From Thermoproteota archaeon (lineage in GTDB: Archaea; Thermoproteota; Thermoprotei_A; Sulfolobales; Desulfurococcaceae), in NCBI GenBank assembly GCA_013154205.1, contig JAADCY010000146.1:1-47831 (forward strand): a stretch of 47,831 bases of DNA. Reading direction: 5' to 3'. Positions 1 through 47,831 of the stretch are shown one piece after another (within the stretch, counting starts at the first letter, position 1; every line of letters starts with the position of its first letter). Below the pieces are notes generated by a model. That model searched no databases. It saw nothing but the letters and a program-made list of their open reading frames with translations, and was not told the DNA's origin. The position numbers and the translations under genes are program-made.

Positions 1-1354
1 ATATATCGTAGCTCTGTGTTATTGAGGCATTACCTATGTTTACTATTCCTACGGTTTCTAGGCTTCCATTGTAAGTGAAGAATATATTATAATATTGATT
101 TGTGTAGAATGGTTCATAAATTGCTGTAACTACGAAATTGGTTGTGCCATTATATGTGTTTGTTTCTCCAGCAAGTTTTGTATTATACCATAATGAGAAT
201 GAGTTAGCACCTAACCCTACGTAGCCTTTGCCAAATATTGCGTTGCCATAGTTTCCAGTTACGTTATATGCCTTGATACCCGCAACTACGCCTAGTGTTG
301 AAAAGTCTAATGTGTTTCCACCGAAGTCAATAGTGCTACTACTGGTGTTATAGAAATATGCATTGTATAGGTGTGGTGCTATTATTGTTCCCGGCTCGAT
401 GGTTGCCGTGGTGTTTAGGGCTGTGTAGGTTTGTGTTGTGTCTAGCTGTATCTGTGTTTTGGTGCCTGGTGTTCCGGCTGGTGGGGTTATGTCGATTACG
501 GTTGTTGGGTAGGCGGGTTCTACACGGTACTGTGTGTATGGGTTTTGTTGGCCGTAGAGCATGTAGATGGTGTTTATGCCTGGGTCTAGCTCTACGTCTA
601 CAAGTATGTCTGCTCTTTCTAGTGTTTTGTTGAAGTATAGTATATCGTAGTAGAGCGGGTTGCCGTTCTTGTCTAGGAAGTATATGTCGTTTCCGTCGAT
701 GATGTTGTTCCATGCCCCGAAGTTCGTGCCTGTGAGGCGGAGGAGCACCCATCCCTTATAGGTACCGGTGCTGTATAGCTGGATCATCGAGCCGGTCTTA
801 CCGAACCTTATGAGCCAGAGGCAGAACACGCCGGGTGTGTAGCTCTTGTTGAGCATCATCTCACCGTTCAGGTAGTCGAGGCTGTTGAGGATGGCGTGGC
901 TACCGGTGTAGATCCATAGGCCCGAGTCGTAGTCGAAGTCGTCGTAGGCCGGGAACAATGGTACGGAGCCGCCCGGCGTGGCTATGTAGTCGCTGTACGG
1001 GTTGCCTCCGCCGTAGAACAGCGTGTATGTTTTCGACGCTATGCTTCCGTCGGCCCAGACGGCTAGGGGCGGGTTGGTTGAGAACAGGTAGCTGTAGTAT
1101 GGGTGTCCCTGCTGGTCTACCACGTAGAAGTTGTTCACGGTTACTAGGCCGGGCTGGCTCACGTTGAAGGGTGCGGCGAAGACGCCTACGCCGCCGTACA
1201 TCGTGGTGGGCATCCAGACCGATACGAGGTTGAACTCGGTGCCGCCCGCCGTGCCGGCGGCTACTGGTACTAGTAGGCCGCCAATTATCATGTAGATAAG
1301 CGTGACTATGAATAAGCCGTATAGGAGCTCATAGGCTAGACGGTCTATACGCAT
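1..1354 (-). CDS. Secreted / virion-surface glycoprotein-like protein (C-terminus runs off the left edge)
   Basis: Absent from the ORF track because no stop lies in the window. The reverse strand from ATG at 1354 (MRIDRLAYELLYGLFIVTLIYMIIGGLLVP...) is open for all 451 codons to position 1. N-terminal hydrophobic anchor, then Y/N/G/T-rich sequence with many N-x-S/T sequons (NVS, NKS, NKT, NTT, NVT, NGT, NGS, NAS). TATA-like and GGGGAGAG elements lie upstream at 1355-1400. Confidence 0.8.
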   Translation of the reverse strand, partial: MRIDRLAYELLYGLFIVTLIYMIIGGLLVPVAAGTAGGTEFNLVSVWMPTTMYGGVGVFAAPFNVSQPGLVTVNNFYVVDQQGHPYYSYLFSTNPPLAVWADGSIASKTYTLFYGGGNPYSDYIATPGGSVPLFPAYDDFDYDSGLWIYTGSHAILNSLDYLNGEMMLNKSYTPGVFCLWLIRFGKTGSMIQLYSTGTYKGWVLLRLTGTNFGAWNNIIDGNDIYFLDKNGNPLYYDILYFNKTLERADILVDVELDPGINTIYMLYGQQNPYTQYRVEPAYPTTVIDITPPAGTPGTKTQIQLDTTQTYTALNTTATIEPGTIIAPHLYNAYFYNTSSSTIDFGGNTLDFSTLGVVAGIKAYNVTGNYGNAIFGKGYVGLGANSFSLWYNTKLAGETNTYNGTTNFVVTAIYEPFYTNQYYNIFFTYNGSLETVGIVNIGNASITQSYDI

Positions 1355-1435
1355 ATCTACTCTCCCCTATATAACATATAGGATACAATATATTCTTATT
1401 TATGACCTTCCCGTCCGGAATAGTCATACATAAGT

Positions 1436-1861
1436 ATGTTGGTGTCATCAATAATATTTATAGGAGAAAGTATAAGTGCTGGGTGCATAGTATTGGCTAC
1501 CACTGTCACGAATATTGTTTCACGTGTTGTTGTCCGGAGGCTGGGCGGTAACCCGCCGCGCTTTGTGGCCACACGGTATGTCACATATAATATTACGAAG
1601 TATGCTAGTGCTCCTAAGATGATTATCAGCACGCTTATCACGAACGTTATATCTAAGATAACGGCTGTTAAGATAAACTATTATCTCGGCTCCGACATCT
1701 ATACGAGCATCACGATACCCACCAGTATAACGACCACGAAGCCCGTCACGCATATTGTGACTAAGATTGTGAGCCAGCCCGGTACAGGTGGTTCATCGTC
1801 CTCGCAGAGCACATCGGGGACGGGGACGAGACAGCATAGGGGTACAGCCATACCCACATAA
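1436..1861 (+). CDS. VT-repeat family protein (paralog 1 of 4)
   Basis: ORF track. Repeated [VI]T-x-x-[VI] motifs (VTNIVSRVV, ATRYVTYNITKY, ITNVISKITAV, KPVTHIVTKIV) followed by a G/S-rich tail. Resembles 14567..14884, 17439..17681 and 18493..18990. Preferred over antisense 1396..1641 because it lies downstream of the divergent TATA region 1355-1435. Confidence 0.55.
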   Translation: MLVSSIIFIGESISAGCIVLATTVTNIVSRVVVRRLGGNPPRFVATRYVTYNITKYASAPKMIISTLITNVISKITAVKINYYLGSDIYTSITIPTSITTTKPVTHIVTKIVSQPGTGGSSSSQSTSGTGTRQHRGTAIPT

Positions 1862-1876
1862 CGGGGGTGAACATGT

Positions 1877-2833
1877 ATGAGTATGTTGGCCGAGCTCCGT
1901 AAAGCCCTTGAAAAACTCATGAGCACGAGGCAGACCGTCACGAATACTGGGGAGACCGTTAGGGTGACCGGGTACACGCCGAGCGGTAGCCTCAGCAACC
2001 AAGATCTAGCCTCAAGCATAAACACGTTGGCCGAGAAAATAGCGGGTCAGCTAGCGAAGCTCTATGAGAACCCCGACCTCAACGGGTTCAACAACCTGGA
2101 GCAGTGGCTGTCAAGCCTCCGCTCCCGCAACCCCTACCAGTACGAGCTCCTCATCAAGACTGTATCGCATCTCGTGAGCGGGAAGCCCTACTACACGGTC
2201 TGGGAGACACTGATAACGACCGGTGACCCGCATCAGGCCTATAATGTTGCTAAGGGGATCAAGGAGCGTTTGAAGAAGATGGAGAGTGTTAAGAAGCTTG
2301 AGAAGATACTGCCGCCGCAGGAGATCAAGATGGTTGTGAACAGTAAGGGAGAGGTAGACCCGGAGAAGCTGGCGGAGCTGATTAAGAAGCGTATTGAGAG
2401 CATGCTGTACCGGCATAAGGGTATGATTAATGAGCAGAGCCTTATGCAGGGCTTAGAAGAGGTGCGTAAGCTTATACATATTGGTGTGAGCATGGCTGGT
2501 GACCGTAAAGAGGCTTGGAAGACCATTATTGAGAAGGTGGGCGGACGTGAGGCTGGTGCTGGTAAGCTCCAGCTCATCTTGAAGCGTGTAGCGATGGGTG
2601 ATATGAAGACGGCTTTGAAGATGATCACTAGTATGAGCCACGGCAAGCCCACAGCAGTATCGGCAAAACAGAGTTCGCAGGAGCTACACATGGCTGTCCA
2701 TGGCGGGAAAAAAGAGGAAAACAGTAGTGGTGAGTCCAGTAATTTTCGTTCTCATGTGGCTGAACGCATAGTCAATATGGCTAAGAATATTGAGAAACCG
2801 CCTATGGTTAAAAAGCCTATAAGCATGGCCTAG
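1877..2833 (+). CDS. Helical, K/E-rich hypothetical protein
   Basis: ORF track, 318 aa of ordinary protein-like composition. The N-terminus MLAELRKALEKL resembles the C-terminal helix of the VT paralog 17439..17681 (SSEELARVLKKL). Confidence 0.75.
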   Translation: MSMLAELRKALEKLMSTRQTVTNTGETVRVTGYTPSGSLSNQDLASSINTLAEKIAGQLAKLYENPDLNGFNNLEQWLSSLRSRNPYQYELLIKTVSHLVSGKPYYTVWETLITTGDPHQAYNVAKGIKERLKKMESVKKLEKILPPQEIKMVVNSKGEVDPEKLAELIKKRIESMLYRHKGMINEQSLMQGLEEVRKLIHIGVSMAGDRKEAWKTIIEKVGGREAGAGKLQLILKRVAMGDMKTALKMITSMSHGKPTAVSAKQSSQELHMAVHGGKKEENSSGESSNFRSHVAERIVNMAKNIEKPPMVKKPISMA

Positions 2834-3054
2834 GTGGTTAGAACCAATAAGCGTTTTTTACCCCGTTGCCTCTCCCTCCTCATAACACGTATATGGCCCG
2901 AGAAATCCACGTAGACTATTTCCTCGGGCGTGATACGTATAAGCCTACGGACTAGGAGCTCCTTCCCATCCACTAGTATTCTGAGTACCCGTGGCCCAAT
3001 ACCAGTGGTTTGTCCTTGTTTCTGCCTCTTCCTATGCAGTAGCCCGAGAACCAT
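2830..3054 (-). CDS. Small basic hypothetical protein
   Basis: ORF track, 74 aa. ATG lies 6 nt after the stop of 3061..3315 (operon). Its end overlaps 1877..2833 convergently by 4 nt. Confidence 0.5.
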   Translation of the reverse strand: MVLGLLHRKRQKQGQTTGIGPRVLRILVDGKELLVRRLIRITPEEIVYVDFSGHIRVMRRERQRGKKRLLVLTT

Positions 3055-3060
3055 AGTGTC

Positions 3061-3315
3061 TCACCTCTTCTTGATATGGATGCTGTAGACAAGTAGTACG
3101 GCTATGACTATCAATGCCCCAATAATAAATGTTGGAGCCAATGCTGAGGTAGCCGTGTTCTCGTAGCTGTTCACGGGCTGTGTGCCGAAGGCGGTGGCCA
3201 TGTAGTCGCTTGCCACATGGATGCTGGAGACAATTATGTCTGCTAATAGTATCAGGGCTATTATTATGAAGCCGGCCACTATAGCGTATAGTATCGGTTT
3301 GAGCATGGCTACCAC
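3061..3315 (-). CDS. Small two-TM membrane protein
   Basis: ORF track, 84 aa with two long hydrophobic segments (ILYAIVAGFIIIALILLADIIV; FIIGALIVIAVLLVY). Overlaps the upstream gene end at 3309-3315. Confidence 0.65.
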   Translation of the reverse strand: MVAMLKPILYAIVAGFIIIALILLADIIVSSIHVASDYMATAFGTQPVNSYENTATSALAPTFIIGALIVIAVLLVYSIHIKKR

Positions 3316-3563
3316 CCGGAGCTAGTTCTTTCACGTATGCTACTGGCAACTATTAATGCGTATAGTATGAACACTATACCGCCTATTACTCCTACGAACA
3401 TCGCCCATATTAGTGGGCCGTTGGGGTTGAAGCCGGGCAGTGGCTTTATCCCGACGAGGCTGAACACGTGCCATATACCGTTATTTGCTGTGGCTACTAG
3501 GTCTATTATTGCTCCAGCTATGATTGTCAGTATTATGAGTATTATTATCCATATTATCCTCAA
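3309..3563 (-). CDS. Small membrane protein
   Basis: ORF track, 84 aa with hydrophobic helices (IIWIIILIILTIIAGAII; IWAMFVGVIGGIVFILYALIV). Preferred over the antisense 3337..3675. Confidence 0.65.
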   Translation of the reverse strand: MRIIWIIILIILTIIAGAIIDLVATANNGIWHVFSLVGIKPLPGFNPNGPLIWAMFVGVIGGIVFILYALIVASSIRERTSSGW

Positions 3564-3703
3564 ATCTACACCCTCCCCCTATACTATATTTTCTAGAACC
3601 ACGTATTTAATGATGAGGCTAAAGAGCTACGATGAGTCACGCTTATATATTGTGTTTGTACGATACTATTCTTGAACAACGAATCGTATTCGGGGTATGA
3701 ATC

Positions 3704-3859
3704 ATGGCCAGAATACACAAGACCAGGTACACACGTGCCGAGTGGCAGAGAATCTTCGCCCAAGCAGTAAGATACTGTGCAGAACTAAGGAGAACCGGTA
3801 AGATCGGGCCCCACGAGTACAGAGAGTGTATAAGCAGACAGCTCAGAGCCCACGAGTAA
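3704..3859 (+). CDS. Small basic protein, 51 aa (below track cutoff)
   Basis: My own translation: ATG 3704 gives MARIHKTRYTRAEWQRIFAQAVRYCAELRRTGKIGPHEYRECISRQLRAHE, stop TAA 3857-3859. Followed by an inverted repeat and a T-run. Confidence 0.4.
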   Translation: MARIHKTRYTRAEWQRIFAQAVRYCAELRRTGKIGPHEYRECISRQLRAHE

Positions 3860-3910
3860 CCAGGGGCCCGGTCTTACCGGCCACTACTCTATTAAAAATA
3901 ATTGTTTTTT
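3795..3910. terminator. Convergent-gene terminator region: 18-bp inverted repeat plus T-runs
   Basis: CCGGTAAGATCGGGCCCC (3795-3812) pairs with GGGGCCCGGTCTTACCGG (3863-3880), 17 of 18 complementary. A T6 run lies at 3905-3910, between convergent 3704..3859 (+) and 3915..4709 (-). Confidence 0.4.
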
Positions 3911-3914
3911 ATGC

Positions 3915-4709
3915 CTAGAACCTTTTCTCCCTCCTAACACACAGTATCACAGGATAGATCACAGCTCTTATTGTTAAGGGGCATAGGAGCCAGCACATGT
4001 GGTGGTAAAACAACGGTGATAGACACGTATTCGTAAGTGGCGCCTGATAATAATCTACCAGGTTAGCCGCTAACGTGACAATGACTAGGAATACAATGCT
4101 TTTCTTACCCCGTCTCAATATATCGGGCTTCATTACTAGGGCTATCCATGGTGTCCATAGCTTCATATGTATGAGGTAGCCGGGGAGGCTCCACGACCTT
4201 ATAATATTGTCTAGCTCGCGGTAGTCGGCTATCCATTCCGTGTAGAATGCTCCGGCTAGTAGGTAGTGGCCTAGGCTTGAGCGCCACAGGTATATTGAGA
4301 GTATGGTTGCCCCTATGAGGTAGAACAGTATCGGCGGGGTACCTCCCCTATCCACATAGTATGTCGTGTTGCGAATGGCTAGTATGGCGGCTAGTACTGT
4401 CGGGTAGAGTATTTTCACCGCCTGTGTTACACGGTAGCTAGGCTTGACGAGGTAGGTTGTCACGAAGCCGAGCACCAGCACCGTGTATATGCCTATGTCT
4501 TCCAGCAACGGGATCGCTCCGGGCAGGCTCCATGAGAGCACTGGTACCTCGTAGAGCAGGTAGCTGGTACTAAACATCAATGCCAGCACGGGTAGATAGT
4601 CCCGGAAGCGGCGTCCATGGAAGAACCGTGCCCCCACATATATCATTACTAGTGCAACCAAGCTCATAATGTTTACCATGACGCCGTAGACGAAGAGACG
4701 GTCTACCAT
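3915..4709 (-). CDS. Multi-pass membrane protein
   Basis: ORF track 3915..4781. I place the start at the internal MVDRLFVY (ATG at 4709) because ATGGTAG overlaps the TAG stop of 4703..6079, a typical coupled start. At least 6 hydrophobic segments. Confidence 0.7.
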   Translation of the reverse strand: MVDRLFVYGVMVNIMSLVALVMIYVGARFFHGRRFRDYLPVLALMFSTSYLLYEVPVLSWSLPGAIPLLEDIGIYTVLVLGFVTTYLVKPSYRVTQAVKILYPTVLAAILAIRNTTYYVDRGGTPPILFYLIGATILSIYLWRSSLGHYLLAGAFYTEWIADYRELDNIIRSWSLPGYLIHMKLWTPWIALVMKPDILRRGKKSIVFLVIVTLAANLVDYYQAPLTNTCLSPLFYHHMCWLLCPLTIRAVIYPVILCVRREKRF

Positions 4710-6079
4710 GCCGATGCACCCGCGAACAGTCTTACTACCTCGCCCGTCGAGCGGGCCACATGCTTCCTCATCTTTTTCCACACGCTTGGATGGTAGCGGT
4801 TATATGGGTGTATCCACCGCCTATCAAGGAGCACCATTATGTGTTTCTGTGTACGCATACGGTTGTAGCGGTAGAGGCTCTGCAGGTTAGCCGCGTCGCG
4901 TTGCTCCATATAGTATTTAGACACGGCGTCAGCGTCCACATTTCCCATCATCATCAGTATCCCAGGGTTAATATCTTGAGGCATGCCGCCCTGGTAGAAC
5001 GCTATGACTACGGGTATGTCACGCCCTAGGTTCTTGTTGATTATGCTTACCCCACGGTACCATTTCCCCTTAGGCACTAGGATATAGACGTTGGCGTGGG
5101 GGCTTGGGAGATGGTCATGTGTTTCGCTTGATACTTTGAAGCCTACCTCTACTAGGCGCTCATAGAGGTGTTGGGCGTGGTTCTTGTTTTTTGCTACTAT
5201 GCCTACTGCCCCATATTCCTCTACGGCTTTCTCTACGAGGTCTAGTGTTAGGCCGGTATAGTCTTGGGCGTGTGTGGAGGGTATTATCTTGTTGTAGAGT
5301 ATAACTGTGTCTTGTACGCTCCGTGGTTTTAGCCGGACATAGGGTATTGAGCCGTATATGGTCTCCATGACGCTGTATAGTGTGCGGGGGAGTGTGGCGC
5401 TTATCAGTATGCTGTTCATGTAGAGCCTTAAGGTGTCGGGCCGGGGGTATAGGTAGTGGTTTACCCGTATGTAGAAGCGTTTCAGCCTTTCATAGACCTC
5501 GGGGTATTCTTTCTTAAGTAGCAAGGCTTCCTCGACCGGTATAGCATGGCTTAATGTTTCCAAATAGTCCTCGGCCTCGTCGAATATGATGGTGTACCTC
5601 ATCTTGGAGCCCATAGCGAGCAGGGCCGTGAACAATGATAGCGTATGTGTTGAGACCACCAATCTTGTGTCGTCGCGGAGCTCGACATAGTTTTTCAGAG
5701 AAGCCACGTGTTTACGGTAGTGGCATGGCTCCCCGCTCTCAATATGTTGTTGGAGCGCTACGTGATAGGATAGATTCTTATACTCGCTTGTCTCCTTCAA
5801 CCGTTTCTGCAGTGCCTCGCATACTTCGTCGTGGGCGTGCTGTATGAACACCTTATCCATGCCTATGAGCTCATTCATCCACACATCGGCTACGAAGTCC
5901 CGTAGCTTTCTCAGTGGGGCGGCATAGATGTATAGTACCCGGGGACGTTCTTTCTCCACGGCTTTCTTGACAAGGCTCAGCGTGTGTTTTGTCTTGCCGC
6001 CACCGAAGAAGCCTAGTACTAGGCCTTTGAGCTCGCCGTACACTATGCCGTACAGTGCCTTGGGTGCTCGCTGGATCAC
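4703..6079 (-). CDS. SF2 helicase-like P-loop ATPase
   Basis: Walker A GFFGGGKTKHT, Walker B IIFDEAED, motif III ILISATLP, and a C-terminal helicase-like half (VGIVAKNKNHAQHLYERLVEVGF). Confidence 0.75.
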   Translation of the reverse strand: MIQRAPKALYGIVYGELKGLVLGFFGGGKTKHTLSLVKKAVEKERPRVLYIYAAPLRKLRDFVADVWMNELIGMDKVFIQHAHDEVCEALQKRLKETSEYKNLSYHVALQQHIESGEPCHYRKHVASLKNYVELRDDTRLVVSTHTLSLFTALLAMGSKMRYTIIFDEAEDYLETLSHAIPVEEALLLKKEYPEVYERLKRFYIRVNHYLYPRPDTLRLYMNSILISATLPRTLYSVMETIYGSIPYVRLKPRSVQDTVILYNKIIPSTHAQDYTGLTLDLVEKAVEEYGAVGIVAKNKNHAQHLYERLVEVGFKVSSETHDHLPSPHANVYILVPKGKWYRGVSIINKNLGRDIPVVIAFYQGGMPQDINPGILMMMGNVDADAVSKYYMEQRDAANLQSLYRYNRMRTQKHIMVLLDRRWIHPYNRYHPSVWKKMRKHVARSTGEVVRLFAGASAW

Positions 6080-6999
6080 TGCTTGGCACCGGTGATCCTT
6101 GATAGGATGCTGTAGACCGTGTCACGGGTTATGATCATGAGCTTCTTGGCTAGCTGGTACCTTGCTATCTGGGCCATGGCTTCCCGTGTGTCACGTAGGC
6201 TCTGTACTAGTAGTTCTCCGTTCTCGGTCTTGGCCACGTATAGGAGCTGTGGATATGTGATGGTCTCCGTGAAGTAGCTGGGAGGTAGCAACCGCTGGAT
6301 CACCATGTCACGGGTTCCGATTGTTAGGAACGGGTAGATGTCGAAGAGCCTGTGCATACTGGTTACTAGGTTGAATACACGGTGCAGTACTAGGGTGTCG
6401 GTGACGTATTTCCAGTCGAGATAGTGTTGCTCGTAATCATAGTGCTGGCCGGTCTTGAGGAACTTGGCTGTGAGGTACTGTATCTTGTAGGTGTGTCGTA
6501 GGTAGTGGTTGAGTGGTTCTTCGAGGCTTAGGTCTATTAGGCGTTTATACATGTAGAGCATGAACACGACGGCTTTTCCGGGCGTTAGGTTTTCGGGTAT
6601 CGGTATGTTAAGGCTTGTGATGATTATGGGTTCTGGGTTCGTCATTGTTTTGAGACGGTATCCGTAGAGCATTAGCTGGGCGTCTATCCACGGCTTTATC
6701 TTTGATAGGGGCTGTGGCTCGCCCTGCTCCACATACTTATCCCTTACACTATCCGGTATCTTGTGCTGAGATACTATCAAGTGGTCTAGTGGTTCCAGGG
6801 GATACGTCCTTGGATCCTCTACTACCTCGTCCTCCACATCCACGACAAAGGGGACGATTAGGAAGCCGTTTACCCCGTCCAAGGTATAGGCGGTAGCGGC
6901 TCCCCCGTATATCCTCTTATAGCCACGTACACGACTAATACAGTAGGCATAGTCGTCACGGATGACCAAATAGTATGTGTTGCCACGATACAGCATCAC
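6076..6999 (-). CDS. Hypothetical protein
   Basis: ORF track, 307 aa. 4-nt start/stop overlaps with both neighbours. Confidence 0.7.
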   Translation of the reverse strand: MMLYRGNTYYLVIRDDYAYCISRVRGYKRIYGGAATAYTLDGVNGFLIVPFVVDVEDEVVEDPRTYPLEPLDHLIVSQHKIPDSVRDKYVEQGEPQPLSKIKPWIDAQLMLYGYRLKTMTNPEPIIITSLNIPIPENLTPGKAVVFMLYMYKRLIDLSLEEPLNHYLRHTYKIQYLTAKFLKTGQHYDYEQHYLDWKYVTDTLVLHRVFNLVTSMHRLFDIYPFLTIGTRDMVIQRLLPPSYFTETITYPQLLYVAKTENGELLVQSLRDTREAMAQIARYQLAKKLMIITRDTVYSILSRITGAKQ

Positions 7000-7991
7000 T
7001 GGCTACCAGCCTCTCCAAGCTTTTCTAGATACAGTGCTATCCGACGCTTGACCTCATCAGCCGTGATGCCCCTTTCATCCGCGTACTTCTGTATCCTCTC
7101 AACGATCTCCTCGCCCAGCGCCTTATCCTTTGTTTTCTGGAACTGGATTATCATGTCCGCTATGATCTTTATCTCCGGATCACGCTCAACTGGGTATTCC
7201 TCGGAACCACCGCTATCTACCACGCTATCCACAGAGCTACCAGTATCCTCGTCGGTTTTCTCCTCCTCGTGCTCATGGCTATCCACACTGCTATCCAGAC
7301 TACTAGCTATCAGCTCCGAGTCCTCCCCAGACACCAATGGCTCCCCGCTTACCTCTTCCTCCTCCTTCTGCTCGACCACGAACTTGAACGGGAACAACGC
7401 CACGTCCACGAGAACACGTCGTGTACCTAGCCCGTAGGGTGCTGAGAGGGGCACCATGATCATCTTGGCCCTAACGGTTACGGGGCCGCGGAAGCCCTGC
7501 CTTATAGCGTCCGCGTAGAGCTCGTTGAGATAACTGGCCAAGTCCTGAGCATTAGTTGTGCCACGTACATAGTTTACATAGATTATTGTCTCGGGCTGGA
7601 AAACACGGAGAAACGGGGATCCATCCACGGCGTTCTCGGGGTAAAATGTTTCAAGCACGTTTATTTCGAGCTTGGAGAAACGTGTGCTTATCTCGCAGAG
7701 GTAATGCGGTATTTTCTCGGGCTCCACATACTCGATCTTCTCCACATCAATAATACGTGTGCCCACCACGACAGCATAGAGCCTTGGTATCTTGTTCTCA
7801 CTATGAGCCTCCAATATGAGATCGTATAGGTCTGGCTGGGCGATATACTGCATGGCGTTCTCAAAAGCAATAACCACGTTGAAAGGCCTTGTATCAATAA
7901 TGGTTAGGACACGTTTACGGGCGTTACGGGGATATTGTTTCTGCTTAGAGACCACGCCTTGGGGCGTTATGGCTTCTCGCTTGAACGGCAT
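6996..7991 (-). CDS. Hypothetical protein with acidic S/D/E-rich linker
   Basis: ORF track, 331 aa with an acidic low-complexity stretch (EEEEVSGEPLVSGEDSE...HEHEEEKTDEDTGSS). GGGGTGA lies upstream of the ATG. Confidence 0.7.
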   Translation of the reverse strand: MPFKREAITPQGVVSKQKQYPRNARKRVLTIIDTRPFNVVIAFENAMQYIAQPDLYDLILEAHSENKIPRLYAVVVGTRIIDVEKIEYVEPEKIPHYLCEISTRFSKLEINVLETFYPENAVDGSPFLRVFQPETIIYVNYVRGTTNAQDLASYLNELYADAIRQGFRGPVTVRAKMIMVPLSAPYGLGTRRVLVDVALFPFKFVVEQKEEEEVSGEPLVSGEDSELIASSLDSSVDSHEHEEEKTDEDTGSSVDSVVDSGGSEEYPVERDPEIKIIADMIIQFQKTKDKALGEEIVERIQKYADERGITADEVKRRIALYLEKLGEAGSQ

Positions 7992-8007
7992 AGTGTCACC
8001 CCATGGG

Positions 8008-8136
8008 TTATTCCTGGTCTAGGAGCTTCTTGCGGATGAGCTCGGCCCATGAACGAGCGCCTACCCGGTGCTTGAGCCGTAGGAGCTTGAAATACTCTTC
8101 CTCGTCTAGGTCTCGGACTATGATGGTCTTGCTCAC
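8008..8136 (-). CDS. Ribbon-helix-helix (CopG/Arc-like) mini-regulator, 42 aa, GTG start
   Basis: My own translation: (V)SKTIIVRDLDEEEYFKLLRLKHRVGARSWAELIRKKLLDQE, a beta strand followed by two helices typical of RHH. An alternative GTG start lies at 8145. First gene of the leftward operon, 16 nt upstream of 6996..7991. The overlapping track ORF 7967..8149 looks spurious. Confidence 0.55.
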   Translation of the reverse strand: MSKTIIVRDLDEEEYFKLLRLKHRVGARSWAELIRKKLLDQE

Positions 8137-8239
8137 GGCTTCCACCCAAGGAGTGATAGTGATTCAGTGTTTCACCGTATCATAATATAGGCTCCCAGAC
8201 AATATATAAACCTGAGATAACCAAGGGTTCACAACCCAC

Positions 8240-8252
8240 ATTTCCACTGGAG
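8240..8252 (-). promoter_or_regulatory. ORB-like box (CTCCAGTGGAAAT on the minus strand) in a divergent promoter
   Basis: Plus strand reads ATTTCCACTGGAG. The minus-strand reading CTCCAGTGGAAATGTGGGTTGTG parallels box 5 of the hub (TTCCAGTGGAAATAGGGGTTCTT). It lies just upstream of the TATA-like CTTAAATAA of gene 8304. Confidence 0.6.
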
Positions 8253-8303
8253 AAAAGCCACGCTTAAATAACAAAGAAAAACAAACAAATAAACGGTGAA
8301 ACA

Positions 8304-8708
8304 ATGACAACCATATTCAAACCAGCAGATAAAAAACTACCATACCAGTACGAGGCCGAATTCAACTCAAAAACACAAATAAAAACCAGATACGGCTACG
8401 GCCTTAGATTCCTAGAGCTATGGTTCCCGAAAAACATGGATCTAGAGACCGTGAAATACTATGTAGCATATATAGGCAACTACCTAGCAAAACATGGCAT
8501 AGACAGTTATGCCTCAATATATGTTCCAAACAAATACGGTTTCCGCAGAGTATTATTCAGTCTCAACTGGCCTAAAGGAGTACGTGGTCTCAACAAAATA
8601 GTATATGATATTTTGAGAAAACTGAAAGAAAAGGGTGTCAAGGGAGAGTTTACAGCAGTAGACTATCATAGCTGGTCAGGGCAAAAAGTTTTGTATAGTA
8701 CGTGGTGA
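8304..8708 (+). CDS. Hypothetical protein
   Basis: ORF track, 134 aa. GGTGA lies 6 nt upstream of the ATG. Confidence 0.7.
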   Translation: MTTIFKPADKKLPYQYEAEFNSKTQIKTRYGYGLRFLELWFPKNMDLETVKYYVAYIGNYLAKHGIDSYASIYVPNKYGFRRVLFSLNWPKGVRGLNKIVYDILRKLKEKGVKGEFTAVDYHSWSGQKVLYSTW

Positions 8709-9598
8709 TAGCCGTGCAGGTACTGGTTCGTAAGCCTATAAATACGCAGTATAAGGCCCAGATACCCCGTCAAGCCGATATACGCTTTCTCGGCCAAGTA
8801 TATCTCGACCCAGAAACCGTGGCGGAGACCCCGGACGGAAAAATAGTCGTAGTAGCTCTACCGGTCGATACCCAGGGCGTGAACAAGCCACGTAGCATCT
8901 ACTACCTCGTCATAGACCTAGACACACTGGCCGAGAAAGGTATAGACAAAGCAGTAGTGGACAAGGGAAGCCTATCCACAGATCCCCTCGAAGCTCTCAA
9001 GAAATACATGAGAATACTAAAGAAATACCAAGCTACACCTCCACGTAGACTCGTAGATATCTATGAGCTGAGCCGTATGGTGCCCCGCACACAGAGCATC
9101 ACCATGATGCCGAGCCGTACCGCCCTAGAGTACGCGATACTCTTCAACAGCAGTGGACACCAGTATGGTGAATCCGAGGGCTTCCTAGACACGATACGTG
9201 ACACCCTAGCCCTCATGAGGGGAGAACCACTACTGAAACCAGAGCTCCTACGCCACGAGAACGGCATAACATGGATCGTGACACCGGGAGCAAAGGCCCC
9301 GTTCCTAGGTGCCACGGACTTCCTAGAAGCAGTAGAAAAGCTCGGAAAACTAGAACCACTAGAACTACCCGGGCGCGGCAAGGGATACCTATCCGTTGTC
9401 AAAGCCCTCAGAGAGCGGGGACGTGACCTAGGCGGGTGGAGCAACATAGTGGCAAAATGGATACAGCTCGTCGGTAAACCATTAAAGGCCTATATACTGT
9501 ACACGGAGAAGCCCGGCCTATACCCCGAGTACTTGGTGCTGGTAGGAAAGAATGGGAAAACACTATTGGTTAAAACATGGAAAACACTAGGATGGTGA
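8702..9598 (+). CDS. Hypothetical protein
   Basis: ORF track, 298 aa. Overlaps the upstream stop. Confidence 0.7.
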   Translation: MVIAVQVLVRKPINTQYKAQIPRQADIRFLGQVYLDPETVAETPDGKIVVVALPVDTQGVNKPRSIYYLVIDLDTLAEKGIDKAVVDKGSLSTDPLEALKKYMRILKKYQATPPRRLVDIYELSRMVPRTQSITMMPSRTALEYAILFNSSGHQYGESEGFLDTIRDTLALMRGEPLLKPELLRHENGITWIVTPGAKAPFLGATDFLEAVEKLGKLEPLELPGRGKGYLSVVKALRERGRDLGGWSNIVAKWIQLVGKPLKAYILYTEKPGLYPEYLVLVGKNGKTLLVKTWKTLGW

Positions 9599-9829
9599 TT
9601 GGATATGACAGGCGTAACTTATGCGGATGATTTCATAGTTGATACATCAGAATATAATACATCTAGAGTTAAATCGAAATCTAGAACACCAATAGATTAT
9701 ATACGTTTATCACCACCAATTGCAAACAATATAGTTGTTCAACCATACATTGTTTATAATGAAGTTTATAATGAACTAAAAAGACATGGATTTCCTCCAA
9801 TAATGGTGTGGAGACAAATAGACAAATAA
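9599..9829 (+). CDS. Hypothetical protein (TTG start, or ATG at 9605)
   Basis: ORF track, 76 aa. Marks the beginning of a low-GC island. Confidence 0.45.
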   Translation: MDMTGVTYADDFIVDTSEYNTSRVKSKSRTPIDYIRLSPPIANNIVVQPYIVYNEVYNELKRHGFPPIMVWRQIDK

Positions 9830-9835
9830 AGAAAT

Positions 9836-9934
9836 ATGAAAACGATAGGGATATTAAAGATAGCGGAAAAACTCAGTGAAAAAGGAATAAAAGTAAGTGA
9901 AGCAACTGTATATCGTATAATAAAAACATTATGA
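9836..9934 (+). CDS. Stand-alone helix-turn-helix mini-ORF, 32 aa (possible remnant)
   Basis: My own translation: MKTIGILKIAEKLSEKGIKVSEATVYRIIKTL. Resembles the C-terminal HTH of the serine recombinase at 39083..39694 (IKRIAERLGVSRATVYRYLKRVG). Confidence 0.3.
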   Translation: MKTIGILKIAEKLSEKGIKVSEATVYRIIKTL

Positions 9935-10882
9935 GGATAGTTTAACAACAATATCATCCAGGTCAGTTCTTATAACCTTATTTTTTAAAATTGCTTGCAT
10001 TATTGCTTGCATTGCTATATTTATTGCTGTATCCTTGTCAAGTTTGTCAAGTACTGGTAACTCTAGTAGTCTATCCTTTGTTTCTTCATCAACTTCAATG
10101 GTGATTCCAACTTTGGCTATTATTTTTCTGTTGTCTTGGTTTTTATTCTCTTTTTTATTCTCTATCTCTACTGTTTTTGTTTTCTCCTCTTTCTCCTCTA
10201 GATCTTTTAACTCCTCATATAGTTTTTTAAACTCCTCTTTAAGTTTCTGCTCATGGACTTCCTCTATTTTTGTTTTTAATTCATACTTAAATTCTCTTAT
10301 TATATTATTGTACTCTATGATTACATATTTTTTCGGTAATAATCTGTAACCTTTTACAAAACTATAGAATTCACCACCACCATGCTGGCAACAGAAGTAA
10401 GGACAAAGTACGTCATCCTCCTTACATTCATCACAAAGATTCTTCTCACACCTTTCTGTCGATTTCAATAATGCAAATCCGTAGTGTAGGCCAATCGAAG
10501 TACACTTACCTACGTATTTTGGCGGTACAGTACCTGGTGGTGCCACTATGATGTCATCGTAGTCGAAACGTCCACACGTTATTTTGTCGTCTGCCAACTC
10601 GAAATATCTTTTAGCGATGTTAAAAAGCCGGTCATACTTTTCGCATCTCTCAGCAATTTTAGCAATTTCTTCTCTATTTATTACAATATTACGAATACTG
10701 AATAGTTGGCTGATAACAAAATCAATAACGGTTTTAGGGTTTTGGATATTTTGAATTGGAATTCGGTTACCATATAATGATATATATAATTGATTAACAA
10801 TAAGATCAAGAAGATTATTAAGATCCTTGGAGTTAGAGTTTGAGTTTTTAGAGTTTTGTACCCTTTTCACGTTTTTCACCAT
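9929..10882 (-). CDS. Cys-rich / coiled-coil hypothetical protein in a low-GC island
   Basis: ORF track, 317 aa, N/K/I/E-rich. Cys cluster (CEKNLCDECKEDDVLCPYFCC), K/E coiled coil, and a C-terminal RHH-like segment (VGITIEVDEETKDRLLEL...AINIAMQAIMQAIL). Confidence 0.7.
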   Translation of the reverse strand: MVKNVKRVQNSKNSNSNSKDLNNLLDLIVNQLYISLYGNRIPIQNIQNPKTVIDFVISQLFSIRNIVINREEIAKIAERCEKYDRLFNIAKRYFELADDKITCGRFDYDDIIVAPPGTVPPKYVGKCTSIGLHYGFALLKSTERCEKNLCDECKEDDVLCPYFCCQHGGGEFYSFVKGYRLLPKKYVIIEYNNIIREFKYELKTKIEEVHEQKLKEEFKKLYEELKDLEEKEEKTKTVEIENKKENKNQDNRKIIAKVGITIEVDEETKDRLLELPVLDKLDKDTAINIAMQAIMQAILKNKVIRTDLDDIVVKLSS

Positions 10883-10916
10883 TTCTAGTTATATATCTAG
10901 AAAGATATAAAAAGAT
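10871..10916 (-). promoter_or_regulatory. Promoter/operator cassette copy A (TATA plus TTCTAG-N8-CTAGAA dyad plus GGTGAAAAAC)
   Basis: The minus strand reads CTTTTTATATC-TTTCTAGATATATAACTAGAAATGGTGAAAAAC. It matches 36537..36569 at 30 of 33 positions. Confidence 0.6.
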
Positions 10917-10939
10917 TAACTATATAGATGCTCCAAGAA

Positions 10940-11476
10940 CTATATAGGCAGTACCTTCTCTACCAGTAACGGCTCATGAGCCAATATATACTGTGCTATA
11001 GCCCTCCTGATAGCCTCGCCAACACTAATACCCTGCCTTCTAGCCAACCGGTACAACCGCTCCATGAGCTCCTCCGTAGCCTTAAACGTGTAAACCCTCA
11101 TCTCCCTAGCATGTCGTGTGATCTTAAACGGGTTTTTACCCATGTTTTTCTCGACATAATAGGCTGTCAGCATCGCCAGAGCGGCGATCGTCTTTGTACT
11201 ATGTACTGATAACGTGCGACGTATAATATTGATTAGCTCTATCTCTCTCCTATTATTATATGATGATAAATATATATCATGCGTACTACCATCATGATAT
11301 CCTGGATCATATATTTGTTCACCATATATATCATGGAGAGCTTCTATTATGTATTTCAAGCCGTAGCGTAGATAGTGTCTATAGCCGAAGCTGTCACCGG
11401 CCTCGTAGTTGAAAAAACTAGTTATTTTTGCCGGAAGCGGTATGCGCATGTATGGTTTGTCTAAATTATATTTCAT
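10940..11476 (-). CDS. Protein with C-terminal ribbon-helix-helix (CopG-like) domain
   Basis: The C-terminus MRVYTFKATEELMERLYRLARRQGISVGEAIRRAIAQYI is a canonical RHH. Abuts the stop of 11477..12337. Confidence 0.7.
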   Translation of the reverse strand: MKYNLDKPYMRIPLPAKITSFFNYEAGDSFGYRHYLRYGLKYIIEALHDIYGEQIYDPGYHDGSTHDIYLSSYNNRREIELINIIRRTLSVHSTKTIAALAMLTAYYVEKNMGKNPFKITRHAREMRVYTFKATEELMERLYRLARRQGISVGEAIRRAIAQYILAHEPLLVEKVLPI

Positions 11477-12337
11477 CTAGACCACCAGTTTCACGTCTAT
11501 ACCCTTGCCCGGCACACGTCCCTGTCCCTGTGTCTTGTATATTCTTACCTCGAATAATTTGGTCTGCGGCGGATAGCGGCGCGATATATTAGCGTAGACA
11601 CCGCATATGGTTTCCTGTCCGGGCACTACTCGTTCCCGTAGCGTTATCCATTTCTCCTTGACCGCAAACCTTGACTTACCGCCGAACGGTAGTAGTTCGA
11701 AGTCGCTCTTCACGTTCTTGCCGAACGGACTGCTGGGCTGGTCTATTACTAATACCTGTGCTTTGGCCACGTTAGCGAATATCTTGAGCTTCATTGCTAG
11801 CTGTGTCAGTATGCTCAGTATCCTTCCACGCTCATCCATAGATGCGACCGCGAATTTCTGGAATATTGGGAACCCGATGCTGTCTATTATGTAGAGGTCG
11901 AAAGTCTTGCTGTAGATATCCCCGTTGCTCAGCGGAGGCTTGGCGTGTTCTTTCTTGGTGCTTGGATCCGCTATTTTCTGCACTAGGTTGATGAAGGTGT
12001 CCGGGTTAGGCTGGTATATGTATAGTATGTTGCCATAGTTTTTGAACTCGTCCTCATCAAGGTTTTTCTCCGTGTCGATATAGAGCACGGTCTTGCCTAG
12101 ACGTGCATAGTACTTGGCGAGCCAGATGGCGAACGATGTCTTACCCGTACCGGTGTCACCATACAGCATGAATATATCGTAACCCACTACTTTTAGGAGC
12201 CATTTATAGATAGTGTCTGGTATGGTCGATTGTTGTTGCTGTTGCTGTTGCTTAGAGCCTTGACTGGTATTGAGCTGGACATGTCTTTGGGGTTGGGCCT
12301 TAGGGTTTGAGGCCATGTTTTTAGGCTTTAGGCTCAC
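11477..12337 (-). CDS. RecA/RadA-superfamily (RadB/KaiC-like) ATPase
   Basis: Walker A YGDTGTGKTSF, then LGKTVLYIDTE, and Walker B DLYIIDSIG. N-terminal poly-Q tract (QQQQQQQ). Confidence 0.8.
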   Translation of the reverse strand: MSLKPKNMASNPKAQPQRHVQLNTSQGSKQQQQQQQSTIPDTIYKWLLKVVGYDIFMLYGDTGTGKTSFAIWLAKYYARLGKTVLYIDTEKNLDEDEFKNYGNILYIYQPNPDTFINLVQKIADPSTKKEHAKPPLSNGDIYSKTFDLYIIDSIGFPIFQKFAVASMDERGRILSILTQLAMKLKIFANVAKAQVLVIDQPSSPFGKNVKSDFELLPFGGKSRFAVKEKWITLRERVVPGQETICGVYANISRRYPPQTKLFEVRIYKTQGQGRVPGKGIDVKLVV

Positions 12338-12350
12338 AGGTGTTCACCTC

Positions 12351-13034
12351 CTACTTATTATTATTTAGCTGTGAATCTGTGTTTAGGAGCCAGTAACGGT
12401 ACTTCCTACAAATAATGTTGTAGGGACAGTTATCACACTCCCATGCCACGTCCGGGCCCCTTGGCGGCAACTCCTTCTTGATACTGGATATCAGTATATT
12501 GGCACGGTGTAGTGTTTCTTGCCAGAGCTTCTCATCCGGGTAGCCCGGCGTGGCCTCGACCACTAGGCGGCGCTTATCCACTATTATGAGCCAATACATC
12601 TCAGCACCAACCATCTTCGCATAGGCGTTAGCCTGCATAATATACATTGGCTTCGCATCCGTCTCCGGGTTCCCGAACTTGAACTCATACACCACGTTAT
12701 CGTGTAGCATGTCTATCCTTCCCTTCAACACCCAGCCCCCACCGAGGCTGTGCTCGACGGGTACCTCGTACTCGGCGCCACGGAACGTGTTGCCGAGCAC
12801 CTTGGGGAGGAGCTCGTGGAGTGCTTTCCCTATAAGGACGGAGGAGTTAGCGGTTATCGGGTGGGCGTTGAACACTATGTTAAAGAACGCTTTACGGAGA
12901 CAATTTGTTACCTCGGTCACATAGATGTCTCCCGGGTTACGGGGCCGTAGATCATATGTTGTTAGGGCCCGCCTGATAAGGGCTTCGAGGCGACTCTTCT
13001 CCCTTAGAAGCTCCTCATCCATCAAGCCCACCAT
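12351..13034 (-). CDS. Cas4-like PD-(D/E)xK exonuclease with 4-Cys cluster
   Basis: N-terminal Cys (VTNCLRKAFF), GKALHE, RIDML, YEFKF (D...ExK), QANAY (QxxxY), and C-terminal CDNCPYNIIC. Confidence 0.85.
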   Translation of the reverse strand: MVGLMDEELLREKSRLEALIRRALTTYDLRPRNPGDIYVTEVTNCLRKAFFNIVFNAHPITANSSVLIGKALHELLPKVLGNTFRGAEYEVPVEHSLGGGWVLKGRIDMLHDNVVYEFKFGNPETDAKPMYIMQANAYAKMVGAEMYWLIIVDKRRLVVEATPGYPDEKLWQETLHRANILISSIKKELPPRGPDVAWECDNCPYNIICRKYRYWLLNTDSQLNNNK

Positions 13035-13036
13035 AT

Positions 13037-13375
13037 TTATCCCCTCACGGCTATGCTCATAAGGTGCTTAGCTATCATGTCGAAGGGAGCCTTAGCCATA
13101 ACAAGAGTGCCAACACCCTTGACGCCTACAACCACCACTACAGGCTCCCCGGTCTCCCCCACGAGACCGACACGATACTCTGCGACATATCCCCCGTCAC
13201 CGGTGTGGAGATCACGGTGCACACTATGCTTATCAACACCGGTCACAACACCTATGTCACGACGGACAATATCGTCTATACGTATATGTTCTAGATAGCG
13301 TTTTATCAAGACAGTGTTCACGCCGTGCTGGTATATGCCCCGGGCAAGCATAGTCATACCGGTACACCCCATCAT
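13037..13375 (-). CDS. Hypothetical protein
   Basis: ORF track, 112 aa, in an operon between the SSB-like and Cas4-like genes. Confidence 0.55.
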   Translation of the reverse strand: MMGCTGMTMLARGIYQHGVNTVLIKRYLEHIRIDDIVRRDIGVVTGVDKHSVHRDLHTGDGGYVAEYRVGLVGETGEPVVVVVGVKGVGTLVMAKAPFDMIAKHLMSIAVRG

Positions 13376-13383
13376 GGTTACAC

Positions 13384-14016
13384 CTAGACGTTCTCGGGTG
13401 CCGGGAGATCCTCGGGTATATCGACATCTACCGTGTTGTCCTCCTCGGCCTCAGGCTCGACACCGGCTTGTTGTTCCTCTACCGGTTGTTCTCCCTGTTC
13501 CGTGTTCTGCTCCGTTGCCGCTTGCTCGTCGAGCGGTATATAGCCCCATACATTTACAGATGACAGTACACGGCCATCCGGCATCTCACGCTCCTTCTTC
13601 TTACCAACAACAATAATAATATCCCCGGCGAAACTATCAGCTATGTACTCGGCATCATCCCTGTTGTCGAAGAACAGGCTTATCCACTCATTAGTGTTAG
13701 GATCTAGTGCCCCTATCTTGTAGTTGCCGCTGGCTGTCTCCTTGATTATCACCTTTGTCGGTATGGCTACTACCATTACATCTACTACTATGCCGTTGCC
13801 GAGAGTATATGTTGTGGAATAACTATTTGTTGCTTGGAGCTCTGCCACTACCTGGTCACGTATCATTCCGAGTTCTTCCTTGCTTACGCGTTTCTTGGAG
13901 GCATAGGTTACTACTTCGCAGATGCGCTCTATCCATGCCTTGTTAAATCCCTTGCTAGTGTAATACTCGATACATTGGTTCTTGGATTTGAACCTGGGCA
14001 TACGGGTTTCACCCAT
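13384..14016 (-). CDS. Possible OB-fold ssDNA-binding protein with acidic C-terminal tail
   Basis: ORF track, 210 aa. Beta-rich core (VVDVMVVAIPTKVIIKETASGNYKIGALD...IIIVVGKKKEREMPDGRVLSSVNVWGYIPL) followed by a very acidic tail (EEQQAGVEPEAEEDNTVDVDIPEDLP). The function is inferred from this architecture and from the neighbouring genes. Confidence 0.6.
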   Translation of the reverse strand: MGETRMPRFKSKNQCIEYYTSKGFNKAWIERICEVVTYASKKRVSKEELGMIRDQVVAELQATNSYSTTYTLGNGIVVDVMVVAIPTKVIIKETASGNYKIGALDPNTNEWISLFFDNRDDAEYIADSFAGDIIIVVGKKKEREMPDGRVLSSVNVWGYIPLDEQAATEQNTEQGEQPVEEQQAGVEPEAEEDNTVDVDIPEDLPAPENV

Positions 14017-14105
14017 TCTATATATATGGCTAGAGAAGGTATTTAAGCCGGGGGTGCCCGAAACTAGGGATGGAGAAAAGTGAAAGTATTACCTTTTGTA
14101 AAAAA

Positions 14106-14567
14106 TCATCGCCTTACACGGGCAACAACCGGTACTGGGACAGGCTTCCATACACGTGGCGACGGCGTCGGCCTTACACGTACAGCCGTAGCGATCCCCA
14201 TCCTTACCAGCTCGTTGGCTACACGCTTAGCGTTCGGCCCCGTCAATACCGGTATAGCCCACGACGGGAGCTTCAAATGCCTATAGACATACTCTACTAG
14301 CTGTTTAACCTCCTGTGTAAGCTGAGGATTGTGATAGTGCTTCTTACTCAACGCTATCAGATAGAATAACCGCTCCCGGAACAACGCCTTATCCATCGGT
14401 ATCCGTTGTCCCCTACTATTATATGTCCATCCACGCTTATAGTCACGGAGAATAAGGGCCGCTATCCCCGCCGCCGTGACAGGGTTCACGCCATACCCGG
14501 GAACCCATACACCCTCGTTTCTTGCATATGCAGACAAATGCCCCTCATACTTGTTCATACGAACCAT
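14106..14567 (-). CDS. Hypothetical protein
   Basis: ORF track, 153 aa. 1-nt overlap with the upstream VT-repeat gene. T-run downstream. Confidence 0.65.
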   Translation of the reverse strand: MVRMNKYEGHLSAYARNEGVWVPGYGVNPVTAAGIAALILRDYKRGWTYNSRGQRIPMDKALFRERLFYLIALSKKHYHNPQLTQEVKQLVEYVYRHLKLPSWAIPVLTGPNAKRVANELVRMGIATAVRVRPTPSPRVWKPVPVPVVARVRR

Positions 14568-14884
14568 TACACTGCCACCCTACGCACAGCTAATTCCTTC
14601 TTATGTGTGGCTTCAAGCTCGGAGGAAGGGGTGGGGGAATGCACTACCTGGTGCAATACAACTGTGTTGAAGTAAGTATGAATCCGTGTGACTGGCTTAG
14701 TAATATATACTGTCCTATAATGGGTTACGTACACAGTATTTAGATGTGTAACTATATCGCTCACAATATCCGATACATGCGTAGATATAATGGTTGGATG
14801 AACAACCTTTGTAATTGTACTAGTAACAATACTGGTAATAGTACCTGTTTCGGGAGTTACAGCTACATTTACCAAGACCCCCAC
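14567..14884 (-). CDS. VT-repeat family protein (paralog 2)
   Basis: ORF track, 105 aa: ITSIVTSTITKVVHPTIISTHVSDIVSDIVTHLNTVYVTHYRTVYITKPVTRIHTY. Confidence 0.55.
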   Translation of the reverse strand: MGVLVNVAVTPETGTITSIVTSTITKVVHPTIISTHVSDIVSDIVTHLNTVYVTHYRTVYITKPVTRIHTYFNTVVLHQVVHSPTPSSELEATHKKELAVRRVAV

Positions 14885-14921
14885 CCCTATAAATGACTAG
14901 GAGATACTGTATATTTATTTA

Positions 14922-17354
14922 TCACGTATAGCTCCCCTCGACAACCCTGTCGTACTTAGCCTTGATAATATCCATGAGCCGGTCATGAGGCAACACTATA
15001 GCCTCATCAATAGCACGATAGACATTGTTCTTCAGTACTTTCTTAACAAACCAGAGCGGCTCCGACCTGTACATCTCGTAGCGGCGCTCCGCATGATCAC
15101 GCAGATACTTTATATCATCCGCTATATCGATCACTATCGCCCTGTCCTTACCTGGATAACGCCTTATAACACGGCCTATGCGCTGGAAAGCCTTAACCCT
15201 GCTCTTACCCGCCCTTACAATCATTAATGATTTAAGATTCGGTATATCGAGGCCCTCATCCGCCACAGTAGTACCGATCAAAACGTCTAGGCGGCCCTCA
15301 CGTATATCCTTCAACAACTTCCTGCGCCGCTTACCCGAGAGCTCGCCATGAATAAACTCAACATTAATACCGGCCTCCCTCATAGCGTCACGGAGTACTT
15401 TGCCATGATCCTTGAACTCGACAAGCACTAGGACTGGCTTATAGCCTTTCTCGACAAGATACTTAGCCACACTAGCTATGTACTTATTGCGGTATTCGTC
15501 AAAATAGACCGTACGACGTACCTCTGTGTACCGGTTGCCCCGAGCCCAACGGAGCTCCTCATCCTTCTCGCGCTCCACGGGATCACTGTACTCCACCATG
15601 AATATGAACGGGGGCACTAGGAAGCCACGGGCTATTAGCTCGCTACTCGTAATCTTTCTGTCCACAATACTCCCGATACTGGCATATATCAACATGTCGT
15701 GGTCGTCGTCACGCCACGGCGTAGCAGACAAGCCAACCCTAAGAGCATCCTTGTTAGCGAGGACAGTATAACGGATGGTCTTGGCCGGGACATGCTGTAC
15801 CTCATCAAAAACTACTAGACCAGCATTGTTCACATAGTCGTCAGCCAGTAACCGCTTCTGTTGCTCCTTCAAAGGAACCTCGTCAAGCCTTACACCTTCC
15901 TCAGGCTTATCGCTCAGGCCACGAAGCTCTTTCTTCTCCTCCTCCGAGAGCTCCTTATACTTCTGCAGAGCCTTATAGAGGCTCTGAACAGTAACCGCAA
16001 CCACCGGCTTATCTAGGTCGAACTCGTCCCCGGTAACCACGCCTACCGGGATACCGTATTTCTTGCATCGCTCGGCGAACTGGTAGACCAAGTCCTTAGT
16101 GGTCGCGAGGAAATATACTTTCCGCTTACCGTTCAGCAAGCCCTTCTCCAGCAACGGTAGCAGACGTGATATGAGATCTATGGCGACCTCGGTCTTCCCC
16201 GCACCCGTAGCCGCCCAGAGCGTGGCCCCGCCGTTCATGCTTAGATACTCAAGCATCTTAGCCTCAGCCTCAAGCTGGTATGGACGGAGAGTCTTCACCA
16301 CTCCGCCAAGCGGTTTATCCCATAGGTTCTCCGCAATCCACACCGCATAGGGATGAAGCTTCACGTTCACGCCGTTATCCCGTAGAAAACGATATATCGC
16401 GTACACCATGCCGCGCGGCACAAGGATCAGCCAACGGCCACGCTCATCCTTACCCCAGCGCCACACACGGCGCTCCCTATCAACCATCTCGTGGAGATCA
16501 CGGTCATAGACACGGTACGTATAGGTAAGCCTATCCTGTACCTTCCTGACCAGCTCCCGTGGCATCATATATGCCGGCAATGCATAATAGTTCGGATCAT
16601 CCCTGTACGGCTTAAAATCAATGCTCGGCCCACTCACCACATAGTTTTCGAGATCCCCACCCCATATACTACGCAGTATATCTATAAAGCCTCTCGGCCC
16701 AACAAGCCTTGAACCCCCATGCCTGAGTACAAGCTCAACACTTACCGGGTAGCCTTCAAGCTCACGTAGAGCCTGAAGCGCCTGTGACGGGCTCCGCAGA
16801 AAGACTTGGGGGCTAAACACGTTGGTATAGCCGTTCCACACGAAGCCCGCCCGACGCATCTTCTCCCTAAACGTGTTGAAATCCTCGATATACCGGTTCT
16901 TACGCAGTTCAACGGATTCAATGCTCTCATTATATTTTTTCACGAGATCTTGTAGCGAGACCTGTTTCTCCGGGTTAAGCTTTTTCAGCACACTAGATAG
17001 TACGGTCTCATAGTACTGCTTAGCAAGACTCATATCATCGTTACTGAACAGCCTGGAATAATCAATACTCCCCAGCACGGAGAGCCATGGGCCACGAGCC
17101 CTTTTCCACCTGCCTATCAGGCGCTCAGCCTTAACCGGCTTGACCTCCGCGTCAAGACCAAGTATATCCACGCCCACACCGCGTCGCCTAATCCACTTCT
17201 CAAGACCAGCAATACTGGTCGCGGGATACACGTTTTTGCTCTCCATACGTATATCCTGTGCTCTACTGCGGCGAGAACGCTCATACCATATCTCAAGAGC
17301 CCGTTGCCACAGCCTGCGTAGCTCCTCCTCCCGCTCTACAGAAGTACGAGCCAC
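14922..17354 (-). CDS. Large SF2 (DExH, XPB/type-III-res-like) helicase with about 370-aa N-terminal extension
   Basis: Motif I ATGAGKTEVA, motif II VVFDEVQH, motif III GLSATPWR, motif V TTVADEGLDIPN, motif VI AFQRIGRVIRR. Confidence 0.9.
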   Translation of the reverse strand: MARTSVEREEELRRLWQRALEIWYERSRRSRAQDIRMESKNVYPATSIAGLEKWIRRRGVGVDILGLDAEVKPVKAERLIGRWKRARGPWLSVLGSIDYSRLFSNDDMSLAKQYYETVLSSVLKKLNPEKQVSLQDLVKKYNESIESVELRKNRYIEDFNTFREKMRRAGFVWNGYTNVFSPQVFLRSPSQALQALRELEGYPVSVELVLRHGGSRLVGPRGFIDILRSIWGGDLENYVVSGPSIDFKPYRDDPNYYALPAYMMPRELVRKVQDRLTYTYRVYDRDLHEMVDRERRVWRWGKDERGRWLILVPRGMVYAIYRFLRDNGVNVKLHPYAVWIAENLWDKPLGGVVKTLRPYQLEAEAKMLEYLSMNGGATLWAATGAGKTEVAIDLISRLLPLLEKGLLNGKRKVYFLATTKDLVYQFAERCKKYGIPVGVVTGDEFDLDKPVVAVTVQSLYKALQKYKELSEEEKKELRGLSDKPEEGVRLDEVPLKEQQKRLLADDYVNNAGLVVFDEVQHVPAKTIRYTVLANKDALRVGLSATPWRDDDHDMLIYASIGSIVDRKITSSELIARGFLVPPFIFMVEYSDPVEREKDEELRWARGNRYTEVRRTVYFDEYRNKYIASVAKYLVEKGYKPVLVLVEFKDHGKVLRDAMREAGINVEFIHGELSGKRRRKLLKDIREGRLDVLIGTTVADEGLDIPNLKSLMIVRAGKSRVKAFQRIGRVIRRYPGKDRAIVIDIADDIKYLRDHAERRYEMYRSEPLWFVKKVLKNNVYRAIDEAIVLPHDRLMDIIKAKYDRVVEGSYT

Positions 17355-17438
17355 TATCCCACACCTATAATAGAATTAGCGATATAACATATATAACTAT
17401 GAAGAAAACAAGAACCCGGAAAACCCAGCCGGGAAAAA

Positions 17439-17681
17439 CTATGTTGTAGTAATAAGCTTCTTCAAGACCCGGGCCAGCTCCTCAGAGCTCACCGCGACAG
17501 GCTTACCATGCGTGCTGAACAGCTCCGTGTGGCGGGCCACGACCTGTGTAACAACATGTGTCACGCCCTTATCGTCCACATAGGTGCTGAGCTTATAGTA
17601 GTTCGTGACAACACCCTTGGTGACATACTTGGTCGCATAACGGGTTACGGCCCGGGTCACGTAGAGCGTGGGAATACTCAT
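17439..17681 (-). CDS. VT-repeat family protein (paralog 3)
   Basis: ORF track, 80 aa: LYVTRAVTRYATKYVTKGVVTNYY...GVTHVVTQVV. Confidence 0.6.
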   Translation of the reverse strand: MSIPTLYVTRAVTRYATKYVTKGVVTNYYKLSTYVDDKGVTHVVTQVVARHTELFSTHGKPVAVSSEELARVLKKLITTT

Positions 17682-17694
17682 GTCTTACCACCCT

Positions 17695-18063
17695 TTAGAC
17701 CGCCATGTAAACAGTTATAATTATGGCTACGGCCACGACAATGGCTAGGTAGGCCGGAGTAGTGATTATCTTGAGAAGTATCTGCATAACCGGCATCAAC
17801 GCATCAATGATCTGCTGGAACAATGACTGAGAAGGCTTGTTTAGGACGCCGGTGTAGTTGCCGAGCTCTATGGTCTCGTTACCAGCCACCGTGACGTTAG
17901 GGTCTACCTTGTGCAGGGCCTGCATAGCCGTATAGTGTATCGTGGAGGTCACGTTGAACAGTATCGCGAAACTATAGCCTAGAAACCCCGCTATATACGA
18001 TACGAACAGCGACAGTATGATCCCCGCCACGATGGCCGTAGCGATAGTCCAGCGGCTCGTCAC
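17695..18063 (-). CDS. Membrane protein
   Basis: ORF track, 122 aa with N- and C-terminal TM helices. 4-nt overlap with 18060..18476. Confidence 0.65.
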   Translation of the reverse strand: MTSRWTIATAIVAGIILSLFVSYIAGFLGYSFAILFNVTSTIHYTAMQALHKVDPNVTVAGNETIELGNYTGVLNKPSQSLFQQIIDALMPVMQILLKIITTPAYLAIVVAVAIIITVYMAV

Positions 18064-18476
18064 TCTGTCGGCACCCCGCTAACACGTGATGCTATATAGT
18101 AGTACATGCTATAAGCCGCTACCCCGCTAACCGTCGTAGCTATACTAGCACCGATAAAGCCCGGTACAGGGATCATCGAGACAAGCATAGAGACAAGCCC
18201 GGCAATACCGGTTATCGCGGGGAGAAACAAGCCGAGATAATACGCGTAGCCAGCCCACTGAGCTATCTGTGGCACGAAAGCACGTCCAATAGTCCCGAAA
18301 ACCATTGAAATACCCCCCACAAGCCCCACGTACGGGAAGATATTAGCGGCAAACCGCATCGCGTCCGGAATCGGCATATGATAAGCATAGAACACCCCGA
18401 CAACCAGTAGGCTCAGCACAAACATCAGCCAGCCAAACTGTATAAGCGTCCGGCCAAGCCCCACGATAACCGGCAA
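18060..18476 (-). CDS. Multi-pass membrane protein
   Basis: ORF track, 138 aa with about 4 hydrophobic helices. Confidence 0.7.
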   Translation of the reverse strand: MPVIVGLGRTLIQFGWLMFVLSLLVVGVFYAYHMPIPDAMRFAANIFPYVGLVGGISMVFGTIGRAFVPQIAQWAGYAYYLGLFLPAITGIAGLVSMLVSMIPVPGFIGASIATTVSGVAAYSMYYYIASRVSGVPTE

Positions 18477-18492
18477 CCCAGACCACCCACTA

Positions 18493-18990
18493 CTACGTAA
18501 CCCTGGTCTTCCACACCTTTACCTCACTACTACTCACAGGATGAGCCACCTGCCTAGCAACAGAAACACTACCACCAGAACCACTGCCCGGCTTAACCTG
18601 CACCGGGACAACAACGCCACCACCACTACTAATCTTCTTAACCTGAACCTGCACAGCCTTCTCCTTCAAGTTCTCCTTGACATGCACAACCCTCGTCCCA
18701 ACATACTTCTTAACCCGGCTAACAATATGCGTGACAAACACCGTATGCGGCCTCGTAACCGTGACCGTGACCGGCTTAGTAGACACAATACTCAGATACT
18801 TCAACACAAGCGTAGAAATATCGAGCTCCACAGCCGGCAAAGTAGCAATAACCGGCACCGTAACAACACGAGTCACCCTCTCCTTAACACCCACCGGCAC
18901 AGTAACAACACTAGTTTCAACACCTACATTATGACGTATAACAACTCTCACACTATCACCCCTAGGATAAAATATAGGATTAAACAACAT
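18493..18990 (-). CDS. VT-repeat family protein (paralog 4, longest)
   Basis: ORF track, 165 aa: VVTVPVGVKERVTRVVTVPV...KPVTVTVTRPHTVFVTHIVSRVKKYVGTRVVHV, followed by a G/S linker. The antisense track ORFs 18541..19062 and 18677..18934 are low-complexity mirror images. Confidence 0.6.
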   Translation of the reverse strand: MLFNPIFYPRGDSVRVVIRHNVGVETSVVTVPVGVKERVTRVVTVPVIATLPAVELDISTLVLKYLSIVSTKPVTVTVTRPHTVFVTHIVSRVKKYVGTRVVHVKENLKEKAVQVQVKKISSGGGVVVPVQVKPGSGSGGSVSVARQVAHPVSSSEVKVWKTRVT

Positions 18991-19022
18991 ATATGTGTGA
19001 CCATAACCACTTTATGTTTTTA

Positions 19023-19700
19023 TCACCTTAATGATGTCCGATGTTCTAGGAGTATGAAGTAGCTCTTCTGGTTCTCCACGTTGTTAATGTATCTGCTCAC
19101 GGGATGGAACTCTACAGCATCAACTAGTATCCAGTCCTCTGGCTCTACTTTCTTATAGTGTATTAGGAGATACCTAGCCTTCAGCCTGTAAGCCGTCCTT
19201 ATCCCGCCCTCAAGAATAGTGTCTGGGGACCCATACACGGTGTTGAACTGCTGACGGCGACGATGTATATACTGTGTCCAAGGAGGATCCACTACCACCA
19301 CATCAGGCACTACTCCCAGCTTCTCCACCTTCTTATAGACGCTCCAGCTAGGCGATTTAGTGAACCAGTCTGGCTCGACCACCCATTGATGTATCTTTAC
19401 ATCGCTGGCGAGCAACAGCTTCGGCCTCCATGCACCATAGAAGCGTCCCTGTCCATAGGTTACATCTAATACTATCATGTGCTCTGGATTGTGAAGCGTC
19501 TTCAACAACATATCATAGACTAGGCAACTGATAGGGTACTTGACACACTTACCGCCACGAGCCTGAATATCCCGCTGATCTACCACTCTCAATTTATCAC
19601 CAATCTGTCCTGTATAGCTCGTTATTGTATATGACATACTTGCCGAAACAATCATAGCAGAAGCCAGTATTACGGTAATGACCAAACACTTCTCTGACAC
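19023..19700 (-). CDS. DNA methyltransferase (N6-adenine or N4-cytosine type, DPPW motif)
   Basis: Motif I-like VLDVTYGQGRFY, then motif IV VVVDPPW about 55 aa later. The real start is probably an internal Met, for example at 19637. The hydrophobic N-terminus overlaps 19597..19893. Confidence 0.65.
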   Translation of the reverse strand: MSEKCLVITVILASAMIVSASMSYTITSYTGQIGDKLRVVDQRDIQARGGKCVKYPISCLVYDMLLKTLHNPEHMIVLDVTYGQGRFYGAWRPKLLLASDVKIHQWVVEPDWFTKSPSWSVYKKVEKLGVVPDVVVVDPPWTQYIHRRRQQFNTVYGSPDTILEGGIRTAYRLKARYLLIHYKKVEPEDWILVDAVEFHPVSRYINNVENQKSYFILLEHRTSLR

Positions 19701-19893
19701 TCATTGTTGCATGCCTGAAGCGTGGCACCAATGTTCCCTTCTTATGTATAACTGCTTTCACGAAATCAGTGTTCTTAAACATTATCTCCACATCCACCAT
19801 GTCATTAGGCTCTACCACGTATATCTTGCCCTCACCATCACATACTGGGCACCTAACCTCTCCCAACACCTTCCAGTGCTTCTTAATAACCAA
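19597..19893 (-). CDS. Zinc-ribbon protein
   Basis: ORF track (TTG start). Contains CPVCDGEG and CYDCFG. Confidence 0.5.
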   Translation of the reverse strand: MVIKKHWKVLGEVRCPVCDGEGKIYVVEPNDMVDVEIMFKNTDFVKAVIHKKGTLVPRFRHATMSVREVFGHYRNTGFCYDCFGKYVIYNNELYRTDW

Positions 19894-19939
19894 TCTACCC
19901 CTACATAGAGGACAATCTTCAATCCTTATCCCTTACCAC

Positions 19940-20104
19940 CTATGGATAGTGCTCATAAGTGTACTTGACACAGTAGGTCTCACGGTAACCGCAATCCCTA
20001 CACTCATAGACATAGCAGAGACCCCGTTTCTCATCATAATATGTTTCCTTAAACCTCATCCTCCCCCCACATCTAGGGCATCGATATATGTTAATGCTTG
20101 TCAT
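19940..20104 (-). CDS. Zinc-ribbon mini-protein, 54 aa (below track cutoff)
   Basis: My own translation: MTSINIYRCPRCGGRMRFKETYYDEKRGLCYVYECRDCGYRETYCVKYTYEHYP. The ATG overlaps the stop of 20101..20361 by 4 nt. Confidence 0.55.
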   Translation of the reverse strand: MTSINIYRCPRCGGRMRFKETYYDEKRGLCYVYECRDCGYRETYCVKYTYEHYP

Positions 20105-20361
20105 TTCCTACCACCTACTGGCTCACAACAATACATCCCAATATTATCATCCATGAATAGTGGTTTGTTCCTATAGACACACTCATCGCACTCCTCACAG
20201 GTCTCCGTGTTCTCGCACCACGCATTATACCAGTGACATGGCAGAGACTCTGGCTTTCCGCCTTTCTCCCTACATATCTCCTTAAAGGCATCTATCTCGA
20301 TATCCTCCCTAGTCCTCCCAAGATAGTGCTCCTCAGAGCAGGAGTAATCATAAGTAATCAT
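20101..20361 (-). CDS. Cys-rich small protein
   Basis: ORF track, 86 aa with 10 Cys (CENTETCEECDEC...YCC). Confidence 0.6.
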   Translation of the reverse strand: MITYDYSCSEEHYLGRTREDIEIDAFKEICREKGGKPESLPCHWYNAWCENTETCEECDECVYRNKPLFMDDNIGMYCCEPVGGRK

Positions 20362-20399
20362 AGCTTATCATCCCCAGTATCCCAAACATGAAAACATAG

Positions 20400-20765
20400 T
20401 TATGTTATCATATCATAGCGTACGTGTTTTAGTGGCTCCAAGGCATATAGGTTTCTGAGATGCTCGAATACATCGGAGGGACGGGCCTCCCTAACGTAGC
20501 GGCGGAGCTCATGGACACTGATGCCGTGCCGTGGCTTGTCGAGTATCTTGACACCGTGATCGATAACGTCCGGTGTCGGCGCGAATATGACGAAGCCGTG
20601 GTCGATCCTCATGTAGCGGTTAATACCTATATTATATATAACACGGTAGTACTCAGCATAGCCTATGCTCTGCCGAATAACTATGACACCGTCACGCTCA
20701 ACACGGAGCAGGTATAGGTCGTTCCCCTTCTTCTCATTCCTAGTTATGGGATAAGGTATTCGCAT
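20400..20765 (-). CDS. Hypothetical protein
   Basis: ORF track, 121 aa. Confidence 0.65.
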   Translation of the reverse strand: MRIPYPITRNEKKGNDLYLLRVERDGVIVIRQSIGYAEYYRVIYNIGINRYMRIDHGFVIFAPTPDVIDHGVKILDKPRHGISVHELRRYVREARPSDVFEHLRNLYALEPLKHVRYDMIT

Positions 20766-20833
20766 AATCTATCACCCCACTATCTCCTATAATATATATT
20801 AGGCCATAGGTTGCCTTATAACTAGTATTATAG

Positions 20834-21082
20834 CTAGAGCTCAATCGTCTCCCCCTTCTGCACAGCACTATAGATGCTACGCTCCAATCGCTCACGGTAC
20901 TCCCTGTACTCACGGCACGCATCGCCTGTCTCGCCGAGCCTTATCTCGTCGAGACACCGTGCCTTGAGCTCATCCAGTACCGGATCCTCTATGACGAACA
21001 TTATTGTTACGAAGCTATGGCGGGAGCCATAGCCTTGAAACCCGTAGACCAAGACCGGGCGGAGCTTGACCATGCTTAGCAC
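20834..21082 (-). CDS. Hypothetical protein (first gene of the long leftward operon)
   Basis: ORF track, 82 aa. Divergent promoter region 21083-21179 contains AAGCTTTTTAAG. Confidence 0.6.
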   Translation of the reverse strand: MLSMVKLRPVLVYGFQGYGSRHSFVTIMFVIEDPVLDELKARCLDEIRLGETGDACREYREYRERLERSIYSAVQKGETIEL

Positions 21083-21179
21083 CCGTTATATGTATATATT
21101 GCTAGAAGCTTTTTAAGTATGGGGCTAGAAAAACTTAAATACCAATCTAGACATATAACTAGAAACGAGGCTTGAGAAC

Positions 21180-21593
21180 ATGACCCCCACCCCCCAAACC
21201 CAAAACAAAACCCAAAACACGTCCACATACGATTTTTCAGACAAAACAATCTTTATCCCCCAGCCCAAAATACGCAAATACGAAATCGTCCTTGGCAAAG
21301 TAAAAATCCTAAAACCACTAAAACTTGACGAATGGATAACAGAGCTAAAAATGCACATCGCAAATCTCAGAGACGCACCAGTCGGAACAATAAAATATAT
21401 TGATCCTAGTGAAAACCATGAAGAAATAAGAGACTATGGGCCAGACACAACCCAGATCCTTGTTATCGAGACATATAATGTTAAATACGATGTAATAACA
21501 TATCTACCACCACTCAGCGATCCTGATGAAATAATAGCCGAGCCTGGAGACGAGTTCGAAATAAGCCTTGTCCCAGTCGAGGTGTATAAGTAA
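21180..21593 (+). CDS. Hypothetical protein
   Basis: ORF track, 137 aa. Very A/C-rich coding sequence. Confidence 0.65.
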   Translation: MTPTPQTQNKTQNTSTYDFSDKTIFIPQPKIRKYEIVLGKVKILKPLKLDEWITELKMHIANLRDAPVGTIKYIDPSENHEEIRDYGPDTTQILVIETYNVKYDVITYLPPLSDPDEIIAEPGDEFEISLVPVEVYK

Positions 21594-22273
21594 TGACACG
21601 TATTAAGCATCCATTCTACACCGAGGAGCTAATGAAATTATTAGACACTATTATCGACGAGAGTGTACGGAAAGGTGTGCCATTAAGCCATGACGTCCTA
21701 GAAGTTATACAGAAGCTCTACGAGCACCGCCCAATGCCATTACTAATGTGCAGACAGAGCGGCATCGGCTACCACCATATGCTGAACCGCTATCCGACAA
21801 CCGTGAACCCATTAAAGCCCGTCAAGCCTATACCGGCGATACCGGATAGGAAGATACGGACGATAAGAAGGTTCGCCCTCCACGTTATAAGAAGGTATCG
21901 TTGCCGTAACCTGTACAAAGCCCTTAATAGGCTCGCCGATATATTGTCGGCGGCCGCGTGGCCGGAGCGGGTAGCACCCTACATCGCCTACCAGCTCCCC
22001 CTGCCGCCCGAGCACCAGACAAGGATAATGTTATCAATGATCGCTACAGCGAAGAAATACATGCAGACAGGCATAAGACTCCTAGCCTACGTTGCCAAAC
22101 ACTATATCGACCAGCACATAAAGGACACAGAACAAGCCATAAAGGCAAAACAAGTGTTGAAACAGATCACCGGCCTCGGAGACACAATATACAGCATAAA
22201 ATTCCCAGGCATCAAACCAATACTAATCACACATCCACAACAATACGTAGAAGTAATGAAGGACACATGGTGA
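21593..22273 (+). CDS. Hypothetical protein
   Basis: ORF track, 226 aa. TAATG coupling with the upstream gene. Confidence 0.7.
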   Translation: MTRIKHPFYTEELMKLLDTIIDESVRKGVPLSHDVLEVIQKLYEHRPMPLLMCRQSGIGYHHMLNRYPTTVNPLKPVKPIPAIPDRKIRTIRRFALHVIRRYRCRNLYKALNRLADILSAAAWPERVAPYIAYQLPLPPEHQTRIMLSMIATAKKYMQTGIRLLAYVAKHYIDQHIKDTEQAIKAKQVLKQITGLGDTIYSIKFPGIKPILITHPQQYVEVMKDTW

Positions 22274-22279
22274 AAAACA

Positions 22280-22918
22280 ATGCAGATCTGGCAAAAAATA
22301 AAACAAAAACACCAACAACAAACACAAAAAATATGCTACGAAACAATCAACGAAATAACCAACAAAATCAAAAACAAAAAACTTGAAAAATACGGTGAAC
22401 TAATCGGCACACTAATACTTTATATAGTCTTTGGTTTACTAATAATTGCTACAATAACGGCAGGAACATTATCAGAACCACTCGCAGACAACGTAGCCTT
22501 TGGCATGTTGATATTTTTAGTATTGTCAGCGTTCCTAGCAGTTTTTGTAGCATACTGGATAGATGATGAATACAGAATAGCCAGTAATGTTGAGAAACTT
22601 GCACAAATGATGTGTGAAGAAATAACGGACAACACCATCAACAAAATATACTCACCACTCCTAGATAACTTCGCCAGAAACGACACATGTAACAGCATCA
22701 TATTCCTTATGAAAAAGAAGGAAAAACTAGAACACGCACTAAAAGAGCTGAAAATAGTAAACGGTAAAAATAAAGACATTATCAAAAAACTATCAGCACA
22801 AATAGAAAACCTAGAAAAAGAAATACAACAAGCCGAGGCAAAATGCATAGAAAAAACACTACAATTACTAGCTAAATCACTAATAGAAGAAGCATACAAA
22901 GAATCAAAAAGGCGATAA
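22280..22918 (+). CDS. Membrane-anchored coiled-coil protein
   Basis: ORF track, 212 aa with two TM helices and then a K/E coiled coil. Confidence 0.7.
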   Translation: MQIWQKIKQKHQQQTQKICYETINEITNKIKNKKLEKYGELIGTLILYIVFGLLIIATITAGTLSEPLADNVAFGMLIFLVLSAFLAVFVAYWIDDEYRIASNVEKLAQMMCEEITDNTINKIYSPLLDNFARNDTCNSIIFLMKKKEKLEHALKELKIVNGKNKDIIKKLSAQIENLEKEIQQAEAKCIEKTLQLLAKSLIEEAYKESKRR

Positions 22919-22920
22919 CC

Positions 22921-23727
22921 ATGAAGGCGTGGATAGACCCCCAAGACATAGCCTACTCACAGTATCTCTGCCGCCTACTGTTCAACACGGAGAAAACCTA
23001 CAAAAGCCTAGCAAAGCCCCTGGAAAACGCCCGGATATTCAGCATACCAGAGATCCGCGGCGAGTACGCTAAACACGTAGACCAGGCCAAGAAACACTAT
23101 GAGGCAATGAAGAAACAGGTACAGGAACAAGCCATGGAGTATGCCACGAAGTACTGGCACGCCGCCTACGCCTACGCCACGATACTACGAAACATAAGCC
23201 TAGTATTCACAGCCTACCCACCACAAGTAACAACCACAAGACAACTAGCCGTAAAACCATCAGCCTACATAAACACATTATTCATACCAGTAGTACGTAG
23301 CGACGGCAGACCAATACAGACCATGTTCGCCAAGCTCCTATACAAGCACTACACATTGATAATGCGGTACAAGAGGAAATACATAGAGAAACAACATCCC
23401 CGTCTAAAAATATTCATAGAACAAAAGAAGCAACAATACATGGGGAAAGGCTATCCCGAGGCACGGGCGAGGAAGCTGGCGTACAGGGACGCCCTACGAG
23501 TAATAATAGGCAATATATGGCTCGTAGGAATATACTATCTAGTAAAAGAAGGCGCTATACAGCCCGAAGAAATAATACTGCCATACGAGCTAGCCCAAAA
23601 CCCCGAACTACACAAGGACAGGATCAACCCGGCCGAGACCGTGATAGAATACCGCCTACCACCCGAGCTCCAACACGAGATCGGAGACATAACATGGACA
23701 TGGCTAATAAAAACAACAAAAAGGTGA
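22921..23727 (+). CDS. Hypothetical protein
   Basis: ORF track, 268 aa. Confidence 0.7.
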   Translation: MKAWIDPQDIAYSQYLCRLLFNTEKTYKSLAKPLENARIFSIPEIRGEYAKHVDQAKKHYEAMKKQVQEQAMEYATKYWHAAYAYATILRNISLVFTAYPPQVTTTRQLAVKPSAYINTLFIPVVRSDGRPIQTMFAKLLYKHYTLIMRYKRKYIEKQHPRLKIFIEQKKQQYMGKGYPEARARKLAYRDALRVIIGNIWLVGIYYLVKEGAIQPEEIILPYELAQNPELHKDRINPAETVIEYRLPPELQHEIGDITWTWLIKTTKR

Positions 23728-23732
23728 AAACA

Positions 23733-24175
23733 ATGCCCCTAGCACACTACAAATAGCACACTACAAATACAACGAGCTATACATCGACGTAGACCTCTCC
23801 AGCATAGGCATAGTCACATGCAACCCACCCACCATCGAGGCCTGCGGATACGTATCTACACCCGACGGAGTATTCTCACGTTACATCTGCACAAAAATAA
23901 TAAACTCAAAAAGCTTCAGCGAAGCACTAAGACAGAGAAGAAAAGAACTAGAAGACCAATACTGCGGCGACGCAGACAACCCCGAACAATGCATAGAATA
24001 CTATAACGACCAGCTAGCCGAAATGGCGTGCGAAACCATAGACCCAGAATACATCATACCCTATATAGACATGGAGGAAATCATAGAAGCACTAGCCAAA
24101 GCCGCAGAAGACTTCATCCCAGCAAAAACAAAGCACAGAACACTATTACACTACCTAAATAAGGGTGCCCAATAA
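23733..24175 (+). pseudogene. 142-codon ORF interrupted by a perfect 14-bp tandem duplication (frameshift after codon 7)
   Basis: ATG 23733 gives MPLAHYK then TAG. AGCACACTACAAAT occurs at 23741-23754 and again at 23755-23768. The +2 frame from 23756 is open for 139 codons (AHYKYNELYIDVDLSSIGIVTCNPP...LHYLNKGAQ) to TAA 24173-24175, which overlaps the next ATG (TAATG), and it has no start codon of its own. GGTGA lies upstream of 23733. Confidence 0.65.
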
Positions 24176-24459
24176 TGATGAGCAAAGACATGACAAAGAT
24201 GATAATCGAAGACATAACGGAGAAAATGCAGGAACAAGACAAGGATATTGTCAAGGCATGGATGATAATGCCATTCAGACTAAGCCCTACAAAAATGGTA
24301 ATAGCAATAAAGAAAAAAGAAAACAAACACATCATCTACATAATTAACGCAATGCTCCTCGAATCAATACCAGTAATAATACGCCGCCCACAAGTAATAG
24401 ACGAGATAATAAATATTCTACAAGAAGCAAAACAATATCTAACAAGGGAGAAACAATGA
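24175..24459 (+). CDS. Hypothetical protein
   Basis: ORF track, 94 aa. Confidence 0.6.
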   Translation: MMSKDMTKMIIEDITEKMQEQDKDIVKAWMIMPFRLSPTKMVIAIKKKENKHIIYIINAMLLESIPVIIRRPQVIDEIINILQEAKQYLTREKQ

Positions 24460-24782
24460 CAGAAACACAAAAAGACTATATAGCAGTCATCCTACGCGTA
24501 CGGTGCTACAAACAGGTAAAACAGCTCAAAAACCAAGCCAAAACATACTATACATACCGAGCAACAATACCACGGGAAACAGCCGAGAAACTAGGCCTAC
24601 AAGACGACGAACTAGTACTATGTCTAGTAAAGAGGCCGGAATGGTACCACATAATAGACTGGACAGATAAAGACAACCAGAAACACCTATGGCCCAAATT
24701 ACCAGATAGGGCCAAGCAAGAGCTGTGCCAGCTAGGCCTAGCACCAAAACACCTATGCACAGATATGAAAACACCCCCATAA
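24456..24782 (+). CDS. AbrB/SpoVT-like DNA-binding protein, last gene before the non-coding hub
   Basis: YRATIPRETAEKLGLQDDELVLCLV matches the swapped-hairpin pattern (x-I-P-x-E-x-x-x-K-L-G-L-x-x-G/D-D-x-V). 4-nt overlap with the upstream gene. Confidence 0.6.
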   Translation: MTETQKDYIAVILRVRCYKQVKQLKNQAKTYYTYRATIPRETAEKLGLQDDELVLCLVKRPEWYHIIDWTDKDNQKHLWPKLPDRAKQELCQLGLAPKHLCTDMKTPP

Positions 24783-24791
24783 ACATCTTAT

Positions 24792-25154
24792 ATTGAAAAC
24801 ATCGTCAGGAAGCAACTATAACAACTATACTTGAAAACATTGACAAAATCACTTATACTTGAAAACAAACAGTTCGACCACAAATATTTGAAACAAAACC
24901 CATAATCAAACACAAGAAATCGAAAACAAGTATATAGTACATATAAACCATTGAAAACACATACAAAAACAATTTAATTTGAAAACAATCGCCTAGACAG
25001 AAAGTTTTGAAAACACCCACATAACAATGTTATCTTGAAAACAAAAATATAAACATTGCTTGTTGAAAACAGGAGTCAAACCAATTTAAATTGAAAACAA
25101 ATACATAAACATTAGCGATTGAAAACAAATAGTTAAACATATCTTATTGAACCA
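24792..25154 (+). repeat. Phased iteron array: 13 copies of TTGAAAACA
   Basis: Perfect copies start at 24792, 24830, 24858, 24950, 24979, 25007, 25035, 25063, 25091 and 25119. Variants are at 24887 (TTGAAACA), 24919 (TCGAAAACA) and 25147 (TTGAACCA). Spacings are 38, 28, 29, 32, 31, 29, then 28 six times. Some spacers resemble each other (AAAATATAAACATTG versus AATACATAAACATTA). Confidence 0.9.
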
Positions 25155-25858
25155 TCCACACCATGTCCATCAAAAACATATACACAACAACCATAATCCA
25201 TCCATAAAATACATATTTTCTAATAGACAAGCCCCTCATCACAGTATTCTTTCCAATAACACTAAACAAAAACAACACCAAAACAAACCAAACAAACAAA
25301 ACACCAAACCCAAACAATTAGATATACTAAAAGAAAAACACATACAAAAACATATCATCACATCAATCATATATATTTCTCCAGTGGAAACATAGGTATT
25401 TCCATTAGAAAAACTAACCAATCATTATACAAACCATTAAAACACATATATAAACTAGGAGAAAAATATATATAGAACAAAAAGCTTAAAAACAAATGCA
25501 TACTCAAAAATAAGTGCACCAAACCAAAAAGTTAAAATAACAAACAAAATCCCGTTCTAAACACTATAAAACAAAACAATTCAAATTCATACGTATATAG
25601 AAATCAGACAATGGGATAAAAATATATACTCAACCGCTAAAATATATAGCTAAAAATTACTATTTTCGGTGGGCTCCAGTGGAAACAATGGTTAGAAATT
25701 CGAGTTCGAAACACTAACCTTAATGATATTTAATTAAAGTTAGAACCTCTGAATTTTTCCGAACATATGCACAAAAATATAAATACTTTTCGTTTGTATA
25801 AAGAATCATCACGTCCATATTTTTTATTAGAAAATTCTCCAGTGGAAACAAAGCCTGT

Positions 25859-25958
25859 AAACTCCCCGGTTACCACTATATAAACCTTACTTATAACAAT
25901 ACATCATACATTCACATGAAAACCTCCAGTGGAAACCCGGGTGTAAACCGGGGAGTTT
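25859..25958. repeat. 13-nt perfect inverted repeat AAACTCCCCGGTT / AACCGGGGAGTTT flanking ORB boxes 3 and 4
   Basis: Copies at 25859-25871 and 25946-25958. A 15/15 copy (AACTCCCCGGTTTAC) recurs at 26716-26730 inside ORF 26599..26805. Confidence 0.85.
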
Positions 25959-26095
25959 CACTCCATGAAAAACACTCAAAAAACTATAAATACCACGAAA
26001 AAAGTGCACCAAAAAACATATATAAAAGAAACCCTCCAGAACCCGAGCGAAACTATTCAGCTAATAACATATAATTATTTAAAAATAAGAATTGA

Positions 26096-26117
26096 ATGAT
26101 TGACACTTGTCAATCAT
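26096..26117. promoter_or_regulatory. Perfect palindrome ATGATTGACA-CT-TGTCAATCAT
   Basis: 10-bp arms with a 2-bp spacer, read directly. Lies 34 bp upstream of ORB box 5. Confidence 0.8.
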
Positions 26118-26477
26118 ATATAAACTTTACCCATGATGAGAGCCTACGATTTCCAGTGGAAATAGGGGTTCTTCATCTGGAAATTTAGTTAGAAAAACAA
26201 ACCAAAAACATAAATAAGAGCGATCCAAGAAAAACTTTTAAACCATAAAATTCAACCTAAAAATATTGACATCAAGGAAACCAAAACACCATCCTAAAAA
26301 CATAACAAGAACGGAGTAATACTCCGGAAAAATTAGAGATTCTAACTTCGAAAAACTTAAAAATAGATTTCAGAGATGCTGACAAAGAATTGAAACTAGG
26401 GGTATTTAAATCCGATTTCTGCCATGGAAAACCTCATCGAAAAAAACAAATATCCCCTTATATACTTTTGCCAACCT

Positions 26478-26513
26478 AAAAATGTTGAAAACTCGGTGGG
26501 ATTCAACATTTTT
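26478..26513. other. 12-bp perfect-stem hairpin AAAAATGTTGAA-N12-TTCAACATTTTT
   Basis: Read directly. It sits where plus-strand composition flips from A/C-rich to G/T-rich. Confidence 0.8.
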
Positions 26514-26598
26514 ATCTAGAAAATTTGACCCACTTTCACCGTGTTCTATATAATATATATAGGAAAAGGTGAAAAAGTCGGCTAAATTTATCATTACA

Positions 26599-26805
26599 AT
26601 GAATGCGATAGTGTATTTTGTCTTTTTGTTTTTGAACCTGTTATGTCTAGTACTGTCTTTATTCTGTGCTTGTTTTTGTACAGTTTTTCTTGGTGTTTCC
26701 GATGGGGTTTTTGGTAACTCCCCGGTTTACGATGAGGTTGTACTACGATATTACACTGTAAATGTACATGAAATTTATTTAAAGTGCTATGATGATTCTT
26801 CATAG
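26599..26805 (+). CDS. Small Cys-rich membrane protein
   Basis: Track ORF 26569..26805. I prefer ATG 26599, about 40 nt after the TATATAATATATATA box. TM segment VYFVFLFLNLLCLVLSLFCACFCTVFL. Contains the 15-mer copy at 26716-26730. Confidence 0.45.
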   Translation: MNAIVYFVFLFLNLLCLVLSLFCACFCTVFLGVSDGVFGNSPVYDEVVLRYYTVNVHEIYLKCYDDSS

Positions 26806-26845
26806 TTATATAATACATGTATATCTATTATTAACTTGAGGGTGG

Positions 26846-27472
26846 ATGGTGGTGGCTGGTAATAAGTGGTTGTGTGTATTGTTTTCTCCGTTGAGGTGTT
26901 ATCGTTGTGGTGAAGATGGTTGCCTAGGCTGTAAGTTTATCGGTGTTGTTAAGGATGCAAGGGATGTTCTCAAGTTTATTGGTGGGTTTAAGAGTTTGAG
27001 AGACCTTGTTGTTAAGCTATGTGATTTTCTCGGTTATGGTGGTGGGAGTGTTGTTAGTGATTTGTTCTATGTTAGGCGTGGTGGTTATGCATCGTATGTT
27101 TTGTTCTATGTTCCTGAGGAAAGTAGTGATATGGTTGAGTCTGAGCTTAGGCGTAATATGGTGGCGTTGAACGGTGTTGTGGCTGGTTATCGTGTTGTTT
27201 TTAGGGGTGATGGTGTTGTATGGTATGCTGTGAAGCCGGTTGATCCTGGTGTGTTGTGGGATTTTCTATGGTTTTTGTCTGGGCTGGTTTGTCGGGTGTG
27301 GTGTGTTAGGGGTGCTGGGTTCAGTGTTGTTGGTGGTGCTCTGCACCGTGTACGCTATGTGTACACGTGGCTCAAAGACCCGTTCAGACGAGACATACCC
27401 GAAGTAGACACGCGGGACGTTAAGAAATACGTGGAGGAACTACTGCGGAGGAAGAAAACCATAATAATATAA
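26846..27472 (+). CDS. Zinc-finger protein next to the hub (candidate DNA-binding / initiator-type factor, function unknown)
   Basis: ORF track, 208 aa. N-terminal CYRCGEDGCLGC. GAGGGTGGA lies upstream of the ATG. Codon usage switches near 27340. Confidence 0.7.
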   Translation: MVVAGNKWLCVLFSPLRCYRCGEDGCLGCKFIGVVKDARDVLKFIGGFKSLRDLVVKLCDFLGYGGGSVVSDLFYVRRGGYASYVLFYVPEESSDMVESELRRNMVALNGVVAGYRVVFRGDGVVWYAVKPVDPGVLWDFLWFLSGLVCRVWCVRGAGFSVVGGALHRVRYVYTWLKDPFRRDIPEVDTRDVKKYVEELLRRKKTIII

Positions 27473-27480
27473 GAGGCGTA

Positions 27481-27951
27481 TTATTTATTCTGTTTTTCTT
27501 CGAGTTCTTTATATATTTTTACTGCGAGGGCTTCTGGCTCTGTTTTTTCCGGATCGATTATTATTTTATAGCTGTGAGCATTATGTGGCATCGCCTCTAT
27601 CACTATGTCTTTCTTTCTGAACGGTAGTTTTATTACTAGCATACCCGGTTTTAGTGTAAGGGCGTAGTAGTATCCGGGTATGAAGGACGCCTTTATTGTT
27701 GTGCCGTCCTTCTTTATGAGTTGTTTTATGAAGCGTGATAGCCATTTTCCACGTTTTGTCTTTGATGATATTATCTTGTCTATCATGTAGCTTGCTAGTA
27801 CTGGTATTGTTATTACTCCTAGTGCGGGATTTAGTATTGTTCCTAGAACGGCTATGCCGTAGCCGGCATCTAGTATGTTTGGTGCTTTAAAGCGTAGCTT
27901 CCATATCCGTATTTCTTTTTCCTTTGGTTTAACAAGTGAGATGGAAGGCAT
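27481..27951 (-). CDS. Hypothetical protein with a central hydrophobic segment
   Basis: ORF track, 156 aa. Confidence 0.65.
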   Translation of the reverse strand: MPSISLVKPKEKEIRIWKLRFKAPNILDAGYGIAVLGTILNPALGVITIPVLASYMIDKIISSKTKRGKWLSRFIKQLIKKDGTTIKASFIPGYYYALTLKPGMLVIKLPFRKKDIVIEAMPHNAHSYKIIIDPEKTEPEALAVKIYKELEEKQNK

Positions 27952-27998
27952 TATATCACCATACTATAGTTTGTTTTTGATATATATTTATAGATGAT

Positions 27999-28775
27999 TT
28001 ATCTTGGTATTAGGAGTGTGGCTTGTTTTAGCCGTGTTTTCGGTATTTTTATCTGTGTGTGGAACCAGATGTTGTGGGGTAGTCGTGGCTGGCTGGGTGG
28101 CCGTGGTTTCTGTACGGCGGTTTTTCTGGCCTGTGGTTTCATTGTTGTCTTGGTTGTTGGGCCTAGCCATACCTTGTCGTGTCCCCGCCATAGTGTTTTA
28201 CCGTTTACCGTTAGTATTATGTCTAGCTTGTTCGGGCCGGGATGGGGGCTCGGCGCTAGCTGTGCGGCGGGTATTTTGACGCGTATTGAGCCGTCCCGGA
28301 TTGTCCGGCGTGTCAGCTCTAGTGTCTTTGTTTTGCCGGTGTCGTGGTCGCGGACGTGGAGCATGATCGTTGCGGGGATGCCGGGTTTTGACTGGCTGTA
28401 CTGTAGGATTACTACTAGGCCTGTGTTGAGTGGGTAGACCCAGTAATGTATTAGTTTAGGATTGTTCTTGTTTTCTTTTGCAGTGATGTTTATCGGTATT
28501 TTTTGCGCTCCTACTTCTAGCAGGTATGCTCCGGGCTTGTTGAACGCGGCTAGGAGTGTGATTGTGCCATGGTCTCCCTGTAGGTTTATCGGTATGATGT
28601 CTCCGGGGGCTAGTGTGCCTCCGCCGAGTGATGTGCGGTACCCGGTGTTTGATATTGCTTCTATTATTCTTATTGTTGCTTCTCCGTTCTCGGGTGCTTT
28701 GAGCAATCTGATCTTGTCCTGTGTCTTTGTCCATCTCGCCCCAATCTCTATATACTGGTTTGGCGGTGCCTGCAT
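27999..28775 (-). CDS. Beta-rich hypothetical protein
   Basis: ORF track, 258 aa of natural composition. The three overlapping plus-strand ORFs (27994.., 28004.., 28462..) are G/T-skew artefacts rich in C, V, W and F. Confidence 0.7.
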   Translation of the reverse strand: MQAPPNQYIEIGARWTKTQDKIRLLKAPENGEATIRIIEAISNTGYRTSLGGGTLAPGDIIPINLQGDHGTITLLAAFNKPGAYLLEVGAQKIPINITAKENKNNPKLIHYWVYPLNTGLVVILQYSQSKPGIPATIMLHVRDHDTGKTKTLELTRRTIRDGSIRVKIPAAQLAPSPHPGPNKLDIILTVNGKTLWRGHDKVWLGPTTKTTMKPQARKTAVQKPRPPSQPRLPHNIWFHTQIKIPKTRLKQATLLIPR

Positions 28776-28888
28776 TTCTGGTCACTCGTGTTTATTCTTT
28801 TGTTTTTCTTGGTATTTATTGGTGGTTTTCTCGTCGTGTGGGTTTTTATAGTGTCCTGTATCCTTATCTATAGTATGGTGATGGATGT

Positions 28889-29071
28889 ATGTGTGCGGAG
28901 CACGTGTCCCGGCCCCTCCTCCCCGGTGGGCGTTCGGCTACTTTTCCGGCCCAGGTATGGAGGAATGGGGACAGCCTAGTAGTCACCATCAAGAAGCGTG
29001 TAGTCGAGAAGCTCGGATTGAAGCCCGGTGACAACGTCCTCATAACAATAACCGTGCTGGGTGAGCAGTGA
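28889..29071 (+). CDS. AbrB/SpoVT-like DNA-binding protein
   Basis: SLVVTIKKRVVEKLGLKPGDNVLITI is a canonical AbrB/MazE-type swapped hairpin. TTTTTATAG box upstream. Confidence 0.7.
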   Translation: MCAEHVSRPLLPGGRSATFPAQVWRNGDSLVVTIKKRVVEKLGLKPGDNVLITITVLGEQ

Positions 29072-29394
29072 TGATGAACACTTACCGTGTAGAGGAGATC
29101 TATCTCGTGAACCGTGAGAAGCACAAGGTTAAGGCCCAGTTCTGGAGGAACAGCAACGGGCGCCTGATAAGGGCGTTTATCTTCACCGACTACGAGGGCG
29201 AGACAGGGGACAGGATAGTGAAGGCACACGTGGTCGTAGCCGTCTCCGACCTAGTAGCCTCCGCGAGCATCGACATGGAGCGCTGGAGGCCCGGCGGCAC
29301 CACCCACGTCAAGAAACATGTGGAAGCCTCAAGCATAGCGAGGACAAGCCCCCAGAAAATCCACGACATGATCAAAAAATCAAGAGGAGGTTGA
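29068..29394 (+). CDS. Hypothetical protein coupled to the AbrB-like gene
   Basis: ORF track, 108 aa. 4-nt overlap with the upstream gene. Confidence 0.6.
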   Translation: MMMNTYRVEEIYLVNREKHKVKAQFWRNSNGRLIRAFIFTDYEGETGDRIVKAHVVVAVSDLVASASIDMERWRPGGTTHVKKHVEASSIARTSPQKIHDMIKKSRGG

Positions 29395-29400
29395 GAAGTA

Positions 29401-29583
29401 ATGGTTAGGGTCGAGGTTGATCTTAGGCTCGTTGTTGATGTTGATGAGGAGACAGCGAAGCTACTAATGATATTGCCGGCGTTTGACAGGGACTCGCTTG
29501 CACAGATAGTGTCGAAGCTGATCGCTATACAGAAGGCACAGATTGGGATACAGGTGAAGAAGCATAAGGAGGCTGGTAAGTGA
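29401..29583 (+). CDS. RHH-like small protein
   Basis: VRVEVDLRLVVDVDEETAKLLMIL...LAQIVSKLIAIQ resembles the C-terminus of 9929..10882. Confidence 0.5.
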   Translation: MVRVEVDLRLVVDVDEETAKLLMILPAFDRDSLAQIVSKLIAIQKAQIGIQVKKHKEAGK

Positions 29584-29804
29584 TGAATAAAGTTATTATC
29601 GAGCTTCATGTCGAACCATCGGGACATAAGGTAATAGATGAGTTACGGAGCATGGCATTCCAGTTTAATGAAGGTAATATTAGCGAGTATGATGTACTAG
29701 ATTATCTTAAACAAATGATTCATACTGATAGGATTATTCTCTGGGAACTGAATATCAAGGAATCAAGGAGGCTGGTAAGTGATGGGGTGGAAGAAGGGCA
29801 GTAA
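29580..29804 (+). CDS. Small hypothetical protein
   Basis: ORF track, 74 aa. Shares a 20-nt junction repeat with the preceding gene, read in a different frame. Confidence 0.5.
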   Translation: MMNKVIIELHVEPSGHKVIDELRSMAFQFNEGNISEYDVLDYLKQMIHTDRIILWELNIKESRRLVSDGVEEGQ

Positions 29805-29967
29805 GGCTGGCAGGTGTAGGGAGTGTTGGTACTATGTCGGCCTACGTAGCGGCGGCCCCTACTGCCGCAAGCACCACAAGAAGATATCGCCGTACATGGA
29901 GCGTTGCCACGATTATCTACCCGTATGGCTACACTACGGCAGAAAACCAAAGATGACCATGGGGTGA
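29779..29967 (+). CDS. Small Cys/His-rich basic protein
   Basis: ORF track, 62 aa: CRECWYY...CRKHH...CHD. Confidence 0.5.
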   Translation: MMGWKKGSKAGRCRECWYYVGLRSGGPYCRKHHKKISPYMERCHDYLPVWLHYGRKPKMTMG

Positions 29968-29974
29968 ACAAGTA

Positions 29975-30241
29975 GTGTATGGTAGTGTTCTTGAGCCTGT
30001 ACTATTGTTTAACAAGATGCTTATGGAGCTAAAGGAAGAATATGAACGACTGAGATGTCCTATTGAGAGATATTGTCCTTATTGTGAGGAGGACTGCCTA
30101 GGCAACTACGAGTACTGCCCGATATACGTTAGGTGTCGGGATGCCGAAATCGTTGTCAGATGCATATTTGAGGCAGTGCCTATAACATGGCGTGACATCC
30201 CTTCTCTCATCAATAGATTCCTAGAGGGGGCGAGCAATTAA
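29975..30241 (+). CDS. Cys-rich small protein
   Basis: ORF track, 88 aa: CPIERYCPYCEEDCLGNYEYCPIYVRC. Confidence 0.55.
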   Translation: MYGSVLEPVLLFNKMLMELKEEYERLRCPIERYCPYCEEDCLGNYEYCPIYVRCRDAEIVVRCIFEAVPITWRDIPSLINRFLEGASN

Positions 30242-30594
30242 TGGTTGATATGTCTATGGTTGTATGGCATAGTAGGGTTGAAACCACGGGTTTCATGGCG
30301 TGGGGCCTCCATAGATATGGCTTGTATGACAAGGAGAGGGTGCTTGAGTTCCAGAAGACAGTGTGGACTTACCACTATGAAATATACACTGAGCATGTCG
30401 ATAACTATGATGTGGCTAACGAGGCAATAGTGTCGTTAATGATGCGGTACATGTATGGTCTGCCACATCCCGACGACTATGGCGTGTATCCTGATAAGTA
30501 TATGGTGTTGGAGCTGTGTTGTAATCCGTGGTATTATTACTGGTGGATGTACGACGAGATACTAGACCCAATATTCAGTAGTAGGAGGCGATAA
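30241..30594 (+). CDS. Hypothetical protein (W/Y-rich)
   Basis: ORF track, 117 aa. TAATG coupling with the upstream gene. Confidence 0.6.
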   Translation: MVDMSMVVWHSRVETTGFMAWGLHRYGLYDKERVLEFQKTVWTYHYEIYTEHVDNYDVANEAIVSLMMRYMYGLPHPDDYGVYPDKYMVLELCCNPWYYYWWMYDEILDPIFSSRRR

Positions 30595-30597
30595 AAC

Positions 30598-30945
30598 ATG
30601 GTGCTGGATAGGTTTGAGGCTGTTCTTTCGTTTGACGAGTTTGTCCGTGTGTGGGAGAGGATTTTGAGGCGGAGCCTCGTGATTGTTAGTAGTTGTCGTG
30701 ATGTGGAGGATAAGGATGTATTGGTGGGTAAGAAGGTTGAATGCACATATACTATTATGGTGGCGTGGGCACGGAGCGTGTTTGGACAAGTGTTTGGCCG
30801 TGAGCCTGTTACTGTGAAGTATGTTGTTACAAGCTATAATGGTGGGCTCGGCGATACCGTTAGCTTCACGGTGGTTGGTGGTTTCCGTGGGGTTAGGGCT
30901 GTGAAGAAGATCATCGGGGAGGTACTGGGGGAGGTGAATGATTGA
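30598..30945 (+). CDS. Hypothetical protein
   Basis: ORF track, 115 aa. Confidence 0.6.
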   Translation: MVLDRFEAVLSFDEFVRVWERILRRSLVIVSSCRDVEDKDVLVGKKVECTYTIMVAWARSVFGQVFGREPVTVKYVVTSYNGGLGDTVSFTVVGGFRGVRAVKKIIGEVLGEVND

Positions 30946-31103
30946 TGCCTTGGAGTGTTCTTGATCGTGAGCTTGAGTTGTTGGGGCGTCGTAAGCGGAT
31001 AGAGGAGGTCTGCGGCGACCATGGGATGGCTGAGTGGTATGAGCGACGTATCGAGAGGCTAAGGCGGGAGAAGGAACGACTGGAAAGAATGAGGAGGTGG
31101 TGA
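30945..31103 (+). CDS. Small helical R/E-rich protein, 52 aa (below track cutoff)
   Basis: My own translation: MPWSVLDRELELLGRRKRIEEVCGDHGMAEWYERRIERLRREKERLERMRRW. TGATG coupling with the upstream gene. Confidence 0.45.
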   Translation: MPWSVLDRELELLGRRKRIEEVCGDHGMAEWYERRIERLRREKERLERMRRW

Positions 31104-31118
31104 AGGGTGGTACGGATT

Positions 31119-31241
31119 ATGGATAAAAAATGTTATGATGAGTGTATGTCGAAATGTTTTCTTGATATGGATGAATGTATCAAGACATGTACAGAGCAGT
31201 GTGAGATACTAGCAGAGACACGTATAGGAGGTGCTAGGTGA
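31119..31241 (+). CDS. CX3C-repeat mini-protein, 40 aa (below track cutoff)
   Basis: My own translation: MDKKCYDECMSKCFLDMDECIKTCTEQCEILAETRIGGAR. An alternative GTG start lies at 31107. The stop overlaps the next start. Confidence 0.4.
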   Translation: MDKKCYDECMSKCFLDMDECIKTCTEQCEILAETRIGGAR

Positions 31242-31552
31242 TGCGGTTTATTCATCCTAGGGTTATAGACTATATATTTGGTGAGGGAAGCTGTGGTCTT
31301 GTTGCTACTATGAGGAATTATCGGTATAGAGTGGGGCATAGTATCCGTGTAAGGGTTGGGAATAAGGTGTTTTGTGGTAATGTTCTTGCTGTTGTTGATA
31401 ATACTAGGGAGAACGCGGAGAAGTATGTGGAGTATAGTGGTTTTAACAGTGTTGATGAGTGGCTTGGCGAGGCTATTAGATTGCATCATGGTAGGAGGCC
31501 GAAGTATATTGTCTTGGTAAAGCTCTGGGACTGCGGGACAAATAAGAGGTGA
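31238..31552 (+). CDS. Hypothetical protein (weak ASCH/PUA-like resemblance)
   Basis: ORF track, 104 aa. Pattern RVGHSIRVRVGNKVF...AEKYVEYSGFNSVDEWL...YIVLVKL. The family call is tentative. Confidence 0.55.
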   Translation: MMRFIHPRVIDYIFGEGSCGLVATMRNYRYRVGHSIRVRVGNKVFCGNVLAVVDNTRENAEKYVEYSGFNSVDEWLGEAIRLHHGRRPKYIVLVKLWDCGTNKR

Positions 31553-31559
31553 CTGGACT

Positions 31560-32087
31560 GTGGTTGAGAAGGGTTTCTGGGATAAGTGGGAGAAAGCCGG
31601 TGAGCATGAGAAAATGGAGCTTGCAAGGCATGTGGCTGAACGAATAATGGAAACATGTAGTGCTATGAGTAATAGCTATAATAAATGGATACATTGTATT
31701 GCGTCACTGATTAAGATCTATCTAGATAGTTATCGCGCATACATGGTCGAGATACTGCCCGGCACAAGCGATTACCGTGTAATTGATCTATGTGATTGTA
31801 GCCTTGACGACGATATGCCGGAGCATGAGAAGCTCAACAAACTACTTAACATGGTTACAGCTTTTGTCCATGAAAACTATGGTGTGTGGCTAATACCTCA
31901 TGAGCCGAAAAAGATAGGCAGGGGTATATATTTGTGCAGATTCGGCGTGAAGAACAATCCCAGGATGTGTTTTGACCACTACACCTACGAGGTACACCTG
32001 TACTATGATGGGAAATGCCCATGTATTAAGGTAATTATTGATAATATAAACGAAGTAATACCACATATTAATAACGGTGAAGAGTAA
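31560..32087 (+). CDS. Hypothetical protein
   Basis: ORF track, 175 aa. Confidence 0.65.
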   Translation: MVEKGFWDKWEKAGEHEKMELARHVAERIMETCSAMSNSYNKWIHCIASLIKIYLDSYRAYMVEILPGTSDYRVIDLCDCSLDDDMPEHEKLNKLLNMVTAFVHENYGVWLIPHEPKKIGRGIYLCRFGVKNNPRMCFDHYTYEVHLYYDGKCPCIKVIIDNINEVIPHINNGEE

Positions 32088-32680
32088 TGCCTGATATGGG
32101 TTTTCTCCGGGTTCTTGAGGACTTGGAGCAGTACGGGTTCTATCCATGGGGAGGGACGGAGACCATGCATAAGGACACGTTATTATTGCTTCAGAAGAGG
32201 CCGTGGCAGTTCCAGTGGCATACAAATATGCCGGTCATCCGTCTCGATGAGAGGCTGACACGTGATGATAGGTTGAAATCGACGGTTACGGATACATATT
32301 TCGTGGAGCCAGACCCCGAGCTGATGGGGTACCACTATCCCAAGTTCTATGTACGCTTACTGGGTGTTAGGCCGTGGGCGTTCTACAACGATATGCTGGA
32401 CGATCTAGGCTATATATTGGAGGAGGAACCACCATACTATGAGACATGGATACATGAGGAGGGCGAACCTAGTGCTGAGGAGGAAGAGCAGGATGCGATC
32501 CAGCGCCACCAGAGGCTTCTAGACGAGCTTGTGGGGAAGCTGAGAGAGATAGGAGTTAAGATATACTGTGAAGAGATCGATGAAAACGAGGACTATATTG
32601 ACTGCTACATAGTGTACCGTGGTGAAGAGTTCTCGATAACCGATGAAATAATAGACGAGTTCCAAGAAGGTGAACAATAA
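32087..32680 (+). CDS. Acidic hypothetical protein
   Basis: ORF track, 197 aa. TAATG coupling on both sides. Confidence 0.7.
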   Translation: MPDMGFLRVLEDLEQYGFYPWGGTETMHKDTLLLLQKRPWQFQWHTNMPVIRLDERLTRDDRLKSTVTDTYFVEPDPELMGYHYPKFYVRLLGVRPWAFYNDMLDDLGYILEEEPPYYETWIHEEGEPSAEEEEQDAIQRHQRLLDELVGKLREIGVKIYCEEIDENEDYIDCYIVYRGEEFSITDEIIDEFQEGEQ

Positions 32681-33465
32681 TGCCTCGTACCAGGGTTGAT
32701 TATGCTACTGATCAGATAACGGTCTACCGGTACTGTTCATACGGGTGCAGATACTGTTATGTCTGGCGCAACAAGCTGTTTGCGGGCCGGGTTATGCGTG
32801 GCAAGTACGACCCAGTCGAGGAGGCTAGAAGGTATCTCGGGAAGACCGGTAGGACAATAGTTGTATCCTTTGTCAGCGACCCCTATCCGCCCGAGGAGGA
32901 CAAGAAGAGGCTTACACGTAGAGTATTGGAGATACTGTGTAGGAGCAGGAACAGGGTCATGGTACTGACAAAGAACCCGGTGCTCGCCCTGAGAGACCTA
33001 GACGTTATGGGGCAGGGTGACTGCTGGCTCGGCACAACGGTCATCACTACTCATCCATGGTGGCACCGTGTACTGGAGCCCCGGGCACCCCCGCCCCTTA
33101 ACCGTTTGCTAGCCCTCTTTAGGGCTAGGGAGAAAGGCATCCATACATGGCTGAGCATCGAGCCAATAATACCCCGTGTCACAGACCTAGACGTGATAGC
33201 ACATCTTGCCGTGGAGCTCGGCATAGACTATGTCGTGCTGGGACGCTACAACTACTGGAAACACATCAGCCTACCCGAAGCCCAGTACCTACGCATAACC
33301 GAGGGCGGCCACGAATTCCTATGGCTTGACGCAAACCCTACATCTGAGGAAGAACTAGTACAGTGGTACCGGGAACACGTACCAAAAACAATAGATTTCC
33401 TCAAAGAACACGGGGTCAAATACCATATAAAGAAAGAACTAGCCAAGGTGCTGAATAATGCCTAG
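32680..33465 (+). CDS. Radical-SAM enzyme (subfamily unresolved; short N-terminal-cluster type)
   Basis: CSYGCRYCY at residues 19-27 is the CX3CX2C 4Fe-4S/SAM motif. 261 aa. VVSFVSDPYPP and VLTKNP follow as expected for the beta strands of a partial TIM barrel. Confidence 0.8.
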   Translation: MPRTRVDYATDQITVYRYCSYGCRYCYVWRNKLFAGRVMRGKYDPVEEARRYLGKTGRTIVVSFVSDPYPPEEDKKRLTRRVLEILCRSRNRVMVLTKNPVLALRDLDVMGQGDCWLGTTVITTHPWWHRVLEPRAPPPLNRLLALFRAREKGIHTWLSIEPIIPRVTDLDVIAHLAVELGIDYVVLGRYNYWKHISLPEAQYLRITEGGHEFLWLDANPTSEEELVQWYREHVPKTIDFLKEHGVKYHIKKELAKVLNNA

Positions 33466-33793
33466 GGTTTTTGTTGTTTTTAATGATTGGGAGCGGGTGG
33501 ATGAGATGAGGGTTTATAGTGTTGGGTGGCTTGGTGCCCGGGTTTTCCTGGAGTCTAGGTATCGCTACCATCCGGTTCTCCTGCCTTCTTGTCTTAGGGT
33601 TGTTAGTGAGGTAATAATTAGTTTTGAGGATGAATCGGACAGGGATGCCGAGCATGTAAGGAGAATGATGTGGGTTTTGAAGCATGTATATCATAGTCTT
33701 AGACAGCGGCATTGGGACACAAGCAGAAAATACGTCGAGCTAATAGAGAGTGGAACACTAAAACAATTCCTCAAGGCGATAAACAATGTATGA
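33458..33793 (+). CDS. Hypothetical protein
   Basis: ORF track, 111 aa. 8-nt overlap with the upstream gene. Confidence 0.6.
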   Translation: MPRVFVVFNDWERVDEMRVYSVGWLGARVFLESRYRYHPVLLPSCLRVVSEVIISFEDESDRDAEHVRRMMWVLKHVYHSLRQRHWDTSRKYVELIESGTLKQFLKAINNV

Positions 33794-33989
33794 ACACGTA
33801 AGACTTGTTAGAAACGGACAGCTAGTACTTCGACGTCTTGTCGAGAAAATAGTTAGACATTATGATTACTGCGGGGTTTTCTTGAACGAAGATACTGCAG
33901 TGCAGATACTGGTGGAAAAGGGAGAGGAGGCCCTTGATGCTGTCTGTACTATTATTGATACTATGATTAAGTATAGGGGTGATAGGTAA
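33786..33989 (+). CDS. Hypothetical protein
   Basis: ORF track, 67 aa. 8-nt overlap with the upstream gene. Confidence 0.55.
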   Translation: MYEHVRLVRNGQLVLRRLVEKIVRHYDYCGVFLNEDTAVQILVEKGEEALDAVCTIIDTMIKYRGDR

Positions 33990-34390
33990 TGGTGTATCTC
34001 TACCGGTTGGCGTGGATCTGGTATGATGATTATGAGCCATATGTACTGGTGCATGAGAAGCAGTTCACCGAGAATGAGTGGCTAGGTATGGTTAGGAAGG
34101 CTATGAGCAAGGCTGTGGACGAGCTTCTCCAGGGAGATGCAAGTATTGGTGGTATTGAGATCGTTGAGAAGACCGTTGAGAAGTTGTGTGAGCTGTACGG
34201 TTTTAGAAAGGCTATGTATGTGGGCGACCTGGAGATTGTTGTGCCGATGCTTATAGATCGGTGGTGTCTGCGGGATGAGGTGGTTAGACGGCTTGCTCGG
34301 TTTATCGGGGAGGAAAGGTTCAGGCGGATCATAGAGCACAACCAAACCATAATCCAGGGATTTTTCGTCGGGAGAGATATGGATGGGTGA
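33989..34390 (+). CDS. Hypothetical protein
   Basis: ORF track, 133 aa. TAATG coupling with the upstream gene. Confidence 0.65.
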   Translation: MVYLYRLAWIWYDDYEPYVLVHEKQFTENEWLGMVRKAMSKAVDELLQGDASIGGIEIVEKTVEKLCELYGFRKAMYVGDLEIVVPMLIDRWCLRDEVVRRLARFIGEERFRRIIEHNQTIIQGFFVGRDMDG

Positions 34391-34444
34391 TTCCTTTTCT
34401 TTAAATATTTTCTCTAGACATAATACTAGGAATAGGGGAAAAGA

Positions 34445-35032
34445 ATGAGCTTCAAGGAGAAAATACTTAGGAAAATAATGGAGCATGTAGACAAGTATCT
34501 CGCCAACTACGACTATAACTATGTGGTGGTAACCGATTATGCTATGATACGTACTGGTTTTCTCATCCTCTACGGGATACTGGGCTTCATAGTATTTAGC
34601 ACAGCCTATAACGAGACATTAGGTGGCCAGGTATTCCTCTACAGCCTCGTAGGAATAGCGATATACATGGTTATCAGTGGCCACATATATGATTTGGAGA
34701 AAGCAAAGGCTAAGCAGAGGATCCGTGAGCTGGGTAGGCGGGTGGCTGAGGAGATAGTTGATAAGGCATACTACTATCTGTACAATGCACTGTATAAGGC
34801 CTTGGAATCTATTGATAAGGATACTCTCCAGAGGCTACAGCGACTCCTCTACGAGCGTGGCGAGATCATGAGGACTATGGATCGTGTGAGCGGGAAGTGC
34901 CGTAAAGCTCTGAGGCGTCAGCTCCACGAGATAGAGCGGGAGATACAGGAGACTATAGAGAAAGCCGTACAGGATAAGCGTCTTGATACTAGGGTATTGG
35001 TTAGGTTGGTAGAGGAGGTGCTCGGATATTGA
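34445..35032 (+). CDS. Membrane-anchored coiled-coil protein
   Basis: ORF track, 195 aa with two TM helices and then an R/E-rich helical region. Confidence 0.7.
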   Translation: MSFKEKILRKIMEHVDKYLANYDYNYVVVTDYAMIRTGFLILYGILGFIVFSTAYNETLGGQVFLYSLVGIAIYMVISGHIYDLEKAKAKQRIRELGRRVAEEIVDKAYYYLYNALYKALESIDKDTLQRLQRLLYERGEIMRTMDRVSGKCRKALRRQLHEIEREIQETIEKAVQDKRLDTRVLVRLVEEVLGY

Positions 35033-35268
35033 CAGATCATGACCCCGAGCTCGAAGAACTATATCGGCTAACCAGGCACTACTGCGGTGTAAACGATAAA
35101 ACAGTGCGGCAGATTGCTAGGGCTATACGTGAAGGCATACTACCCCCACTAACCGGCGTAGTAATGCTCACACTACTAGCATTCCACAAGATAATGTGCA
35201 ACGACATACTAGCCCGTATCAACCAGCTACGGCACTACGAGGAACAAAGCAACTACTGGGGCGAATAA
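35029..35268 (+). CDS. Small protein ending in S-N-Y-W-G-E
   Basis: ORF track, 79 aa with a hydrophobic segment LTGVVMLTLLAF. Its end is followed by a TAAGATG junction. Confidence 0.6.
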   Translation: MTDHDPELEELYRLTRHYCGVNDKTVRQIARAIREGILPPLTGVVMLTLLAFHKIMCNDILARINQLRHYEEQSNYWGE

Positions 35269-35269
35269 G

Positions 35270-35560
35270 ATGAATAGGCACAAGCTCTGCGTCATAGCAG
35301 GGATTACCCTGTTTTGTTTCAGCATCACCATGTATTTCTACTTATACCACTTATACCACAATGTATACCTGTGTGATGCATGCCTCTATACATGTGGGGG
35401 CTGTGATTTTAATGATTATACACCACCAATATGTAAAGTATATGCAGTACTGATGTTCATGCTTGTTCTAATGCTCCCCGTAGGCATAGCATTGATACCA
35501 AACATGAAGAAGGAGAAGGAAAACCGATGTGAAGATTATAGTGATTACTGGGGTGAGTAA
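35270..35560 (+). CDS. Small membrane protein ending in S-D-Y-W-G-E
   Basis: ORF track, 96 aa with two TM helices. Same C-terminal peptide and TAAGATG junction as the preceding gene. Confidence 0.6.
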   Translation: MNRHKLCVIAGITLFCFSITMYFYLYHLYHNVYLCDACLYTCGGCDFNDYTPPICKVYAVLMFMLVLMLPVGIALIPNMKKEKENRCEDYSDYWGE

Positions 35561-35561
35561 G

Positions 35562-36071
35562 ATGGAGGAGCCTGTTTGTAGTGAGGATAGGTTGTTTGAT
35601 GAGAAGGTTATCCGGTTGATCGAGGATACTCACTGGGTCAGAGTGGATCGGGGTAGTATTAGGCGGCGTTACAAGCTTCGTCCCACTAATATCGAGGTAG
35701 ACGTGATGTTCATGGCCCGTACAAACGGTAATGGGGTGCCCCGTATATTCATCTTGGAGCTTAAAGAGAGTGATCTGGACAAGGTGCTACGCCAAGCAGT
35801 GATCCGTAGCCGGTACGCCCATTACACCTACACAGTCATAGATTTCAGCCCAGAATATATCGTGGACTATATTATACGGTACTGGGAGACCCACGCCAAG
35901 AAACTAGCCCAGTACGGCGTAGGGATAATCTCCTACCGGAAACCATGCGACCACTATGATCCAGACTACGGCAAGACAGAGCCAGTACTCGTCAGAAAGG
36001 CCAAGTACCACAACATATACGGGTTCAGCCGCTACCCAGTAGCCAGGCACCCGGTGAAACCCTATGCCTAG
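35562..36071 (+). CDS. PD-(D/E)xK nuclease-fold candidate
   Basis: Track ORF 35529..36071. I prefer ATG 35562 (TAAGATG junction). Putative catalytic pattern EVDVMF...IFILELKESD (D...E-x-K). Confidence 0.55.
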   Translation: MEEPVCSEDRLFDEKVIRLIEDTHWVRVDRGSIRRRYKLRPTNIEVDVMFMARTNGNGVPRIFILELKESDLDKVLRQAVIRSRYAHYTYTVIDFSPEYIVDYIIRYWETHAKKLAQYGVGIISYRKPCDHYDPDYGKTEPVLVRKAKYHNIYGFSRYPVARHPVKPYA

Positions 36072-36501
36072 ATGTATCCTCAGCCTCAGAGGAAACATTG
36101 AGACATGGGCTAGGCGGTTGCTGGACAAGGTGTTCTACAAGGGCTTCACCGACGAGCTCCACGCTGTCTGTCATGGCCCATATCATCCTTGTCAGATAAT
36201 CCGTGGCGACCGATTTGTTGAGCGGATAGAATGTTATCGTCATAATGACTACTGGAACAGCTACCCAGGCGGAGCCATGCATATAAGGATAGACGTATCA
36301 CGGTTCTGCCTCGACTGTGGCATGATAAACAGGATATACCTGCGGCGGGATGGATGCATAGTGTTCAGTCACGACCAGCATGGCTACGAAGGAGTCCACG
36401 TACTAGTACCCAAGAAGTCCCAGCGAGAATACCTAGCCCAAAAACTAGCAGAAACACTCACAAATAAACAAGTATGGAAAACAAAACACTATACTATATA
36501 G
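36064..36501 (+). CDS. Cys/His-rich hypothetical protein
   Basis: ORF track, 145 aa: CHGPYHPC, CYRH, CLDCG. Confidence 0.65.
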   Translation: MPRCILSLRGNIETWARRLLDKVFYKGFTDELHAVCHGPYHPCQIIRGDRFVERIECYRHNDYWNSYPGGAMHIRIDVSRFCLDCGMINRIYLRRDGCIVFSHDQHGYEGVHVLVPKKSQREYLAQKLAETLTNKQVWKTKHYTI

Positions 36502-36525
36502 ATTCCTAGACATGTATATAGAAAA

Positions 36526-36569
36526 GCTTTTTATAGTTTCTAGATATATACCTAGAATAGGTGAAAAAC
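36526..36569 (+). promoter_or_regulatory. Promoter/operator cassette copy B (GCTTTTTATAG plus TTCTAG-N8-CTAGAA dyad plus GGTGAAAAAC)
   Basis: CTTTTTATAG-TTTCTAGATATATACCTAGAATAGGTGAAAAAC. Matches the reverse complement of 10871..10903 at 30 of 33 positions. Confidence 0.6.
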
Positions 36570-36863
36570 ATGGACAAGGCCGAGAAAAACAGAACCAGAC
36601 ACCCAAAACTCACCGAAACAATAATTCATAGCATAATACTATCAATTCTTTCCTATATATTCTCGTATTTTACCGCAATAATAAGATTCGAAGACTATCC
36701 ACAATTAACATCAATAATGAACCATATAATAAGCCCAATATTTCTATTACTAACATATATATTCGCTGGCACAACAATAATATTTTCATTAATACTATTA
36801 GTGAAGAAGATAAGACTAAGATATTCAAAAACCCATTCTATAAAACATGACGATGAAAAATAA
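36561..36863 (+). CDS. Small membrane protein
   Basis: ORF track, GTG start inside the conserved cassette (ATG alternative at 36570). Two TM helices. Confidence 0.6.
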   Translation: MKNMDKAEKNRTRHPKLTETIIHSIILSILSYIFSYFTAIIRFEDYPQLTSIMNHIISPIFLLLTYIFAGTTIIFSLILLVKKIRLRYSKTHSIKHDDEK

Positions 36864-36953
36864 ATAAAATCATGATCCTACCCATTATTTTCTAGTCTAG
36901 TCATAGTTATATAGCATAGTTATGGTATAATAGATCATAGGAGATGAGACGCT

Positions 36954-37718
36954 GTGCTCTTAAGCAAGAAGAAACAAGACAATCCGCTACTAGGGCTGTT
37001 CAAGCAAAAGATAAAACAGGCATTCACAAACATAGTGCTCCCAAAATACATCGAGGAACCACTATACAGCCAGAAAATACTATCACTACTCGACTTCATC
37101 CAGCGTGCTTCAAAGAACATATGGCTCGTAACACAGAGCCCACAGTACCTCCCCTACCAGTGGAAAATATACTTTGCACAGCTAAGAGAAAACCTGCCAT
37201 ACAAGTATGCAGTAGTGGTATTTGTCAAAAACAATAACATGACAATACCCCTAGTCCGCATAAGCTTCACGAAAAAACTATCCAAAGCACTAGACACACT
37301 AAGAATGAATGTATCATCAATAAAGGACGATATAGAAGAATATGTGTCTGACCAAGCCGATGAAACTGCTCTAAAACGGGTAGAAAAAATAATGCAGACA
37401 CCCGAGTATCAGCAAGCACTATCAATTCTGGCAGGACTACTAGGCGTAGAGCCGGAGAAACTAAAAGACCCGATAAACTACTCGCTAAAACACAGCCTGG
37501 CCGAAGAACTAGCCAAGGAATACCGTGTGAAGATGCAGAACGACATAGAACAATATAGGGCGCTAGAGGAAAAACTAGTAGACATAAAGGACAAGGCGGA
37601 GCAAGAGGAAGAAATAATTAACGAGATGAAGCAACAGGGCAAAACTGTGAAGCCAAAAATATTCGTGGAGAACATTGCATCCGAGCTGGGCTTCACCAGA
37701 ATAGAACGGTTCATGTAA
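36954..37718 (+). CDS. Hypothetical protein with C-terminal coiled coil
   Basis: ORF track, 254 aa, GTG start. Contains an internal CCAGTGGAAA at 37157-37166. Confidence 0.7.
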   Translation: MLLSKKKQDNPLLGLFKQKIKQAFTNIVLPKYIEEPLYSQKILSLLDFIQRASKNIWLVTQSPQYLPYQWKIYFAQLRENLPYKYAVVVFVKNNNMTIPLVRISFTKKLSKALDTLRMNVSSIKDDIEEYVSDQADETALKRVEKIMQTPEYQQALSILAGLLGVEPEKLKDPINYSLKHSLAEELAKEYRVKMQNDIEQYRALEEKLVDIKDKAEQEEEIINEMKQQGKTVKPKIFVENIASELGFTRIERFM

Positions 37719-37784
37719 CTATAGTTTTTCACCTTTTCTAGTCATCATCCTAGTTATAAACCATTCCCAGCCCTTATACTATAG

Positions 37785-38552
37785 ATGGGTGAAGTAATGA
37801 GCAGACACCGTTCTAAGGTGCTGGAGAAGCTGGAAAGACTAGCCAAGATAAACAGAGTTATTCTATCGGTGAACAAGGCAACAGCAATACTCTTCATACT
37901 GTTCAACATCATAATGATCGGCATAACAATAAACTATGGAGCCACAGCCTACAACTACATAAACACTATAACACACAGTAATCCCAATACAACCGTAGCA
38001 GTAATAATCTTCAACAAAACAATACCTAGGATATACGATGTAAACACTAACACTACACCATGGCCCAATATATTCCATCCTATCAACAATACAGCCGTAG
38101 CAATAACCACAGACACACTAGGAACAACAATAATATTGGTCACAATAATAGCTACAATACTATACTCGTTCGGAATACTAGGCTTCATAACCCTCACATT
38201 CATAGTTACAGGGGCACATGGAACACTAGATATTAAGAAAATACGTGAAGAGATAGAAGAATCTAGAAAACCAATAACACTAAAACGTATAGCTAAAGCA
38301 TTTATTGACTGTATAATATTATTGATTGCATTCGAAGGAGCACTCGTAGCACCAGTAACAGGTATATTGCTAACAAATATACTGACAAAAACCATACCAG
38401 CATACATAGGTGCCTCACACACGTTACATATGCTAATGAACCTATACATCATATTATTCACAGTGTACCTATTAACCATAGCAATACTGAACATGATACA
38501 AATAATGGCTCGCGGCATTGTAGAACGAGAGGAGGCACTACGTCTTGATTGA
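37785..38552 (+). CDS. Multi-pass membrane protein with N/T-rich loop
   Basis: ORF track, 255 aa with at least 5 hydrophobic helices. Confidence 0.7.
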   Translation: MGEVMSRHRSKVLEKLERLAKINRVILSVNKATAILFILFNIIMIGITINYGATAYNYINTITHSNPNTTVAVIIFNKTIPRIYDVNTNTTPWPNIFHPINNTAVAITTDTLGTTIILVTIIATILYSFGILGFITLTFIVTGAHGTLDIKKIREEIEESRKPITLKRIAKAFIDCIILLIAFEGALVAPVTGILLTNILTKTIPAYIGASHTLHMLMNLYIILFTVYLLTIAILNMIQIMARGIVEREEALRLD

Positions 38553-38853
38553 ACCAGTATTTAATCTACGTAAATACATATTCTACGCCATAATAGTGTA
38601 TATACCGCTTCTAGTACTTACATTCATTATACCAATAAAGAATGGTGATGAACTACTAGGTATGGTAATGACCTATATCCTATCATTCTTCTATGTCTCA
38701 GTCCTAGCGTTTCTTGATGACAACTGGGAGCCAAAACAAGTGGTAATATATATACCAAGAATAGGCTATGTTGATATGATGAGTCTAGCCATGGACATAC
38801 TCCTAGCAATAGTCTTTATATTAATAATAATTCATCACATATTTTTCTCCTAA
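38545..38853 (+). CDS. Membrane protein
   Basis: ORF track, 102 aa with 3 TM helices. 8-nt overlap with the upstream gene. Confidence 0.6.
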   Translation: MIEPVFNLRKYIFYAIIVYIPLLVLTFIIPIKNGDELLGMVMTYILSFFYVSVLAFLDDNWEPKQVVIYIPRIGYVDMMSLAMDILLAIVFILIIIHHIFFS

Positions 38854-38990
38854 ACCAATTATAACAATCCCCACTAGTCATATCAAGCCATGTCAATAGT
38901 CTTCAACAAACTATTCAATAACATATTCCACATGGTTTGTAATACAACAAATATAACAATAAAACTATAAATGAAATTATTTTTATATAG

Positions 38991-39018
38991 TGTTTCGTAA
39001 TCGGGCGAATACGAAACA
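38991..39018. promoter_or_regulatory. Inverted repeat TGTTTCGTA-N10-TACGAAACA upstream of the recombinase gene (candidate res / operator site)
   Basis: Perfect 9-bp arms read directly. Lies 65 bp upstream of ATG 39083. Confidence 0.55.
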
Positions 39019-39082
39019 TGTACGCAAAGGTTACCAATAAATATCTAGCTATACAAAAATGTATCATAAAGGGTGATACAAA

Positions 39083-39694
39083 ATGTACAGAAAACCCATC
39101 GTAACCTACCTCAGAGTATCAACAGACAAACAAGACCTAGAATCCCAATGGATGGCCATAGATATGTGGGCCAAAACAAACAACATAACAATAGACGAGA
39201 GAATCATTGAGGAAGAACCCGCCAGCGGAGCAGAGGATAATAGACCCCGATTCCAAGAGCTCTGGAGCCGTGTAAAGGAAGGAAAGATCGGAACAATAGT
39301 TGTGGCAGAGCTCTCAAGGCTTTCAAGGCGCATGAGGACGCTTGTAAACTTCCTATATGATTGTTTTGAAAACAATGTCATGGTTGTAAGTATTCGTGAG
39401 GGCTGGCTGGAGGACGCTATGAAAAACGATATTGTGCGGCCAATAATCATAGCTGTTTTCGGGACTCTCTATGAGCTTGAAAGGAAAATGATAAGTGAGC
39501 GTACAAAGGCGGGCATAGCCCGTGTAAAGGCTCAAGGAAAACATGTTGGTCATCCCTTCAAGTTATCCGATAAAGAGGTAAAAATAATTGTAAAGCTGTA
39601 CCGTGAGGGTGTACCTATTAAGAGGATTGCGGAAAGACTAGGTGTAAGCAGAGCAACGGTTTACCGGTATCTGAAACGGGTAGGGGAAAAGTAG
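39083..39694 (+). CDS. Small serine recombinase (resolvase/invertase type, C-terminal HTH)
   Basis: YLRVSTDKQDLESQ (catalytic Ser), SGAEDNRPRF, VAELSRLSRR, YELERKMISERTKAG, QGKHVGHP, and C-terminal HTH IKRIAERLGVSRATVYRYLK. 203 aa. Confidence 0.93.
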   Translation: MYRKPIVTYLRVSTDKQDLESQWMAIDMWAKTNNITIDERIIEEEPASGAEDNRPRFQELWSRVKEGKIGTIVVAELSRLSRRMRTLVNFLYDCFENNVMVVSIREGWLEDAMKNDIVRPIIIAVFGTLYELERKMISERTKAGIARVKAQGKHVGHPFKLSDKEVKIIVKLYREGVPIKRIAERLGVSRATVYRYLKRVGEK

Positions 39695-39745
39695 TTATAC
39701 ACATATATCATGTACTATGAAAATAATTATGGGGGGGTGTTATGT

Positions 39746-40063
39746 ATGGCACGGGTTACTAAACGTATTAGTAAGTCTGTGAGAAACAAACTTGGAAGAT
39801 GGTTTTATGGTGTTGTGAAAGCATATGGTGATAAAGTATGTATTGAATTTCACCATGTAGGTCGTGTTAGCAGTTATGTCAAACTGAAAAGGAATGGTGT
39901 ATTAGTTAAAAACCTTGAAAAACTAAGATATTTCGGCGGGTATGGAGATTCTCTAGGTAGTATCATGGGATTATATATTATTGCTTGTTCTAAAGAAGGT
40001 AAGGGTTATTACTTTGAGGATGAAGTTGAAAAGAAACTAGGTATCCCCTTATATTATTGGTAA
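39746..40063 (+). CDS. Hypothetical protein (low-GC)
   Basis: Track ORF 39710..40063. I prefer ATG 39746, which is preceded by GGGGGGTG. Confidence 0.5.
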   Translation: MARVTKRISKSVRNKLGRWFYGVVKAYGDKVCIEFHHVGRVSSYVKLKRNGVLVKNLEKLRYFGGYGDSLGSIMGLYIIACSKEGKGYYFEDEVEKKLGIPLYYW

Positions 40064-40095
40064 ATCTACATTATACTATTATTTGGGGTTGAGAT

Positions 40096-40308
40096 ATGGA
40101 TTGGTGGTGTGAAATACTCTATTTTAGATATAATGATAATGCACGAACAATTAATGTTCTTGTATGTGCAACTGAAGATATACGACATCTTATACTTGAT
40201 GCTGTTGAATTAAAATATAAGAAGGAAGGCTATACTCTAGTTAAAGTAGATGTGATTGGACGGGTAAATAATGTAGCAGTTGCTGAGCACAAAAATGATA
40301 ATTATTGA
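40096..40308 (+). CDS. Hypothetical protein (low-GC)
   Basis: ORF track, 70 aa. Confidence 0.5.
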   Translation: MDWWCEILYFRYNDNARTINVLVCATEDIRHLILDAVELKYKKEGYTLVKVDVIGRVNNVAVAEHKNDNY

Positions 40309-40322
40309 AAAAAGACTTAGGT

Positions 40323-41741
40323 TTAGTGTTTTTTCTTTATCATTATGGTTAGGGCTGTTGTTATTATGGCTATCATTGCTATTATGGCTATGTAGAGCTT
40401 GTATTGACGCTGTGCTTGTTGTTCTAGGATGTCTATCTTCTTGTTTTGCAGGGTTAGCTGTTTTGTTAGGTTGTTGAGTTTTTCCTGTAGGGCTTGTATG
40501 GTGGTTTCTAATTGTTTTTCCTTGGTGCTTGTTGTTTGGGATAGCTGGTTTATTGTTTGTTGTAGGTTGTTGAGCCGGGCTTGGAGTTGTGCTAGTCTTG
40601 CTGTTGTGGTGTTTAGTATTGTTTTTAGCTTTGTTATCTGGGTGTCTGTGTAGTTGATCCATGGCTTAGATGATAGTGTTGCAGTGGTTTTTGTCAGGGT
40701 GTTGTTGAGGGTTTGTATAATGGATTCCAGCTTCTCTGCCGTAGCGTTCAGCTTGCCGAGGAGCTCCATGCGTATCTTCTCCTGCTTATCAGCAAGCCCC
40801 GCTATCCCCGCCTGTAGCTTGTCAATGGTCTTGTTCAACACGCCGATCTCCTCGTTTATTAGGGCCACTTGTTTCTCAAGCAACGATAGGTCTGCCTGTA
40901 GCCTCGTCGTGTTCGTCTCCAATGCCTCCAGCTCCTTGTTCAACCGATCTATTGTCTGTGCCTGCCCCGCTACCTTATCCTCCAAACCGTTTACCATGGA
41001 CTGCAGGCTCTGTATTTGCTTCTCGATACCATTTATGGTTTTTGTAAAGGACTGGTTATCCACATAGCCGTTCACAACCCTAATCGTCTTACTAGCCACC
41101 AATACATGACGTCCGGTCACAAGGCTCACATACACAACGCCCAGCCGGTACGTGCCGCTCGGCAACCCAGGGACAACAGCAACCGTGTCCAGCGTCTCAT
41201 TGCCACGAGCCATCACAAAACTATTCACAACCAAGCCATCCACCGTCACGAGATACCACTGGTAAGCCGCATACCCAGAGCCCTCAACACGTATATGATC
41301 CAAGGGCTCCACAGTAGAAGCATTAATATATAGCGATGGCACGGTCACCGTAAAACTAGCCAGCGCCTCAACACCATACTGATCAACCGCCTTAATAGTA
41401 TGGATCCCCGGCCCCGCATCAGGCGGGATCTCCACGTAGTCCCCGAACCAGCCGCCCCAATCAGCAGTCTCCGTAGCAATCAACCGGTCATCGAAATACA
41501 CGTATATCTTAGCACCACCAGTAAAGTTATACCCACTAATCCATATATCCACACCACGATGCCCATGATCCGGGAACAAGAATATCTCCGCACCATAGCT
41601 AGACGGTGAGCCGGCGTACACTAGGCCCTGCAACCCAAGACACGACACAAGAAGACCAACAAGAACGACAACACCCAACGCCCTATTCATAGGATCACCT
41701 CTCTCAACTAAAGTATATATCAAGAAAAGACTTAAAAACAA
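40323..41741 (-). CDS. Membrane-anchored surface protein: signal peptide, beta-rich head, long sequon-rich coiled coil, C-terminal TM
   Basis: N-terminal signal/anchor ALGVVVLVGLLVSCLGLQGLVYA, a beta domain of about 200 aa, and about 220 aa of heptad-like Q/L/T/N/K sequence with many N-x-T/S sequons. C-terminal anchor YIAIIAMIAIITTALTIMI-KKKH. Confidence 0.8.
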   Translation of the reverse strand: MFLSLFLIYTLVERGDPMNRALGVVVLVGLLVSCLGLQGLVYAGSPSSYGAEIFLFPDHGHRGVDIWISGYNFTGGAKIYVYFDDRLIATETADWGGWFGDYVEIPPDAGPGIHTIKAVDQYGVEALASFTVTVPSLYINASTVEPLDHIRVEGSGYAAYQWYLVTVDGLVVNSFVMARGNETLDTVAVVPGLPSGTYRLGVVYVSLVTGRHVLVASKTIRVVNGYVDNQSFTKTINGIEKQIQSLQSMVNGLEDKVAGQAQTIDRLNKELEALETNTTRLQADLSLLEKQVALINEEIGVLNKTIDKLQAGIAGLADKQEKIRMELLGKLNATAEKLESIIQTLNNTLTKTTATLSSKPWINYTDTQITKLKTILNTTTARLAQLQARLNNLQQTINQLSQTTSTKEKQLETTIQALQEKLNNLTKQLTLQNKKIDILEQQAQRQYKLYIAIIAMIAIITTALTIMIKKKH

Positions 41742-41750
41742 GATGAAAAA

Positions 41751-42794
41751 CTAATAAGTAATAATCCTGTAATTGGCAATAAAATAGATTGTATATAGGT
41801 CGGTTTTCTTTTGCTTTGGGTTTCGCTTTATTAGTTTTTTCAGCTTTAGTGTTACAACTTGATACTTGTGTTCTTTGGCCCATTCTATAAGCCATGGAAT
41901 ATATGTTGATTGCTTCAATAAGAACTTACCCTTTAAGCGCTCAAGCCTATTCAATAAATCCATATAGTCGGCTTCCGTAAAACTATTGGTATCATAATAA
42001 GATACACCTTTCATCCCTTGTTCGGTTGATAAATATAGGTGTGGTGGATCAACATAGAAGAATGACTTATCACTATCATAGCGTTGTAGTATCTCTCGGA
42101 AATCAAGGTTTTCAACCACAACATGTTTTAGGCGTTGCCATATAAGTTTTACCTTACGAAGTGGTGACCAAATAGTCCTAGTTGGATGTCCTCCGCCTTT
42201 TAGTCCAAAACCTAGGCCAGCCGCATATTTACCAGCATAGCTAAGACGCATAACATAATAATAGGCTACTGCTTTATCTATGGGGTCTTTAAACTCATTG
42301 TTATCTAGCTTCTTTATGAAATCATAGTATAGTGTTCTGCTTGCCACTATGAATTCAAAGCGCTTGATGAATTCATCATATTTGTCACGCACAACCATGA
42401 ATAGATTTACAAGTTTATCATCCAGATCATTATATATATCGAGCTTGCTGGGAGGCTTGTTTAACAATAAAGGTGCTCCTCCTCCGAATACCTCGACATA
42501 TATTTCATGTGGTGGTATCATTTTTGCTATGTATGGCAGTAGAAATGAATCCCCTCCCATATACCATATTAGATTTAATTTGGGATTGTGTAATGGTATT
42601 TCTAAGGCTGTATCTCTTGGTACGCTATGGGTTTTCTTAGAACCATGCTTAATATACCACCCTATTTTTCTAGAAAAATACAGATGACCGATCTCACCAC
42701 ATTTGGGACAGACCACTAGAAGATTATGTGTATTACGTCGTATATTTTCTAAGTTCCAGTGTTGTATTTTGGGTTTGGATTTCTTAGAACCCAT
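41751..42794 (-). CDS. Dam-family (D12-class) N6-adenine DNA methyltransferase with N-terminal zinc ribbon
   Basis: YVEVFGGGAPLLLN (motif I), IYNDLDDKLVNLF, YYYVMRLSYAG, and FFYVDPPHLY (motif IV, DPPY-type). N-terminal CPKCGE...H. Low-GC gene. Confidence 0.85.
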   Translation of the reverse strand: MGSKKSKPKIQHWNLENIRRNTHNLLVVCPKCGEIGHLYFSRKIGWYIKHGSKKTHSVPRDTALEIPLHNPKLNLIWYMGGDSFLLPYIAKMIPPHEIYVEVFGGGAPLLLNKPPSKLDIYNDLDDKLVNLFMVVRDKYDEFIKRFEFIVASRTLYYDFIKKLDNNEFKDPIDKAVAYYYVMRLSYAGKYAAGLGFGLKGGGHPTRTIWSPLRKVKLIWQRLKHVVVENLDFREILQRYDSDKSFFYVDPPHLYLSTEQGMKGVSYYDTNSFTEADYMDLLNRLERLKGKFLLKQSTYIPWLIEWAKEHKYQVVTLKLKKLIKRNPKQKKTDLYTIYFIANYRIITY

Positions 42795-43084
42795 GTTTAT
42801 CTACCGTGTATAGTTTCTATTGATCTGTTGATTTAAAAGTTTGAGGATAGATGTATAAATAATCTATTATATGGTAGAATACTTATATGATACTAGAAAA
42901 ATATAATATTTGTTAATCATTGTTTCTAATATGTATGTATATGGTTTAAGGTGGAAAATATTAGAAAACATGATTAGTTATTATTGGTTTTATCTAAAGA
43001 CATATAAGTAAAACAAAATTTGAAACATAATACATAGTAGAGCATACTCTAGATTATAAAGCATCCACAAGCATAATCTATACT

Positions 43085-43792
43085 ATGGTGATGGATAGAT
43101 TGATTGATACGGCTAAGCGGCTAGCGGTTCTCGGGCTCTGCAACCTCATGGGAGCACACATCGTAAATGTGCTGAGGAACGTTAATGTGCTGAGGAACAA
43201 GGCGGATGCTGTTGTTATTGGCAACATGCATGGCGGGACATATGAGGTTGTTTATCTTGAACCGCTACGTTCTGGCCTTGAATCATATGCTCATGTATTT
43301 ATTGGTAAGAATGGCAGACCCGTTGTCCAGCGCTCGAATAAGAAGCGTCGATGGTGGAGGTTCTGGGAGAAAAACAAGTTGCTCAGCATGGCACGGCACC
43401 ATGCATTATATTTGTGGAAAGACACGGGGATCAAGGATATCCTGCACACCGTGGACTTCTATATCGGTGCACTAAATATTGATGGTAAACCCTATCGGCT
43501 CATCTATACCGGGATACAATACTATGATCCACATCTTGTGCTACCGGATATGATGGTTGCCTATATGGATCATAAATACTGTGTTGCTCTTAACCACTAT
43601 CGTTATCTTGATGATGGGGAGAAACGGGCTCTTGATATTTACAGGTATGATTCTGGCTTGTTGGCTCATGTGACGGCTTCTCTACTGTACATGGTCGCTT
43701 ATAGGTTGAGGGAGCAGGGTGTTCTGCGTAGGCTTGATGTTGATAATCATATGATGCTCTTCTATAGCTTGGTCGAGAAGCTCAAGATATAG
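43085..43792 (+). CDS. Hypothetical protein
   Basis: ORF track, 235 aa. Contains an in-frame 18-bp tandem duplication (VNVLRN twice) at 43163-43198. Confidence 0.65.
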   Translation: MVMDRLIDTAKRLAVLGLCNLMGAHIVNVLRNVNVLRNKADAVVIGNMHGGTYEVVYLEPLRSGLESYAHVFIGKNGRPVVQRSNKKRRWWRFWEKNKLLSMARHHALYLWKDTGIKDILHTVDFYIGALNIDGKPYRLIYTGIQYYDPHLVLPDMMVAYMDHKYCVALNHYRYLDDGEKRALDIYRYDSGLLAHVTASLLYMVAYRLREQGVLRRLDVDNHMMLFYSLVEKLKI

Positions 43793-43904
43793 CATAATGA
43801 TTATCATATGAGGTGTTGTTTACGTTGTTTACGGTATATCATGATCTGTATATAACATATATGTTTTCCTATAATTATATTATTATATAGGAGGGGCGAT
43901 AGGT

Positions 43905-44765
43905 ATGAAGGATAATGTTATAAGTAATGATTTTGATTGGTATTATGATCTATATAGGAGGGATAGGAAGATATATATTGTAGTGCTTCCGCCGGGTAAG
44001 CAGTTACAGTTTAAGTTCTGGAGCGAGTATTTTGTTGAGGTAAATCCGAAAGAATATGATATTGACAGTAAGAATGATCACAAGCATGGCGTCTTTGTCT
44101 GTTTTCCTATTGATGGTCATGGTGTTGGTGGTACGAAGCGTGAGACCTCTTTATCGTCTTCTCCTGTTTTTCCCCGAGCTATTGAGGTTATATATAAGCT
44201 TCAACGGAAGTTTATTGGTATTAGGCAGTTTATGAAACTGTATGATCTTGATGGTATGTATGAGGAGTGGGAAAAACGTTTCAAACTATTTAATTCAGGC
44301 ATAAGGTTCCGTGGGCGTAACATATGTATTGCCGGTAGTACTGGTCTTGGCAATTATTTCTTCATACGTTTGCAGAGCAGTTTCCATAGAGGGGAAAACA
44401 TGTATTTTCTCTATAACATTGACTATGTGACTAGGTTTCCCTATAGGGATTTCGTATATGATGTTGCGGCGGCTATTGTTAAATGGGTTACTGATATTAT
44501 GCCTCCCCTGTCGGATTATGGGCGTAGTCATGTTGCGGCTTTCCAGTATTATTGGGGTTTCTTTGAGAATGAGATCGGTGTACGTGTTGTTGATGAGAAT
44601 GGTAATCCTGCTAGGCATTTCTATTACCATGTATATAGTGTGGAAGACATAGTGGGTGTTATCGGTAAGGAAAGGCTGGATAGGGTAGAGTTTCTCGGGA
44701 TCGCTGTGATTGAGGATACTGCGGAGGGTCCGCGTCTTGTTGTTAAGCCATATGTTGTGGGGTGA
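43905..44765 (+). CDS. Hypothetical protein
   Basis: ORF track, 286 aa. AGGAGGGG lies upstream of the ATG. Confidence 0.65.
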   Translation: MKDNVISNDFDWYYDLYRRDRKIYIVVLPPGKQLQFKFWSEYFVEVNPKEYDIDSKNDHKHGVFVCFPIDGHGVGGTKRETSLSSSPVFPRAIEVIYKLQRKFIGIRQFMKLYDLDGMYEEWEKRFKLFNSGIRFRGRNICIAGSTGLGNYFFIRLQSSFHRGENMYFLYNIDYVTRFPYRDFVYDVAAAIVKWVTDIMPPLSDYGRSHVAAFQYYWGFFENEIGVRVVDENGNPARHFYYHVYSVEDIVGVIGKERLDRVEFLGIAVIEDTAEGPRLVVKPYVVG

Positions 44766-46198
44766 GCCACGCCTTGGTTATGGCTGAGCCTGTTTCTCGG
44801 CCTCACTTGTTCCCGAAGGAGATTGTTGAGAGTGAGATCTATAATAAGAAGATATTCTATGGGCTAAGCCCGCATGAGATCGAGGAGCGGTTGTGGTGGC
44901 GTGTCGAGCGTGTTCGTGAGCTGAACAAGGAGATATATCGTGTTGTCACGCCTATTTATGCTCCTAATATTGAGTCTGTGCATAAACGTTATGGTGCTGT
45001 TAGTGAGGTTGTTGTGCGTTATGTCTTGTCATATTATATGAAGGCTATACGTAAAGGCGGTATTTATGCCGAGAACATAAAGCATCTACTAGCTCTTTAT
45101 CTCATGATATTTCACTGGATTAAGACCGAGACGGTGCGAGAGGTATGTGCTGGTTTTGAGTATCTTTATGGTCTTTATGAGCATCTAACGGATGTACGTG
45201 ATTCCTGTATTGACAAGTATAGTAGTAGGACGGAGATAATTAGGTGTGTCATGGATAGTCTTGGTGTTGATGAGACAAGTATATCGGGGATGCGTAACGA
45301 GATAGTCAAGTTTATCCCATATCTTATAACTCGTTTCCACGAAGGAGGACACGTCCGTGTTCCACATGAGTTTATGCTTGATCATATTGATTATCGCTAT
45401 GCTTCTACTACTCCGTTAGCTAGCCACGTGGTCTCTAGTATTATCCGTAACTATGGGTATGGGGAGGAGAGCGGTAAACGTATCAGTGTCTCGGGACATC
45501 TTGGTGCTGGTAAGACTACCTTTGTGTTTCTCAGTCTGTATGCGGCTCTACGGTTCCTCGGTATCCCTAAGGAGCGTGCTGTGAAGTATATTCATGCCCT
45601 CATGTTCAACCACCCGATAGAACTGTTCATGTTCACGGATATGATTAACTCGGGTATTGTGGAGCGTGTACCGTTCCTAGTAGTGGACGACGTGTCTAGT
45701 ATCCTGTCCAAGTACTGGATCTTCGAGGATAGGTATATGAAGCAGGCTATGGTCGGCTTCAATAAGGCGATAAAGATCATACGTGAATCGGTAGGTATAA
45801 GCATATTTATCAGCGACGTGAGCGAGGCCATCGCTAAGGGTATCCGTGAAAGCATAGACATACGCATCGAGTCCGAACAAGTAGCCCCGACGAGCGTTAG
45901 TGCTCAGTACTATGAGGTCAGCCTCTGGATGGATACTACTACTTATCGCCCGGTATCAGCACGTAAGAGCGGCGAGCTACGATTGTCTCCCAGCACAGCT
46001 AACAAGATAGCGATGCTCACCGGCACTGCTACGCCGCCGTTCTACATTCCCGACCATGTCTACCGTGACCTGACAACGATAAAGAAGTTGATACGCCGCT
46101 ACCACATGAAGAAGACACGTGATGCCATGATGACACCGATAATAAAAATGATAAAGAACATGGAGAAGCAACAAGAGGAAAACAAAGAGGAAGAATAA
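44762..46198 (+). CDS. P-loop NTPase (Walker A/B in the C-terminal half)
   Basis: Walker A SGHLGAGKTTF at about residue 245, Walker B PFLVVDDV. 478 aa. 4-nt overlap with the upstream gene. Confidence 0.7.
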   Translation: MSHALVMAEPVSRPHLFPKEIVESEIYNKKIFYGLSPHEIEERLWWRVERVRELNKEIYRVVTPIYAPNIESVHKRYGAVSEVVVRYVLSYYMKAIRKGGIYAENIKHLLALYLMIFHWIKTETVREVCAGFEYLYGLYEHLTDVRDSCIDKYSSRTEIIRCVMDSLGVDETSISGMRNEIVKFIPYLITRFHEGGHVRVPHEFMLDHIDYRYASTTPLASHVVSSIIRNYGYGEESGKRISVSGHLGAGKTTFVFLSLYAALRFLGIPKERAVKYIHALMFNHPIELFMFTDMINSGIVERVPFLVVDDVSSILSKYWIFEDRYMKQAMVGFNKAIKIIRESVGISIFISDVSEAIAKGIRESIDIRIESEQVAPTSVSAQYYEVSLWMDTTTYRPVSARKSGELRLSPSTANKIAMLTGTATPPFYIPDHVYRDLTTIKKLIRRYHMKKTRDAMMTPIIKMIKNMEKQQEENKEEE

Positions 46199-46200
46199 CT

Positions 46201-46728
46201 ATGAATAATGTAAAATATTTATATCATTTTCACAGCCTTATAGTGTCGATATTCACATATGAGCCTAATATTGTTATAAAAATACTTAGAACAATGTATC
46301 CTAGATGGCGGGTATTCAGTAAAAATGTGAGGTTTATAAGGCCAGAATTTAGTACCGGTTTTCGATATGCTGATGTTATATGGGTTATGAAGGATGAGGA
46401 TCAGTATAATTGGTATTTACTTGCTTTTGAGATAAAAACTGGAAAATATAGATCGGAGTGGATGAGACAGATAAAAGATATAAGGATAGGCCTCTATGAG
46501 GCTTCAAAGAGACTTAGGAAACGGGGAATAATAAGGGGTAAATTAGCGTTGGTTCACCGATATATTTTTCTGGTTGGATGGAAGAGGGAGATAGAGAAGG
46601 TTAAAGAAAGGATAAAGGGTTCTGAGTTAGATCATGGTAAACTGCGTGTTATACCGTTAGAGTATTTTCGTGATATCTGTATTAGGCGTGCTAGAGAAAT
46701 AGTAGATTTGTTCACAAAATTATATTAG
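46201..46728 (+). CDS. PD-(D/E)xK nuclease-fold candidate (low-GC)
   Basis: YADVIWV...WYLLAFEIKTGKY (D...E-x-K pattern). 175 aa. Confidence 0.5.
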   Translation: MNNVKYLYHFHSLIVSIFTYEPNIVIKILRTMYPRWRVFSKNVRFIRPEFSTGFRYADVIWVMKDEDQYNWYLLAFEIKTGKYRSEWMRQIKDIRIGLYEASKRLRKRGIIRGKLALVHRYIFLVGWKREIEKVKERIKGSELDHGKLRVIPLEYFRDICIRRAREIVDLFTKLY

Positions 46729-46730
46729 TT

Positions 46731-47456
46731 TTATCTTGGGTTTAGGGCTAGTATTATTAGTGCCATTATTATTATTAGTGTTGATATGAATCCGGCTACT
46801 AGGGGGTTTATGCCTAGGGCTGTCATGAGCGGTGTGTAGATTATTGCTATTGCTATTGCTCCTATGCTCCCTGTCTTGATATCTCCTCGGAGAATTATGC
46901 CTATTAAGGGTGCAAATATTGCTATGCTCATTAGTATCGGTATTAGTGGGGATATGCTAGACAGGCTCGATATATCACCTATTTTTTCCAGTTGTTTCTT
47001 GACGGCGTAGACTCCTAGGTAGTTGCCGTTTATTGTTATGTTTACTACTATGTAGCTGTACGTGGTGTTGAACCCGGTTGTTACTAGCCATGTCGTGTTG
47101 TCTTCGGCTAGGTATGTCTGGTATTGCTTGATCATGGTGCCGTTGGGGTAGCTGAGCCTTATTGTGAGGTTTGCGCCGTTGGGTTCTAGGGTTGTGGCTA
47201 GTATGTAGGCTCCTGTGTCGTTGTAGATTATCACGAGGTTTGTGAGGCTTGTATTTATCTGTTGTAGTGGTGGGATGCATATGTAGGCTCCGCTACCGGT
47301 TATGTTGTACATGAAGCTGTTTGGTGGGCAGGTTATGTTTTCGGGTATTGGGTTTGTGTAGGGTGTTGGTGTGTAGGTTAGGCTGGTGTCGGCTAGGGCT
47401 GGTGGGGTTATGGCTAGTAGTGCTAGGAGTACTAGTATGGCTGGTGTTTTAATCAT
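46731..47456 (-). CDS. Secreted sequon-rich protein with C-terminal multi-TM anchor
   Basis: Signal peptide MIKTPAILVLLALLAITPPALA and at least 9 N-x-S/T sequons (NIT, NTS, NDT, NLT, NGT, NTT...). Three C-terminal hydrophobic helices. Confidence 0.7.
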   Translation of the reverse strand: MIKTPAILVLLALLAITPPALADTSLTYTPTPYTNPIPENITCPPNSFMYNITGSGAYICIPPLQQINTSLTNLVIIYNDTGAYILATTLEPNGANLTIRLSYPNGTMIKQYQTYLAEDNTTWLVTTGFNTTYSYIVVNITINGNYLGVYAVKKQLEKIGDISSLSSISPLIPILMSIAIFAPLIGIILRGDIKTGSIGAIAIAIIYTPLMTALGINPLVAGFISTLIIIMALIILALNPR

Positions 47457-47521
47457 TTCTGTCTCTCCTCCATTGTATATTATTGTTTCCTGGGATTATT
47501 TATTGGTGGTTAGTGTTTTTC

Positions 47522-47539
47522 TCCGATTCTAGAATCGGA
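47522..47539. promoter_or_regulatory. Perfect 18-bp palindrome TCCGATTCTAGAATCGGA in a divergent promoter
   Basis: Read directly. Lies between 46731..47456 (-) and 47614.. (+). Confidence 0.6.
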
Positions 47540-47613
47540 TGTAGACGGGTCACAAATAAATATTCTATATTCAGAAAAACAATGCGAAAGAAGAAAAATG
47601 GAAGGTGTATGGA

Positions 47614-47831
47614 ATGGGCCTCATAAATGAATTAAAGCCTACAATCGTCGCCCTCATAATCGGTGTCGTACTAGTATTCGTTGGAATGACCGCCGCAACA
47701 ATAACTGGTGGCGTAGGCTATTATGTAGTGGACACGCTGAACAAGTCAGTAAGCGGCATCATACCGGCAAGCATCAACATGTTCAACCCGAACACCATCA
47801 CGCTAATGGGCAACGTCTTCATGTTCGCCGG
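47614..47831 (+). CDS. Membrane protein, N-terminal part (runs off the right edge)
   Basis: My own translation from ATG 47614: MGLINELKPTIVALIIGVVLVFVGMTAATITGGVGYYVVDTLNKSVSGIIPASINMFNPNTITLMGNVFMFA..., open to the window end. GGAAGGTG upstream. Confidence 0.6.
   Translation, partial: MGLINELKPTIVALIIGVVLVFVGMTAATITGGVGYYVVDTLNKSVSGIIPASINMFNPNTITLMGNVFMFA

Follow-up and report, generated by a model that had tools for sequence, protein, structure and literature searches.

The gene-free, AT-rich, 1.8-kb hub at 24783..26568 of an uncultivated virus-like archaeal element could be a replication origin that recruits host Orc1, a reading suggested by the likeness of its repeats to known initiator-binding sites and one on which we stand evenly divided, and it is probably also an early control region of the element. 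In the window (the whole stretch of DNA analysed, 47,831 nucleotides of a 49.8-kb contig), non-random boxes of the Origin Recognition Box (ORB) type lie in a conserved, AT-rich, non-coding core at a switch in strand composition, and the contig carries no orc1 gene. Binding of host Orc1, loading of MCM and origin activity are what we infer from this arrangement. Specifically, host Orc1/Cdc6 would read the ORB-type boxes, chiefly the palindromic full ORB box 5, and would then load host MCM at the adjoining AT-rich segment (~26040-26125); replication would run in both directions from the hub, and the ATPases, helicase and Cas4-like nuclease that the element itself encodes would come in downstream, or serve in recombination. 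Genes for Orc1/Cdc6, MCM, primase and polymerase were all absent from the 49.8 kb, and the element would therefore need the host replisome. A further proposal is that this ~50-kb hot-spring archaeal virus practises origin mimicry without an initiator of its own, and that it offers host Orc1 same-orientation ORBs together with one palindromic full ORB, of which this one symmetric site, possibly helped by a ucm-like element and a 28-bp-phased TTGAAAACA half-site array, would suffice for MCM loading and bidirectional replication; we hold it tentatively and with some doubt.

ORB-type boxes in an AT-rich hub

Four exact copies of CTCCAGTGGAAAC (25379, 25674, 25837 and 25924) and a single TTCCAGTGGAAAT (26151-26163), the latter followed by an A and then by GGGG at 26165-26168, were found in the hub, all on the + strand and spanning 785 bp. 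A previous sequence-only reading had given these five coordinates, which were reproduced exactly, together with the G-string after the last copy, which was confirmed, but it had missed two additional matches in the window, at 8240-8252 (-) and 314-326 (-). Its claim of a recurrence beyond chance held as well: the window contains seven matches at no more than two mismatches to the box 13-mer, whereas 100 dinucleotide-preserving shuffles averaged 0.53, peaked at 3 and never reached seven. The box cluster is non-random, and the match at 314-326, which has two mismatches and lies inside a gene, is probably due to chance.

The boxes differ in what follows the core. Box 1 (25379..25391, +), which is outside the region covered by the relative L005, is followed by atAGGT and then by a degenerate second copy, TTTCCATTAGAAA; box 2 (25674..25686, +) is followed by aaTGGT, box 3 (25837..25849, +) by aaagccTGTAAACTCCCCGG, and box 4 (25924..25936, +), located within an imperfect palindrome at 25917-25960 (repeat I7), by cCGGGTGTAAACCGGGG. 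Box 5 (26150..26169, +) comprises a 7+1+7 palindrome, ATTTCCAgTGGAAAT, then aGGGGT and then a degenerate copy, TTCATCTGGAAAT, and is, judged by its sequence, the best full ORB among the boxes. Box 6 (8240..8252, -) reads CTCCAGTGGAAAT, then gtGGGtt, in a divergent intergenic region upstream of the gene at 8304-8708. A G-rich GGT/GGGT element stands 1-3 nt after the core in five of the six boxes (ATAGGT, AATGGT, CCGGGT, AGGGGT and GTGGGT), and box 3 has AAAGCC where the others have this element. The G-string is clear at box 5 (aGGGGT), box 6 (gtGGGT) and box 4 (cCGGGT), and boxes 1 and 2 have only GGT.

The surroundings of the boxes are distinctive in composition. The hub holds no credible gene and has a GC content of 29-33%, compared with ~47% for the contig, in line with the earlier placement of the boxes in non-coding, AT-rich DNA. 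Cumulative G-C reaches its minimum at 26.6 kb, the skew breakpoint fits best at 25-27 kb, and in a per-gene regression GC skew depended more on which side of the hub a gene lies (t=4.5) than on the gene's orientation (t=1.7); the hub shares with a canonical oriC a switch in strand composition. Another canonical trait, an AT-rich unwinding element between inverted ORBs, was not found in the hub. The candidate unwinding element (26040..26125) lies just left of box 5, with a palindrome, TTGACAcTTGTCAA, at 26100-26113, and is nearly identical in L005. Among 60-mers ranked from the least stable, the segment 26062-26121, which ends 30 nt to the left of box 5, comes second in the intergenic stretch and ninth in the contig (-61.4 kcal/mol vs a contig mean of -79.1); first in the stretch is 26774-26833, at the promoter of the next gene.

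Box 5 is palindromic and so matches its own complement; apart from this, no minus-strand copy of the box was detected in the hub at up to three mismatches, and one weak match lies at 26695, just right of the hub. The earlier observation that the all-direct arrangement differs from the inverted ORB pairs of cellular origins was upheld. In S. islandicus, both inverted ORBs beside the unwinding element are individually required; here a second orientation could be supplied only by the palindromic core of box 5 or by a loosely ORB-like inverted repeat (I4), whose left arm (25737..25762, +) pairs with the right arm CTCCGGAAAAATTAGAGATTCTAAC (26323..26348, +). The arms of I4 are 26 nt long, 81% complementary and 560 nt apart, and the repeat brackets boxes 3-5, with the left arm kept in L005.

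The hub core is 87% identical to L005, the sole relative found, with flanks at 52-70% and the neighbouring protein at ~60-65%. In L005, box 2 has become ATGCAGTGGAAAC and is closely preceded by a new TTTCCAGTGGGAT, box 3 reads TTCCAGTTGAAAC and box 4 reads CTCCAACGGAAAC; each of the three carries 2 substitutions, several of them within the dyad, and box 5, which reads TTCCAGTGGAAAC AGGGGTTC, is the only box with the dyad retained. Changed positions numbered 7/52 in the boxes and 69/545 in the rest of the core (Fisher p=0.83), and in this comparison with one relative the boxes are conserved no better than the remaining core. The composition, skew and conservation of the hub fit an origin at this place.

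Relation to cellular origins

By sequence, the boxes are of the ORB type, match sequences bound by Orc1 and are putative binding sites. First, 12-13 of 13 bases are identical to the cores of P. furiosus ORB1 (TTCCAGTGGAAAT..GGGGGG), ORB2 (CTCCAGTGGAAAT..GGGGG) and mini-ORB, which bind Cdc6/Orc1 in vitro in gel shifts (PMC1904270). The boxes share with such experimentally bound sites the 13-bp dyad core (with invariant TTCC/TCC ... GAA), and the ORB-type assignment of the sequence-only reading is borne out by this alignment. Second, TCTCCA..TGGAA..GGGT is common to the boxes and to two ORBs of the S. islandicus oriC1 probe, ORB2 and ORB3, which we picked by eye in the published probe (PMC12141716 supplement); the pattern of that probe is TCTCCAATGGAAC-cgaa-GGGGT, and the boxes conform to it.

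Besides two 34-bp ORBs, the Pyrococcus oriC has numerous mini-ORBs of 13 bp, and a further cluster lies in dp1. Its 13-mer is essentially identical to ours (CTCCAGTGGAAAT, TTCCAGTGGAAAT), and there too mini-ORB copies are clustered over ~1 kb along with a few full ORBs with G-strings. In contrast, the Pyrococcus G-string stands 8 nt past the core, after a GAAACTCT spacer, compared with 1-3 nt here and 3-4 nt in Sulfolobus; cdc6 is adjacent, and the two full ORBs form an inverted repeat. Isolated mini-ORBs elsewhere in the Pyrococcus genome are unbound in vivo (PMC1904270), and box 6 should be treated with caution for this reason.

The oriC1 of Sulfolobus/Saccharolobus is ordered as ORB3, an unwinding element with ucm, and ORB2, beside orc1-1. 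The hub is likewise AT-rich, and the TCTCCAATGGAAC-cgaa-GGGGT of Sulfolobus oriC1 corresponds to TCTCCAGTGGAAAC-at-AGGT and TTCCAGTGGAAAT-a-GGGGT here. Compared with CTTTTGTATAAT, the UBP-binding ucm motif (11-12 bp) of S. islandicus, which stands 37 nt upstream of ORB2, two ucm-like elements were noted in the hub: GTTTGTATAAA (25792..25802, +), 33 nt upstream of box 3, and GTTTGTATAAT (25424-25434, -). The ucm-type motif is TATA-like and common, with 37 window matches vs 25.7 expected, which makes this match statistically weak. The hub also differs from Sulfolobus oriC1 in having no adjacent orc1, and in having five boxes over 785 bp, all direct, instead of three boxes over ~200 bp with an inverted pair.

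Contigs of marine archaea and MAGs of Poseidoniales contain the 21-mer of box 5 in identical form, with one such site at each locus; no cdc6 was found near these sites in the DNA examined, and the 21-mer scans of metagenomes and genomes recovered no relatives of the element. A single viral-contig match to the same 21-mer has GC-rich surroundings and no other box and looks like chance.

Most viruses of Crenarchaeota are not known to encode a recognisable initiator of replication, and their recruitment of the host replisome is poorly understood. A functional analogy is the oriP of EBV, a viral cis element through which host ORC/MCM carry out replication with no viral helicase or polymerase; oriP needs its own adaptor, EBNA1, whereas here the cis element itself resembles the native site of the host initiator. 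The ori-cdc6 modules of haloarchaeal viruses, of plasmids and of captured origins in chromosomes are comparable in that a mobile element carries ORB-type repeats in AT-rich intergenic DNA, but these modules have their own cdc6/orc1 (or whiP) beside the ORBs and an initiator specific for the linked origin. If host Orc1 fires the hub, initiator piracy would be documented in archaea, and direct ORBs accompanied by a single palindromic one would be shown to work as an origin; if origin mimicry is true, an inverted ORB pair would not be obligatory. The element would then also be a plausible donor type, or natural intermediate, for extra chromosomal origins under the 'captured extrachromosomal element' model, and an ORB-bearing mobile element fits the idea that such origins derive from elements of this kind (PMC4010727).

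Possible alternative readers of the boxes

The boxes may instead be transcriptional operators, with a dimeric regulator that binds the TCCAGTGGA dyad where transcription starts or slightly past that point, which we consider unlikely. The targets would be the rightward hub promoters and the promoter of gene 8304, the regulator would be a host Orc1-2-type protein of the Orc1 family or an element-encoded factor, and the hub would be a regulatory or non-coding-transcript region in place of an origin, or both. Such a role is possible because box 6, which has the TATA-like ATATATAAAC (8204) on one side and the ATG at 8304 on the other, coincides with a predicted start of transcription, and because a TATATA begins 31 nt upstream of box 2, 34 nt upstream of box 5 and, on the + strand, 37 nt upstream of box 6. 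TATATA at one specific 3-nt offset from a random hub position has p ~0.02, but this spacing test is post hoc and concerns an AT-rich region, and the distance is 9 nt (abutting) at box 1 and 47 nt at box 4, with no TATATA at box 3. In addition, an TATATAAAC element is repeated at 25449, 25879 and 26117, the hub boxes are all co-oriented like co-directional promoters, box 6 is 17 kb away from the hub, and Orc1 paralogues are known to act as regulators (PMC9738581 and PMC10123103). For the sequence-only reading, an origin would be refuted if the 13-mer were a generic operator upstream of many unrelated promoters; only one promoter region outside the hub has a box, which argues against a generic operator. 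Furthermore, the putative hub transcripts have no credible ORFs, little excess structure and no Rfam match, and the operator reading leaves the skew switch unexplained. If the boxes are operators, viral promoters would be wired to a host Orc1-family regulator. Structured non-coding RNA was rejected as the main explanation of the hub, most z-scores being -1.4 to +0.2 with a sole outlier of -2.4 (box 1 segment); the Rfam search gave nothing at gathering thresholds and one hub match at E=0.15, which is chance.

It is rather improbable that an element-encoded factor reads the boxes and that their ORB likeness is convergent or ancestral. The candidates are a 474-aa ATPase, a Cys-rich 206-aa protein and the 108-aa left neighbour of the hub. 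The ATPase (44774..46198, +), 19 kb from the hub, is a P-loop protein of the fusellovirus 'DnaA-like' family (phrog_5484, E=7.9e-13), and this candidate replication ATPase was overlooked when only the hub neighbours were named as possible readers. Among 50,697 virus records, tblastn with this protein gave 13 hits, 12 of them in Sulfolobus spindle-shaped viruses and the last in a Sulfolobus super-elliptical virus, with ~33% identity over ~115 aa to SSV2, SSV4, SSV5, SSV6 and SSV7. Homology of the ATPase core places it in the fusellovirus DnaA-like (B251) family, which is annotated as replication initiator in fuselloviruses; no Pfam or PDB sequence match was found. An AlphaFold2 model (pLDDT 88) predicts a helical N-domain of 230 residues, which could bind DNA, a RecA-like core, closest to RecA/Rad51 in its modelled P-loop part, and one long C-terminal helix. 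Compared with the B251-family ATPases of the SSVs, to whose core it is homologous, the protein is twice as long, with the extra 230-aa helical N-domain and the long C-terminal helix, and the SSVs have genomes of ~15 kb, the element here at least 50 kb. We rejected it as an Orc1/Cdc6, the model having no winged helix or initiator-specific motif, and regard it from this model as a candidate element-encoded replication factor.

The two small uncharacterised proteins that flank the hub could also be readers, but no DNA-binding fold was detectable in either. The Cys-rich neighbour (26852..27472, +; 206 aa) has no family match and, in a low-confidence model (pLDDT 61), no fold match; it has a homologue of 338 aa (P0004; 60% identity pairwise, 65% in the best local match), and the former 'Zn-finger' label (26846-27472) was confirmed by no family or fold search. 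The left neighbour (24456..24782, +; 108 aa) has no Pfam or PHROG match and no homologue among 5.8 billion clusters, and its 'AbrB-like' label is likewise unsupported by any family or fold search. Four identical 13-mers here vs diverged ones in L005 would fit co-evolution with an element-specific reader. On the other hand, the ATPase lies far from the hub with a model of RecA-like core and single C-terminal helix; SSV2, which has an ATPase of the same family, has no ORB cluster (15 matches vs 13 expected); and three distant relatives of the ATPase (within L018-L021) are without boxes over contig fragments of 3-12 kb, neither ORB boxes nor repeats of an origin-like kind being found in the fragments of that set. 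The likeness to cellular ORBs is also very close, including the 21-mer identical to the Poseidoniales MAG sites.

Among the viruses and plasmids of haloarchaea, many have an orc1/cdc6 of their own next to ORBs, and it is conceivable, though very unlikely in our judgement, that the element is an ordinary replicator-initiator pair with its orc1/cdc6 in an unassembled part of the genome. Archaeal origins typically have the gene of an initiator next to them, and extrachromosomal elements that were captured show up as pairings of an origin with cdc6 (review PMC4010727); this adjacency favours a missing orc1/cdc6. The statement of the sequence-only reading that no orc1/cdc6 is present stands for the 49.8-kb contig, where Pfam, NCBIfam and precomputed Pfam hits revealed no Orc1/Cdc6-like protein and no AAA+ initiator family of the Cdc6/Orc type among 83 predicted proteins, the four P-loop proteins being SF2-helicase-like or RecA-like, and no orc1/cdc6 or whiP lies beside the repeats as in a canonical oriC; it is limited to this contig, which is unclosed. 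The ends of the contig show neither repeat nor overlap, and a relative, L004, runs at least 1.9 kb (three genes) past its right end with no match in this contig, so an orc1 may lie off the contig. Circular closure was rejected, as there is no terminal overlap and the L004 extension does not match the contig start. Nevertheless, the gene adjoins the ORBs in known replicator-initiator pairs and none is found here within 24 kb on either side, the three extra L004 genes have no Pfam match, and a contig of 49.8 kb whose V-shaped skew has its centre at the hub seems to lack little of the genome. Even cells do not strictly need a cdc6 linked in cis, as the single cdc6 of Thermoproteus tenax is far from its only ORB motif (PMC3189178). 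Megablast (24 kb) and blastn (hub) against the 50,697 virus records gave only chance AT-rich matches, and IMG/VR and GTDB genomes queried with the neighbour proteins and the ATPase alignment yielded no relatives.

Other features of the hub region

The TTGAAAACA array (24765..25127, +) consists of 12 copies, 10 of them exact and 2 near, most of which follow a 28-bp period, and the motif has one more exact copy in the whole 49.8-kb contig. As to a comparison with iteron-type origins or centromeres, in which phased direct repeats adjoin the gene of a specific DNA-binding protein, the 108-aa protein next to the array shows neither a known fold nor a homologue, and the array is outside the L005 coverage. 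No tRNA genes were found. A gene call of the source pipeline at 26406-26803 (-) contains 6 in-frame stops. For the 78-aa ORF of a membrane protein at 26569-26805 (+), a counterpart is called in L005 where the two sequences align, and the ORF is probably a real gene.

Recurrence and class of the boxes

An exact motif search returned four copies of CTCCAGTGGAAAC on the + strand (boxes 1-4, at 25379, 25674, 25837 and 25924) and one of TTCCAGTGGAAAT at 26151 (+), followed by A and then GGGG (box 5), in agreement with the sequence-only reading in coordinates, sequence and common strand. That reading had stopped at five boxes and overlooked a further good copy, CTCCAGTGGAAATgtGGGtt (box 6; 8240-8252, minus strand), in a divergent intergenic region. 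Its claim that the recurrence exceeds chance held, with seven matches of at most two mismatches in the window against 0.53 expected, a number attained by 0 of 100 shuffles. In addition, GGT or GGGT follows 1-3 nt after five of the six boxes, and a degenerate second copy lies ~20 nt past boxes 1, 2 and 5. The hub around boxes 1-5 is gene-free, as had been proposed, at 24783-26568, but not beyond, where a small membrane-protein ORF (26569-26805) is probably real, its counterpart being called at the corresponding place in the relative L005. The source pipeline's own gene at 26406-26803 (-), 398 nt for a product of 69 residues, shows six stops on direct translation and is probably an artefact.

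The suggested likeness to published ORB and mini-ORB elements was confirmed. The boxes share 12-13 of 13 bases with the fragments used in Pyrococcus furiosus Cdc6/Orc1 gel shifts, which read on the opposite strand TTCCAGTGGAAATGAAACTCTGGGGGG (ORB1), CTCCAGTGGAAATGAAACTCTGGGGG (ORB2) and CTCCAGTGGAAAT (mini-ORB) (PMC1904270), and by sequence they belong to the ORB class. The Sulfolobus islandicus oriC1 footprinting probe holds TCTCCAATGGAACcgaaGGGGT and an inverted TCTCCAAATGAAAATactGGGT (ORB2 and ORB3 by our own inspection of the probe), and the AT-rich stretch between them carries the ucm CTTTTGTATAAT (PMC12141716 supplement), the Sulfolobus origin motif bound by the nucleoid protein UBP. Here, ucm-like sequences at 25792-25802 (+) and 25424-25434 (-) are separated from boxes 3 and 1 by 33 and 32 nt, compared with 37 nt from ucm to ORB2 in S. 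islandicus; this likeness may be due to chance, as the motif resembles a TATA box and is frequent.

The box 5 21-mer, TTCCAGTGGAAAYAGGGGTTC, recurs unchanged at eight loci from marine metagenomes and in two Poseidoniales MAGs, and in the inspected loci it is intergenic and followed each time by a degenerate second copy. The 21-mer TTCCAGTGGAAATAGGGGTTC is exact in Poseidoniales intergenic DNA after a PQQ/beta-propeller gene (L015, 1878-1898; L016, 3180-3200) and in intergenic DNA of a second marine contig group (L006-L013). No cdc6 was seen near these sites in the contigs available; they may be ORBs of marine archaea.

The hub as a candidate origin

Four indirect lines, namely base composition, skew, duplex stability and conservation, agree in pointing to the hub as an origin. 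First, its GC content is 29-33%, against about 47% for the contig. Second, the cumulative G-C minimum falls at 26.6 kb and the best GC-skew breakpoint at 25-27 kb; when regressed gene by gene, GC skew of the + strand depended more on the side of the hub (t=4.5) than on gene orientation (t=1.7), and AT skew had a side-of-hub term likewise (t=-5.8). Third, 26062-26121, adjoining box 5 on its left, is the second least stable 60-mer of the intergenic stretch (-61.4 vs a contig mean of -79.1 kcal/mol). Fourth, judged from L005 (3.8 kb, from a different sample), the sole relative to span the region, the core 25645-26240 retains 87% identity, whereas the flanks retain 52-70% and the adjacent protein about 60-65%, so the non-coding core appears more constrained than its neighbours. 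The likeliest interpretation, to which we give about even chances, is that the hub is a replication origin that uses host Orc1 through its ORB-type boxes, in which box 5 and the neighbouring AT-rich segment would form the functional centre. We found, in the open-access literature searched, no account of an archaeal virus that combines clustered ORBs with the lack of orc1; for the genome of Aeropyrum globular virus 1, a preprint reports a search for ORBs that found none.

Several observations temper the host-initiator reading. In L005, boxes 2, 3 and 4 read ATGCAGTGGAAAC, TTCCAGTTGAAAC and CTCCAACGGAAAC, and the dyad survives in box 5 alone (TTCCAGTGGAAAC AGGGGTTC); substitutions are equally frequent in the boxes (7/52) and the rest of the core (69/545; Fisher p=0.83). 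It may be that box 5 is the one critical site, or that box sites turn over between relatives, as suggested by a new TTTCCAGTGGGAT that L005 has immediately before its damaged box 2. Furthermore, all hub boxes are direct, an arrangement already noted as departing from cellular inverted ORB pairs, and this departure holds against S. islandicus, where both inverted ORBs are needed. A second ORB orientation might be supplied by the core of box 5, ATTTCCAgTGGAAAT, a 7+1+7 palindrome, or by an inverted repeat (25737-25762/26323-26348; 26-nt arms, 81% complementary, 560 nt apart) that encloses boxes 3-5, is kept in both arms in L005, and has inward-facing cores, TTCGGAAAAAT and CTCCGGAAAAAT, resembling shortened ORBs. 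Because the locus lacks two oriC-defining features, ORBs paired in inverted orientation and an initiator gene next to them, we do not class it as a canonical oriC; likewise, the one cdc6 gene of Thermoproteus tenax is remote from the sole ORB motif there (PMC3189178).

Alternatively, the boxes could be purely operators. Boxes 2, 5 and 6 lie 31, 34 and 37 nt downstream of the start of a TATATA, a distance that puts them where transcription is predicted to begin; box 6 precedes an ordinary gene. The spacing is suggestive of an operator role but post hoc, and the two roles are not exclusive. At cellular origins, too, ORBs can overlap the orc1 promoter. We consider a purely operator function unlikely.

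Initiator genes and other possible readers of the boxes

Pfam, NCBIfam and precomputed Pfam searches found no Cdc6/Orc family among the 83 predicted proteins of the 49,767-bp contig, which upholds the earlier claim that the window has no orc1/cdc6. Only four proteins of the contig carry a Walker A motif. One of the four, the 474-aa ATPase encoded at 44774-46198 (+), had escaped the earlier survey. It scores E=7.9e-13 against the PHROG 'DnaA-like replication initiation protein'; of its 13 tblastn matches, 12 fall in Sulfolobus spindle-shaped viruses (SSVs), mostly in genes annotated DnaA-like, and it is twice the length of the SSV homologues. This family is rare (71 representatives in 1.8 billion proteins). 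The AlphaFold2 model (pLDDT 88, pTM 0.89) predicts a 230-residue helical N-domain, a P-loop core with RecA/Rad51 as best structural neighbours and one long C-terminal helix, with no winged helix. On this model we rejected the protein as an Orc1/Cdc6. Since the core resembles RecA and not an AAA+ initiator, the traditional label of the family, 'DnaA-like', is open to question.

That an element-encoded factor reads the boxes is distinctly improbable. No ORB cluster is present in SSV2, which encodes an ATPase of the 'DnaA-like' family, and no boxes were found near three distant ATPase relatives in the available DNA. The hub neighbours of 206 and 108 aa, previously labelled 'Zn-finger' and 'AbrB-like', obtained no family, homologue or fold assignment in our searches, leaving both labels unsupported. 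The Cys-rich 206-aa protein (26852-27472) aligns over its first ~165 residues with the 338-aa P0004 of L005 (1397-2413), whose C-terminal 170 residues it lacks. An orc1 gene off the contig is the least probable reading. The genome is not closed: the contig has no terminal overlap, and the relative L004 runs 1.9 kb beyond its end with DNA unmatched in the contig.

The element and further repeats

The window is bases 1-47831 of contig Ga0072504_101672 (JGI metagenome 3300005095), an archaeal element, virus-like or plasmid-like, with about 83 predicted genes, most without family assignment. The contig search found no tRNA genes or Rfam families, and there was no nucleotide match to 50,697 virus records. 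Recognisable products include a RecA/Sak4-like ATPase (11477-12337), a Cas4-like nuclease (12351-13022), an XPB/Hef-like SF2 helicase (14922-17246), a serine recombinase (39083-39694), a radical-SAM protein, a glycosyltransferase and a Dam-type methylase (41751-42794), whose weak match to an ORF131-like domain of Pyrobaculum spherical virus stays below threshold (E=0.0018, 18.7 bits, cut-off 27). Predicted proteins rich in Val/Thr repeats (VT..VT..; 1436-1861, 14567-14875, 17439-17681, 18493-18990) have no family matches and could be genuine structural proteins or mis-called frames. A 12-kb MAG contig, L020 (GCA_027033055.1, JALVLQ010000240.1, 1-12146), is a distant syntenic relative that has the same 'DnaA-like' ATPase family and, as at 36954-39694, a 254/259-aa gene pair and a serine recombinase; it holds no ORB boxes and could be useful for assigning the host lineage.

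The genes form two compositional classes: coding strands are purine-rich through A at 21180-24782, 27481-28775 and 36277-38552 (AT skew +0.3 to +0.5, C > G) and through G at 13037-20361 and 29401-35032 (GC skew +0.2 to +0.5); the A-rich class borders the hub left and right.

The 9-mer TTGAAAACA forms an array at 24765-25127 (+), beginning just ahead of the stop codon of the 108-aa gene, with ten exact and two near copies at a mostly strict 28-bp period, mutually unrelated 19-bp spacers and one exact copy elsewhere in the contig. The 9-mer is similar to the right-hand part of Sulfolobus ORBs (ATGAAAA), and the array could be one of iterons, a centromere or ORB half-sites. The motif AACTCCCCGGTTTAC occurs three times in or beside the hub: the copies directly downstream of boxes 3 (25859-25876, +) and 4 (25941-25958, -) are kept in L005, the former with one substitution, and the third (26716-26730, +) is not. 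Moreover, TTGACAcTTGTCAA, a perfect 6+6 palindrome, lies at 26100-26113 within the low-stability segment adjoining box 5, and the hub holds two copies of AAGTGCACCAAA (core GTGCAC), at 25512-25523 and 26002-26013.

What the first reader, a model, noticed from the sequence alone, without database searches (positions are those of the whole stretch)
26846..36071. Codon-dialect switches inside single ORFs (patchwork of G/T-ending and A/C-ending synonymous usage)
Several intact ORFs change synonymous-codon style abruptly part-way through.
- 26846..27472 uses AAG, GAT, GTT, GGT, TTG and AGG up to about 27335. Its last 45 or so codons are GAC, ATA, GAA, AAA and CTA.
- The radical-SAM gene uses AAG, GAG, AGG, GTT and TTG before about 33050. 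After about 33130 it uses AAA, GAA, CTA, ATA and CCA.
- 35562..36071 switches near 35780.
- 1877..2833 switches the other way near 2230.
- 6076..6999 changes near 6725.
- 40323..41741 flips near 41050-41100. That point is also a domain boundary, so this case is weaker.

Lys and Glu codon choice (AAG/GAG versus AAA/GAA) flips too, so amino-acid composition alone does not explain the pattern.

One possible cause is homologous recombination between lineages carrying the same genes under opposite strand-mutation pressure, for example opposite orientation relative to an origin. Another is local differences in which strand is exposed as ssDNA at high temperature (C-to-T and A-to-G deamination). Either way the element is a fine-scale mosaic with breakpoints inside genes.
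Basis: partly seen in the sequence, partly recalled or inferred. Interest (0 to 1): 0.65.

Follow-up and report, generated by a model that had tools for sequence, protein, structure and literature searches.

The report
Patchy G+T/A+C strand bias rewrites codons
In this roughly 50-kb virus- or plasmid-like element from a deep-sea vent archaeon, one DNA strand is strongly G+T-rich and the other A+C-rich, and the polarity flips every few hundred to few thousand bases, often inside genes, so a single gene can switch codon "dialect"; this is real and unusually extreme, and it looks like a mutation bias kept up in place rather than recombination.

Summary
The change survives shuffles that keep the protein, the codon family and the 3' neighbour base fixed (p<=0.0045). 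Extremes are K3 0.88->0.38 (26852-27472) and about 0.85->0.15 (40323-41690).

The cause acts on the DNA, not on translation:
- G/(G+A) and T/(T+C) at third positions move together (r=0.74). K3 is unrelated to GC3.
- Codon positions 1-2, amino-acid content and non-coding DNA shift the same way.
- The A/C-ending dialect read on the template strand has the same composition and neighbour dependence as the G/T-ending dialect read on the coding strand.
- Gene orientation predicts nothing (r=0.03).
- A two-domain polarity predicts about 30% of the variance. It flips at an iteron-bearing AT-rich region (about 25-26.6 kb, a probable origin) and at about 7 kb.
- 23 of 37 patch borders lie inside genes, no nearer to gene ends than chance.

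Recombination is not supported where it can be tested. The only syntenic relative keeps the same K3 profile at near-saturated, uniform synonymous divergence. The radical-SAM shift is family-wide (54 of 61 homologues).

Best reading: a strand-biased transition pressure maintained in place. What sets the small patches is unresolved.

The parts
26852..27343 (+). 5' 164 codons of a 206-aa ORFan in the extreme G/T-ending dialect (K3 0.88; T3 .58, G3 .30, A3 .06, C3 .06; K at codon positions 1 and 2 is .72 and .70, giving a Val/Gly/Phe/Leu/Trp/Cys-rich protein)
27344..27472 (+). Last roughly 43 codons of the same ORF; abrupt change to K3 0.37-0.38 within about 10 codons
27481..28775 (-). Two minus-strand genes in the A/C-ending dialect (K3 .22-.26). 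They lie in the same + strand G+T-rich domain as the preceding + gene. 27999-28775 is a real gene, with a 48%-identical full-length homologue (P0175)
32680..33465 (+). Radical-SAM gene. K3 is 0.54-0.57 up to about 33130-33153, then 0.26-0.27. The same direction of shift is seen across the family
33458..33793 (+). 111-aa ORF. K3 is 0.84 for about 85 codons, then 0.37 (switch at 33710-33716)
35529..36071 (+). 180-aa ORF. K3 is 0.74-0.76 up to 35784-35787, then 0.28. This point begins the 3.5-kb + strand A+C-rich block
35789..39298 (+). 3.5-kb low-GC block of reversed polarity (K3(+) 0.31) within a mostly + strand G+T-rich region. Its right edge lies inside the catalytic domain of the serine resolvase gene (39083-39694)
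40323..41690 (-). 455-aa surface/coiled-coil protein gene. The first roughly 215 codons have K3 of about 0.85-0.9, then a mixed zone, then the last roughly 135 codons at about 0.15. Chromosomal homologues have K3 of about 0.33 throughout and no K-run
1877..2833 (+). 318-aa ORF that switches the other way (K3 0.45 -> 0.72 at 2225-2228)
6076..6999 (-). 307-aa ORF spanning the large-scale polarity flip (K3(+) 0.65 -> 0.42 at 6686-6693), where cumulative skew has a local maximum; terminus-like
44762..46198 (+). 478-aa P-loop protein gene. K3 0.73 -> 0.46 at 45593
18493..18990 (-). Val/Thr-rich 165-aa ORF with K3 0.90. Its homologue in the syntenic relative L010 also has the highest K3 of that region (0.79), at 47% amino-acid identity
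46731..47456 (-). 241-aa secreted-looking protein gene in the most extreme A/C-ending dialect (K3 0.13)
24783..26851 (.). 2.07-kb AT-rich non-coding region (GC 0.30) holding the main polarity switch at about 26.6 kb (+ strand A+C-rich to the left, G+T-rich to the right) and the global minimum of cumulative GC skew. Candidate replication origin
24793..25127 (+). Ten same-strand copies of TTGAAAACA at spacings that are mostly 28 nt or multiples of it (seven consecutive copies exactly 28 nt apart); iteron-like array
25379..26163 (+). Five dispersed same-strand copies of CTCCAGTGGAAAC (four exact)

Best explanation
**What it is.** The window is most of a roughly 50-kb virus- or plasmid-like element of a hyperthermophilic archaeon from a deep-sea vent chimney. 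In every stretch, one DNA strand is G+T-rich (third-position sites about T .45, G .35, C .13, A .07) and its partner is A+C-rich. A gene's 'codon dialect' simply reports which strand of the local patch it is written on. Where the polarity or strength changes inside a gene, the dialect changes in mid-ORF.

**Most likely cause.** A strand-biased transition pressure (C->T and A->G on one strand). This is the expected signature when one strand is more often single-stranded and deaminates at very high temperature. The pressure acts in place and is maintained over evolutionary time. Purifying selection damps it at codon positions 1-2.

**Three layers are visible.**
1. Large polarity domains that ignore gene orientation. 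They flip at an iteron-bearing AT-rich non-coding region (about 25-26.6 kb, a probable replication origin) and at about 6.7-7 kb. This resembles replication-associated skew.
2. A tendency for the 5' part of a gene to be richer in G/T-ending codons than the 3' part. This is also seen in related elements and in host genes. It is compatible with promoter-proximal exposure of the non-template strand.
3. Sub-kb to 3.5-kb patches of 'wrong' polarity, whose determinant is unknown.

**Shown:**
- the asymmetry itself and the reverse-complement relation of the two dialects;
- its independence from gene strand;
- its reach into non-coding DNA and into protein composition;
- its conservation in a relative.

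**Inferred:**
- deamination of single-stranded DNA as the chemistry;
- replication and transcription as the agents that expose the strands;
- the origin assignment.
For: **The bias is on the keto/amino axis, not the GC axis.**
- Across 38 third-position segments, G/(G+A) and T/(T+C) correlate at +0.74. The third-position G/T fraction (K3) correlates with GC3 at only 0.09, with K at position 1 at 0.76 and with K at position 2 at 0.66.

**The two dialects are reverse complements.**
- G/T-dialect third positions on the coding strand: A.09 C.12 G.37 T.43.
- A/C-dialect third positions read on the template strand: A.06 C.15 G.32 T.47.
- Both show the same 3'-neighbour dependence, although the neighbour is a different codon position in each case.

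**The bias reaches beyond synonymous sites.**
- Non-coding G+T content tracks flanking K3 (r=0.53).
- Protein composition follows. Where the homologue P0175 has R/G/A/V/S, the A/C-dialect gene has K/N/T/I/Q. The G/T-dialect N-terminal domain shows I>V, A>V, T>V, S>G and K>R relative to host homologues.

**Polarity ignores genes.**
- Gene strand predicts K3(+) with r=0.03. A two-domain model (origin 25-26.5 kb, terminus about 7 kb) gives r=0.51.
- K3 is 0.577 in the 54 genes co-oriented with that putative replication and 0.346 in the 17 head-on genes.
- The switch region carries iteron-like repeats and the minimum of cumulative skew.
- Patch borders are blind to genes: 23 of 37 are intragenic, and 13 lie near gene edges against 10.1 expected.

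**The pressure is maintained in place.**
- In the syntenic relative L010, per-gene K3 follows the window (.90/.79.67/.61.41/.50 and so on).
- After controlling for amino acid, residual K3 in 40-codon windows correlates at r=.55 (p<2e-4). Without the extreme gene it is r=.35 (p=.005).
- This holds although 4-fold sites are only 42% identical against 27% expected by chance, and synonymous identity is uniform along the 9 kb.

**The 5'->3' layer.**
- Radical-SAM K3 is higher in the N-terminal part in 54 of 61 homologues.
- First-half K3 exceeds second-half K3 in 11 of 12 host-chromosome genes and in 7 of 9 genes of locus L012.
- In L033, 6 of 8 significant switches go from G/T-rich to A/C-rich in the 5'->3' direction, on both strands.

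**It recurs elsewhere.**
- L033, another vent contig, has the same patchiness (sd of G+T content .097) and two domains of opposite polarity whatever the gene strand.
Against: - No polarised substitutions were available, so C->T and A->G are inferred from composition only.
- The two-domain model explains only about 26-30% of the variance. The 37 borders are far too many for origins and termini.
- Some borders are very sharp (27343, 33715). Stochastic exposure of single-stranded DNA does not obviously predict that.
- The 5'->3' decline is not significant across all window genes (+0.019, p=0.28), and 6 of the 17 significant switches run the other way.
- The N-terminal G/T-run of 40323-41690 has the polarity opposite to its surroundings.
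- GC content varies from 0.25 to 0.60, and the reversed blocks are low-GC. This would also suit foreign origin.
- The topology of the element is unknown: the contig continues 1.9 kb beyond the window, and that extension shows no similarity to any part of the window, so it is not a repeat of the window's start.
Confidence: 0.55

Rival explanations
1. Recombination mosaic. Gene segments were imported by homologous recombination or module exchange from relatives whose copies evolved under the opposite or a different strand bias, and have not yet adjusted to their new setting.
For: - GC content is heterogeneous (0.25-0.60). The reversed-polarity block 35.8-39.3 kb is a distinct low-GC block next to a serine recombinase gene.
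- Relatives with uniformly different dialects exist (L008 and L004 are G/T-rich, L007 is A-rich).
- Some borders are step-like.
- The N-terminal part of 40323-41690 carries a dialect opposite both to its host homologues and to its local domain.
Against: - Both radical-SAM halves have the same nearest neighbours, and its shift is family-wide.
- The syntenic relative keeps the same third-position G/T profile (K3), with uniform, near-saturated synonymous divergence and no recent-exchange tracts. Unmaintained patches would have decayed by then.
- Borders are not enriched at gene or module edges.
- Two dialects of one gene would share too little nucleotide identity for homologous recombination (inference).
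- No protein among nine tested has a relative at >=90% identity that could serve as a donor.
Confidence: 0.2
2. The bias acts in place, but through a different chemistry or enzyme. Candidates are patchy synthesis by an error-prone polymerase that favours G.T mispairs (which enriches G+T on the newly made strand), a skewed dNTP pool, or a host or viral DNA deaminase acting on single-stranded intermediates.
For: The DNA-level evidence is the same as for the best explanation: the two dialects are reverse complements, and the bias reaches all codon positions and non-coding DNA. Strand-coordinated clusters are typical of enzymatic editing (established knowledge of APOBEC and RIP).
Against: - There is no 5'-neighbour preference. 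T/(T+C) is .75-.82 for all four 5' bases, and the only context effect is a general 3' purine/pyrimidine effect that is also present in unskewed segments.
- No deaminase or polymerase domain turned up in the roughly 40 window proteins scanned against Pfam or PHROGs.
- Third positions are much more extreme than positions 1-2, which implies slow accumulation under selection rather than bursts.
Confidence: 0.12
3. Selection on synonymous sites. G/T-ending codons (read by wobble or by C34 tRNAs) versus A/C-ending codons (Watson-Crick to G34/U34 tRNAs) would be used to tune translation speed or mRNA structure along genes.
For: The 5'->3' decline in the third-position G/T fraction (K3) is conserved across 54 of 61 radical-SAM homologues and in 11 of 12 host genes. 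Stretches made only of G+U or only of A+C cannot form Watson-Crick hairpins with themselves (inference).
Against: - The A/C dialect is the reverse complement of the G/T dialect, including its neighbour context.
- Non-coding DNA and positions 1-2 shift as well.
- Dialect follows DNA domain, not gene strand.
- Host homologues of a gene that looks highly expressed prefer C-ending codons, not G/T-ending ones.
Confidence: 0.08
4. Artefact of assembly, amplification or DNA damage.
For: The sequence is a single metagenomic contig seen in one sample.
Against: - ORFs run intact across the borders and align to homologues over their full length.
- The skew depends on codon position.
- Independent samples carry relatives with the same profile (L010 from ENA, L011 from Logan, L033 from JGI).
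Confidence: 0.02

Closest known systems
Replication-associated strand asymmetry that shapes codon usage (bacterial leading strands richer in G+T; Borrelia burgdorferi genes using G/T-ending or A/C-ending codons according to strand) - from my own knowledge of Lobry 1996, McInerney 1998 and Lafay 1999
   Same: The same axis is involved (G+T against A+C). The effect is strongest at third positions and spills into amino-acid usage. Polarity is independent of transcription direction. The main flip sits at an AT-rich, repeat-bearing non-coding region. 54 of 71 genes are co-oriented with the inferred fork direction.
   Different: The amplitude is far larger (third-position G/T fraction, K3, from 0.1 to 0.9). 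There are at least 7 large polarity domains and 37 third-position borders in 48 kb, instead of two replichores. Two thirds of the borders fall inside genes. The two-domain model explains only about 30% of the variance.
Heavy/light-strand asymmetry of vertebrate mitochondrial DNA, attributed to deamination of the strand displaced during replication - from my own knowledge
   Same: One strand is G+T-rich and the other A+C-rich, with comparable third-position extremes. The composition is consistent with both C->T and A->G on the exposed strand.
   Different: In mitochondrial DNA one polarity holds for the whole genome, with a smooth gradient. Here polarity alternates in patches and no monotonic gradient from the putative origin is seen. 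On the A+C-rich strand the rarest base is T rather than G.
Transcription-associated mutational asymmetry and 5'-end strand bias of genes (excess G+T on the non-template strand; R-loop-linked skew at gene starts; PMC3787257 and PMC3315797 turned up)
   Same: Gene 5' parts tend to be richer in G/T-ending codons than 3' parts, in this family of elements and in host genes. Several G/T-runs start at gene starts that follow intergenic spacers (26852, 35529, 41690).
   Different: Gene orientation does not predict polarity in the window (r=0.03). Whole genes sit in the A/C dialect. Borders are not enriched at gene starts.
Mosaic genomes of phages and archaeal viruses produced by recombination
   Same: Composition is patchy, GC content is heterogeneous, and the genome is rich in ORFans.
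   Different: Where tested, there is no phylogenetic incongruence and there are no steps in synonymous divergence. Borders ignore gene and module edges. The patch profile is shared with a diverged syntenic relative.

Membership tests
Replication-associated strand compositional skew | Polarity independent of gene orientation | tested here: met
   Gene strand predicts + strand third-position G/T fraction with r=0.03, against 0.51 for domain sign. Genes on both strands share the domain polarity at 26.6-28.9 kb and at 6.7-26.6 kb.
Replication-associated strand compositional skew | Sign change at the replication origin (and terminus) | tested here: inconclusive
   The main flip and the cumulative-skew minimum lie in an AT-rich 2-kb non-coding region with iteron-like repeats. 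No initiator gene was identified and no experimental origin is known. The topology of the element is unknown.
Replication-associated strand compositional skew | Only two polarity domains per replicon | tested here: not met
   16 all-position segments and 38 third-position segments. Within-gene variance is 3 times the binomial expectation.
Deamination skew of single-stranded DNA (mitochondrial type) | Coupled enrichment of G over A and T over C on the same strand | tested here: met
   r=+0.74 between G/(G+A) and T/(T+C) at third positions. G+T-rich strand composition is T .43-.47, G .32-.37, C .12-.15, A .06-.09.
Deamination skew of single-stranded DNA (mitochondrial type) | Directional C->T and A->G substitutions on the exposed strand | not testable with these tools
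   This needs polymorphisms polarised by a close outgroup or read data. No relative at >=90% identity exists in the collections. Only amino-acid replacement directions are available, and they agree.
Deamination skew of single-stranded DNA (mitochondrial type) | Smooth gradient with time spent single-stranded | tested here: not met
   The + strand third-position G/T fraction alternates .88/.38/.78/.43/.62/.78/.57/.26/.84 and so on with distance from 26.6 kb.
Transcription-associated strand asymmetry | Non-template (coding) strand is the G+T-rich one | tested here: not met
   The third-position G/T fraction on the coding strand spans 0.13-0.90. The strand coefficient in the regression is -0.04.
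Transcription-associated strand asymmetry | Bias strongest near the 5' end of the transcription unit | tested here: inconclusive
   Across all window genes the first-half excess is +0.019 (p=0.28), although 11 of the 17 significant switches go from G/T-rich to A/C-rich 5'->3'. The effect is clear in L012, L033, host locus L005 and 54 of 61 radical-SAM genes.
Recombinational mosaic genes | Different phylogenetic neighbours on the two sides of a breakpoint | tested here: not met
   For the radical-SAM protein, P0002 and P0003 are nearest for both halves. This could be tested for one gene only.
Recombinational mosaic genes | Steps in synonymous divergence along alignments with relatives | tested here: not met
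Synonymous identity is mostly 0.4-0.65 in 50-codon blocks (four blocks at 0.20-0.22, one at 0.77) and never high enough to mark a recent exchange, along 9 kb against L010.
Enzymatic hypermutation (APOBEC/ADAR/RIP-like) | Sequence-context preference of the edited base | tested here: not met
   T/(T+C) is .75-.82 and G/(G+A) is .73-.91 for all 5' neighbours. The 3' effect equals that in unskewed segments.

The most novel reading that the evidence does not exclude
The patches may be self-sustaining, gene-blind domains of strand-specific damage. Once a stretch becomes G-rich on one strand, that strand is preferentially left single-stranded, for example in R-loops formed by pervasive transcription in either direction, or in replication or recombination intermediates. 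It therefore keeps deaminating at around 90-100 C. Polarity would then be bistable, borders would be sharp, and the map would be inherited across species, rewriting codons and amino acids in sub-gene blocks. That would be a kind of sequence-encoded 'mutational memory' not described for any genome.
Probability: 0.2. Interest if true: 0.85.

Novelty: new variant of a known kind. Interest (0 to 1): 0.6.

Why it matters
- If the patches are maintained in place, this element shows how far a strand-specific mutation bias can push real genes. Third positions reach about 90% G/T or about 90% A/C, and proteins are driven towards Val/Gly/Phe or towards Lys/Asn/Thr/Pro.
- It also shows that such a bias can be organised on a sub-gene scale.
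- The element offers a natural read-out of which strand is exposed where in a hyperthermophile replicon, and a candidate origin that could be tested.
- It is a warning for gene finders, for codon-usage-based host prediction and for recombination detection in viruses from hot environments. Compositional 'breakpoints' there need not be recombination breakpoints.

Tried and rejected
**Searches that found nothing**
- The phage collection by megablast, for 26-37 kb.
- IMG/VR with three proteins.
- GTDB genomes with the helicase.
- No tRNA genes and no Rfam families.
- Two contig look-ups failed because the start codons I guessed differ from the called genes.
- Literature searches found no description of such patchy keto skew in archaeal viruses.

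**Ideas rejected or downgraded**
- Sense transcription as the general driver: gene strand r=0.03.
- A universal 5'->3' sawtooth in the window: not significant overall.
- Borders at gene edges or promoters: no enrichment.
- Inversions as the cause of intragenic borders: the radical-SAM gene, the resolvase gene and the 455-aa protein gene are contiguous homologues across their borders.
- The contig's extra 1.9 kb being a terminal repeat that would indicate a circular genome: it shows no similarity to the window.
- A/C-dialect ORFs being spurious: 27999-28775 has a full-length homologue.
- Amino-acid or neighbour-base effects explaining the switches: they survive shuffles that control for context.
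- Internal paralogues in opposite dialects: none found.

Full report
**Terms.** K3 is the fraction of third codon positions that are G or T. K(+) and K3(+) are the same measure read on the + strand. 'K' means G+T-rich and 'M' means A+C-rich. A 'dialect' is a stretch of a gene with extreme K3.

**Source and setting.** The window is the first 47,831 nt of JGI contig Ga0072504_101672 (49,767 nt) from metagenome 3300005095. That metagenome comes from a deep-sea hydrothermal sulfide chimney (PMC7329443). The element looks like an archaeal virus or plasmid.
- Most ORFs have no known relatives.
- Recognisable genes are an SF2 helicase, a Cas4-like nuclease, an AAA ATPase, an RHH protein, a radical-SAM protein, a serine resolvase and a D12 methyltransferase with a PSV_ORF131-like N-terminus.
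- One gene (40323-41690) has chromosomal homologues next to PaREP1 genes, which points to a Thermoproteales-like host (the host assignment is my inference).
- Nine proteins have no relative at >=90% identity among 15 billion sequences.

- I scored each synonymous codon as ending in G/T (K) or A/C (M), then searched for the best change point. I compared it with shuffles of synonymous codons within the gene.
Several more do too (33458-33793, 39083-39694, 44762-46198).
- The K3 strings make the switch visible. 26852-27472 is nearly all K for 163 codons and then M. 40323-41690 is K for about 215 codons, mixed for about 105, then M for about 135.
- A stricter shuffle that also fixes the codon family and the next base leaves all nine at p<=0.0045.
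- Lys/Glu/Gln choice flips as claimed.
- Controls are much flatter. The sd of gene K3 is 0.18 here, against 0.04-0.07 in a rudivirus-like contig and two host-chromosome loci. The sd of G+T content in 300-nt windows is 0.099, against 0.03-0.07 in those loci.

**What kind of signal is it?** It is a property of the DNA duplex, not of translation.
- Overall the window has G+T = 0.4996, but 300-nt windows range from 0.26 to 0.78.
- Across 38 third-position segments, G/(G+A) and T/(T+C) rise and fall together (r=0.74). K3 is unrelated to GC3 (r=0.09). Positions 1 and 2 follow K3 (r=0.76 and 0.66).
- Non-coding stretches carry the polarity of their neighbours (r=0.53).
- The decisive test is the reverse-complement one. 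Third positions of M-dialect codons, read on the template strand, have composition A.06 C.15 G.32 T.47. Third positions of K-dialect codons on the coding strand have A.09 C.12 G.37 T.43. Both show the same dependence on the 3' neighbour, although that neighbour is a different codon position in the two cases. There is no 5'-context signature of the kind left by APOBEC-like or methyl-CpG deamination.
- Proteins are dragged along. The K-run ORF is Val/Gly/Phe/Leu/Trp/Cys-rich. The M-dialect gene 27999-28775 is real, with a 48%-identical full-length homologue. It has K/N/T/I/Q where that homologue has R/G/A/V/S. The K-dialect N-terminal domain of 40323-41690 shows I>V, A>V, T>V, S>G and K>R relative to host homologues, whose K3 is about 0.33 with no run.

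**What sets the polarity?**
- Gene orientation does not (r=0.03). A two-domain model does in part (r=0.51, R2 about 0.26-0.30). The best-fitting flips are at 25-26.5 kb and about 7 kb.
- K3 is 0.577 in the 54 genes co-oriented with divergent replication from that point and 0.346 in the 17 head-on genes.
- The flip at about 26.6 kb lies in a 2-kb AT-rich non-coding region. That region contains ten same-strand TTGAAAACA copies on a 28-nt lattice, five copies of CTCCAGTGGAAAC, and the global minimum of cumulative GC skew. I read it as a probable replication origin; this is an inference.
- The switch inside 6076-6999 coincides with the opposite large-scale flip.
- Most of the variance lies at a finer scale. 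Within-gene variance is three times binomial. 23 of 37 borders are intragenic, and borders are no closer to gene starts or ends than chance (13 against 10.1 expected, p=0.18).

**Recombination or a pressure acting in place?** Three tests were possible.
1. *Radical-SAM gene.* Both halves have the same nearest relatives. The N>C drop in K3 is present in every lineage I fetched and in 54 of 61 homologues from a metagenome scan (p=4e-10, median drop 0.10). The window's drop of 0.26 is in the upper tail.
2. *The one syntenic relative.* L010/L011 has a helicase 69% identical to the window's, and 13 genes are collinear with window 10.9-19.7 kb.
   - It has the same K3 profile gene by gene.
   - In 40-codon windows, after removing amino-acid effects, r=0.55, or 0.35 without the extreme gene.
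   - Yet 4-fold sites are 42% identical against 27% expected, so only about 21% are unchanged by descent.
   - Synonymous identity is flat along the 9 kb.
   - A frozen ancestral patch would have decayed by now, so the profile must be maintained.
3. *A second contig.* L033, from another vent sample, shows equal patchiness. It has K(+) and M(+) domains that ignore gene strand, and 8 of 22 genes have intragenic switches.

Against this stand the heterogeneous GC content, the low-GC reversed block at 35.8-39.3 kb and some step-like borders. All of these would also suit import of foreign DNA.

**A third layer.**
- In L012, L003/L004, the host locus L005 (11 of 12 genes), L033 (6 of 8 significant switches, on both strands) and the radical-SAM family, the 5' part of a gene is richer in G/T-ending codons than the 3' part.
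- In the window this is weak overall (+0.019, p=0.28).
- It is compatible with promoter-proximal exposure of the non-template strand, added to the domain polarity. It could also reflect selection.

**Verdict.**
- The best-supported reading is a strand-biased transition pressure of the deamination type, maintained in place. It has a replication-like domain component, a gene-5' component and unexplained patches.
- The recombination reading fails every test I could run, but it is not excluded for the low-GC blocks.
- The phenomenon belongs to a known kind (strand compositional asymmetry shaping codon usage). Its amplitude and its sub-gene, alternating organisation are, as far as I can find, undescribed.

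Noticed in passing
window 24761-25160: An iteron-like array: ten exact same-strand copies of TTGAAAACA whose spacings are mostly 28 nt or multiples of it, separated by variable 19-nt spacers. The repeat is too short for CRISPR. It lies in a 2-kb AT-rich non-coding region at the minimum of cumulative skew.
   Followed up: partly
window 25379-26163 (also 8240-8252 and 314-326 on the minus strand): Five same-strand copies of CTCCAGTGGAAAC (four exact), plus a palindrome at 25917-25960. These are possible binding sites for an initiator or a regulator.
   Followed up: partly
window 10868-10947 and 36494-36572: An 80-nt inverted repeat (83% identical). Each copy covers the upstream region and start of a gene (9929-10882 on the minus strand and 36570-36863 on the plus strand). 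Both copies lie in low-GC blocks, which suggests a shared promoter or a duplicated module.
   Followed up: no
radical-SAM homologues in L002-L004, L007, L008, L012 and 61 JGI loci: The third-position G/T fraction is higher in the first roughly 57% of the gene than in the rest in 54 of 61 homologues. The drop begins near the conserved WLSIEPIIP motif. The cause is unknown.
   Followed up: partly
L033 (Ga0190363_1000335) 1-19148: A second vent contig with the same kind of extreme patchy skew (GC skew +0.75 with AT skew -0.52 at 1-400). Its + strand is G+T-rich over about 1-6 kb and A+C-rich over about 7-19 kb, whatever the gene strand. The third-position G/T fraction of its genes ranges from 0.08 to 0.74.
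   Followed up: partly
window 40323-41690; L005 and L006 10001-11329: The element carries a copy of a host chromosomal gene for a signal-peptide plus coiled-coil surface protein (47-49% identity). The host copies sit in a conserved neighbourhood with PaREP1 and an ABC transporter, which suggests capture from the host.
   Followed up: partly
window 13576-13624; L010 about 6600-6660: A run of 17 consecutive G/T-ending codons across GDIIIVVGKKKEREMPDG, which is also nearly all G/T-ending in the relative. It may mark a conserved nucleotide-level element.
   Followed up: no
contig 47832-49767 (L009 1-1936): The JGI contig continues beyond the window with a glycosyltransferase gene. The extension is not a repeat of the window's start, so the element's ends and topology remain unknown.
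   Followed up: yes
window 14567-14884, 17439-17681, 18493-18990: Three small proteins rich in Val-Thr motifs (VTVTVT, YVT.., VTR..). They are conserved in the relative L010 and may be structural proteins.
   Followed up: no
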